A DNA stretch of 32,000 nucleotides, from positions 2,820,001 through 2,852,000 of the forward strand of contig NC_014833.1 in assembly GCF_000179635.2 (NCBI RefSeq). Direction: 5' to 3'. A program made the position numbers and the translations under genes. Shown piece by piece: positions 1 through 32,000 of this stretch. The stretch's first letter is position 1. Every line of letters begins with the position of its first letter. The notes beneath the pieces were generated by a model. That model searched no databases. It saw only the letters and a list, made by a program, of their open reading frames with translations, and had not been told where the DNA came from. The stretch is from Ruminococcus albus 7 = DSM 20455. Its GTDB lineage: Bacteria; Bacillota; Clostridia; Oscillospirales; Ruminococcaceae.

Positions 1-698
1 TGTCAGCTATTTCATATAATGATACTGATGCTATTGTAGATGAGAAAATCAAGATTGTATCAAAATATCTGACGAAAGTGCTCTCGTGGCGTGTATGGAG
101 ACACACAAGTATAGCTCAGAGTTCTATGGAGGATAAGATTTACAAACTTTGCAAACAGCTCCGAGGAAAGAATATCGATGAAATTAAAGAAATTCTTGCA
201 ACTGAACCTATCGAAATCCCCGAACTTAGTACTCCGCCAACTCTTAACATGATGAATAAACCTAAGATCAGAGTGCTGTTATCGCTTATTACAGAAATAG
301 TAGCAAGAGAATCAAATGAGTCTGATTATATGCTGAACAAGGAGAATATCGAGGTTGAGCATATATGGGCAGACCATTATGAATGGTTCAGTGAAATATT
401 CCCTAATGAGGCTGACTTTAATACATATAGAAATAATATCGGTGGTCTGCTTGTACTACCAAAAAGCTTCAACGCTTCGTATGGCGATATGAAATACAAA
501 GATAAGGTAGAGTTGTATTTCAGCCAAAACATTCTTGCTCAGTCATTGTGTGAAAAGAAATATACTAACAGCCCTGGTTTCAAGAACTTCATAGAGAAAA
601 GTAACCTTGATATACACTCGTATGACGATTACACTCGTGATTCTATTACAGAACGAGCAGAATTATATAGGCAGATATTACTGTGGAATTGGAAATAA
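1..698 (+). CDS. DUF1524 / GmrSD-family (type IV restriction-like) protein, C-terminal part; 5' end lies outside the window
   Basis: The frame of ORF 78..698 stays open back to the window edge (no stop from nt 3). His-Me-finger-like motifs IEVEHIWA and NNIGGLLVLPKSFNASYGD are typical of DUF1524. Confidence 0.6.
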   Translation, partial: SAISYNDTDAIVDEKIKIVSKYLTKVLSWRVWRHTSIAQSSMEDKIYKLCKQLRGKNIDEIKEILATEPIEIPELSTPPTLNMMNKPKIRVLLSLITEIVARESNESDYMLNKENIEVEHIWADHYEWFSEIFPNEADFNTYRNNIGGLLVLPKSFNASYGDMKYKDKVELYFSQNILAQSLCEKKYTNSPGFKNFIEKSNLDIHSYDDYTRDSITERAELYRQILLWNWK

Positions 699-736
699 GC
701 TATAAGTTGTCTGCTTATTCAGCAACAATAAAATAG

Positions 737-763
737 CCCTGCATTGTCACAAAACAAGCAGGG
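737..763 (-). terminator. Possible intrinsic terminator for leftward (int) transcripts
   Basis: Stem ccctgc/gcaggg (737-742 / 758-763). Read on the minus strand it is followed by a T-rich tract (ctattttattgtt). Confidence 0.3.
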
Positions 764-826
764 TAACTAACACACAACTAACAAAACAGCCTCAAAACAA
801 CGCAATAGCGTAATTGCACTTTATCT

Positions 827-839
827 AAGAGATAATCAG
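827..839. repeat. 13-bp direct repeat AAGAGATAATCAG, candidate attL core of the integrative element
   Basis: An exact second copy lies at 15522-15534. Both copies sit just outside clusters of GGTCAA repeats that bracket the int...HTH backbone. Confidence 0.35.
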
Positions 840-851
840 ACACCTCAAAAC

Positions 852-866
852 TTGCGTATTTACGCA
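852..866. promoter_or_regulatory. Palindromic operator-like site TTGCGTA-TT-TACGCA (copy 1 of 3)
   Basis: 6-7-bp inverted arms with a 2-nt spacer. The same site occurs at 6584-6599 and a variant (GCCGTATTTACGGC) at 15428-15441. Copies 1 and 3 are both preceded by CTCAA..AAAAC. Confidence 0.4.
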
Positions 867-875
867 CTTTGCGAG

Positions 876-915
876 TGGTCAAATGCTCTTTGGTCAACTA
901 TTGGTCAAATGGTCA
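876..915 (+). repeat. Four direct copies of TGGTCA(A), candidate recombinase arm sites or iterons
   Basis: TGGTCAA at 876, 891 and 902, and TGGTCA at 910. A matching cluster in the same orientation lies at 15330-15365. Confidence 0.5.
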
Positions 916-948
916 CCTCCCTGTTCGCGCAGGGAGGTTTTTATTTGC
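915..948 (+). terminator. Hairpin plus T-tract in plus orientation, immediately outside the int stop codon
   Basis: Stem acctccctg / cagggaggt (915-923 / 930-938), loop ttcgcg, then ttttatttg. It has intrinsic-terminator shape only on the plus strand, so it would block read-in antisense to int. Confidence 0.4.
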
Positions 949-950
949 CT

Positions 951-2135
951 TTACGCAAGGCACAGCTCGATCTGCTCGGCAGTTCGGGCTTTTGTTTTTC
1001 GCAGAACATCGGCATAGATGTCAGCGGTGACGTTCACATCACAGTGACCGAGATGCTCGGACACAACTTTCAGGTCGATACCGCTGTTCAGGAGCATTGT
1101 TGCGTTGCAGTGACGGAGCTGATGCAGTGTCATATCCTCGAATTCCGTTCCTTTGGTGAAGCGTTTGAGGGACTGATATACCGAATTGCGGTCACGGTAG
1201 TTCCCTCTTGCAGACACGAATACCATTTCAGGGTGAGCGAAATCATCACCGAGGGCGAGTTTCAGCTTCTCGATGTAGTCCTTCTGAGCGAGAAGGACTT
1301 TTTTCAGCTCCTGTCCCATACCGATGATGCGGATACTGCTCTCGGTCTTAGGATCGGTCAGTTCGTGCTTTCCGCCTATATCGGTCAGCGTATGGTTTAT
1401 GGAGATAGTGTTGTTCTCGAAGTCAATGTCCTCCCACGCAAGTCCGAGACACTCACCCGAACGCATACCCGTGTACAGCAGCACCTTTATGATACGCTTG
1501 AAATCCTCGTCCCACGGCTTGCTTTCAAGGTAAGCCATGAACCTTTTGAGCTTGTCCTCCTCCAAAGCCTTATTCTTGCGGCTTTTCTTCCGCTTTGGCA
1601 GTACCACGTTACGGCAGGGAGTATCACGGATAAAGCCCTGCTCTGCTCCTCTGCGGAAGATGCTCTGTACAATGACGTACAGCTTCTTGACAGTCGCAGG
1701 GTTCAGGTCATAGGACTGCATTATCTGCGTCAGCCTGGGAGCGTTGATGTCCTTGACTTTTATGTTACCGAGAACAGGCTCGATGTGGTTTTTGTACTGC
1801 CCCCAATAGGTGTAGACGGTACTCTCTTTCAGCTCCTGGGGAGCGTAGTTTGTGAAATACCAGTCGGCAAGCTCGGAAAAACGCATATTCTCGTTGAGCA
1901 GAGAATAACCCTTGCAGTGTCTCTCGAACTCAAAAGCGTACTCCTGAGCCAGCTTCTCGGCTTTCTTTTCAGTCACCCCGACAGGCGGAGTGAAAGTGGT
2001 CGATTTTACAAGCTGTTTGCCGTTCATATCGCAGCCGACAAACACCCTGATACGGAATGTGTTTCCACGTTTTGTTATATTAGCCAATGTAAATCCCTCC
2101 AAATTTACACTATGGCATATCTCTGTATTTAGCAT
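951..2135 (-). CDS. int: Tyrosine site-specific integrase (Tn916-Int-like)
   Basis: 394 aa. The N-terminal KRGNTFRIRV arm-binding-type region and the C-terminal HQLRHCNAT...LGHCDVNVTADIYADV give the R..HxxR..H..Y catalytic signature. Confidence 0.9.
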   Translation of the reverse strand: MLNTEICHSVNLEGFTLANITKRGNTFRIRVFVGCDMNGKQLVKSTTFTPPVGVTEKKAEKLAQEYAFEFERHCKGYSLLNENMRFSELADWYFTNYAPQELKESTVYTYWGQYKNHIEPVLGNIKVKDINAPRLTQIMQSYDLNPATVKKLYVIVQSIFRRGAEQGFIRDTPCRNVVLPKRKKSRKNKALEEDKLKRFMAYLESKPWDEDFKRIIKVLLYTGMRSGECLGLAWEDIDFENNTISINHTLTDIGGKHELTDPKTESSIRIIGMGQELKKVLLAQKDYIEKLKLALGDDFAHPEMVFVSARGNYRDRNSVYQSLKRFTKGTEFEDMTLHQLRHCNATMLLNSGIDLKVVSEHLGHCDVNVTADIYADVLRKTKARTAEQIELCLA

Positions 2136-2196
2136 TGTAGCGCACTATTCTCTCTTTGTCAAGCGCTTTCGGAGATATGCCATAGCTTTTCGTCTT

Positions 2197-3393
2197 TTAT
2201 TCTAACTCTGTGCTTCTTGTTTTGTTATACCTGTACCGGGCAAAATCCTCCGACAGTCCGCAGGCGGTTATGAAAGCCCTTGCCTTTTGCAGGTCACGGG
2301 TGAGCTGTTCCTCACGCTTGATACGCTGAGCTTCGGCATTCTGCTTTTCACGGGAGAAATAACGCTTGTTTTCTTCCTTTTTCTTGTACTCAGAAAGCTC
2401 CGATGAGACTGCTGCCAGCTGCGTTTTCAGCTTGTCACGCTCCTGAACAGCTTCATCACGTTCCTTGCGGAGCTTCTTGGTCTGCTTCTGAGATGCTACT
2501 TCTTTCTTTGCAAGGTCGGACACGTTCTCCCAGTCCTCCTGAGAAACCGTCACCTTACCGCCGAACACGGTCTTGCCGGTCTCCACGCTGTCTATCTCTG
2601 CCAGCTTCACCTTTTTCCTGGACACCTTTTCAAACTCGGCAACAGCTTCGTCACGCTCGGCGGTGAGCCTTTCAATCTCGGCATTGAGAGCATTAATCCT
2701 GTCCTGATGCTCGCCGTACTCCTCGACCGTGTAGCTGTAACCCCTGGACTTTTTCGGTTCGCTGATCTCAATATCGTGAGCGTTGCAGATATTCTTTAAA
2801 ACATCCCACTCGGCAAGTCTCCAACGGTTGTTCGCCTTAGCATCTTTTCCGAAGTTCATTTCTTCAAGGGCTTTGTTCTTTGCGTTGCGGACTTCAAGAC
2901 CGTTTTTGAAATGCCCTACGGGGATATAGTCGATGTGCAGATGCGGAGTTGATTCATCGAGGTGCATAACGGCATTGAAAACATAGAAATTAGGGTTTCT
3001 CTCCTGAAAGCCCTCCATGTATTCACGCAGACACTCTTTCGTTATCTCAGCATCGGGAGTGCCGATGCCCGAATCCTTTTTTGTTCCGATGTAAACAAGA
3101 TGTTCGTAGAAACACTTCTGCTTGTTTGCGTTGACAATAAAACTCTTGCCGGGCGGACGATTGAACAGATGCTCGAAGTAGTCACCGATCTTGCGATCCT
3201 TTCTTTTCTGACGGGCGTTATACTTCTCGACTGCTTCATCAAAAAGCTGGTGATAGGCTTCTCCCAATTCCTGCTGAACGAACACTATGTTGTTCGGCGT
3301 TCTGGAGCTGTCGATATTCTTGGCAGTAAACTCTCTGTTGTTATGTGAAAGGCTGCCTTTTCCCTCACACATAGAGATAGATTTTTCACTCAT
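2197..3393 (-). CDS. mob: MobV-family (Mob_Pre) relaxase / plasmid recombination enzyme
   Basis: 398 aa. It carries the signature HLDESTPHLHIDYIPV (HxDE..PHxH) and a coiled-coil, charged C-terminus. RBS AGAGGAGA lies 7 nt upstream of the ATG at 3393. Confidence 0.85.
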   Translation of the reverse strand: MSEKSISMCEGKGSLSHNNREFTAKNIDSSRTPNNIVFVQQELGEAYHQLFDEAVEKYNARQKRKDRKIGDYFEHLFNRPPGKSFIVNANKQKCFYEHLVYIGTKKDSGIGTPDAEITKECLREYMEGFQERNPNFYVFNAVMHLDESTPHLHIDYIPVGHFKNGLEVRNAKNKALEEMNFGKDAKANNRWRLAEWDVLKNICNAHDIEISEPKKSRGYSYTVEEYGEHQDRINALNAEIERLTAERDEAVAEFEKVSRKKVKLAEIDSVETGKTVFGGKVTVSQEDWENVSDLAKKEVASQKQTKKLRKERDEAVQERDKLKTQLAAVSSELSEYKKKEENKRYFSREKQNAEAQRIKREEQLTRDLQKARAFITACGLSEDFARYRYNKTRSTELE

Positions 3394-3536
3394 AAAAATG
3401 TCTCCTCTTTATATTTTTATTGAACCCTCTGACGAGGGAAAACAGGTACGCAAAAGGCTTGATGCCTTTGCTATACGAGCGCCCTTGATGGGCTTTGATT
3501 GGCTTGCAACGATACAGTGGTGATCGGCAAACCAAA

Positions 3537-3630
3537 CAGCGCGGAGCGCTGAGATTTACTTGCGGTGCGCCGCCAGTAACCCCAAATCACTTTTGACAGC
3601 CTATACAGTCCATCAAAAATGATATTGGGG
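3537..3630. promoter_or_regulatory. Candidate oriT / structured region upstream of mob
   Basis: Lies in the 369-bp non-coding gap between the CHC2 gene and mob. Contains the palindrome CAGCGC-GGA-GCGCTG (3537-3551) and an imperfect IR CCCCAAATCACTTTT (3580-3594) / AAAAATGATATTGGGG (3615-3630). Confidence 0.3.
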
Positions 3631-3762
3631 CTCTGCGAGGCTTTTATCGGCTGACGGAGCAGCCGAAATTGTGGGTACGGTTATTCAAAATCGCACCCAT
3701 GAGAGTTGCGAAAAAACGCATTACAATTTTGAAGAAATACCATATCGGAAACGATGTTTTTT

Positions 3763-4350
3763 TCAAAAATCAGCACTCATATTTTTCTGAAAATCTGCTA
3801 TCTGATTTACGATATTTTTCATGGAAAGCCGACCTGCTTTATTGAAGTTTATGAACTCCCAGCAGAGGTACTCCGCATAGTCCAAATGATGCAGGGAATA
3901 CACAAATCTTTCGTCAGGAATTTCATCGGGTGACGCAGGAGCAAATTCTCTCCATTCACGCATCAGCCACAGGTAATCGTTAAGTGTCCGCCAAGCGGAC
4001 TTTTCCCATTCTTCATAGGCTCGTTTTTCCTGAACACGCTTCTGATATTCGGACACTTCTTTCGCAGCCGGAGCTTTACCGATCTCGATATTCAGACCGA
4101 AGTCCTCATTCAGCTTTTTTACTGCATCAATGGGCTTATCGAGCCCGAACATTTTCTGTGTGAATCCGATAACATCAACGTGTGTTCCGCAGCCGAAGCA
4201 ATGCAGAGCATCGGGATAGATTTTTGCAGAGGGAGTACGCTCATTGTGAAAGGGACAAAGTGCCATACCGCCACGGGATATTTCAAGACCATATCCCTCC
4301 GCCACTGTTCTCATATCAATAGCAGATTTTACTTGCTCGAATACGGTCAC
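3763..4350 (-). CDS. CHC2 zinc-finger, DNA-primase-like protein
   Basis: CPFHNERTPSAKIYPDALHCFGCG is a CHC2 zinc finger. I chose the GTG start at 4350 (VTVFEQVKSAIDMRTV), which sits 2 nt after the stop of the upstream 72-aa ORF. The longer ORF-track start at 4428 overlaps that ORF. Confidence 0.75.
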   Translation of the reverse strand: MTVFEQVKSAIDMRTVAEGYGLEISRGGMALCPFHNERTPSAKIYPDALHCFGCGTHVDVIGFTQKMFGLDKPIDAVKKLNEDFGLNIEIGKAPAAKEVSEYQKRVQEKRAYEEWEKSAWRTLNDYLWLMREWREFAPASPDEIPDERFVYSLHHLDYAEYLCWEFINFNKAGRLSMKNIVNQIADFQKNMSADF

Positions 4351-4352
4351 GC

Positions 4353-4571
4353 TCAGAACGGGATAGAGTTGAAGAAGTCGAGAGCCGACTTGTAAATGTT
4401 CTGCTCCTGCTCGGTCAGGAAATGACACGGATCGCAGTCCTTGTTATCGGCAGCATAGAAGCCACGATAAAACAGAGTGTGGAGCATCTTGTAGTAAAGC
4501 TCCTCCTGCTCGGCATCATCGAAAGTATGGATACCATTGTTGCGGATATCGTTCTCGTTGTATTCGCACAT
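4353..4571 (-). CDS. Hypothetical 72-aa protein in the replication/mobilisation operon
   Basis: SD-like GAGGGGGGG precedes the ATG at 4571. It is tightly packed between the HTH gene and the CHC2 gene. No motif recognised. Confidence 0.5.
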   Translation of the reverse strand: MCEYNENDIRNNGIHTFDDAEQEELYYKMLHTLFYRGFYAADNKDCDPCHFLTEQEQNIYKSALDFFNSIPF

Positions 4572-4585
4572 ATTATCCCCCCCTC

Positions 4586-4876
4586 TCAGTTCTGAAAATA
4601 GTTCAGCAGGTCAGCCTTATTGACAAGAATCTTGCCACGGACACCCTCGCCTGTGCGGATATACTTGATCTTATTCTGAGCAACGAGCATACGCACGGTG
4701 TGTTCGGAAAGCCCCTCGATAAGCTCTGTACACTCCTTCACGGTGAGCATCTTCACCTTTTCAGTCTTTTTCTCGGTGGGCGCAGGAGCGTTCTCAACAG
4801 GTTCATCGTAGGCGATAGCAGTCATAAGCTCCAGTATCTGGTTCAGCATTGTCTCTTTCTGTTCTCTTGTAAGCAT
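4586..4876 (-). CDS. Excisionase-family helix-turn-helix DNA-binding protein (96 aa)
   Basis: Internal ATG at 4876 with a GAGG RBS. The C-terminal MLTVKECTELIEGLSEHTVRMLVAQNKIKYIRTGEGVRGKILVNK is the MerR/excisionase-type HTH. The long 185-aa ORF version overlaps the DUF3987 gene and was rejected. Confidence 0.8.
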   Translation of the reverse strand: MLTREQKETMLNQILELMTAIAYDEPVENAPAPTEKKTEKVKMLTVKECTELIEGLSEHTVRMLVAQNKIKYIRTGEGVRGKILVNKADLLNYFQN

Positions 4877-4976
4877 AATAAATACCTCATCTTTCTCTTT
4901 TCTCTGAGTTGTATTTTTGTGTACTATCAGCATTTTCAGCACGATCAAGTCCGAAAATGCTGATAATGTCGATCGT

Positions 4977-6611
4977 TCATATGTTGGGGTTGATAAAAAC
5001 CATGACCCCGCTTTTGTTGTTCCCATTCGCTCCCTGCACTTTCTCACGGCGGAGGTAGTTGTATTCCTCCAGCATATCCATTGTCTCAGCGAAGTCGGCT
5101 GCGTTCTTGAAAAGCGTACATCGGCAGAGCTTGTAAAGGTCATTCTGTCTGATGTTGGTTATGTGCTTGGAGCGTATCTTGTTGAGTACCCTCTCAGCTT
5201 TAATAGTGCCGAGATCAACGTCACCGAGACTGTAAGCGTAGATAGCCTGTTCACGGAAATACTCGCCTATCTCAACAGCGTTGCAGAACGTATCCAACGT
5301 AACACGGTTCTCTACGGGGTTTACGCCGTTCAATGCACACTTGATACAGTGAATGATACCGCATAGGCGGAGCAGTTCGCCGTGGTACTTACCGCCCCAG
5401 TCCTTGCAGAAAGCCATATCCGTGACAAGGTGCGGCTCGATAAAGTTGTTGTAATAGTCAACGAACTCTCCGTATGCCTTTGCATCGAAATGCAGATAAA
5501 GCTCTTTCTCGTCATGGTAGGTGAACTTAGCTCCGAGGAGCTTGTACACAAGGTTCTTGTAATTCTCAGCGACTTGCTCAGGCACAGCCTGCGTATCATA
5601 CTTTCGTGAACCGATGTTGCTGACAGGAAAACAATACATGAACCTTGCTATCAGACCGCTGCCACGAAACACAGGATTGTTTATCATACCGTCGAACACA
5701 TAAGGCTGACAGGCAAGGCAGATGCTCATGTAGGGCTTTTTCAGCACAATGCTCGCTCTGGTAGCTCGGTCGCTGATGTAGGTCTCGCCGTTCCATGATT
5801 TCAGCAGGAGATCAAGGTTAGGTACGTTGTTGCTGTAACGTCCGCTGAAATTACCGAGCATTCCGGCTTCGTCGGATATCATAAGCAGTGTGCCGTTCTC
5901 TTCGAGCAGGTTCACAAGGGATTCGGGTGTCACATCGTCCACCGCTATCCTGCGGAAGTTGCTCGCAGGGATATTGCTTATCTCCGTCTGGAGCTTGGCT
6001 ATCTCCTCAGCTGTCACATCTTTCTTCTTTTCAAGGGCTTCCAGCTTGCTCAACAGGAGCTTGCGTTCTGCCTGAGATTGAAAGATATCCTGCTTGTTGT
6101 TCTCATTCCAGTCGTGTGCAAACTGAATGTACGGACGCTTTATAAGCGACATTACAGGTGACTTCTTGAAGCTCGGCTCTGCTATGGTCAGCGTGTCAAG
6201 CACCAGAGGTTCGGTGTGGTCACGCTTGGCGGACATACGGTAAACTCCTGAAAAGCAGTAGCTCACCGCAGAGAGTATCGAAGTCCCTGCCATTGCAACG
6301 TCCGTTGATGTGGTAGTCGCTATTGCCTGCGCCATGTCTCCTATAATAGGTGGCAAAGCGTTCACAGGGAACGGCAGGAGGTTTGTCCCGTCGGGACGGA
6401 GTGGTGTGGGTTTTGCCCATTGTGTTACATTGTCCAATGAATTATCATCGTCCTTTCTGATATGATCTATAAAAGCACTTTTATGTGTATAGCGGTCAAC
6501 ATCGTCATGTTGTTCCGCTGTCAGATGTCTTTCGCATCTGACATGAACATTGTAACATTTCTTTCGGAGTGCTTGTGCGTGCATTGCGTATTTACGCAAA
6601 AGAATACGCAT
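4977..6611 (-). CDS. DUF3987 (YfjI-like) protein, replication/primase-associated protein of mobile elements
   Basis: 544 aa. The N-terminal LPFPVNALPPIIGDMAQAIATTTSTDVAMAGTSILSAVS matches the DUF3987 pattern as I remember it. The start codon is uncertain (ATG 6611 or 6584; neither has a clear SD). Confidence 0.7.
   Translation of the reverse strand: MRILLRKYAMHAQALRKKCYNVHVRCERHLTAEQHDDVDRYTHKSAFIDHIRKDDDNSLDNVTQWAKPTPLRPDGTNLLPFPVNALPPIIGDMAQAIATTTSTDVAMAGTSILSAVSYCFSGVYRMSAKRDHTEPLVLDTLTIAEPSFKKSPVMSLIKRPYIQFAHDWNENNKQDIFQSQAERKLLLSKLEALEKKKDVTAEEIAKLQTEISNIPASNFRRIAVDDVTPESLVNLLEENGTLLMISDEAGMLGNFSGRYSNNVPNLDLLLKSWNGETYISDRATRASIVLKKPYMSICLACQPYVFDGMINNPVFRGSGLIARFMYCFPVSNIGSRKYDTQAVPEQVAENYKNLVYKLLGAKFTYHDEKELYLHFDAKAYGEFVDYYNNFIEPHLVTDMAFCKDWGGKYHGELLRLCGIIHCIKCALNGVNPVENRVTLDTFCNAVEIGEYFREQAIYAYSLGDVDLGTIKAERVLNKIRSKHITNIRQNDLYKLCRCTLFKNAADFAETMDMLEEYNYLRREKVQGANGNNKSGVMVFINPNI
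6584..6599. promoter_or_regulatory. Palindromic operator-like site TTGCGTA-TT-TACGCAA (copy 2 of 3)
   Basis: Perfect 7-bp arms. It lies at the 5' end of the DUF3987 gene, in the divergent control region shared with gene 6717..7736. Confidence 0.4.
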
Positions 6612-6657
6612 AAAATTTTAGAATACGAATACAATCACGCTATAATACGCATTATAA

Positions 6658-6686
6658 TTGACAGTTTGCGTGTGATGTGCTATAAT
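6658..6686 (+). promoter_or_regulatory. Consensus sigma-A-type promoter for gene 6717..7736
   Basis: TTGACA (6658-6663), a 17-nt spacer ending in TGc, then TATAAT (6681-6686). RBS GAGGAG follows before the ATG at 6717. Confidence 0.6.
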
Positions 6687-6716
6687 GGAAGAAGATACTG
6701 AAAGCGAGGAGAGCGT

Positions 6717-7736
6717 ATGGGAACTACGACAATTTACCGTATAAACGAAACAGACCGCACGATAAATATCGCACAGTCTGTTAATGATACCGATGAAAGT
6801 GTTCATGGAGCTGTTCTGAATACAAGAACGTTCACCTTTGACGAGCTGATGAATCAGCATAAGGTTTTCTGCGAGCATACCGAGCCGTATGATGCGTTCA
6901 GGGACAGGCTCAACAGTGCCTTGCGTATTGACAGGAGCATTGATGTCAGCACCGATGATATGATTGCAAGGTTCATAGCCGAGTATGGGGAAAACATATT
7001 CTTCCGAGGATATGTGACCTCGGTCATTGAGTTTTATGATAAGGAACGGTATGTCCTGCTGAAACCGAATGACGTAGTTATCGCCAAGCTCAACAGAAGA
7101 AAGATACAGGATGAAGTTGCCCGAAAGCTCATGGACTACATGGATACGCATTTTACGCTTATGAGCAGTAATGCGTATTTCAACTGTAAGGCTAATATGG
7201 AGCATTTTATGATACAGCCTGGGCGGACGATTATTGCCGCCGACGAATACACTTATAATGTATTCCGTGAAAGCGATAACTGCCTGCTGACTATCCTTGC
7301 GGAGATCGGGCAGCTCGTTCATCATAATAAATGGACGGTCAGCGAGTGTGGCTTCTGTCACAAGCTGTTTCTCGGAACGGAAGGCGAGGTCTGCTGTCAC
7401 TCTGCTGAATGCATCGAAGCACAGAAACAGCAGAAAGAGGCTATTTACAAGGAGAATACCAAGGAATACTCTGCCGTCAAACGTGATTATGATGCCTTTG
7501 TTCGCAGATATAAGAAAACACTTGTAGAAGCAGGCATTCAAAAGTATCACCCTGCTGAGTTTGACGAGTTTATGCAGGCGAAGCAGGAGCGTATGGACGA
7601 TATGGACAAACTCAAAAAACGTCTGATACGGAACGGTCTGCCGACTAAGGAACTTATTGATCTTGGGGCAAAGTATAAGGCGGAGATAAAGGCGTTGGCT
7701 GATGAGTTAGTTGAAAGGTTTGGGAGTAAGGGGTGA
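6717..7736 (+). CDS. Hypothetical 339-aa mobile-element protein with a Cys cluster (CGFCHKLF...CCHSAEC) and a charged helical C-terminus
   Basis: Strong promoter and RBS, and a clean ORF. It resembles the conserved unknown protein usually found next to DUF3987 genes in Firmicute IMEs (possibly DUF6076), but I cannot verify that. Confidence 0.6.
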   Translation: MGTTTIYRINETDRTINIAQSVNDTDESVHGAVLNTRTFTFDELMNQHKVFCEHTEPYDAFRDRLNSALRIDRSIDVSTDDMIARFIAEYGENIFFRGYVTSVIEFYDKERYVLLKPNDVVIAKLNRRKIQDEVARKLMDYMDTHFTLMSSNAYFNCKANMEHFMIQPGRTIIAADEYTYNVFRESDNCLLTILAEIGQLVHHNKWTVSECGFCHKLFLGTEGEVCCHSAECIEAQKQQKEAIYKENTKEYSAVKRDYDAFVRRYKKTLVEAGIQKYHPAEFDEFMQAKQERMDDMDKLKKRLIRNGLPTKELIDLGAKYKAEIKALADELVERFGSKG

Positions 7737-7769
7737 ACTTTGAATTTGGTGGGGTCAGAGTTATACAAA

Positions 7770-7802
7770 AACAGGAACCGCCTTAATGAGACAGTTCCTG
7801 TT
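7770..7802. terminator. Bidirectional hairpin between convergent genes
   Basis: 9-bp stem aacaggaac / gttcctgtt with a 15-nt loop, A-rich before and T-rich after. It sits between the stop at 7736 (+) and the stop at 7811 (-). Confidence 0.5.
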
Positions 7803-7810
7803 ATTATGTA

Positions 7811-8515
7811 TCATTCTATAATTCCAGAATAATTTACAGCTTCGTCGATTTTATACATAAGCATACTTGCAAACATTAATCGGCGCATACATTCTTCCTT
7901 GGTTACTACAATAGTGTTTGTATGGGCTTTCGGATTTCTTAGAGCTGACATTGCTCCTGCCAGCATAAAGCGTGTTCCATTATGGATATTTTTGCCTGTT
8001 TCTGTGCTTCTATCACATATTTCTATGAGAGGATTATCAGAAAACACTTTGTTCATGGCGTCGTAGCCATCAGGAACATTTGAATCCCCAGGTTTAACGA
8101 TAGTATATAAATTCTTAACTCTATCATTTATCTCAATAAAAGCATCTTCAGCTGCATTTGCATAATGACCATCAAGATATAGCTGTTTGGACGATTTAAT
8201 AATACGACTATGTATCATACTCCAAATATCTTTTTTCTGGTTGTCAATATCATAATTCAAAGATTTTAATATAGCAATAATCTGTCCAAATACAGACGAA
8301 TTTAAACAACCATTATAAATAAACAGCATATCTTTCAACCGAAATAATTCGCTGCTGAAATGAGGATATTCTATTGCAATATCATATGATATTTTAGATA
8401 AATCATTCTTTATTGATGTTATTTGTCCAACAGGAATCGGTATCAAATTCCAATTGTTCTGTGATCCTATTCTCTTGAGCAGGGATAAGAGATTAGTTAT
8501 TCTTTGTGTATCCAT
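7811..8515 (-). CDS. TIGR02391 (Hypoth_Ymh)-type protein with a HEPN-like Rx4H motif
   Basis: 234 aa. The C-terminal half GHYANAAEDAFIEINDRVKNL...FMLAGAMSALRNPKAHTN fits the TIGR02391 pattern. RNPKAH is encoded at 7922-7939. The gene is AT-rich. AAGGA RBS. The start lies 14 nt after the TIR gene stop. Confidence 0.7.
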   Translation of the reverse strand: MDTQRITNLLSLLKRIGSQNNWNLIPIPVGQITSIKNDLSKISYDIAIEYPHFSSELFRLKDMLFIYNGCLNSSVFGQIIAILKSLNYDIDNQKKDIWSMIHSRIIKSSKQLYLDGHYANAAEDAFIEINDRVKNLYTIVKPGDSNVPDGYDAMNKVFSDNPLIEICDRSTETGKNIHNGTRFMLAGAMSALRNPKAHTNTIVVTKEECMRRLMFASMLMYKIDEAVNYSGIIE

Positions 8516-8529
8516 AGCACGTCCTTTTG

Positions 8530-8859
8530 TTAAAACTTTATGTCATCGGCAATTGAAGCAACATTGGAGAAATGCTGATTTATTCGATTTTCTTCAAGTT
8601 CTCTTTTTCGTTTTTCTTCTAAAATAATTGCTTGCTCTTTTTTATTTGCAGTGTTTACACATAACACTAAAGTTTCTCTATGGTAATCCCTAACCTCTTC
8701 GATAGTTGTCCCGTCTAATATTATCTTATCACCATATACAGAAGCAATTCCTGGTCTGTGCATTGTTGTAAATCTTGGAGGACTATTCCAAGTTGAAATG
8801 AAGATATTTATCCATAAGCTACTTGGTCTTTTAGAAAGGCGAAATGGAATTTTATACAA
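8530..8859 (-). pseudogene. 3' fragment of the IS-disrupted TIR/SEFIR-like gene
   Basis: The frame ...LYKIPFRLSKRP... continues exactly from fragment 9883-10487 once the IS and one TSD copy are removed. The apparent ATG at 8860-8862 is supplied by the IS terminus. Confidence 0.7.
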
Positions 8860-9882
8860 CATGGTTATCCCTTTAACACACCACAGATAATTTACAATGC
8901 TGTCCAAATAAACAGACCTCAAAACTCAGAAAATATAGTATAATAGTGACAGAAACCGAAGGGAGCTGTCGCTATGTCAAAAAGATTTCCGAAACCTGAG
9001 ATCACACTTGATGGGATATACTCAAAGTTCGCAGATGAAAGCTTTTGCAAGGATTTTCTGCTTGATATCCGCTTTGAAAAGGGTTTTGCCTGCCCGTTTT
9101 GCGGTGGCTCTGAGTACCGCAGGATAAGGTCACGCCATCTGCTGCGATGCAAGTTCTGTAAAGCAGATATATCCGCCACAAACGGAACTTTTATGCACAG
9201 AACACATATTCCGCTCAGACTGTGGATAGTCACCGCATTCCTCATTATGAGCAACAAATGCAGCGTTTCTGCTGTTACGCTGATGAGGTCTTTGGGGGTG
9301 ACCTACAAGACTGCATGGTACATCCTTCATCGCATCAGAAAAGCTATGAAATGCCGTGAAGAACGCTATTTGCTTGACGGGATCGTTGAACTTGATGACA
9401 CGTATCTCGGTGCTCCGACTCACGGTAAAAAGCGTGGCAGAGGAACTGAAAAAGTCAAGATGATAGTAGCTTTGTCAAAGAACGCAGCAGGAAATCCCGA
9501 GTACGTTAAAATGAGCGATGTGCCGAATTTAAAGGGTATAACTGTTGGTAGATTTGCCAGGGATAATATCCGCGCAGGCTCGAAGATCGAGAGTGATAAT
9601 GCTCGAAGTTACAAGAAACCGTTGGCACAGAAATACTTCCATGTTTTTGAAACATATGATCCGACAAGCGGTCAGCTGAACTGGATGCATAAAGTTATAT
9701 CAAACTTCAAAGCAATGATCATGGGAACTTACCACGGAAACGAAAAGATCCACACAGCGTTATATGCTGCCGAATACTGCTACAAATTCAACCGTCGTAA
9801 GCTGGGAAACAGTGCGTATTTAAGGCTTTTGGCTGCTTTGGTGCAGTGATCTTACTTGTGGTGTGTTAAAGGGATAACCATA
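8860..9882 (+). mobile_element. IS1595-family insertion sequence, copy 1 (1023 bp)
   Basis: Perfect 24-bp terminal inverted repeats ATGGTTATCCCTTTAACACACCAC. 8-bp target duplication TTATACAA at 8852-8859 and 9883-9890. The sequence appears identical to copy 2. Confidence 0.9.
8974..9849 (+). CDS. IS1595-family transposase (zinc ribbon + DDE)
   Basis: 291 aa. CPFCGGSEYRRIRSRHLLRCKFC is the zinc ribbon and VELDDTYLG is the DDE region. Confidence 0.9.
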   Translation: MSKRFPKPEITLDGIYSKFADESFCKDFLLDIRFEKGFACPFCGGSEYRRIRSRHLLRCKFCKADISATNGTFMHRTHIPLRLWIVTAFLIMSNKCSVSAVTLMRSLGVTYKTAWYILHRIRKAMKCREERYLLDGIVELDDTYLGAPTHGKKRGRGTEKVKMIVALSKNAAGNPEYVKMSDVPNLKGITVGRFARDNIRAGSKIESDNARSYKKPLAQKYFHVFETYDPTSGQLNWMHKVISNFKAMIMGTYHGNEKIHTALYAAEYCYKFNRRKLGNSAYLRLLAALVQ

Positions 9883-10487
9883 TTATACAATGCACATCCA
9901 CGAGTACCATCCATTCGTGGCACGGTTACCTCATCGGTTATAATACCAAGAATATGAATCGGTTCATCTGGAGAAGAAGGACTAAGCTGTGGTGCAGCCT
10001 GGGCAACATAAGAAGGAACACGACCTATTTTAGGCTTCATTTTCACTCCATAAATGGTTGTGATCAAATCTTTGTAGTTATTCTCAAAATGAATAGAATC
10101 TGTCAAATCAATACCAAGCTTTCCAGCCAAAAACGTAGGCATAGCTGCATTAAATGATCCTTTACGCACCACAGGGATAAACTTACGTTCATTTCCTTTT
10201 GAGTATAGTTCCTCTGTTATAATATGACCTTCATATCCAACCCCACCTTTTCGATTATCGGCTTTTTCCTTATACAGTGGTGTACAGATAATGAGGACGT
10301 AATCGGCAGTTGTAATCGACTGTTCCATAAAATGTGGAAGTCTATCGCCTAAAGATGCGTCATACTGATCAACGGTTGCATCAATTCCATCGGCTAATAG
10401 TTTGTCAGCAAATTCTCGCACCCATTGTTGATGTGCATCTTCTTCCCATGAATATGATATAAATGCTTTAGGATGCTGTTTACTCAT
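9883..10487 (-). pseudogene. 5' fragment of the TIR/SEFIR-like gene, truncated by IS1595
   Basis: KAFISYSWEEDAHQQWVREFADKLLADGIDATVDQYD...YVLIICTPLYKEK...GGVGYEGHII is a TIR/SEFIR-type N-terminal domain. The ATG at 10487 overlaps the upstream stop as ATGA, with GGAGG 7 nt upstream. The present ORF reads into the IS and stops at 9852. Confidence 0.75.
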
Positions 10488-11308
10488 ATACAATCCTCCG
10501 CCTTAAAACCTTTATAGCTTCCAAATCCTAACATATAAACCGCCATAGCCACAGCAAGATTCTCATTGTTGAGATTCTGTTTCTTAGCAAGCTCCTTCAG
10601 CTCATCAATAACAGTATCGTGTGGAACGATAGAGCCTTCAAGCTCGTCCACAGCCTTCTGAATGATAGACGGCAGCACCATACACATCTGATAGAAAGCA
10701 TCTTCCTGTCCGGTTACAAGAGCATAGAACTGGTCGAGGCTCACACGGCGTATCAGCTTGTGACCGACCTTTTTCTTGTCAACGGTAGTCTCCCATTTTA
10801 TATTCTGCGATCTCTGAGCAATAGCTTCAACAAGAAAACAAGCACAATCATCATCGGTGAGAAGCTGGTTCTGCATCTTAATAAAAGTCTTACCTGCCGA
10901 TGCAGAATTCATGGTGTTGTGCTTGTTTTTCATCTCGACATACACAGTATGTACGCTGATTCCATCTGTAACAACAATGCCATCAGGATTTTCAAAGATA
11001 ACGTCCCAGCCGCCCTCTTTTCCGTTATCGGGAACACGACAGTTAGCAATGTACTGGAATATGCGCTGGTGGAAATAGCCTATATCGTTGTTATTGGACT
11101 TATCACGCTGACGGAAAATCTCGTTGCATACGATCTCCTCCCATGATGCCTGGTAGACAGTTTTATCAAAAATCAACTTGATAGGATCAATAATATTCTT
11201 GTTGAAACGCTTCAAATCGAAAGATTCAAGCTTTTCGCCATACTTCTCTATGGTTTTCTTAACGTGCTTTGTAAAGTCTTCTTCGCTGATGAAACTAAGT
11301 GTCCACAT
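10484..11308 (-). CDS. Type II restriction endonuclease, Eco47II-family-like
   Basis: 274 aa. FISEEDF...NIIDP...IGYFHQRIF...WDV...VEMKNKHNTMNSASAG...LDQFYALVTG matches my recollection of RE_Eco47II (GGNCC enzymes). It is coupled to the adjacent m5C methyltransferase. Confidence 0.6.
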   Translation of the reverse strand: MWTLSFISEEDFTKHVKKTIEKYGEKLESFDLKRFNKNIIDPIKLIFDKTVYQASWEEIVCNEIFRQRDKSNNNDIGYFHQRIFQYIANCRVPDNGKEGGWDVIFENPDGIVVTDGISVHTVYVEMKNKHNTMNSASAGKTFIKMQNQLLTDDDCACFLVEAIAQRSQNIKWETTVDKKKVGHKLIRRVSLDQFYALVTGQEDAFYQMCMVLPSIIQKAVDELEGSIVPHDTVIDELKELAKKQNLNNENLAVAMAVYMLGFGSYKGFKAEDCI

Positions 11309-12531
11309 TATGATAATCCCTCCAGTGCGATTCTTATCTGCTTTGCTATATCCATTGCAAGATTGACAGGAACGGCATTGCCGACCTGCTTATACTGAGA
11401 ACCTATACTTCCGCAGAACTGCCATTCATCAGGGAAACTCTGACAACGGGCATTTTCACGGATAGTAAACGGACGGGGTTCAAGCGGATGACAGCGATCT
11501 GTCTGCTTCTGGCTAGGTGAAGTCAAAACGGTAAGCGACGGTTCGTCAAGGCTGAGCCTGCGGAGAATGCCTGTCCTTCCGCCTTCCATGTACCAACAGC
11601 TTTTCATATACTCTTTCGCTATATCCTCGGGAATATCTCTCCAGTATCCACCCGGAGGAACAAGCTCAAATATCTTACGCTTGTATTCCGAATATGGTGT
11701 ACCCTCGCTTTTCGGACAGTCAAGCAGCACATCACGCAGAACTGGCTTGTACTCATGTGGTGTGGGGAAACTGAAACTGATCTTGTCAGTCAGATTGTTT
11801 CTGATGCCTATGGTTATCAGACGTTCACGCTTCTGAGCAACACCATAGTCCCAAGCATTCAGAACCTTCTTCTGAATGGTGTAGCCTGTACTTTCAAATA
11901 TATCAAGAATTGTTTTGTAAGTTCTTCCCTTATCATGAGTCAGCAGACCACGAACGTTCTCAAAAAGAAACATTTTAGGCTGGAGCTGTTCAAGGAACTT
12001 TGCGTAATGATAGAAAAGTGTTCCACGAGCATCTTCAAGACCGAGCCGTTTTCCTGCATAAGAGAAGCTCTGACAAGGTGCGCCACCCGAAAGCAGATCA
12101 AGCTCACCCTTCTTCAAACCGAAGTAATCTTGCAGGTCAAGACAAGAGATATTGGCAATATCATCATTGATAACTCTCCATTCAGGTCTGTTTCTGCGGA
12201 GTGTATCAGATGCGTCCTTGTCCACCTCTACAAGACCGAGCGTTATAAACCCAGCTTTCTCAACACCGAGAGCAAGCCCGCCTGCACCAGCGAATAATTC
12301 TATCGTAGAGAAGGTTCGCTGTTCTTTCTTAGTTGTAATATCCATAATATCACCGATATTGCAGTTCAGCACCATACATATCTTTTCAAGGCTTTCAAGG
12401 GAAACAGTTTCATTCTTTCCCATTCGAGCCATGACATTAAAGCTGACACCTGATGCTTCTTTCAGTTCGGTTTTATTCATGCCCTTATCAATCAGTAATT
12501 TCCATAGATTATTGTAGCTTACTGCCACCAT
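11308..12531 (-). CDS. DNA (cytosine-5) methyltransferase with an N-terminal XRE-type HTH domain
   Basis: 407 aa. The first ~65 aa (LWKLLIDKGMNKTELKEASGVSFNVMARM) are an HTH. m5C motifs then follow: FAGAGG (I), GGAPCQSFS (IV), ENV (VI), QKRER (VIII) and GNAVPV (X). The stop overlaps the REase start as TAATG. Confidence 0.9.
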   Translation of the reverse strand: MVAVSYNNLWKLLIDKGMNKTELKEASGVSFNVMARMGKNETVSLESLEKICMVLNCNIGDIMDITTKKEQRTFSTIELFAGAGGLALGVEKAGFITLGLVEVDKDASDTLRRNRPEWRVINDDIANISCLDLQDYFGLKKGELDLLSGGAPCQSFSYAGKRLGLEDARGTLFYHYAKFLEQLQPKMFLFENVRGLLTHDKGRTYKTILDIFESTGYTIQKKVLNAWDYGVAQKRERLITIGIRNNLTDKISFSFPTPHEYKPVLRDVLLDCPKSEGTPYSEYKRKIFELVPPGGYWRDIPEDIAKEYMKSCWYMEGGRTGILRRLSLDEPSLTVLTSPSQKQTDRCHPLEPRPFTIRENARCQSFPDEWQFCGSIGSQYKQVGNAVPVNLAMDIAKQIRIALEGLS

Positions 12532-12577
12532 ATTTCATTCCTTCCTGTATCCTGTGATACAATAATGGGTTATGATT

Positions 12578-12606
12578 ATTATACCACTAAGTAACGAAAA
12601 AGTCAA
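12578..12606 (-). promoter_or_regulatory. Consensus promoter for the M-R-TIR-HEPN operon
   Basis: On the minus strand: TTGACT (12606-12601), a 17-nt spacer ending in TGg, then TATAAT (12583-12578). Confidence 0.6.
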
Positions 12607-12659
12607 TCTATCTCACGAAAACGTTAGATAATCTTTTTATCAAAAGAAATAGATTGACA
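12601..12659. promoter_or_regulatory. Inverted repeat AGTCAATCTAT / ATAGATTGACA embedding both divergent -35 boxes; candidate operator
   Basis: 10 of 11 matching arms at 12601-12611 and 12649-12659. Each arm contains the -35 hexamer of one of the two divergent promoters. Confidence 0.45.
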
Positions 12660-12682
12660 TAATGGATTGTTTGTGCTATAAT
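12654..12682 (+). promoter_or_regulatory. Consensus extended -10 promoter for the small-peptide / 518-aa gene pair
   Basis: TTGACA (12654-12659), a 17-nt spacer, then TGcTATAAT (12674-12682). Confidence 0.65.
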
Positions 12683-12754
12683 ATACATGGTGTTGGGCAG
12701 ATAAAGTACTACTCTTATTTTATTCTCGGGCTTACCCAGAAAGGAGGTAGTACA

Positions 12755-12859
12755 ATGAAGAAATTCAATGCTGTCCTTGCTGTGGCTGAAAAGACTGCTA
12801 TGGTGATTGATGTAATCGTTCCCGCAGTTCGTAAGGTGATTTCCATTATCGAGAAATAA
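12755..12859 (+). CDS. 34-aa hydrophobic/amphipathic peptide MKKFNAVLAVAEKTAMVIDVIVPAVRKVISIIEK
   Basis: Near-perfect RBS AAAGGAGG lies 7 nt upstream of the ATG at 12755. It is downstream of a consensus promoter and followed by a terminator hairpin. Confidence 0.5.
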   Translation: MKKFNAVLAVAEKTAMVIDVIVPAVRKVISIIEK

Positions 12860-12879
12860 TCTTACCCACGCAACACTAG

Positions 12880-12916
12880 CAGCGCATTTCTTATGATTTG
12901 CGCTGTTTTCTTTTTT
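12880..12916 (+). terminator. Intrinsic terminator/attenuator between the peptide ORF and the 518-aa gene
   Basis: Stem cagcgca / tgcgctg (12880-12886 / 12899-12905), a 12-nt loop, then the T-tract ttttctttttt. The RBS GAGGAGGA of the next gene starts directly after the T-tract. Confidence 0.6.
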
Positions 12917-12929
12917 GAGGAGGAAGTGT

Positions 12930-14486
12930 ATGAAGAAGGAACAACTTACTGAAATTCTTGATGATAACATTAAAACCTATATCAATAATATAGCTTATGA
13001 ACTCGAACAATCGCATGACTATTGTTTTGATGGTTTTGGCTTTCCTATATTCGGAGAAACATCCAAAGAATATCATGAGCAAGTGTACTTTGAATCATAT
13101 TTTGAATCGTACACAAGAAAACTAATAAATGGCGTTTTAGAAGAATTATGCTACTATGAGTGTGCTGATAAAATTGTATGGCCCGAATTTGAATATGTTG
13201 GAAATTACAATGGCTATACGAACATCGAGAGTGAAGAAAAGTTTGGATTTGAATTCATTAATGTTGATAGAAAAATTGGATATCGCTACACAAGAGTAAA
13301 AATCAATGAAATCGAATCTTTACTGAAAAAAGAAAAAGTTGAGAAAATAGTGTGTGTTGAGTGGCAGAATAAAGATGATATTATTGGTTTATCTTATGGT
13401 GATAAACCTGTAGAAATAATACTTTTGTGGGATTTGTTTAACGAGCTATTCGATGATATAGCTATAGACGAACTTAAGGAAATGTATAATATTTTTGTAA
13501 AAAGAATATCAGATGCAGTAGCTAAAGCAAACTCAATGATATCACTCATAACTTTACCTGGATTTACTCCTAACTATATATCTCATACTAGGAATATAAC
13601 TATATCTGTAATCAGAAAAGAAATATCTTCCTTATCTCATTACAATGTAATGAATGCCGATTTTAAGAGGCTTGAAAAGGTTTCTGCAAATCTAATAACC
13701 AAGTATAAGCTTTCAGAATACTTCTTAAATAGTCAGTATGATTTACTGCTTACTGGTAATTCTGATTATGCGAAAAGTTTTTCAACTTCAGAGTATCTAT
13801 ATAAATACTTCAAGAATAATCCAATGTTTGATTATACACCAATTGTAAGTAGCTATCTTAAATCAATTGAGCAGTTGCTTAATTATATATGTAGCAATTA
13901 TGCATCATTGAGTAATAATACAACCGATATCAGTGCTTTTACGCTAGGAAAATATATCACATACATGAATCAAGCTGTAAATGATACCATTTTTAGATTG
14001 GATATTCGTCCAGTCAAAGGCATCATCTATAGATGCTTAAATAGTTATAGAATCGAATGCAGAAATAATCTATTTCACAAAGACTTTTTCAATAACTGGA
14101 ATAGAGTAGAAATTATAAGAACAAATACACTTTTCTTATATGTTGCTATTCTAGGAAGTATTAATCCAGTTCTTATCAAATACGATGAGGGTATATTGAA
14201 TTTACAATATGATGAACTTTTCAGCATCCTTGATAAACAAAGAAATAATCGATTTTTACTTATAATTAATGGTGTAGAATACTCAGGAATGAATATAGAA
14301 CCTCGTAACGAAGGGATTGCATATATTGAAAGTGGACTTATAAATAATTCTATAGTATTTAAAAGATTCAATCATGATCATTACGATAGAATTGAATTGA
14401 CCAGAGATAATATGCCATCGGAAATTTGGATTATAGATTCATTCGGTACTAAGGAGAAAAGAATATGGCCTTTACTAAAAAAATAA
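12930..14486 (+). CDS. 518-aa AT-rich hypothetical protein with a HEPN-like Rx4H motif (candidate abortive-infection effector)
   Basis: RBS GAGGAGGA precedes the ATG at 12930. CLNSYRIECRNNLFHKDFF (RNNLFH at 14061-14078) sits in a helical region resembling Abi_2/DUF4145-type HEPN domains. The N-terminal ~250 aa are unassigned. Confidence 0.6.
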   Translation: MKKEQLTEILDDNIKTYINNIAYELEQSHDYCFDGFGFPIFGETSKEYHEQVYFESYFESYTRKLINGVLEELCYYECADKIVWPEFEYVGNYNGYTNIESEEKFGFEFINVDRKIGYRYTRVKINEIESLLKKEKVEKIVCVEWQNKDDIIGLSYGDKPVEIILLWDLFNELFDDIAIDELKEMYNIFVKRISDAVAKANSMISLITLPGFTPNYISHTRNITISVIRKEISSLSHYNVMNADFKRLEKVSANLITKYKLSEYFLNSQYDLLLTGNSDYAKSFSTSEYLYKYFKNNPMFDYTPIVSSYLKSIEQLLNYICSNYASLSNNTTDISAFTLGKYITYMNQAVNDTIFRLDIRPVKGIIYRCLNSYRIECRNNLFHKDFFNNWNRVEIIRTNTLFLYVAILGSINPVLIKYDEGILNLQYDELFSILDKQRNNRFLLIINGVEYSGMNIEPRNEGIAYIESGLINNSIVFKRFNHDHYDRIELTRDNMPSEIWIIDSFGTKEKRIWPLLKK

Positions 14487-14517
14487 CGGCTGCACCCGAA
14501 GGCACAGCCTTTGTACA

Positions 14518-14934
14518 TCAAATATAAACCATACACTCAAATATAATCTCTCTCGCCATACTTATAAAGCAGTTTTCAAGACCGAGCAACTTCTCAGCAT
14601 CACCGCTGAGGACAGCTTTCTGATAGCAGCTGTCATTCTGTTTCCAAAGCTCCACCTGACGAGTGATTGCTTCACTGACTTTCAGTTCCATATCATCGAG
14701 ATACTTCATAATCTTGCCCTCATTGACGAGCCTGCGAAGTCTGTCAGAGCAATGGCTGTCAGAAAAATGAAGATGATACCTGATGAAGTCAGTGCTGTAT
14801 GTCTTGCTCTCAACAGCGAGCGTATCACTATTGAAGTGAGTGACGGTCACAGTGTTGGTGTCCAAGCTCCACAGCGGAACGTATTTCTTTTTCAGGGAGT
14901 TATATGCGGTCTGTTCGCTCTTGTATCTGCTCAT
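14518..14934 (-). CDS. TnpV-like transposon-associated protein (138 aa)
   Basis: The C-terminal RYHLHF...RLRRLVNEGKIMKYLDDMELKVSEAITRQVELWKQ...ENCFISMAREIIFECMVYI resembles the TnpV family of clostridial mobilisable transposons (from memory). The start lies 3 nt after the HTH gene stop. Confidence 0.45.
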   Translation of the reverse strand: MSRYKSEQTAYNSLKKKYVPLWSLDTNTVTVTHFNSDTLAVESKTYSTDFIRYHLHFSDSHCSDRLRRLVNEGKIMKYLDDMELKVSEAITRQVELWKQNDSCYQKAVLSGDAEKLLGLENCFISMAREIIFECMVYI

Positions 14935-14937
14935 AGC

Positions 14938-15249
14938 TCACACCTCCTCATTTCCGCTGAAATAAGACAGCAGGCTTTCCTTGTTGACGAGATATTTACC
15001 ACGGACACCCTCACCTGTGCGGAACGCTTTGATTTTGCCTTGTGCTATCAGCATACGGATAGAGTGTTCTGAGATACCTTCGATCAGCTCGGTACACTCC
15101 TTGATAGTCATCATTCTGACCGACTGTGCAGGAGCTTTAGTTGCTGTTGATACTGATGCAGGCTGTTCCTGCACATCTTCCTCGGCGGTCAGTTGAAGTA
15201 AAAGATTGATGATGGTGTTTACGATCTCACGTTTTTCTGCTATTGTCAT
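14938..15249 (-). CDS. Excisionase-family HTH DNA-binding protein (103 aa), paralog of 4586..4876
   Basis: ATG at 15249 with an AAGGAAG RBS. MTIKECTELIEGISEHSIRMLIAQGKIKAFRTGEGVRGKYLVNK is nearly colinear with the other HTH protein. Confidence 0.8.
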   Translation of the reverse strand: MTIAEKREIVNTIINLLLQLTAEEDVQEQPASVSTATKAPAQSVRMMTIKECTELIEGISEHSIRMLIAQGKIKAFRTGEGVRGKYLVNKESLLSYFSGNEEV

Positions 15250-15329
15250 AATGATCTTCCTTTCGTGGGCGGAGCTCTCAAAGGCTCTCTCCACAGTTCT
15301 CAAATTTAGTACAGAGATATGCAATAGCG

Positions 15330-15365
15330 TGGTCAATTAAGGTCAAGTAGTGGTCAACTTGGTTA
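15330..15365 (+). repeat. Cluster of direct (T)GGTCAA repeats matching the cluster at 876-915
   Basis: TGGTCAA at 15330, GGTCAA at 15341, TGGTCAA at 15351 and TGGTTA at 15360. Orientation is the same as the left-end cluster. Confidence 0.5.
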
Positions 15366-15427
15366 CAAGAGGACGGCAAAGACTTTGAAATTTAGCAGAA
15401 CCGTAGTTCTTGTAACTCAATCAAAAC

Positions 15428-15441
15428 GCCGTATTTACGGC
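15428..15441. promoter_or_regulatory. Palindrome GCCGTA-TT-TACGGC (variant copy 3 of the operator-like site)
   Basis: Perfect 6-bp arms with a 2-nt spacer. Like copy 1, it is preceded by CTCAATCAAAAC. Confidence 0.35.
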
Positions 15442-15521
15442 ATTTTCTAAAGATAATAGTAATTTAATGCAAGATGCCTGAATACCCTTTCCGGGTTAGC
15501 CGAACATTCGGGGTTAACTCG

Positions 15522-15534
15522 AAGAGATAATCAG
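15522..15534. repeat. 13-bp direct repeat AAGAGATAATCAG, candidate attR core
   Basis: Exact copy of 827-839. Confidence 0.35.
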
Positions 15535-15570
15535 TCGCGAACTTACTTTTTTATCAAAAACAACGAAAAA

Positions 15571-15606
15571 CCTCGTAAACATTGCGTTTGCGAGGTTTTC
15601 TTTTTG
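15571..15606. terminator. Bidirectional intrinsic terminator
   Basis: 10-bp stem cctcgtaaac / gtttgcgagg (one G-T pair), loop attgc, T-tract ttttcttttt on the plus strand and tttttcgttgttttt on the minus strand. Confidence 0.6.
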
Positions 15607-15780
15607 CCTGAAAAACGTGCTGAGAACTGCTCAAAAATGACGGCAGCACCCATACAGCACCCACTAATATATTAAGCGTAAAGCCTGAAAGGCACTATCC
15701 CTCATAGGTAACCGTCAAATACCCTGCACCCCATAAAATATCAGACCCTGCAAGGAATCAACATCCCTGCAGGGTCATAT

Positions 15781-16074
15781 TTATTCATCGCCATTGAATT
15801 TGAGATTTTTATCTACATACCTGATCATGTCCTTGTATTCGATCTCAGCTTTCTTCAGTTTGATCGACATCAGAAAATGCAGGAATGCATTAGTCTTTTC
15901 AGACTGATACGACTCAGCCTGAAATATGTTATTGCATTTTGTGCAGGCAAGACTGGGTTCATGCTTTATCGTGAATTCATTCCTGTGACCTTGAAATGTA
16001 TGGATCGAGGTCTCACTTATCTCGAGTTTCAGCGGTGCATTGCAGTAACAGCATTTGTCAAATACTTCTTTCAT
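15781..16074 (-). CDS. 97-aa zinc-ribbon-like protein (CCYC ... CTKC), a fourth ORF inside the IS66 element
   Basis: The ATG at 16074 overlaps the tnpC stop as ATGA (16071-16074). It lies inside the IS66 terminal IR. Confidence 0.5.
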   Translation of the reverse strand: MKEVFDKCCYCNAPLKLEISETSIHTFQGHRNEFTIKHEPSLACTKCNNIFQAESYQSEKTNAFLHFLMSIKLKKAEIEYKDMIRYVDKNLKFNGDE

Positions 16075-17426
16075 TTTTCTTCCCTCCATGGTAATAATAT
16101 CGTTCCTGCCGGCTGTGAAAACAGCTCTGTCAGATATTTTTCCGCATCAAGACCATTTGCCTGTGCGGTTGAAATGATCGAGTACAGCACTGCACTTGCT
16201 TTTGCACCGTTTGCTGTGTTGCTGAAAAGCCAGTTTTTTCTCCCGACTGCAAATGGGCGGATAGCATTCTCGGCTCTGTTATTGTCGATCGGAATATCAC
16301 CATTTTCGAGAAATGTGTAAAGATATTTCCGCTCGTTCAGAGCATACCTCACTGCATCTGTCAGCTTGCCCTTACCGCTGACCTGAACATTTTCAAGCCA
16401 CGCAAAAAACTCGTCAAGCAAAGGCTTTACCTTCACAAGGCGCTGTTCATATCTGTATTCTGCGGAGCTGTCGGCAAGCAGACTTTCTTCGTGATATATC
16501 CTGTTGCAAAAAGCAACCGCCTTTGCTGCGACAGAAGTACTGTAAGCTGACTTGTCTTTCGGCAGACACTCTACAAAATGTCGTCTGTTATGAGTCCAGC
16601 AGCCACATCTTTTTGCACCTTCGACTGCATTGTAAGCATCGTATCCGTCGCAGATAAGATATCCGATAAAGCCTTTCAGGAAATTCGAGGCGTGCTCACC
16701 TTTTCTTGTCGGTCGGTAATCGAAAATGATGATGCTCCTGTCATTCATTTTGCCGTTGCAGTAGACCCACATTCTTGATGTCGTGGTAGGCTTTCTGCCT
16801 TCCTCGTGCAGTACCTGAACTGTTGTCTCGTCGGCGTGGATGATCTGCCCCGAGATAAGCATCTCGTGCATCTTCTCTACAATAGGCATACACCATTTTT
16901 CAGCAGCCATAATCACCCAATTTGACATGGTCGCTTTGAGCAGAGGTATCTTCTTTGAATTAAAGTCCTTTTCCTGACGGTGCAGAGGTACTGATTTTGC
17001 ATATTTTTCGTAGATGATATGTGCCAGAAGTTCGGGAGAGCAATAGCTTCCCGGGATCATAGCATGAGGATAGGTTGCACGAACGATATGACAGTTTTCG
17101 TCTCTTTCTTCGGGCTTTTCTCCGCACTCGGGACACTTGTATTTATGTACGATATGCCTGCGGATATGAAACTTGGCAGGAGTATATACAAGTTCATCGT
17201 AAGCCTTTTCTGTACCGATATCTTTCATTTCGGCACTGCATATTTCACATACGGGAGCTTCTATCTCATGATGTTCCTCTTTGATCTTAAGACTACTCAT
17301 CCAATCATCGTGAGTGCGCTTTTTCTTGCGCTTGTATTCGGGAATGGTGACAGTTTCTTTTGGTATTGATTTTTCTTCGTTATTTCCGAACATCGAAAGC
17401 TGAACACCAAATTCCTTCTCCATCAC
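16071..17426 (-). pseudogene. tnpC: IS66 transposase TnpC, C-terminal ~450 aa (split by IS21)
   Basis: Zinc-finger region CEICSAEM...CPECG and DDE region ADETTVQV...DGYDAY...NNRAENAIRP. It joins in frame with 24260-24410 to give 499 aa. Confidence 0.9.
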
Positions 17427-17595
17427 TGATTATTCCGAACTCCGGAAAACATCAATCCGCCTGAAGGAAAACATCGATACGCGGCGAGGAAAACACTAAT
17501 CCGCACAAGGAGCGCATTAATTCGCCAAAGGAATGCACTTCGTGTATAATATAGGAGAGGCTAAGCCTCGAATATACACGAAGGAGGCCATAAAT

Positions 17596-18228
17596 ATGGC
17601 GGACAAGATCAATGTGAAGCTCATTCTTGAGCTTCGTCAGGCAAATATGTCGCAGAGGGCTATTGCAGCATCACGGCATATCTCAACCAAATCTGTAGCA
17701 GCAGTGTGGAAGAGGGCAGATGCTCTCGGTGTCAGCTATGCTGATGTCGCAGACAAGAGCGACGATGAGGTGTATCTGCTCTTCTTCCCGGACAAGTTCA
17801 GGAAGGAGACTATGTACGCACCTGTCAACTATGAGTATGTCCACGGTGAGCTGAAAAAGACCGGTGTTACACTTAAGCTGCTGTGGCACGAGTACAAAGA
17901 TAGTGCGAAGGACGGCGTTCCTGTCGGTTACACGAAATTCTGTGATGATTACGCCAAGTATGTTGAGCAGAACGATCTCACGAATCACATCACGCACAAG
18001 CCCGGAGTTGTATGCGAAGTGGACTGGAGCGGAAAAACGATGAAACTTAACGATCCAGATGATGGTAAGATGCATCACGTTTATCTTTTTGTAGCGACAC
18101 TTCCGTACAGTCAACTTGCTTATGTAGAACCTTGCCTGAACATGAACGAGCAGACCTGGATAGGTTGCAATATCCATATGTTCGAGTATTTCGGTGGTGT
18201 TACGCTCCGTATCGTCTGCGACAATCTC
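17596..18228 (+). pseudogene. istA: IS21 transposase IstA, N-terminal 211 codons
   Basis: RBS AAGGAGG precedes the ATG at 17596. HTH region ANMSQRAIAASRHIS. It ends at ...RIVCDNL, where the RIT-like element is inserted. Confidence 0.85.
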
Positions 18229-18379
18229 TAATGTGAAGCTTTACATTAGAGATTTAATGTAAAGAGGATGTTAATGTAAAGCTGAATAAAAATAGATCTA
18301 AAATCTAATGATTATAGGTATTCGACTTTACATTAATATGATATAATTGGATCAATCATAGAAAGGAGGAATTATCATC

Positions 18380-19611
18380 ATGATTGATTCCAGTTACTCA
18401 ATGACACTGTATGATGCAATCCAACTGTTTCAAAGACACATCATACAAAACTACGGATCTGAATCCAAAACAGCACAGGCTTACATTCGGATCTCTAATG
18501 ATTTACAGCGGTATGCTAAAGGAACGGATTTGGAGGTTTCTCCGGAAGATGTGATCCAAGAATACTATCGTATTATCGTCGGGGTCCCTGCATTTGAAGC
18601 TGTTCCGTCAAAATCAAAAGAACGTCGAGGAAGAGCTGTTCAGATGATTCTGGATATCCTTAATGGAAAAGAACCTAAGAGAAAGTATACCACCCATAAG
18701 CGTGATTGTCCCATTACGTACCTGAATGTCATCAGAAAATATGAAACTTTCATGAGAAATGACCAAAAGAGCGATGGCACAGTACGCACGAGATCCGGAC
18801 GAATCACTGTGTTTTTTTGCTTTTCTTGAGGAGTGTAAATGTACATCATTAGAGGGCATCACGCCGGAGCTGTTTGCAAGATTTGTATCGTCCCTCAATG
18901 ATAGGTATTCATCACAGGGAAAAGCGTCCATTTTGTATACGTTAAGGAATTTCTTTTCCTATGATGAGTTCTCAGGAGCGCTATCTTTCGATCCGATTCC
19001 CTTTTGACAGGGATTCATTCCGGAAAGCATGAAAGACTCCCATCCTTTTACACGGCAGAAGAAGTAAGGCGTATCCTGAATGCTGTCGACAGGAATACCC
19101 CATGGGGAAAAACAGTCTATCTTATGATGCTTTTGGCAAGTGTGTACGGTTTTCGCTCAAGCGATATCAAAGCAATGGTTCTTGACAATATAAACTGGAA
19201 AAATCGCACAATAAATATCACGCAGTACAAGACGCACAAAGAGATTTCCCTTCCCATGACAGATGAGATCCTTTTTGCACTCCTTGACTATATTAAGAAT
19301 GTGCGTCCTGAGTCAGACTGTTCGAATGTGTTCATCCGACTTAGAAAACCGTACATTGCATACTCAATGAATGATCACTTTGGCGACAAGATATTACCGT
19401 TTTTGAAATTGCCGGTGTTGATACAAAAGGTAAACATCATGGTCTGCATTCTTTAAGGCATAGTTTGGCAACAAACCTTTTGGTTTCAGGAACCCCGATA
19501 AATGAGATTGCTGTGATACTTGGACACACATCTGCGGCATCCACAAAAACTTATGTATGGTCAGATATAGAGCATCTCCGAGCAGCAGCATTGGAGGTGC
19601 CTAAAAAATGA
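18380..19611 (+). pseudogene. Tyrosine recombinase A of the trio, broken by three frameshifts
   Basis: The reading frame moves through ORFs 18380.., 18759.., 19004.. and a fourth frame ending at 19611 (GKHHGLHSLRHSLAT...LGHTSAASTKTYVW). The catalytic R/HxxR/H..Y residues are present across the pieces. The shifts lie near T-runs around 18812, 18995 and 19402. Confidence 0.75.
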
Positions 19612-20588
19612 TCAATGACAAGGAATTTCTTAAATTTGAAGAAGGTTTTTTCAAACCATATTTTGAAAAATTCATAGAGTTCAAGCGTGGAAAAGGTGAA
19701 AAAGTTGCTCATTCAACCATGGTTCGCTTAAGGAAACTGAACAATTCGCTTAATACTTACTATGAACACCATATATCTGACCAGATGGTGGAGGAGTTAC
19801 TGGCTCCTCGTGATGGATTAAGCGAATTAGAACGCCAATATCTTACAGCGAATCTCCGCCAGTTTTGTTCTTTCTTGGCGCTTCTCGGAATTGATGCGGT
19901 CATCGTCCCACGAAAATATATGCGAACGGTAAAGAGTGAATTTCGTCCGTACATTTTCAGCGACGATGAACTGCGCCGTCTGACTATTGCAGCCGACACG
20001 CTTCCTGCATCAAGAAAGTCGAGCTCGCATCAGCAGATATACCCAGTGCTCGTCAGATTACTTATAGGTACCGGAATGCGCATAGGCGAAGTCCTTGCAC
20101 TGAAGCGGGCGAATGTTGACACTTCAAACGGTGTGATCAATGTTATCAACGGTAAAAATGGCGTTTCAAGATTTATTCCTGTATCCGACAGCTTGAAAGA
20201 AGTCCTATTTGACTATGCCAAGACTATAGATATGTCTGATGAGAATAGACCGTTTTTCACTTCCTCCTACACCGGTGGTCATCTTACATATGATGCTATG
20301 AAATATATGTTTCCAAAGATGTTTAAGACGGCAGGCATACACAAGTCAGATGGTAAGACGCCAAATATCCATTCTATCCGGCATACATTCTGCACCAAAA
20401 GTCTGGAAAAAATGTTGGAAAACGGAATGAATGTCTATACTGCTATTCCAATACTGGCGGCATACGTCGGACATGTGAATTACATAGATACAGAAAAATA
20501 CATTCATTTCACAGAACAGGGACATACGGATTTCTTGCAGAAAGAATCATCCTTGGGGAGTCTATTCCCGGAGGTGGACAATGAGTGA
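19608..20588 (+). CDS. Tyrosine recombinase B of the trio
   Basis: 326 aa. GMRIGEVLAL, HSIRHTF and GHVNYIDTEKYIH. The ATG overlaps the recombinase A stop as ATGA. Confidence 0.85.
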   Translation: MINDKEFLKFEEGFFKPYFEKFIEFKRGKGEKVAHSTMVRLRKLNNSLNTYYEHHISDQMVEELLAPRDGLSELERQYLTANLRQFCSFLALLGIDAVIVPRKYMRTVKSEFRPYIFSDDELRRLTIAADTLPASRKSSSHQQIYPVLVRLLIGTGMRIGEVLALKRANVDTSNGVINVINGKNGVSRFIPVSDSLKEVLFDYAKTIDMSDENRPFFTSSYTGGHLTYDAMKYMFPKMFKTAGIHKSDGKTPNIHSIRHTFCTKSLEKMLENGMNVYTAIPILAAYVGHVNYIDTEKYIHFTEQGHTDFLQKESSLGSLFPEVDNE

Positions 20589-21585
20589 TAATTTATTCTT
20601 CTATATACAACGATATTTTATGTCTTACCTAATGAAACAGCATAATTACGGCCCTAATACTGTTTCATCATACCGAGACACCTTTAAGCTTTTGCTTAAA
20701 TTTATGTCAGAATCCGGTAAAAGCATATCAAAGAAAACTGTTGATGAGATTGACTGCGATGTAGTACTCAAGTTTCTCTCTTGGCTTTCGAATGTCAGGA
20801 AAAATGGGGTGCCTACCCAAAATGTAAGATTGGCACATATAAAATCATTTTTTCGATATGTAATGATGATCTCACCTGAATACTCCGGGCAATGCAGCGA
20901 AATACTCAGTATACCATTTGCAAAGGAAGATAAAAGGCTTCCTGATTGTATGTCTACGGATGCTATAAAGCAAATGCTTTCATCGATCGACTCATCATCT
21001 AACGAGGGACTAAGGCATTTGGCAATCTTATCCCTTATGTACGATTCAGCTTGTAGGGTTCAGGAAATCATTTCACTAGATGTCAAAGACTTTCAGCCGG
21101 GTCAATGCTGCAGGATATATGTGCATGGTAAGGGAAATAAATATCGCACCATTCCGTTACTGGGAAAAACAGAAAAAATCATCTCAAAATATATCAGGCA
21201 ATTCGGTCTTATGCAAGAGTCCCCAATGTTTTGCAACAGGAATGGTGACCGGCTAACAAGGCAAGGCATCCGCTACATAATAAGGAAATACTCTAAGTTG
21301 GCAAACGATACGGTTCCCGGTATTATAACCGGCTCTGTATACCCACATCGATTACGCCACAGTAAAGCCACACACCTTGTGGACAATGGCGTAAACATTT
21401 ATAATGTCAGGGATTTCTTGGGACATGAGTCTGTTGCAACAACTCAGATTTACCTGTCAACGAATCCGGAAGTTATCAGAAAGGCTATCGAGACAGTAGC
21501 TGAGAAAACAGTATCAGAAAGCCTTGATTTCTTTTCAGACAAAGAAAAGGACGATTTGATTTCCTTCTTGGATTCACTAGGATAA
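20581..21585 (+). CDS. Tyrosine recombinase C of the trio
   Basis: 334 aa. ACRVQEIISL, HRLRHSKATHL and LGHESVATTQIYLS. It overlaps recombinase B by 8 nt. Confidence 0.85.
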   Translation: MSDNLFFYIQRYFMSYLMKQHNYGPNTVSSYRDTFKLLLKFMSESGKSISKKTVDEIDCDVVLKFLSWLSNVRKNGVPTQNVRLAHIKSFFRYVMMISPEYSGQCSEILSIPFAKEDKRLPDCMSTDAIKQMLSSIDSSSNEGLRHLAILSLMYDSACRVQEIISLDVKDFQPGQCCRIYVHGKGNKYRTIPLLGKTEKIISKYIRQFGLMQESPMFCNRNGDRLTRQGIRYIIRKYSKLANDTVPGIITGSVYPHRLRHSKATHLVDNGVNIYNVRDFLGHESVATTQIYLSTNPEVIRKAIETVAEKTVSESLDFFSDKEKDDLISFLDSLG

Positions 21586-21684
21586 CACGCATTTGTTAAT
21601 GTAAAGTAGGTCATGATGGAATGCCGATCAGACTTTCATTGAAACGGCCGACTTTACATTAACATCCTCTTTACATTAAATCTC

Positions 21685-22611
21685 AAGACCGGCGTTGTGA
21701 CACATCCCCGTGAGGGTGACATCATTCTGAACCAGTGCTATGAAGATTTTTCAAATCACTACTGCACGGCGATCATGCCCGCCGGCGTGAAAAAGCCGAA
21801 GCAGAAAGCATCCGTTGAAGGCACTGTCGGGAAGATAGCTACTGCCATCATTGCCCGTCTGCGCAACAACGAATACACTACACTTCATGAGTTGAAAACA
21901 GATGTTGCAGCAGCACTGGAGGATTTCAACAACAGGCCATTCCAGAAACGTGAAGGCAGCCGCCGTGAGGTGTTTGAAGCAAATGAGCGATTCACACTGC
22001 GACCGTTGCCTGCATTTCCGTATGAGTATGCTGTGTGGGAATACGGGCGCGTGATCGGCTCGGATTTTCATGTGACCTACCGGACCTGCAAGTATTCAGT
22101 GCCATATCGTTTTGTTGGAAAGAAGGTCGACTTGAAGATCACAGACAGTTTGATCGAGGTCTATTGCGGTCATGAGCGTATCTCTTCCCACAAGCTTTTT
22201 CCAAGTTATGTCCGCAACAAGTATGACACATATCAGGAGGATATTCCCGAACGTTTTCAGAAAACGGAATGGAACGAGCATAATATCCGAGAATGGGCGG
22301 CATCTATCGGCAAGCAGACCTTAACTGTCATTGAACGAATTTTCAAGAGCTATCGCACTTCAGAACAGGGTATCAATCCCGCAATGTCAGTGTTGAAGCT
22401 GAGTAAGAAATACTCCTCCGAGCGTCTTGAAACAGCTTGTACGATGGCACTTGAACACGTCTGTGTACCTCGCTATTCGCATCTAAAAGCTATCCTTGCT
22501 TCCGGGCAGGATCTGGAATACAAAGAGAAAAAGAAGAATGAGAATGTATCATCACCCTCGGGATTTGTACGCGGTGCTGCATATTACGGAGGTGACGATC
22601 ATGCTGAGTGA
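21685..22611 (+). pseudogene. istA: IS21 transposase IstA, C-terminal 308 aa
   Basis: It begins KTGVVTHPREGD, which completes the conserved DNLKTGV motif in frame with 17596-18228 for a total of 519 aa. Confidence 0.85.
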
Positions 22612-23077
22612 GGAAACAAGACGCAAGCTGCGTGAGATGAACTTCGGCGAGCTGGTCGAAGCCATTGACCTTCAGGAGAAACAGCCGGAATATTTGGCAC
22701 TTACCTTTGATGAACGCATGAACCTTGCGGTAGATCAAGCCTATTCTGCAAAATACAATGCTAAGGTACATCGTCTTATCCATTCCGCTAAATTCCGTAT
22801 TGCCGATGCCACGCTTGTGAATGTATTTTATGAAAAACGCGGACTTGACAAAGAGATAATACTTTCACTGGGGACCTGTGGTTTCATCGAAAAGAACCAG
22901 CCGGTCGTGTTCAATGGATTCACCGGTTCCGGCAAGAGCTACCTTGCGTGTGCCATTGGAAGACAAGCTTGTATGCAGGGCTATCGCACAAGATATATCC
23001 GAGTTCCCGATCTTATGCAGCTTCTCGGTGAGGCATCACTTGACATACATGGCAGGGCTAAACTTCTTAAAAAGTTC
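22601..23077 (+). pseudogene. istB: IS21 helper ATPase IstB, N-terminal 159 codons
   Basis: RBS GGAGG precedes the ATG at 22601, which overlaps the istA stop. Walker A is GFTGSGKSYLA. It is interrupted after ...AKLLKKF. Confidence 0.85.
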
Positions 23078-23478
23078 GTAAGCGCCAACCAAACCCAGCC
23101 CCTAAAGAGAAAAGCCGAGGCTTCCAATGAAACCTCGGCTTTGATTATTAGAGCCATCTACTTGTACTTTACTACCGGTTACTATACTTCTCTACCAACG
23201 GCTGTAACTCTACTTTACAGCCAATTACTTTACCTCACTGTAAGTTTGCTTAGTAGGTACTGATATTGATGCCGTTCTCATTGCACCATTCTTCGACTTT
23301 CTTTCCGCTGCTCTGACATTCCTGTACCATTGCCGCCCATTCTTTGTGACGCACCTGCTTTTTTATCTCGCGTATTCTTCCCATGATATCTTACTCCTTT
23401 CAGGTTTCGATTTGCCCTCAGAGTAATTATATCATTCTTTGCTAACTTTGTCATTGGCTGGGGGTGGTTGGCGGTTAC
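23078..23478 (-). mobile_element. 401-bp IS66-family-derived MITE / deletion derivative
   Basis: Terminal IRs are GTAAGCGCCAACCAAACCCAG (left) and the reverse complement GTAACCGCCAACCACCCCCAG (right). 8-bp TSD AAAAGTTC at 23070-23077 and 23479-23486. It retains the 5' part of an IS66 tnpA-like ORF. Confidence 0.7.
23250..23384 (-). pseudogene. Truncated IS66 TnpA (orf1)-like HTH ORF, 44 aa
   Basis: RBS AAAGGAG precedes the ATG at 23384. MGRIREIKKQVRHKEWAAMVQECQSSGKKVEEWCNENGINISTY aligns with IKQEVRLQEWTAQIEAQQASGLTIREWCKEKGIKPNTYY of the tnpA gene at 24853-25173. Confidence 0.5.
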
Positions 23479-23486
23479 AAAAGTTC

Positions 23487-23756
23487 AGCGGATACCGTCT
23501 GCTGATCCTTGACGAATGGCTGCTCAATGATATGACTGAGAGCGAACAGCACTTTATATTTGAACTGATCGAGCGTCGCTATGATTGTACCTCAACGATC
23601 TTCTGTACGCAGTACAAGCGTGAGGACTGGCACAGCAGGTTGGGCGGCGGTATTCATGCCGATGCAATAATGGACAGGATCGTACATACTGCTGCTTGGG
23701 TGTATTCAGGCGACATCAATATACGTGAGTTGCAGGCAAAGGAGGCGGAGTCATGA
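23487..23756 (+). pseudogene. istB: IS21 IstB, C-terminal 89 aa
   Basis: SGYRLLILDEW (Walker B) continues in frame from 22601-23077 once the MITE and one TSD copy are removed, giving 248 aa in total. Confidence 0.85.
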
Positions 23757-23950
23757 TGAAAGATCGCTGCGCCTTCAGCAAAGACCATAAATGTCTGAAA
23801 TGGGAAGACTATGAGCTGACCCGTCACGAACTGGATGAGGCTGATAGACTTTGTCACAGCAATTGGATAGAGATCCAGAGACTGTATAAATACATAGACG
23901 CACTCAGATCCATCTTGGATGAAAACAACATTGATTATCCGGAAATGTGA
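23753..23950 (+). CDS. Hypothetical 65-aa ORF at the 3' end of the IS21 element
   Basis: The start overlaps the istB stop as ATGA. No recognisable motif. Confidence 0.35.
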   Translation: MMKDRCAFSKDHKCLKWEDYELTRHELDEADRLCHSNWIEIQRLYKYIDALRSILDENNIDYPEM

Positions 23951-24020
23951 TGATCAGTAACATTAGGTTGGTTCACTGCCAATCATCAGGACAGAAGCTT
24001 CTTGGCGTGTGACCACCGCC

Positions 24021-24079
24021 GTTTTCACGGCTTCCGCCTTCATTCCGCTTCGCTCCATTACGGCGGAAGCCGTGAAAAC
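24021..24079. repeat. Perfect 18-bp inverted repeat (stem-loop) in the IS21 right arm
   Basis: GTTTTCACGGCTTCCGCC (24021-24038) and GGCGGAAGCCGTGAAAAC (24062-24079), separated by 23 nt. Confidence 0.6.
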
Positions 24080-24259
24080 ATTTATTCAGATATGATACGT
24101 TCTATTATCTTTCTGGTAGTACACTTTGGTTTTGAATCATCGGCAAGTGCATTCCTTACGCGGATTGATGCGTTCCTCGTTTCAAATCGGTGCGTTCCTT
24201 GATTCGGATTAACGTTTTCCTTGTTGCGGATTGGTGTTTTCCTGGGAGTGAAATAATCA

Positions 24260-24410
24260 CCATCACAACGGAAGTCTGTTCTGTCTTGCGTCCGAATATC
24301 TGCTTTCTGAACCATTCAAGCTGTTGATTTGCCAGTGCGAGTTCGTCTCTGAGAACAGCATTTTCATTACGGAGCGATACGATTTCCGATGTCATATTCT
24401 GTTCGGACAT
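24260..24410 (-). pseudogene. tnpC: IS66 TnpC, N-terminal 50 codons
   Basis: RBS GGAGG precedes the ATG at 24410. MSEQNMTSEIVSLRNENAVLRDELALANQQLEWFRKQIFGRKTEQTSVVM is the leucine-zipper / FGRKSE-type N-terminus of IS66 transposases. Confidence 0.85.
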
Positions 24411-24502
24411 AAAGAACCCCTCCGTTCGTGATGATACATTCATGATACCACGAAAAGAGGGGCTTTTCAAGCACATATTCTGAATATTCATATGGCATTG
24501 GT

Positions 24503-24859
24503 TTAATACATCGCACAGGGTTTTCCCTCACGGATAGCTTTCGGCTGTTCGATCTTCAAACCTTCCAGAAGCCAACGTATCTGCTGCGATGTAAGCAAAA
24601 GTGCTTCTGATTCACTGCGCGGCCACTGGAATCTTCCGTTATCCAGCCGTTTGTATAACAGCAGAAAACCGTCGCCTTCCCAAAGCAAACCTTTGATCCT
24701 GTCACAGCGTCTTCCGCAGAATAAAAACAACGCCTTACTGAAAGGATCGAGCAAAAGCTGACCTTGAACGATAGCTGCAAGACCGTCTATCCCGCGCCGT
24801 AGGTCTGTATACCCCGTCACAAGGTAAACTCGTGTATTATTTGCAATATCCTTCAGCAT
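24503..24859 (-). CDS. tnpB: IS66 family TnpB (orf2)
   Basis: 118 aa. VYLVTGYTDLRRGIDGLAAIV...LFLFCGRRCDRIKGLLWEGDGFLLLYKRL is the canonical IS66 Orf2 sequence pattern. Confidence 0.9.
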   Translation of the reverse strand: MLKDIANNTRVYLVTGYTDLRRGIDGLAAIVQGQLLLDPFSKALFLFCGRRCDRIKGLLWEGDGFLLLYKRLDNGRFQWPRSESEALLLTSQQIRWLLEGLKIEQPKAIREGKPCAMY

Positions 24860-25173
24860 AATTCTTTGACCAGTGCCAGGAGAACTTCAGGAGAAATATC
24901 TGTTGGCAGAGATATCTGCAAACCGTTTTTCTCGATACGGATATTCTCACTTGAACGTGGCAACGGTACCGGGACGACAGTCGGAGATTTCTCCATATAC
25001 TGCTCCCGAACTTTTCTTAAGCGGTTGTAATACGTGTTGGGCTTGATCCCTTTTTCTTTGCACCATTCCCGGATCGTCAGACCGCTTGCCTGCTGCGCTT
25101 CGATCTGTGCAGTCCATTCTTGCAGACGTACTTCCTGCTTTATTGTTGTGATGCTTGTCGTATTTGACTGCAT
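24853..25173 (-). CDS. tnpA: IS66 family TnpA (orf1), HTH protein
   Basis: ASGLTIREWCKEKGIKPNTYYNRLRKV is the HTH. I preferred the ATG at 25173 over the TTG at 25185, which abuts the GGAG. Confidence 0.8.
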   Translation of the reverse strand: MQSNTTSITTIKQEVRLQEWTAQIEAQQASGLTIREWCKEKGIKPNTYYNRLRKVREQYMEKSPTVVPVPLPRSSENIRIEKNGLQISLPTDISPEVLLALVKELC

Positions 25174-25382
25174 ATATTTCACCAACTCCTATCTGTCTAA
25201 TATACTCCAATTAACTCCATGGACCAATTTGGATTGTCCAATTTACTTCATGGTGTTCCTTGGAGTTTATTATACTTCATTAGACTTCGGTGGGGTAGGT
25301 GCGGAGGGTTATACGCTTACCCTCATAGGACTGTTTATAAGTCTTATGAGAGATTTTCTTATAAAACTGAACTATTCAATTA

Positions 25383-26405
25383 CATGGTTATCCCTTTAAC
25401 ACACCACAGATAATTTACAATGCTGTCCAAATAAACAGACCTCAAAACTCAGAAAATATAGTATAATAGTGACAGAAACCGAAGGGAGCTGTCGCTATGT
25501 CAAAAAGATTTCCGAAACCTGAGATCACACTTGATGGGATATACTCAAAGTTCGCAGATGAAAGCTTTTGCAAGGATTTTCTGCTTGATATCCGCTTTGA
25601 AAAGGGTTTTGCCTGCCCGTTTTGCGGTGGCTCTGAGTACCGCAGGATAAGGTCACGCCATCTGCTGCGATGCAAGTTCTGTAAAGCAGATATATCCGCC
25701 ACAAACGGAACTTTTATGCACAGAACACATATTCCGCTCAGACTGTGGATAGTCACCGCATTCCTCATTATGAGCAACAAATGCAGCGTTTCTGCTGTTA
25801 CGCTGATGAGGTCTTTGGGGGTGACCTACAAGACTGCATGGTACATCCTTCATCGCATCAGAAAAGCTATGAAATGCCGTGAAGAACGCTATTTGCTTGA
25901 CGGGATCGTTGAACTTGATGACACGTATCTCGGTGCTCCGACTCACGGTAAAAAGCGTGGCAGAGGAACTGAAAAAGTCAAGATGATAGTAGCTTTGTCA
26001 AAGAACGCAGCAGGAAATCCCGAGTACGTTAAAATGAGCGATGTGCCGAATTTAAAGGGTATAACTGTTGGTAGATTTGCCAGGGATAATATCCGCGCAG
26101 GCTCGAAGATCGAGAGTGATAATGCTCGAAGTTACAAGAAACCGTTGGCACAGAAATACTTCCATGTTTTTGAAACATATGATCCGACAAGCGGTCAGCT
26201 GAACTGGATGCATAAAGTTATATCAAACTTCAAAGCAATGATCATGGGAACTTACCACGGAAACGAAAAGATCCACACAGCGTTATATGCTGCCGAATAC
26301 TGCTACAAATTCAACCGTCGTAAGCTGGGAAACAGTGCGTATTTAAGGCTTTTGGCTGCTTTGGTGCAGTGATCTTACTTGTGGTGTGTTAAAGGGATAA
26401 CCATA
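25383..26405 (+). mobile_element. IS1595-family insertion sequence, copy 2 (1023 bp)
   Basis: Same 24-bp IRs as copy 1. It has its own 8-bp TSD TTCAATTA at 25375-25382 and 26406-26413. All ORF translations are identical to copy 1. Confidence 0.9.
25497..26372 (+). CDS. IS1595-family transposase
   Basis: The 291-aa translation is identical to that of 8974..9849. Confidence 0.9.
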   Translation: MSKRFPKPEITLDGIYSKFADESFCKDFLLDIRFEKGFACPFCGGSEYRRIRSRHLLRCKFCKADISATNGTFMHRTHIPLRLWIVTAFLIMSNKCSVSAVTLMRSLGVTYKTAWYILHRIRKAMKCREERYLLDGIVELDDTYLGAPTHGKKRGRGTEKVKMIVALSKNAAGNPEYVKMSDVPNLKGITVGRFARDNIRAGSKIESDNARSYKKPLAQKYFHVFETYDPTSGQLNWMHKVISNFKAMIMGTYHGNEKIHTALYAAEYCYKFNRRKLGNSAYLRLLAALVQ

Positions 26406-26519
26406 TTCAATTATGAAATCGGGCGATTTAAGCTTGCTGCAAGCAGAAGTTTTTTCTGGTACGCCTCGAAGTCGTTTAAGGTTTCCTTCAGGGTATCCGC
26501 TCTGCCGGAGGTAATGCAA

Positions 26520-26696
26520 TCAGAAATATATGAAAAAGCATAACTGTTCCGGTAACTGATTGGAAGCCAACTCCTGCACATTAACGTGCGTATAGACTTT
26601 CTCATTCAGCAACATAGCACCGGAATGACCGACGATCTTCTTTATCAGCGTAGGCGATACCTCTTTCTCGGTCATCATCGAGATACAGGTGTGACG
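26520..26696 (-). pseudogene. 3' remnant (last ~58 codons) of a second, unrelated tyrosine integrase
   Basis: The translation RHTCISMMTEKEVSPTLIKKIVGHSGAMLLNEKVYTHVNVQELASNQL carries the HxxR...GH...Y end of the catalytic domain. There is no upstream coding continuation: an in-frame stop lies at 26715-26717. Confidence 0.6.
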
Positions 26697-26731
26697 GTTA
26701 TTTTTATGTTTTTTTCAGCATAATTATCCAC

Positions 26732-26760
26732 TTGAAATCGGAGACTTCATGTGATATAAT
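26732..26760 (+). promoter_or_regulatory. Promoter of the panBCD operon
   Basis: TTGAAA (26732-26737), a 17-nt spacer, then TGaTATAAT (26752-26760). Confidence 0.6.
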
Positions 26761-26847
26761 ATTATTTGCAGGCTTTTTCCTGTTGATGTATCTTATCCGT
26801 GTATGCGGAAAGGTAACATAATTATAAGTATAAGGAGATATATGCTT

Positions 26848-27687
26848 ATGAAAAACACTGTTTCAACCCTACTTAAGCAGAAGCAATCGGGTGAAAAGAT
26901 CACGATGCTTACTGCTTATGACTACACTACCGCACGTATTATTGATGAGTGCGGTGTAAACTCCATACTGGTCGGAGATTCACTCGGAATGGTTATGCTT
27001 GGGTATGAGAATACTCTCCCTGTCACTATGGAGGATATGATACACCATACCCGCGCTGTGGCAAGAGGTGCTGAAAATGCCTTTGTTGTTGCCGATATGC
27101 CGTTTATGTCATATCAGGCGAGCGTCAGGGAGGCTGTTCTCAATGCAGGCAGACTTATCAAAGAAGGCGGCGCAAACGCAGTAAAGCTTGAGGGCGGTGC
27201 TGAGGTCTGCGAGCAGATACGGGCTATCGTGAATGCTTCTATTCCCGTTGTGGCGCATCTTGGACTTACTCCGCAGTCTGTCAATGTTTTCGGCGGATTC
27301 AAGGTGCAGGGCAAAAGCATCGACAAAGCAAAGAAGCTCATAGAAGATGCACTGAAGATACAGGAAGCCGGTGCTTGTGCGGTGACCCTTGAAGGCATAC
27401 CTGCAAAGCTGGCTGAGATAATTACCTCAAAGCTGTATATCCCCACCATAGGTATCGGTGCGGGCAACGGCTGTGACGGTCAGGTGCTGGTATATCATGA
27501 TATGCTGGGACTGACTGTCGGTCATACTCCGAAATTTGCAAAACGCTTTGCCGATATAGGCGAGCTTATGCGCAAAGGAATTACGGACTATATCACCGAG
27601 GTTAAGAATGGTACATTCCCCTCAGAGGAACATACTTATTCGATAGATGAAGATGTGATAAATGAAATAGCAAAGGAGTATGAGTAA
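26848..27687 (+). CDS. panB: 3-methyl-2-oxobutanoate hydroxymethyltransferase
   Basis: ITMLTAYDY...[13 protein letters not shown]...[10 protein letters not shown]...KLEGG is the canonical PanB pattern. The ATG at 26848 lies 9 nt after AAGGAGA (26842 is an alternative). Confidence 0.95.
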
Positions 27688-27688
27688 A

Positions 27689-28537
27689 ATGAAGATAGTT
27701 AAGACTATAGATGAAGTACGCAGACAGGTAAAGGAATGGAAATCACAGGGACTGAGCGTTGGACTTGTACCTACAATGGGATATCTCCATGAGGGTCATG
27801 CAAGCCTTATAGATGCTTCTCACCGCGATAATGACAGGACGGTAGTATCCGATTTTGTCAATCCCATGCAGTTCGGACCGACCGAGGATCTTGAAAGCTA
27901 TCCCCGTGATATCGACCGTGATGCAGCCCTTGTTGAAGAACACGGCGGTGATATCATATTCAATCCAGAGCCAAGCGAGATGTATCACGAAGGATTTTCT
28001 TCCTTTGTTGATATGGATGTGCTGACAAAGGAACTCTGCGGACTCAGCCGACCTGTACATTTCAGGGGAGTTTGCACTGTAGTATCAAAGCTTTTCAATA
28101 TAGTTCAGCCCGATAAAGCATACTTCGGCAAAAAGGATGCTCAGCAGCTGGCGGTCATAAAGCATATGGTCGATGACCTGAATATGGATATCGAGATAAT
28201 CGGCTGCCCCATAGTGCGAGAGGAAGACGGTCTGGCAAAAAGTTCGCGCAACACATATCTAAGCGCTGAGGAAAGAAAGGCTGCTCTTGTTCTTTCGCAG
28301 GCGATAAATATAGGTATGGATATGGTAAGAAACGGTGTTACCGATTGCAGTAAGATCACCGATGCGATGAAAGCGCATATCAGCGCCGAACCCCTCGCAA
28401 AGATAGATTATGTAAAGATAGTTGACCTTGCAACTATGCAGCAGATACCCGCTATAGACCGTCCTGCACTTTGCGCAATAGCGGTATATATCGGCAGTAC
28501 CCGTCTTATAGATAACTTCTTTACCGAAGATATTTAA
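27689..28537 (+). CDS. panC: Pantoate--beta-alanine ligase
   Basis: [18 protein letters not shown]...NPMQFGP...FGKKDAQQL. The ATG at 27689 lies 11 nt after AAGGAG. Confidence 0.95.
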
Positions 28538-28547
28538 GGAGAGCAGC

Positions 28548-28934
28548 ATGAAACTATCTATACTTAAAAGCAAGATACACCGAGCTGTCATCACTCAGGC
28601 TGAACTTAACTATGTGGGTAGCGTCACCATAGACGAGGATCTGATAGATGCGGCAGGTCTTTATGAGTATGAACACGTACATATCGTTAATGTAAACAGC
28701 GGAAGCCGCATTGAAACATACGTCATCGCAGGTGAACGTGGCAGCGGTATGATATGCCTCAACGGTGCTGCTGCAAGGGCAGGTCAGGCAGGCGACCCTG
28801 TAATAATAATGTCATACGCCGATATGACTCCCGAGGAATTAAAGAACTTTGCACCTAAGGTAGTATTCGTTGATGATAAAAACAAGGCTGTACGTGTGGC
28901 AAGCTACGAAAAACACGGTGAGCTGAGCGTCTGA
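28548..28934 (+). CDS. panD: Aspartate 1-decarboxylase
   Basis: [29 protein letters not shown] contains the self-processing Gly-Ser site, followed by LNGAAAR. Confidence 0.95.
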
Positions 28935-28987
28935 TCCATAACTTTGATAGTGTAAAGACAGGTATTTAAAATAATAAACAGGATACC

Positions 28988-29029
28988 GACCGCAGGATGA
29001 TCTTTCTGAGTAAAGTTCATTCTGCGGTC
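28988..29029 (+). terminator. Possible panD terminator (long-loop hairpin)
   Basis: 8-bp stem gaccgcag / ctgcggtc with a 26-nt loop, followed by tgtttgttg. The shape is weak. Confidence 0.3.
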
Positions 29030-29040
29030 TGTTTGTTGCA

Positions 29041-29085
29041 AAGAAATATAAAATACCGGCAGTCCACGTAGAAACTGTCGGTATT
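29041..29085 (-). terminator. Intrinsic terminator of gene 29106..30767
   Basis: 12-bp stem aataccggcagt / actgtcggtatt (one G-T pair). On the minus strand it is followed by ttatatttctt. Confidence 0.5.
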
Positions 29086-29105
29086 TCAATGTTATTTAGT
29101 TTGTA

Positions 29106-30767
29106 TCAGTTTACTGAAACCGTAACAGCGTGCGCAGGAGCCTGTGCAGTCACCCATTTGCCGTTTATCTTGGCTACAACAACTGTACTGTAATAGCCGC
29201 CGCTTATCTTGGGCGATGTATAAGTGTACACGCTGCTGTCAAGCTGCTTTACTATCTGCCACTTGTTTGCCTGATATAAAGCTATAGAATATTTCTCCGC
29301 GCCGGGAACTGCTTCCCACTTGTAGCCTATCTTTCCGTTTATAACTTGTGTCCTGAATTTTGGATAGTAAGACACTATTTTCGGGGTCACTGTTACAGCA
29401 TTTGAGAAGTCCTTTATCCACTGTCCGCCTGCCTTAGCAACAACGGCTACTTTGTAGCTTGTGCCTGCTTTCAGGTTTTTAAGTACATAAGATGTTCCCT
29501 TGCCGTGATCGAGAAGCTTCCATTTGCCGCCTGTGTATCCTGCAACACCGTATTCATCGACACCTTCAACTTCTGTCCAGCTGAGCTTTACTGCGCCGTC
29601 ACATTTTTCATAGGATATAGCAGGTGCGGTGTAAGTCAGTTTTGGCAGAGCTACAATACAGTTGTTCTCCCATGACTCGCCGTCGATGATCACTGTCCCA
29701 ACATAGCTAATAAAGCCTGTTCCGGTATAGGTAGCTGGGTATACTTGTTTTTTCGTAACTACAGCATCTTCATCAATAACCTTAGCACCGCATCTATTGC
29801 ACTTCACGGTAAGGTGGGCTGAAGTATGGTCATCACTCCATGTCCATACAGGTTTGTCAAAGTCGTGACCGAGCGCTTTGACAATTGTATCCTCATAGCT
29901 GATCTCGTTCTCGCACTTTTCGTCGGAATAGTATTTGTTACTGAACGTATTGTACCAGTATTCGATATTACCGTCCTTGGTGCAGGTAGGTTCATTGGCT
30001 ATATAATGTATGGTCCTGTTGAATTCGCTGATATTACCGAAATCTATTTTCAGCGATGTGCTAAGCTGTGCATTTCCATTGAAATCTTCATAAACGATCA
30101 TTATACTGTAACTTGGTTCTGCACCCGGATAAACAACTGTTGATTTACAAAGGAGCATATGGTTCATGCCGGCTACCAGCTGACTTCCGAGATAAGCTAT
30201 CGGACGGACATCTACACCTACACGACCGTCCATCGCCTTATTGAAAGCCGCAAGAACATCTTCATGGGCTGAAAGCGAAGTATCGCCGTCATTGACAGAG
30301 TAGCCGCCGGTTGCACCTTCACTTGGGCTGTTCAATACCGTTGTTCTGCCGATGAATTCCGCATCGCCCTTGAGATCCTCATAGATGTATACAAGCTGAT
30401 AAGAGGGCTTTGCCTTCGGTGCGACAGGCTTGACTTTGCATAACATACAGTAATTTGTTCCCGCAACGCACTGCCTTGCAAGTACTGCAACAGGGGTGTA
30501 AGCAACTCCGTCGAGATATTTTAGCGCATTATCCAGTGCGGCAACAGCATCGGGATTGCTTTCAGGTGAAGTATCTCCCCTTACGACCTCCCAGCCGCCT
30601 GCGACCTGCTCCGAAGCTTCGTGATATCCGTAACTTTCTCCTTTATCCTCTGCATTTGCTGCCAAAGCAGGCAGACAGCCTGCCATGCACATAACAGCGG
30701 TCATACCCGCTAGTGTACGCTTAATAACGTTGTGTTTCTTTTCCACTCTGATTACCTCCGTTTTCAA
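29106..30767 (-). CDS. Secreted/cell-surface protein: signal peptide, two cystatin-like repeats (QxVxG), a Cys-rich linker and two FN3-like repeats
   Basis: 553 aa. The N-terminal region has a hydrophobic stretch and ALAANA. Internal repeats contain RQCVAGTNYCMLCK and SQLVAGMNHMLLCK. The C-terminal repeats (VKLSWTEVEGVDEYGV / IGYKWEAVPGAEKYSI) are FN3-like. Confidence 0.8.
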   Translation of the reverse strand: MKTEVIRVEKKHNVIKRTLAGMTAVMCMAGCLPALAANAEDKGESYGYHEASEQVAGGWEVVRGDTSPESNPDAVAALDNALKYLDGVAYTPVAVLARQCVAGTNYCMLCKVKPVAPKAKPSYQLVYIYEDLKGDAEFIGRTTVLNSPSEGATGGYSVNDGDTSLSAHEDVLAAFNKAMDGRVGVDVRPIAYLGSQLVAGMNHMLLCKSTVVYPGAEPSYSIMIVYEDFNGNAQLSTSLKIDFGNISEFNRTIHYIANEPTCTKDGNIEYWYNTFSNKYYSDEKCENEISYEDTIVKALGHDFDKPVWTWSDDHTSAHLTVKCNRCGAKVIDEDAVVTKKQVYPATYTGTGFISYVGTVIIDGESWENNCIVALPKLTYTAPAISYEKCDGAVKLSWTEVEGVDEYGVAGYTGGKWKLLDHGKGTSYVLKNLKAGTSYKVAVVAKAGGQWIKDFSNAVTVTPKIVSYYPKFRTQVINGKIGYKWEAVPGAEKYSIALYQANKWQIVKQLDSSVYTYTSPKISGGYYSTVVVAKINGKWVTAQAPAHAVTVSVN

Positions 30768-31052
30768 TTGATCTTTTTACTACACCATAATACTGTCAGT
30801 TTGTTCATCTGACACTGATCATTATATTACAATTTTTCAAACTACGCAAGCAGTTCGGCAGATTTTTTGATTATATCGGTAATAATTTGTGGAAAATAAA
30901 CATTCAGTATAGAATAAGTTAGGAAAAGGTGACGAGTGTACACAGCAGCGAAAAGCCTTATATTTCCAGCATTTTTGATAACAGCAGACTTGCCGTCATG
31001 AAATATAATATATGAGTACACGTCCATTGTATCCTTGGTGTCTTTCAGTTAC

Positions 31053-31829
31053 CTATACATTATTTTTACGGTATTTTGACGGTGATACGCAGGCATATTT
31101 CTGGAATACTTTTGAGAAATAAGAATAGTCTGGATATCCGCATTTTTCAGATACCTCGATAACAGAAAGGTCAGTAGTGGTAAGCAGCTGTTTTGCATAT
31201 TCCATACGGCTGGTGAGTATATCCTTGGTACAGGGGATGCCGTAGCGCTGCTTGTAAAGACGCTGAAAATGAGATACGGACAAATTCAGCTTCTGTGCTG
31301 CCTGTGGTATGTTCCAATCTGCAGAAGGATCATCATATATCGCCTTGCGGATATTCTCCAGTTCGCTTTCGTACTGGGTATGACTGCACTTGTCATCAGG
31401 ATTTGAACTGCTCTTTATCTGCATGAATATAGCTTTCATAAGATACCTTAGGGTAGCATCCTTTTCGGTATCATCAGATCCAAACACATCAACACATATC
31501 CTGATAAGCTCGGAAACAACATCGCTGTTCAGATGTATTGGAGAATTTCGCACTATACCAAGGGAATCTATAAATTCGGAATCATCATCCTCAAGGTCGA
31601 ACCTTATCCAGTCATCAACATACTCCTCCCCTTCACCGTACAGTGCATGGGGATAGCAGCTTTCAACTACAAAAATAGTATTATTATCCACATTGTAGAT
31701 ATTGCTGCCCATACCTATGCGCGCCTTTGAACGCAAAAGAAGTATCTGCATACCGTGTATGCCGTTGGGTCTGTCCTTATAGAAGTCAGCAGGATGCTTG
31801 CTATGCCAGCCTAACATATATGCTTTCAT
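31053..31829 (-). CDS. AraC-family transcriptional regulator
   Basis: 258 aa. The C-terminal double HTH is AAQKLNLSVSHFQRLYKQRYG...VSEKCGYPDYSYFSKVFQKYACVSPSKYR. Confidence 0.9.
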   Translation of the reverse strand: MKAYMLGWHSKHPADFYKDRPNGIHGMQILLLRSKARIGMGSNIYNVDNNTIFVVESCYPHALYGEGEEYVDDWIRFDLEDDDSEFIDSLGIVRNSPIHLNSDVVSELIRICVDVFGSDDTEKDATLRYLMKAIFMQIKSSSNPDDKCSHTQYESELENIRKAIYDDPSADWNIPQAAQKLNLSVSHFQRLYKQRYGIPCTKDILTSRMEYAKQLLTTTDLSVIEVSEKCGYPDYSYFSKVFQKYACVSPSKYRKNNV

Positions 31830-32000
31830 AATGTACCCACCTTTTAGATATCATAGTGTTATTCTTTAATAACTTATATTTTTTGAACTTCTTCCCTATA
31901 GGGTATATCAATCGTCAACATTATTATATAATATCCTCCCCTGCAATGTCATTAACTTTTTGCAACAAAATGACAAATTTTTGATAGATTTCTACATTGA

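What the first reader, a model, noticed from the sequence alone, without database searches (positions are those of the whole stretch)
7811..12531. Type II R-M pair translationally coupled to a TIR/SEFIR-like gene and a HEPN (TIGR02391) gene: candidate composite defence operon
Seen in sequence:
- Four same-strand genes have almost no spacing.
- The MTase stop and REase start overlap as TAATG (11306-11310).
- The REase stop and TIR start overlap as ATGA (10484-10487), with GGAGG 7 nt upstream.
- The TIR stop and HEPN start are 14 nt apart, with an AAGGA RBS.
- I see one consensus promoter upstream (12578-12606), no hairpin plus T-tract inside the cluster, and a bidirectional hairpin after the last gene (7770-7802).
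- Motifs: a complete m5C MTase motif set with an N-terminal HTH; an Eco47II-like REase; FISYSWEED...GGVGYEGH (TIR/SEFIR type); and RNPKAH (Rx4H) in the last protein.

Established knowledge: TIR/SEFIR domains act as NAD-consuming effectors and HEPN domains as RNases in abortive-infection systems. R-M systems are first-line immunity.

Inference: the two layers are wired into one transcription/translation unit carried as cargo of a mobilisable element. I do not know of a described system with this architecture. The distal genes look more AT-rich than M and R, which suggests modular accretion.
Basis: partly seen in the sequence, partly recalled or inferred. Interest (0 to 1): 0.8.

Follow-up and report, generated by a model that had tools for sequence, protein, structure and literature searches.

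The report
R-M operon with SEFIR and HEPN
A restriction-modification gene pair shares one promoter with two suicide-type anti-phage genes (a SEFIR NAD-depleting protein and a HEPN RNase-like protein) on a mobile element; the parts are all known kinds, and in this genome an insertion sequence has broken the SEFIR gene.

Summary
Four minus-strand genes sit at 7811-12531: an HTH-fused m5C methyltransferase, an Eco47II-family endonuclease, a SEFIR/TIR protein and a Ymh/TIGR02391 HEPN protein. The junctions, promoter and terminator are as described. However, a 1023-bp IS1595-family element (8860-9882) splits gene 3, so the operon is broken in this genome, probably Ruminococcus albus.

All four HMM assignments are supported. 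Gene 3 belongs to bSEFIR, a known single-gene defence family. An intact four-gene row with the same promoter recurs in other contigs at about 84% nucleotide identity, and all four genes are under purifying selection.

The row is a mosaic of three separable modules. M-R occurs alone. SEFIR occurs alone. Another cassette can replace SEFIR between R and Ymh.

Both accessory families ride on restriction operons. In 23 of 31 genome loci the gene just upstream of a full-length SEFIR homolog is a restriction or R-M gene, across seven R-M types. Ymh lay inside an R-M operon in six of six other look-ups.

Ymh-in-R-M operons were described in 2013. I found no paper describing the SEFIR linkage.

Verdict: real, and a new variant of a known kind. 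Functional coupling is untested.

The parts
12578..12606 (-). Operon promoter: TTGACT (12601-12606), 17-nt spacer, TG-extended TATAAT (12578-12586)
   Evidence: 11 of 12 positions. The -35 and -10 elements are conserved at the same distance from the M start in L001, L070, L072 and L057.
12546..12561 (-). Palindrome TGTATC-ACAG-GATACA between the -10 element and the RBS. Candidate operator for the HTH domain of the methyltransferase (inferred).
   Evidence: GTATC-N4-GATAC is kept in L001, L070 and L072 although the spacer differs. Binding was not tested.
11308..12531 (-). M: 407-aa m5C DNA methyltransferase with an N-terminal HTH_26 domain
   Evidence: PF00145 E 2.9e-82, covering 1-322 of 324 profile positions. 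PF13443 E 4.4e-17. TIGR00675 dcm E 5e-78. PADLOC MTase_II E 4.6e-131.
10484..11308 (-). R: 274-aa Eco47II-family type II restriction endonuclease. Its start overlaps the M stop by 1 nt.
   Evidence: PF09553 E 2.9e-89, covering 1-201 of 202 profile positions. PADLOC REase_II E 8e-28. GGNCC occurs 8 times against about 51 expected in the window.
9883..10487 (-). bSEFIR gene, 5' part (codons 1 to about 202). The ATG overlaps the R stop. The ORF now runs into the IS and ends at 9852.
   Evidence: RefSeq calls the truncated product a 211-aa TIR-domain protein (P0105).
8860..9882 (+). IS1595-family insertion sequence, 1023 bp. The transposase ORF is at 8974-9849(+). Terminal inverted repeats match at 25 of 26 positions. 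The 8-bp target duplication TTATACAA lies at 8852-8859 and 9883-9890.
   Evidence: PF12762 E 1e-21 and PF12760 E 1.4e-10. NF033547 E 1.3e-47. An identical second copy lies at about 25383-26405 with its own duplication, TTCAATTA.
8530..8851 (-). bSEFIR gene, 3' part (conserved C-terminal domain and coiled coil). It is in frame with the 5' part once the IS and one target duplicate are removed, giving 308 aa.
   Evidence: For the repaired protein: PADLOC bSEFIR E 4.4e-77, TIR_2 E 1.4e-18, SEFIR E 5.1e-13. It is 92-93% identical to intact 308-aa homologs.
7811..8515 (-). 234-aa Ymh/TIGR02391-family HEPN protein: an N-terminal helical domain of about 100 aa, then a C-terminal HEPN domain with R193-NPKA-H198
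   Evidence: PF09509 E 2.2e-24 and TIGR02391 E 8.9e-17, both above their cut-offs. R193 to H198 are invariant in 35 homologs. It is 100% identical to an R. albus TIGR02391 protein (P0121).
7770..7802 (-). Intrinsic-terminator-like hairpin (14-bp stem, T-tract) after the last gene. It lies between convergent genes.
   Evidence: Homology to L001 ends 5 nt after the HEPN stop, so the hairpin is not part of the conserved block.

Best explanation
This is a mosaic, multi-layer defence operon carried as cargo on an integrative mobilisable element. In this genome it has been partly inactivated.

One sigma-70 promoter drives four genes. The promoter is probably autoregulated by the HTH domain fused to the methyltransferase.
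1. An m5C methyltransferase.
2. An Eco47II-family endonuclease. Together with gene 1 it forms a type II R-M system, probably GGNCC-specific, that cuts unmodified incoming DNA.
3. A bSEFIR protein. This is a known single-gene abortive-infection effector reported to deplete NAD+.
4. A Ymh-family HEPN protein, predicted to be an RNase.

The three modules have separate evolutionary histories and can each exist without the others. I therefore think they most likely act autonomously, as first-line and back-up layers. What they share is transcription, translational coupling and horizontal transfer.

Here a recent IS1595-family insertion splits the SEFIR gene and uncouples the HEPN gene from the promoter. 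The R-M pair is left intact.

Shown: gene content, junctions, conservation, modularity and the IS disruption. Inferred: single transcript, enzymatic activities, target sequence and autonomy of the layers.
For: - HMM assignments for all four proteins are above curated cut-offs.
- The best PDB match of the SEFIR model is the prokaryotic SEFIR domain 5Y8E (E 8.6e-11, 35% identity), ahead of TIR NADases.
- The HEPN Rx4H residues are invariant.
- A colinear block, running from about 100 nt upstream of M to 5 nt past the HEPN stop, is shared with L001 at 84% nucleotide identity.
- The intact four-gene row is also present in L072.
- dN/dS against L001 is 0.056 for M, 0.021 for R, 0.091 for SEFIR and 0.067 for HEPN.
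- The promoter and an operator-like palindrome are conserved.
- Modularity:
  - L057 has the same M-R and Ymh, but an m5C MTase, a GmrSD_N protein and a HEPN_MAE_28990 protein replace SEFIR.
  - SEFIR occurs alone on E. faecium plasmids and in L006.
  - M-R occurs alone on an L. iners plasmid.
  - dS is 0.42 for SEFIR against 1.0-1.8 for the other three genes.
  - The GC gradient of 0.45 to 0.33 is kept in L001.
- bSEFIR defends as a single gene and is listed as an NAD+-depleting Abi system.
- GGNCC is depleted about six-fold in the window, with no site in 1-13179.
- The IS has an 8-bp target duplication and an identical second copy.
- An integrase, a Mob_Pre relaxase, a primase domain and DUF3987 flank the cargo.
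Against: - No transcript data exist, so the single transcription unit is inferred from spacing and the lack of strong internal signals.
- The recurrence of both accessory families at the 3' end of many R-M operon types looks like more than loose defence-island clustering. It leaves room for functional dependence on R-M, which the autonomous-layers model does not require.
- GGCC is also strongly depleted (7 observed, 62 expected). The GGNCC signal is therefore not specific proof of this enzyme's target.
- The Ymh model has no structural match in the PDB, so RNase activity rests on family assignment and motif alone.
Confidence: 0.6

Rival explanations
1. PrrC-like guard model. The SEFIR and/or Ymh proteins depend functionally on the R-M system. 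They are held latent by it, or they sense its failure or its products, for example anti-restriction proteins or DNA ends. They kill or arrest the cell only when restriction is evaded.
For: - In 23 of 31 genome loci the gene immediately upstream of a full-length SEFIR homolog, on the same strand, is a restriction or R-M gene. Seven types are represented: Eco47II, an Eco57I-like IIG enzyme, AlwI, Type ISP, MmeI with GmrSD_N, m5C MTase with Vsr, and type I HsdR.
- The gaps are mostly -4 to 33 nt. Downstream neighbours are unrelated to R-M.
- Ymh homologs lay inside R-M operons in six of six other look-ups.
- PMC3710099 proposes exactly this model for R-M-linked HEPN families by analogy with PrrC-EcoprrI.
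Against: - The partner R-M enzymes are biochemically unrelated, so a shared physical interaction is unlikely.
- bSEFIR protects when expressed alone in B. subtilis.
- SEFIR homologs stand alone, without R-M, on E. faecium plasmids, in L008 and in a Thoeris-like island in L012 and L081.
- In L015 and L036 SEFIR stays intact while M and R decay. In this window the reverse holds.
- The Ymh protein lacks the NTPase domain of PrrC or RloC.
- The 31 loci are phylogenetically clumped: 13 are from Collinsella.
Confidence: 0.22
2. SEFIR and Ymh form one obligate two-gene system (sensor and effector, or toxin and antitoxin) that merely sits beside this R-M pair.
For: - Every SEFIR locus sampled at 87% identity or more has Ymh, or a remnant of its 5' end, 14-16 nt after the SEFIR stop.
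- L004 and L005 keep SEFIR-Ymh intact while M and R are reduced to fragments.
Against: - No Ymh is found next to SEFIR homologs at 70% identity or less (phmmer and tblastn).
- Ymh homologs at 71% identity or less have no SEFIR neighbour.
- L070 keeps M-R-SEFIR with Ymh truncated to 17 codons.
- dS differs four-fold between the two genes.
- bSEFIR works as a single gene.
Confidence: 0.1
3. The row is a chance juxtaposition in a decaying junkyard of mobile DNA. The accessory genes have no current function, and the tight spacing is a by-product of insertion at operon ends.
For: - The window is full of IS elements and recombinases.
- Several related loci carry a damaged copy: the IS here, Ymh truncations in L070 and L071, and M/R decay in L004, L015 and L036.
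Against: - Purifying selection is strong on all four genes over dS of 0.4-1.8.
- The promoter, ribosome-binding sites and junctions are conserved.
- The intact row recurs in independent contigs with different flanks.
Confidence: 0.05

Closest known systems
bSEFIR single-gene defence system (Bacillus sp. NIO-1130; Millman et al. 2022, bioRxiv 10.1101/2022.05.11.491447; PADLOC PDLC03957)
   Same: It has an N-terminal SEFIR domain followed by a conserved downstream domain. The PADLOC bSEFIR HMM scores E 4.4e-77 over residues 1-266. The best structural match is the B. cereus SEFIR domain 5Y8E. The family is enriched in defence islands.
   Different: The protein here is 308 aa and covers only positions 35-285 of the 412-position profile. 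It is the third gene of an R-M operon rather than a stand-alone gene. In this window it is a pseudogene split by an IS.
R-M-linked HEPN families, including Ymh (PF09509), described by Anantharaman et al. 2013 (PMC3710099)
   Same: It is a Ymh-family HEPN with the Rx4H motif, encoded in an operon with R-M genes. That paper's Table 1 lists Ymh as 'in operon with R-M' and proposes multi-pronged defence.
   Different: That paper highlights Ymh fusions (paraMORC, AbiJ-NTD1, AbiTii) and does not mention a SEFIR partner. Here Ymh is a solo 234-aa protein that ends a type II operon. In most relatives it follows the S subunit of an N6-MTase system.
PrrC-EcoprrI (an anticodon nuclease embedded in a type Ic R-M operon) and RloC
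   Same: A HEPN-type effector is encoded inside an R-M operon. The idea is that a suicide effector backs up restriction (and established knowledge).
   Different: There is no NTPase or ABC-ATPase domain. The partner is a type II R-M system, not type I. No evidence exists for masking by the R-M proteins or for activation by an anti-restriction factor.
Eco47II/Sau96I-type type II R-M systems, and m5C methyltransferases with a regulatory N-terminal HTH (for example SsoII-like; from my own knowledge)
   Same: There is a full-length RE_Eco47II domain and a full m5C MTase, co-oriented, with overlapping stop and start codons. An HTH is fused to the MTase, and a palindrome lies between the promoter and the RBS.
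   Different: Two extra defence genes are appended downstream. Specificity and autoregulation were not tested.

Membership tests
Type II R-M system, Eco47II family | Endonuclease matching RE_Eco47II over its full length | tested here: met
   PF09553 E 2.9e-89, covering 1-201 of 202 profile positions.
Type II R-M system, Eco47II family | Cognate m5C methyltransferase with the full motif set, adjacent and co-oriented | tested here: met
   PF00145 covers 1-322 of 324 positions, E 2.9e-82. FAGAGG, PCQ, ENV, QKRER and GNAVP are visible in the translation. The M stop and R start overlap.
Type II R-M system, Eco47II family | Avoidance of the expected target (GGNCC) in host DNA | tested here: inconclusive
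   GGNCC occurs 8 times against 51 expected (z about -6). This is the lowest ratio among 16 XYNY'X' palindromes. GGCC is also depleted (7 against 62), so the signal is not specific.
Type II R-M system, Eco47II family | Cleavage and methylation activity | not testable with these tools
   Needs enzyme assays or methylome data.
bSEFIR defence family | Match to the family HMM | tested here: met
   PADLOC PDLC03957 E 4.4e-77, protein residues 1-266 against profile positions 35-285 of 412.
bSEFIR defence family | N-terminal SEFIR hit stronger than the TIR hit (selection rule of Millman et al.) | tested here: inconclusive
   In Pfam, TIR_2 (68 bits) scores above SEFIR (50 bits). By structure, the prokaryotic SEFIR 5Y8E (E 8.6e-11) ranks well above all TIR domains (E 3.6e-5 or worse).
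bSEFIR defence family | Intact gene in this genome | tested here: not met
   The ORF is split by an IS at 8860-9882. Intact 308-aa homologs exist elsewhere.
bSEFIR defence family | Phage-triggered NAD+ depletion or abortive infection | not testable with these tools
   The literature attributes this to the family. It was not tested for this clade.
HEPN superfamily, Ymh/TIGR02391 family | HMM match above the curated cut-offs | tested here: met
   PF09509 scores 86 bits (cut-off 25). TIGR02391 scores 61.3 bits (cut-off 39.45).
HEPN superfamily, Ymh/TIGR02391 family | Conserved Rx4-6H catalytic motif | tested here: met
   R193-N-P-K-A-H198 is invariant in 35 homologs down to 52% identity.
HEPN superfamily, Ymh/TIGR02391 family | All-alpha HEPN fold | tested here: inconclusive
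   The AF2 model is all-helical with pLDDT 88.5. Foldseek found no PDB match with E below 1. The PDB sequence profile search was also empty.
HEPN superfamily, Ymh/TIGR02391 family | RNase activity | not testable with these tools
   Needs biochemistry.
PrrC/RloC-type R-M-guarded anticodon nuclease | N-terminal NTPase or ABC-ATPase domain fused to the HEPN nuclease | tested here: not met
   No ATPase domain is present. Residues 1-100 are a helical domain with no Pfam hit.
PrrC/RloC-type R-M-guarded anticodon nuclease | Gene embedded in an R-M operon | tested here: met
   Seen in the window and in six of six other Ymh look-ups.
PrrC/RloC-type R-M-guarded anticodon nuclease | Latency imposed by the R-M proteins and activation by an anti-restriction factor | not testable with these tools
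   Needs genetics and biochemistry.
IS1595-family insertion sequence | DDE_Tnp_IS1595 transposase with a Zn ribbon, terminal inverted repeats and an 8-bp target duplication | tested here: met
   Two identical copies have different target duplications.
Integrative mobilisable element | Tyrosine integrase plus relaxase, with no mating-pore genes | tested here: met
   Phage_integrase at 951-2135(-), Mob_Pre at 2197-3393(-), a CHC2 primase domain and DUF3987. No T4SS genes were seen among the window ORFs scanned.
Integrative mobilisable element | Flanking att direct repeats | tested here: inconclusive
   Only one repeat was found, matching at 15 of 16 positions (824-839 and 15519-15534). It could be chance. 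There is no tRNA gene in the window.

The most novel reading that the evidence does not exclude
The 308-aa bSEFIR clade, and in parallel the Ymh HEPN clade, may be dedicated add-on effectors of restriction systems. On this reading they have repeatedly been captured as the terminal, translationally coupled gene of at least seven unrelated R-M operon types. The reason would be that they are triggered when restriction is evaded, or by its DNA products. That would extend the PrrC-EcoprrI guard principle from tRNA cleavage to NAD+ depletion. The SEFIR-Ymh pairing seen here, and the pairing of Ymh with a nucleoside-deoxyribosyltransferase-like protein in other R-M operons (sub-threshold hits), would then reflect a recurrent combination of a nucleotide-directed effector with an RNase as the back-up layer.
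Probability: 0.2. Interest if true: 0.7.

Novelty: new variant of a known kind. Interest (0 to 1): 0.45.

Why it matters
Every component is of a known kind: a type II R-M pair, bSEFIR and an R-M-linked HEPN. The window therefore does not reveal a new defence principle.

The comparative result adds three points:
- This exact four-gene row is a conserved, selected, mobile cassette.
- SEFIR and Ymh occupy exchangeable slots behind the same M-R pair.
- bSEFIR-clade genes sit immediately downstream of restriction genes of many types. I found no paper describing this.

This gives a compact natural system for asking whether suicide effectors are merely co-inherited with R-M or are actually triggered by its failure. 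Intact homologs exist, and this genome supplies a natural SEFIR knockout.

Tried and rejected
- The structure search of the Ymh model against the PDB gave no match with E below 1. Sequence searches of the PDB with the Ymh profile and with the SEFIR C-terminal domain were empty. The sensor domains therefore remain unassigned.
- The metagenome scan with the close SEFIR homolog returned one short locus only.
- The viral-contig scan returned one full-length homolog, in a Thoeris-like context (L081), plus a Bacteroides-type family that shares only the N-terminal domain.
- I tested whether the 492-aa partner of Ymh in other R-M operons is a SEFIR/TIR relative.
  - PADLOC TIR-effector and Pfam Nuc_deoxyrib_tr hits are below the curated cut-off.
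  - Profile-profile comparison with the SEFIR family gave probability 0.3.
  - I rejected it as a SEFIR relative.
- Literature searches for TIGR02391 and for bSEFIR found nothing. A search for SEFIR with HEPN found no paper on a composite system.
- A direct-repeat search for att sites gave only one weak candidate.
- One Pfam call failed on a bad coordinate range and was rerun.
- I considered and rejected the idea that SEFIR-Ymh is simply an independent pair parked beside R-M. Of the loci with a SEFIR at 87% identity or more, those retaining their upstream sequence carry M-R or its remnants (in L071 an IS110-type element lies upstream instead). L057 also keeps M-R and Ymh without SEFIR.

Full report
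**1. What is in the sequence**

On the minus strand between 12606 and 7770 there is a promoter, four genes and a terminator.

- The promoter is TTGACT-17-TATAAT with a TG extension (12606-12578). It matches 11 of 12 positions and is the best match on that strand.
- M (11308-12531) and R (10484-11308) overlap as TAATG.
- R and gene 3 overlap as ATGA, with GGAGG 7 nt upstream.
- Gene 3 and the last gene (7811-8515) are 14 nt apart, with an AAGGA-type RBS.
- A 14-bp hairpin with a T-tract follows at 7770-7802.
- Counts of promoter-like and terminator-like sites in the region are at chance level overall (13 against 13.9, and 3 against 3.1). Consensus matching alone therefore proves little.
- The promoter is, however, conserved in orthologous loci (section 3).

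The GC fraction falls along the row: 0.447, 0.421, 0.393, 0.326, 0.326. The window average is 0.429.

The important qualifier is that gene 3 is interrupted.

- A 1023-bp IS1595-family element lies at 8860-9882. Its transposase is at 8974-9849 on the plus strand, and its terminal inverted repeats match at 25 of 26 positions.
- It is flanked by an 8-bp target duplication, TTATACAA.
- A second, identical copy lies at about 25383-26405 with a different duplication. The insertion is therefore recent.
- Removing the IS and one duplicate restores a 308-aa ORF.

**2. What the four proteins are**

- M is an m5C methyltransferase (PF00145, E 3e-82, full length) with an N-terminal HTH_26 domain (E 4e-17).
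- R is an Eco47II-family endonuclease (PF09553, E 3e-89, full length).
- The repaired gene-3 protein matches Pfam TIR_2 (1e-18) and SEFIR (5e-13). It matches the PADLOC bSEFIR model at E 4e-77 over residues 1-266.
[quoted passage not shown] This ranks ahead of SPARTA TIR-APAZ and the TIR NADases.
  - Residues 179-305 form a conserved alpha/beta domain plus a long helix, with no identifiable relative.
- The last protein passes the curated cut-offs of PF09509 (Hypoth_Ymh) and TIGR02391.
  - Its R193-NPKA-H198 motif is invariant in 35 homologs.
  - Its model is all-helical (pLDDT 88.5) but has no PDB match.

bSEFIR is an experimentally validated single-gene defence system. Later literature lists it as an NAD+-depleting abortive-infection system. 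Ymh is classified as a HEPN family with the conserved motif and is annotated 'in operon with R-M' in PMC3710099.

**3. Is the four-gene row real or accidental?**

The window is probably from Ruminococcus albus. The HEPN protein is 100% identical to an R. albus protein on a 3.69-Mb contig.

Intact 308-aa SEFIR homologs at 87-93% identity exist, and their contexts are informative.

- L001 and L072 carry the complete M-R-SEFIR-Ymh row. L002, L003, L073 and L074 are short contigs showing parts of it.
- blastn shows one colinear block shared with L001. It runs from about 100 nt upstream of the M start to 5 nt after the HEPN stop, at 84% identity.
- The -35 and -10 elements, a GTATC-N4-GATAC palindrome before the RBS, and the short junctions are conserved.
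- dN/dS against L001 is 0.056, 0.021, 0.091 and 0.067 for the four genes.
- The flanks differ between loci. They are integrase, Mob_Pre and DUF3987 here, and MobC/NikA and VapE in L001. The block therefore moves as a unit.

Other members of the close clade are decay products of the same row.

- L070 has M-R-SEFIR with only 17 codons of Ymh left.
- L071 has an IS110-type element upstream and 36 codons of Ymh left.
- L004 and L005 keep SEFIR-Ymh, with only the HTH and fragments of R remaining about 2.7 kb upstream.

The window is one more such variant, with the IS in SEFIR.

**4. The row is a mosaic**

- L057 has the same HTH-M and Eco47II R (77% nucleotide identity) and the same Ymh (73%). Between them sit an extra m5C methyltransferase, a GmrSD_N protein (PADLOC NsnA-like) and a HEPN_MAE_28990 protein, in place of SEFIR.
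- SEFIR homologs at 70% identity or less never have Ymh beside them.
- M-R occurs alone on a Lactobacillus iners plasmid. SEFIR occurs alone beside a MazE/Doc pair on Enterococcus faecium plasmids.
- dS between the window and L001 is 0.42 for SEFIR but 1.0-1.8 for the other genes.
- The GC gradient is the same in L001.

They also argue against an obligate four-part machine.

**5. Both accessory families ride on restriction operons**

A scan of one genome per species gave 31 loci with full-length SEFIR homologs at 45-70% identity. In 23 of them the immediately upstream, same-strand gene is a restriction or R-M gene.

| Upstream gene | Loci |
|---|---|
| MmeI-type enzyme plus GmrSD_N protein | 13 Collinsella/Coriobacteriaceae loci |
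| Decayed Eco47II pair | L015, L036 |
| Eco57I-like IIG enzyme | L010, L013 |
| Dam MTase plus AlwI | L016, L032 |
| Type ISP enzyme | L018 |
| m5C MTase plus Vsr | L009, L014 |
| Type I HsdR | L035 |

- Gaps are mostly -4 to 33 nt.
- Exceptions are a Thoeris-like island (L012, L081), an AAA_21 plus HEPN_RiboL-PSP pair (L011), an HTH inside a conjugative element (L017, L030), a helicase (L033) and guaA (L008).
- Downstream neighbours are unrelated to R-M, so the association is directional.

Ymh homologs at 55-71% identity lay inside R-M operons in all six other look-ups. One locus was hsdM-hsdS-Ymh. The common arrangement was N6-MTase, S subunit, Ymh, then a 492-aa protein, then Mrr or another HEPN.

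The sample is small and phylogenetically clumped, and I had no matched null. The enrichment is therefore qualitative.

**6. Mechanism**

The best-supported reading is a layered operon of autonomous modules that share a promoter, translational coupling and horizontal transfer.

- The R-M pair cuts unmodified DNA. GGNCC occurs 8 times against about 51 expected in the window and is absent from 1-13179. GGCC is depleted too, so the target is only suggested.
- bSEFIR and the HEPN protein act as abortive-infection back-ups.
- The HTH fused to M and the conserved palindrome suggest autoregulation of the whole unit. This is inferred.
- In this genome only the R-M layer is certainly intact. The SEFIR gene is a pseudogene. 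Ymh is now 1 kb further from the promoter, behind an antisense transposase gene, and no strong outward promoter was seen.

The main rival is a PrrC-like guard relationship, proposed for R-M-linked HEPNs in PMC3710099. The pattern in section 5 keeps it alive. The diversity of R-M partners and the stand-alone activity and occurrence of SEFIR argue against it.

**7. Novelty and verdict**

- All parts belong to known families.
- The concept of HEPN effectors embedded in R-M operons is published.
- I found no paper describing a SEFIR-HEPN-R-M composite or the SEFIR-behind-restriction pattern. The literature tool covers open-access papers only.

I rate this a new variant of a known kind, of moderate interest. 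Its main value is as a compact natural system for testing whether suicide effectors are functionally coupled to restriction.

Noticed in passing
window 25383-26405: A second, sequence-identical copy of the IS1595-family element, with its own 8-bp target duplication (TTCAATTA). It lies upstream of panB/panC (26803-28537). The identity implies recent transposition in this genome.
   Followed up: partly
window 12915-14486 (+), promoter 12654-12682 (+): A 523-aa ORF with very low GC (0.295) is transcribed divergently from the operon. Its promoter, TTGACA-17-TATAAT with TG, matches 12 of 12 positions. It has no Pfam or PADLOC hit and lies outside the block shared with L001. It could be an uncharacterised defence or cargo gene.
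   Followed up: partly
window 1-32000: Besides GGNCC, GANTC (64 observed, 142 expected) and GGCC (7 observed, 62 expected) are strongly depleted. ACNGT is enriched (138 observed, 89 expected). This suggests that other restriction specificities have shaped this DNA.
   Followed up: no
window 78-698 (+): An ORF with a GmrSD_C (type IV restriction) domain and weak PADLOC HEC-06 hits lies just outside the integrase end of the element. This is another defence gene, or a fragment of one, next to the island.
   Followed up: no
window 16071-22611: A junkyard of mobile genes: an IS66 transposase (16071-17426), an rve fragment, three consecutive tyrosine recombinases (19004-21585) and a Mu-transposase C-terminal domain protein (21697-22611).
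   Followed up: no
window 824-839 and 15519-15534; 4596-4757 and 14960-15121: A direct repeat matching at 15 of 16 positions brackets the integrase-to-HTH_17 region (about 14.7 kb) and could be the att sites of the mobilisable element. There are also two diverged HTH_17 (excisionase-like) paralogs, 71% identical over 162 nt.
   Followed up: partly
L063 6719-8197; also L075, L077, L079: In the commonest Ymh context (N6-MTase, S subunit, Ymh), the next gene encodes a conserved protein of about 492 aa. It has an invariant DGNHR motif (ParB/DndB-like) and sub-threshold Nuc_deoxyrib_tr and TIR-effector hits at its C-terminus. The family has 2158 homologs. It is not related to SEFIR by profile comparison.
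   Followed up: partly
L015 446-2759; L036 6969-8900: In two species (an uncultured Eubacteriales MAG and Ligilactobacillus ruminis) the Eco47II-type M and R genes upstream of SEFIR are fragmented while SEFIR remains an intact ORF. This is the reverse of the situation in the window.
   Followed up: partly
window 12609-12620; L001 and L070 upstream of -35: A CGTGAGA box lies just upstream of the -35 element. In L001 and L070 it is part of a perfect palindrome, CTCACG-ATTA-CGTGAG. In the window and L072 only a half-site remains. It may be a second operator.
   Followed up: no
window 6717-7736 (+): A 339-aa ORF convergent with the HEPN gene has no Pfam or PADLOC hit. It overlaps a 310-aa ORF on the opposite strand, so which one is the real gene is unresolved.
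   Followed up: no

What the first reader, a model, noticed from the sequence alone, without database searches (positions are those of the whole stretch)
18229..21678. RIT-like element: three overlapping tyrosine recombinase genes flanked by a perfect 33-bp IR and many TTAATGTAAAG motifs
Seen in sequence:
- Three tandem recombinase genes have ATGA and 8-nt overlaps, and each carries R/HxxR/H..Y residues.
- The IR GAGATTTAATGTAAAGAGGATGTTAATGTAAAG lies at 18249-18281, with its exact reverse complement at 21652-21684.
- At least seven copies or variants of the ~10-bp motif TAATGT(A/G)AAG occur in both orientations within ~110 bp of each end (for example 18229, 18255, 18271, inverted at 18326, 21594, inverted at 21652 and 21669).

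Established knowledge: recombinase-in-trio (RIT) elements are three tyrosine recombinases flanked by long inverted repeats. Their movement has hardly been demonstrated and their mechanism is unknown.

Inference: here the element is caught inside the conserved DNLKTGV codons of an IS21 transposase gene with precise boundaries. That is direct evidence of mobility and defines the candidate binding-site array.
Basis: partly seen in the sequence, partly recalled or inferred. Interest (0 to 1): 0.65.

Follow-up and report, generated by a model that had tools for sequence, protein, structure and literature searches.

The report
Three-recombinase element that targets IS21 transposase
This is a 3.4-kb "recombinase-in-trio" mobile element sitting exactly in the catalytic-site codons of an IS21 transposase gene; related copies show it always chooses that spot, which gives the first concrete picture of where such elements cut and join DNA.

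Summary
In detail: three overlapping tyrosine-recombinase genes, a perfect 33-nt inverted repeat, and eight TAATGTRAAG motifs confined to the element ends. The insertion interrupts an IS21 istA gene at D-N-L|K-T-G-V.

The proteins match RitA/RitB/RitC position by position, so this is a RIT element. Its ritA carries three ±1 frameshifts in T-runs; intact 410-aa alleles exist elsewhere.

- The outer 6 nt of the "33-bp IR" are not element sequence. They are a copy of the target hexamer.
- The general layout is T1-[X]-P-[X']-E-[X]-T2. P is a 20-bp palindrome of two motifs. It lies on the upstream-istA side at 19-20 of 21 distinct junctions and at none of 14-16 downstream junctions. E occurs in either orientation.
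- Nearly all insertions, including elements with under 50% RitA identity, lie at the same codons of very different IS21 copies.

The best model is a circle with a palindromic double core, crossing over in a 6-bp overlap shared with the target. No circle junction was found and no experiment was done, so this mechanism is inferred. I rate it a new variant of a known kind.

The parts
17596..18222 (+). T1: the 5' part of the IS21 istA gene, up to the codon of Asp209 (inferred second catalytic Asp of the DDE triad).
   Evidence: The reconstructed IstA has 100% coverage and 90-91% identity to intact IS21 transposases. It hits Pfam rve and Mu-transpos_C_2. D143/D209/E256 are spaced 66/47, against D124/D187/E233 in the solved IstA (PMC10122671).
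18223..18228 (+). Hexamer a = AATCTC (codons Asn-Leu of istA): the target copy of the proposed 6-bp crossover region on the T1 side.
   Evidence: Empty sites L031-L034 have one AATCTC. Positions 1095-1100 of L031 align to both 18223-18228 and 21679-21684.
18229..18248 (.). P: a 20-bp palindrome TAATGTGAAG|CTTTACATTA, made of two 10-mer motifs head to head.
   Evidence: (I8). P is present at 19-20 of 21 distinct T1 junctions and at none of the T2 junctions in related loci. It is never found alone.
18249..18254 (+). Hexamer b = GAGATT, the reverse complement of AATCTC: spacer of a complete internal core CTTTACATTA-GAGATT-TAATGTAAAG.
   Evidence: Sequence. In other copies this hexamer changes with the site or keeps another AAYNNN hexamer.
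18255..21678 (+). E: the constant 3424-bp body of the RIT element, bounded by 27-nt inverted repeats.
   Evidence: E is 3422-3425 bp in 12 related loci. It is 99% identical to L013/L027 and 100% identical to L001 despite unrelated flanks.
18255..18281 (+). Left-end sites L1 (18255-18264) and L2 (18272-18281): direct 10-mers separated by a 7-nt variable spacer.
   Evidence: These are invariant columns 1-10 and 18-27 in 16 aligned ends.
18326..18335 (-). Left-end site L3: an inverted 10-mer 54 nt inside L2, just upstream of a conserved TATAAT/CATAAT box and the ritA ribosome-binding site.
   Evidence: invariant columns 72-81. The promoter role is inference only; the consensus scan gave nothing significant.
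18380..19611 (+). ritA, disrupted by three 1-nt changes in T-runs: T7 at 18812-18818, T4 at 19002-19005, T5 at 19400-19404.
   Evidence: Three-frame translation. An intact 410-aa allele is in L002/L004, and the differences are only these indels. The AF2 model has two 4-helix bundles plus a catalytic domain.
19608..20588 (+). ritB (326 aa), intact.
   Evidence: Pfam PF00589. Best matches are the B-position proteins: y4rB 8e-20 and Bacteroides B 5e-42. It shares the B-type insertion between HxxR and GH.
20581..21585 (+). ritC (334 aa), intact and Xer-like.
   Evidence: Pfam and NCBIfam. Best matches are y4rC 2e-54 and Bacteroides C 3e-63. It matches XerD 1a0p at 9e-21. It shares the C-terminal extension with other C proteins.
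21597..21606 (+). Right-end site R3, the mirror image of L3.
21652..21678 (-). Right-end sites R2 (21652-21661) and R1 (21669-21678).
21679..21684 (+). Hexamer c = AATCTC: the second direct copy of the target hexamer, on the T2 side.
21685..22611 (+). T2: the 3' part of istA, starting at Lys-Thr-Gly-Val.

Best explanation
This is a recombinase-in-trio (RIT) element of rumen/gut Clostridia that integrates site-specifically into IS21-family istA genes. The site is the two codons after the second catalytic Asp (GAY|AAYNNN|AAR-ACN).

The integrated form is T1-[X]-P-[X']-E-[X]-T2:
- E is the 3.4-kb body. It carries ritA, ritB and ritC and three conserved 10-mer sites at each end.
- P is a 20-bp palindrome made of two more 10-mers.
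- X is the 6-bp target hexamer.

Proposed mechanism (inferred):
1. Recombination between the two direct X copies excises a circle and restores istA precisely.
2. The circle junction is an 86-bp palindrome holding two adjacent core sites, [E-end 10-mer]-X-[P half] and its mirror image with X'.
3. Integration is canonical tyrosine-recombinase strand exchange within the 6-bp overlap of whichever core matches the target hexamer.
4. Because the two cores are mirror images, P always ends up next to T1, and E lands in either orientation depending on the core used.
5. The unused core keeps its spacer, so hexamer b records an earlier target.
6. Occasional exchange across non-identical overlaps imports a foreign hexamer, as in Tn916 and Tn554.

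The copy in this window has a frameshifted ritA, so it is probably non-autonomous unless the frameshifts are sequencing errors.

Confidence is split: about 0.9 that this is a RIT element and about 0.9 that it specifically targets this istA site; about 0.55 for the double-core crossover mechanism, which is the figure given as overall confidence.
For: Shown:
- RIT membership.
- Precise insertion, with a single AATCTC in empty sites.
- The same E (99-100% identity) in IS21 copies whose DNA is otherwise unalignable.
- Unbiased retrieval by RitC/RitA similarity gave 33 of about 41 non-redundant E-end junctions at the same istA codons. These come from Ruminococcus, Butyrivibrio, Mediterraneibacter, Hespellia, Blautia and metagenomes, down to 47-49% RitA identity.
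- P is at 19-20 of 21 T1 junctions and 0 of 14-16 T2 junctions, with E in both orientations.
- Every E end is followed by AAYNNN.
- The 10-mers are invariant in position while the intervening DNA is not.

Supporting the overlap model:
- a = c = rc(b) in the window, L013/27/28, L014/15, L038, L052 and L053. a = rc(b) also holds in L057, where the contig ends before c.
- b is a different AAYNNN hexamer while a = c in L018 and L019; in L051/55/59 b also differs, with c cut at the contig end or one base off.
- In L012 an intact IstA relative (96% identity on both halves) reads DNC, which is AACTGC. Yet the T1-side hexamer is AACATG.
- The T1-P-E-P-T1' structures (L021, L047) and T2'-E-T2 structures (L020, L060) are the expected reciprocal products of recombination between copies.
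Against: - No circular junction was found in 60 loci or in viral contigs.
- No biochemical or genetic data exist, and RIT transposition has never been reproduced (PMC10214605).
- L013 and L027/28 share the same site and the same E orientation but have P flipped. The simple model needs extra steps to explain this.
- L035 has a T1 junction without P, which I attribute to a 26-bp slippage deletion.
- The target arms do not resemble the 10-mer, so how the target is recognised is unknown.
- The role of three separate recombinases is not explained by the data.
- Ricker et al. 2013 could not be read.
Confidence: 0.55

Rival explanations
1. Fixed-polarity unit plus in-situ inversion. The mobile unit is P-b-E and always integrates with P next to T1 through a single core. 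The two orientations of E arise afterwards, by site-specific inversion between the internal core (10-mer-b-10-mer) and the E-end/T2 junction. These two sites are inverted repeats whenever c = rc(b).
For: E is flanked by perfect inverted repeats that include the hexamers (33 nt in the window). L060 shows the same T2 on both sides of E, as expected if both orientations coexist in one sample. The P flip between L013 and L027/28 at one site shows that local rearrangement happens.
Against: It uses the same sites and chemistry as the main model and does not exclude it. It does not by itself explain why b so often equals rc(a). No pair of loci with identical flanks and opposite E orientation was recovered.
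Confidence: 0.2
2. Hairpin/cruciform mechanism. The a-P-b palindrome is produced anew at each insertion by a fold-back or hairpin intermediate, or by resolution of an extruded cruciform in the manner of a telomere resolvase. It is not carried by the element.
For: a-P-b is a 32-nt palindrome (DNA hairpin -8.8 kcal/mol, z -7). Nielsen et al. 2017 proposed hairpin intermediates for RITs because no circles were detected and the DNA was exonuclease-protected (PMC5737581). Three copies of the hexamer, one of them inverted, are unusual for simple integration.
Against: In L018, L019, L051/55/59, L012 and L023, b is not the reverse complement of a. De novo copying would not allow this. The two halves of P differ at position 7 in several loci, so P is not a replicated perfect fold-back.
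Confidence: 0.1
3. No independent mobility. An ancestral IS21::RIT composite spread as an IS21, mobilised in trans, and the shared position reflects descent rather than targeting.
For: The IS21 ends stay intact, so trans-mobilisation of a disrupted copy is possible in principle.
Against: E is 99-100% identical between copies whose IS21 flanks cannot be aligned at the DNA level. More than 20 distinct IstA lineages carry it, with blastx identities of 32-96% to different IstA references. E occurs in both orientations.
Confidence: 0.02
4. The 6-bp direct repeat is an ordinary target-site duplication from a staggered cut, as in DDE transposition, not a recombinase overlap region.
For: a = c in most copies, and the empty site has one copy.
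Against: No DDE enzyme is encoded. A third, inverted copy of the hexamer exists. In L012 the T1-side hexamer is foreign to the target. In L023 and L041 a differs from c.
Confidence: 0.03

Closest known systems
RIT (recombinase in trio) elements: ritABC of Cupriavidus metallidurans CH34 and y4rABC-type trios of rhizobial plasmids (Van Houdt 2009/2012; Ricker 2013)
   Same: - Three overlapping tyrosine-recombinase genes in the order A-B-C.
- Protein sizes of 410/326/334 aa, against 315-410 aa for the archetype.
- A unit of about 3.4-3.5 kb with terminal inverted repeats of about 28-34 bp.
- A palindrome next to one end and 'sequence variation at the ends' (PMC3414803).
- RitA has two N-terminal helical domains, and RitC has a C-terminal extension (PMC8138268).
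   Different: - Host clade: rumen/gut Clostridia.
- A defined 10-mer array, with 3 sites per end plus 2 in P.
- Demonstrable specificity for one codon position of IS21 istA.
- Resolved 6-bp spacers.

For RITs in general, target specificity and mode of movement are listed as 'not tested' (PMC10214605). No paper in the searchable library mentions both RITs and IS21/istA.
Tn554 (TnpA, TnpB, TnpC) of staphylococci
   Same: It is a transposon driven by several tyrosine recombinases. It is site-specific. It makes no conventional duplication, and a 6-bp core sequence is carried from the donor site to the new site (as summarised in PMC10214605). This resembles the foreign hexamer in L012.
   Different: Tn554 has two recombinases plus a small non-recombinase TnpC, and TnpB is about twice as long. 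Its ends are asymmetric, without long inverted repeats. It has no palindromic P module, and its target is different.
Tn916/Tn1549 and CTnDOT conjugative transposons (coupling sequences)
   Same: They excise to a circle and integrate by a tyrosine recombinase. Exchange occurs across a 6-7-bp overlap that need not be identical, so flanking hexamers travel with the element. The Tn1549 integrase is among the structural neighbours of RitA.
   Different: They have a single integrase plus Xis, arm-type sites, relaxed target choice, large cargo and conjugation genes, and one core rather than two mirror-image cores.
SE and GInt elements (multi-integrase islands of Gammaproteobacteria)
   Same: Several tyrosine recombinases are needed together. 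They are target-specific and leave a 6-bp footprint (PMC10214605).
   Different: They have four conserved genes, including Tfp/GinC and Srap/GinD, carry large cargo, lack inverted-repeat ends, and have different hosts.

Membership tests
RIT element | Three adjacent, co-oriented tyrosine-recombinase genes with 4-8-bp overlaps. | tested here: met
   The A/B overlap is ATGA at 19608-19611 and the B/C overlap is 8 nt at 20581-20588. All three hit PF00589.
RIT element | Each protein belongs to the RitA, RitB or RitC family, in that order. | tested here: met
   Positional best hits to a y4rB/y4rC-annotated alphaproteobacterial trio are A 1e-16, B 8e-20 and C 2e-54. To a Bacteroides trio they are 1e-38, 5e-42 and 3e-63. 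Cross-position hits are weaker in every case, only narrowly for RitA against the alphaproteobacterial trio (1e-16 vs 1e-13). The comparison was not made directly against the CH34 archetype.
RIT element | A complete catalytic set (R, K, HxxR, H/W, Y) in all three proteins. | tested here: met
   R259, K284, H357, R360, H383 and Y392 (RitA numbering) are invariant in 9 proteins from 3 trios. For ritA of the window this holds only after correcting the three frameshifts.
RIT element | RitA has two sequential core-binding domains (Smyshlyaev 2021). | tested here: met
   The AF2 model (pLDDT 81) has 4-helix bundles at residues 10-94 and 112-191, followed by the catalytic domain at 226-404.
RIT element | RitC has an extra conserved C-terminal helix (Smyshlyaev 2021). 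| tested here: inconclusive
   A C-terminal extension is shared with y4rC and the Bacteroides C protein. The single-sequence model is unusable, with pLDDT 42.
RIT element | A unit of about 3.5 kb bounded by inverted repeats of about 28-34 bp. | tested here: met
   E is 3424 bp with a 27-nt intrinsic IR, or 33 nt including the hexamers.
RIT element | Moves as a unit. | tested here: met
   Comparative evidence only: the same E lies in unrelated IS21 copies, and empty sites exist. There is no experimental test.
Tn554 family | TnpA (about 360 aa) plus a long TnpB (about 630 aa) plus a non-recombinase TnpC. | tested here: not met
   There are three recombinases of 410/326/334 aa and no fourth ORF inside E.
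SE / GInt | Four conserved genes, including Tfp/GinC and Srap/GinD. | tested here: not met
   E holds only the three recombinase genes.
Chromosomal XerC/XerD | Scores above the equivalog cut-offs; a single-copy housekeeping gene acting at dif. | tested here: not met
   The best NCBIfam score is 187.6 against a cut-off of 335 for XerC. The genes lie inside a mobile unit.

The most novel reading that the evidence does not exclude
RITs of this clade are dedicated parasites of IS21. They integrate and excise through a palindromic double attP core. The two 6-bp overlap regions of that core are rewritten by successive targets, so each copy carries a readable record of its last two insertion sites. 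The three recombinases divide the work between the symmetric 10-mer arms of the element and the two different arms of the istA target. Precise excision would reversibly switch IS21 transposase on again. If the architecture also holds for proteobacterial RITs (the 'variable ends' and 'overlapping palindrome' noted in 2012), it would solve how RITs move.
Probability: 0.4. Interest if true: 0.8.

Novelty: new variant of a known kind. Interest (0 to 1): 0.7.

Why it matters
RIT elements have been known since 2009 and occur in many phyla. Their target choice, crossover sites and mode of movement are still listed as untested, and nobody has reproduced their transposition.

This clade offers a complete, testable parts list:
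- a target of about 30 bp;
- a 6-bp crossover region;
- eight 10-mer binding sites in fixed positions;
- a predicted circle junction;
- natural intact alleles in cultivable strains (R. albus AR67, B. hungatei NK4A153, H. stercorisuis DSM 15480, M. glycyrrhizinilyticus An427).

It is also a clear case of one mobile element specialising on the catalytic-core codons of another. That bears on how IS21 activity is held in check in gut and rumen genomes, and on the rearrangements these recombinases cause; one related copy is joined to a disrupted Qat defence gene.

Tried and rejected
- Megablast of the element against plasmids gave no hit.
- The predicted circle-junction pattern gave no hit in viral contigs or in the 60 loci held. 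The P-b-E pattern gave no hit in viral contigs.
- Logan contigs of 3430-3431 nt looked like free or multicopy elements. They simply end 30 nt inside the inverted repeat, which is a k = 31 assembly effect, so they carry no flank information.
- The promoter/terminator scan gave counts equal to shuffles.
- Degenerate motif copies with 2 mismatches are at chance level.
- Single-sequence AF2 of RitC was too poor to use.
- The left end of L058 is a perfect odd-centred fold-back of the element's own left end. I discarded it as an assembly artefact.
- The alphaproteobacterial RIT in L029 has a 55-nt perfect IR. I saw no obvious P-like module by eye and did not pursue generalisation.
- Ricker et al. 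2013 is not held, so prior description of IS21 targeting cannot be fully excluded.
- I considered that P belongs to the IS21 target. This is rejected because empty sites lack it and P never occurs without E.
Full report
**1. What is in the window**

- A perfect 33-nt inverted repeat lies at 18249-18281 and 21652-21684.
- TAATGTRAAG occurs eight times in 32 kb, and every copy lies within about 110 bp of the element ends. The chance expectation is 0.11. Looser matches are at chance level.
- Between the repeats lie three co-oriented genes with ATGA and 8-nt overlaps. All are Pfam Phage_integrase proteins.
- The first gene, 18380-19611, changes frame three times.
- Logan contigs carrying exactly the same RitC show that each break is a ±1 change in a T-run: T7 at 18812-18818, T4 at 19002-19005 and T5 at 19400-19404. 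An intact 410-aa allele exists.
- Different samples carry different combinations of the three indels. I cannot tell whether they are real decay or homopolymer sequencing errors.

**2. Family**

The three proteins match the A, B and C positions of other trios.
- Against an alphaproteobacterial plasmid trio annotated y4rB/y4rC, the positional hits are A 1e-16, B 8e-20 and C 2e-54.
- Against a Bacteroides finegoldii plasmid trio, they are 1e-38, 5e-42 and 3e-63. Cross-position hits are weaker in every case; the margin is narrow only for RitA against the alphaproteobacterial trio (1e-16 against 1e-13 to y4rC).
- R, K, HxxR, H and Y are invariant in all nine proteins. The B proteins share an insertion between HxxR and GH. 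The C proteins share a C-terminal extension.
- An AlphaFold model of intact RitA (pLDDT 81) has two successive four-helix bundles before the catalytic domain. This is the RitA hallmark of Smyshlyaev et al. (PMC8138268). Its structural neighbours are Xer-type recombinases and the λ and Tn1549 integrases.
- Tn554, SE and GInt architectures do not fit.

This is a RIT element.

**3. Target**

Removing 18229-21684 joins two ORFs into a 519-aa IstA. It is colinear over 100% of its length with intact IS21 transposases at 90-91% identity. Intact relatives read ...tgcGAC AATCTC aagaccgg... with one AATCTC, and that hexamer aligns to both 18223-18228 and 21679-21684 of the window.

D143, D209 and E256 have the spacing of the catalytic triad D124/D187/E233 of the solved IstA. 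The element therefore sits in the two codons after the second catalytic Asp.

**4. Related copies change the picture**

Loci were fetched only by RitC or RitA similarity, or by the repeat itself.

An element 99% identical to this one lies in a different IS21 copy in R. flavefaciens UBA2946 and in two metagenomes. There the hexamers are AAGGTT/AACCTT instead of GAGATT/AATCTC, and the 20-bp piece TAATGTGAAGCTTTACATTA lies on the other side of the element.

Across all loci the layout, read in the istA sense, is T1-[a]-P-[b]-E-[c]-T2.
- E is constant at 3422-3425 bp.
- P is a head-to-head pair of the 10-mer.
- a, b and c are hexamers of the form AAYNNN (b as its reverse complement).

An automated classification of every E-end junction by blastx against 240 IstA proteins gave these non-redundant counts:

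| Junction type | With P | Without P |
|---|---|---|
| T1 (upstream istA) | 19, plus L013 (flank too short for blastx, T1 by eye) | 1 (L035) |
| T2 (downstream istA) | 0 | 14, plus L023 and L056 (diverged T2, classed by eye) |
| Other | 0 | 4 (L036 left flank, a KAP-NTPase gene, two artefacts) |

Further observations from the same loci:
- E is found in both orientations relative to istA.
- P never occurs without E.
- The IS21 hosts are very diverse, while E can be 99-100% identical between them. The element therefore moves on its own and chooses this site.
- The same holds for elements with only 47-49% RitA identity (L036 at its T2 junction, L038).
- Three 10-mers per end are invariant in sequence and position in 16 aligned ends, at 1-10, 18-27 and inverted at 72-81. 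The DNA between them is free to vary.

**5. Mechanism (inferred)**

Every E end is followed by AAYNNN and then by either T2 or a P half. Every T1 is followed by AAYNNN and a P half.

This is what strand exchange within a 6-bp overlap would produce, between a target T1-X-T2 and a core [E-end 10-mer]-X-[P half].

Recombination of the two direct X copies would release a circle. Its junction would be R-end-X-P-X'-L-end, an 86-nt palindrome (DNA hairpin -38.9 kcal/mol) containing two mirror-image cores.
- Whichever core pairs with the target, P lands beside T1.
- The choice of core sets the orientation of E.
- The unused spacer survives as b.

The model fits these cases:
- The common case a = c = rc(b).
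- b being another plausible target hexamer: L018 and L019 with a = c, and L051/55/59, where c is incomplete at the contig end or differs from a by one base.
- L012, where an intact IstA relative with 96% identity on both halves reads DNC (AACTGC) but the T1-side hexamer is AACATG. This is a hexamer imported across a non-identical overlap, as in Tn916 or Tn554.
- The T1-P-E-P-T1' structures (L021, L047) and T2'-E-T2 structures (L020, L060), which are reciprocal products of recombination between two copies.
- L035, which looks like the former after a 26-bp slippage deletion.
- L042-45, which join an E end to AAAATA-AAAAGGGTTGT inside a KAP-NTPase (QatA-like) gene. This secondary site resembles the T2 consensus.

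**6. What is not shown**

- No circle junction was recovered.
- The P flip between L013 and L027/28 needs extra steps under the model.
- Target recognition and the need for three enzymes are unexplained. The target arms (..CCGGAY / AARACNGG) do not resemble the 10-mer. This suggests, but does not show, that different Rit proteins bind element arms and target arms.
- A hairpin or cruciform route, as proposed by Nielsen et al. (PMC5737581), remains possible. It is disfavoured by the copies in which b is not rc(a).

**7. Novelty**

[quoted passage not shown] They also noted a RIT inside a Tn6049-type transposase gene (PMC3414803). In 2023, target specificity and movement of RITs were still listed as not tested (PMC10214605). 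No paper in the searchable library mentions both RITs and IS21/istA. Ricker 2013 could not be read.

The element is a member of a known kind. The fixed IS21 target, the P module with its polarity, and the resolved 6-bp spacers appear to be new and make the mechanism directly testable.

**8. Context**

The IS21 copy is also hit by a roughly 400-bp MITE in istB. It lies in a mobile-element-rich segment with Mob_Pre, DUF3987, a C5 methylase and IS66. Two direct IS1595 copies bracket that segment from the methylase gene through the IS21 copy.

Noticed in passing
window 23077-23478: A second insertion in the same IS21 copy. A roughly 394-402-bp MITE-like element sits in istB, with imperfect terminal inverted repeats of about 23 nt (GTAAGCGCCAACCAAACCCAGCC ... 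GGCTGGGGGTGGTTGGCGGTTAC). It is flanked by an 8-bp direct repeat AAAAGTTC. Intact relatives (L031) have an uninterrupted 248-aa IstB.
   Followed up: partly
window 8852-9890 and 25375-26407: Two direct copies (97% identical) of a roughly 1.04-kb IS1595-family insertion sequence, each with inverted repeats of about 30-40 nt. They bracket 15.5 kb that holds the C5 methylase gene, IS66 and the IS21::RIT, so the arrangement looks like a composite transposon. panB starts just outside, at 26803.
   Followed up: partly
window 18812-18818, 19002-19005, 19400-19404; L002-L006: The three ritA frameshifts are all ±1 in T-runs. They occur in different combinations in Logan contigs from different runs (all intact, only one, or two of three), in otherwise identical DNA. 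This could be homopolymer sequencing error, recombination among copies, or slippage-prone tracts. It is unresolved.
   Followed up: partly
L001 201-587 and L010 1-135 (equivalent to window 19181-19795 deleted): A derivative of the same element lacks 615 bp and fuses ritA to ritB. It was seen in two independent metagenome assemblies. In L001 its right end is joined at AATCTC to a different IS21 copy.
   Followed up: partly
L042-L045, junction at L042 7800: One E end is joined through AAAATA to AAAAGGGTTGTCGTATTAATTGATGATTTGGAT, inside a KAP-NTPase gene that is followed by QatB. The other E end carries an IS21 T2 flank. This looks like a rearrangement at a secondary site that disrupts a Qat-type defence gene.
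   Followed up: partly
L029 (Beijerinckiaceae plasmid LR699074) 1846-5247: An alphaproteobacterial RIT with a perfect 55-nt inverted repeat lies about 150 bp downstream of an intact IS21-like transposase/ATPase pair. It is therefore next to an IS21-type element rather than inside its transposase gene.
   Followed up: no
window 18326-18347 and the aligned left ends in A3: The inner 10-mer of the left end lies directly upstream of a conserved TATAAT/CATAAT box and the ritA ribosome-binding site, in all left ends but not in right ends. Binding there could autoregulate ritABC. The consensus promoter scan did not flag it.
   Followed up: no
window 1-8500 and 11308-12531: Genes for a Mob_Pre relaxase, a DUF3987 protein and an HTH-fused C5 cytosine methylase suggest that the whole left part of the window is an integrated mobilisable element.
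   Followed up: no
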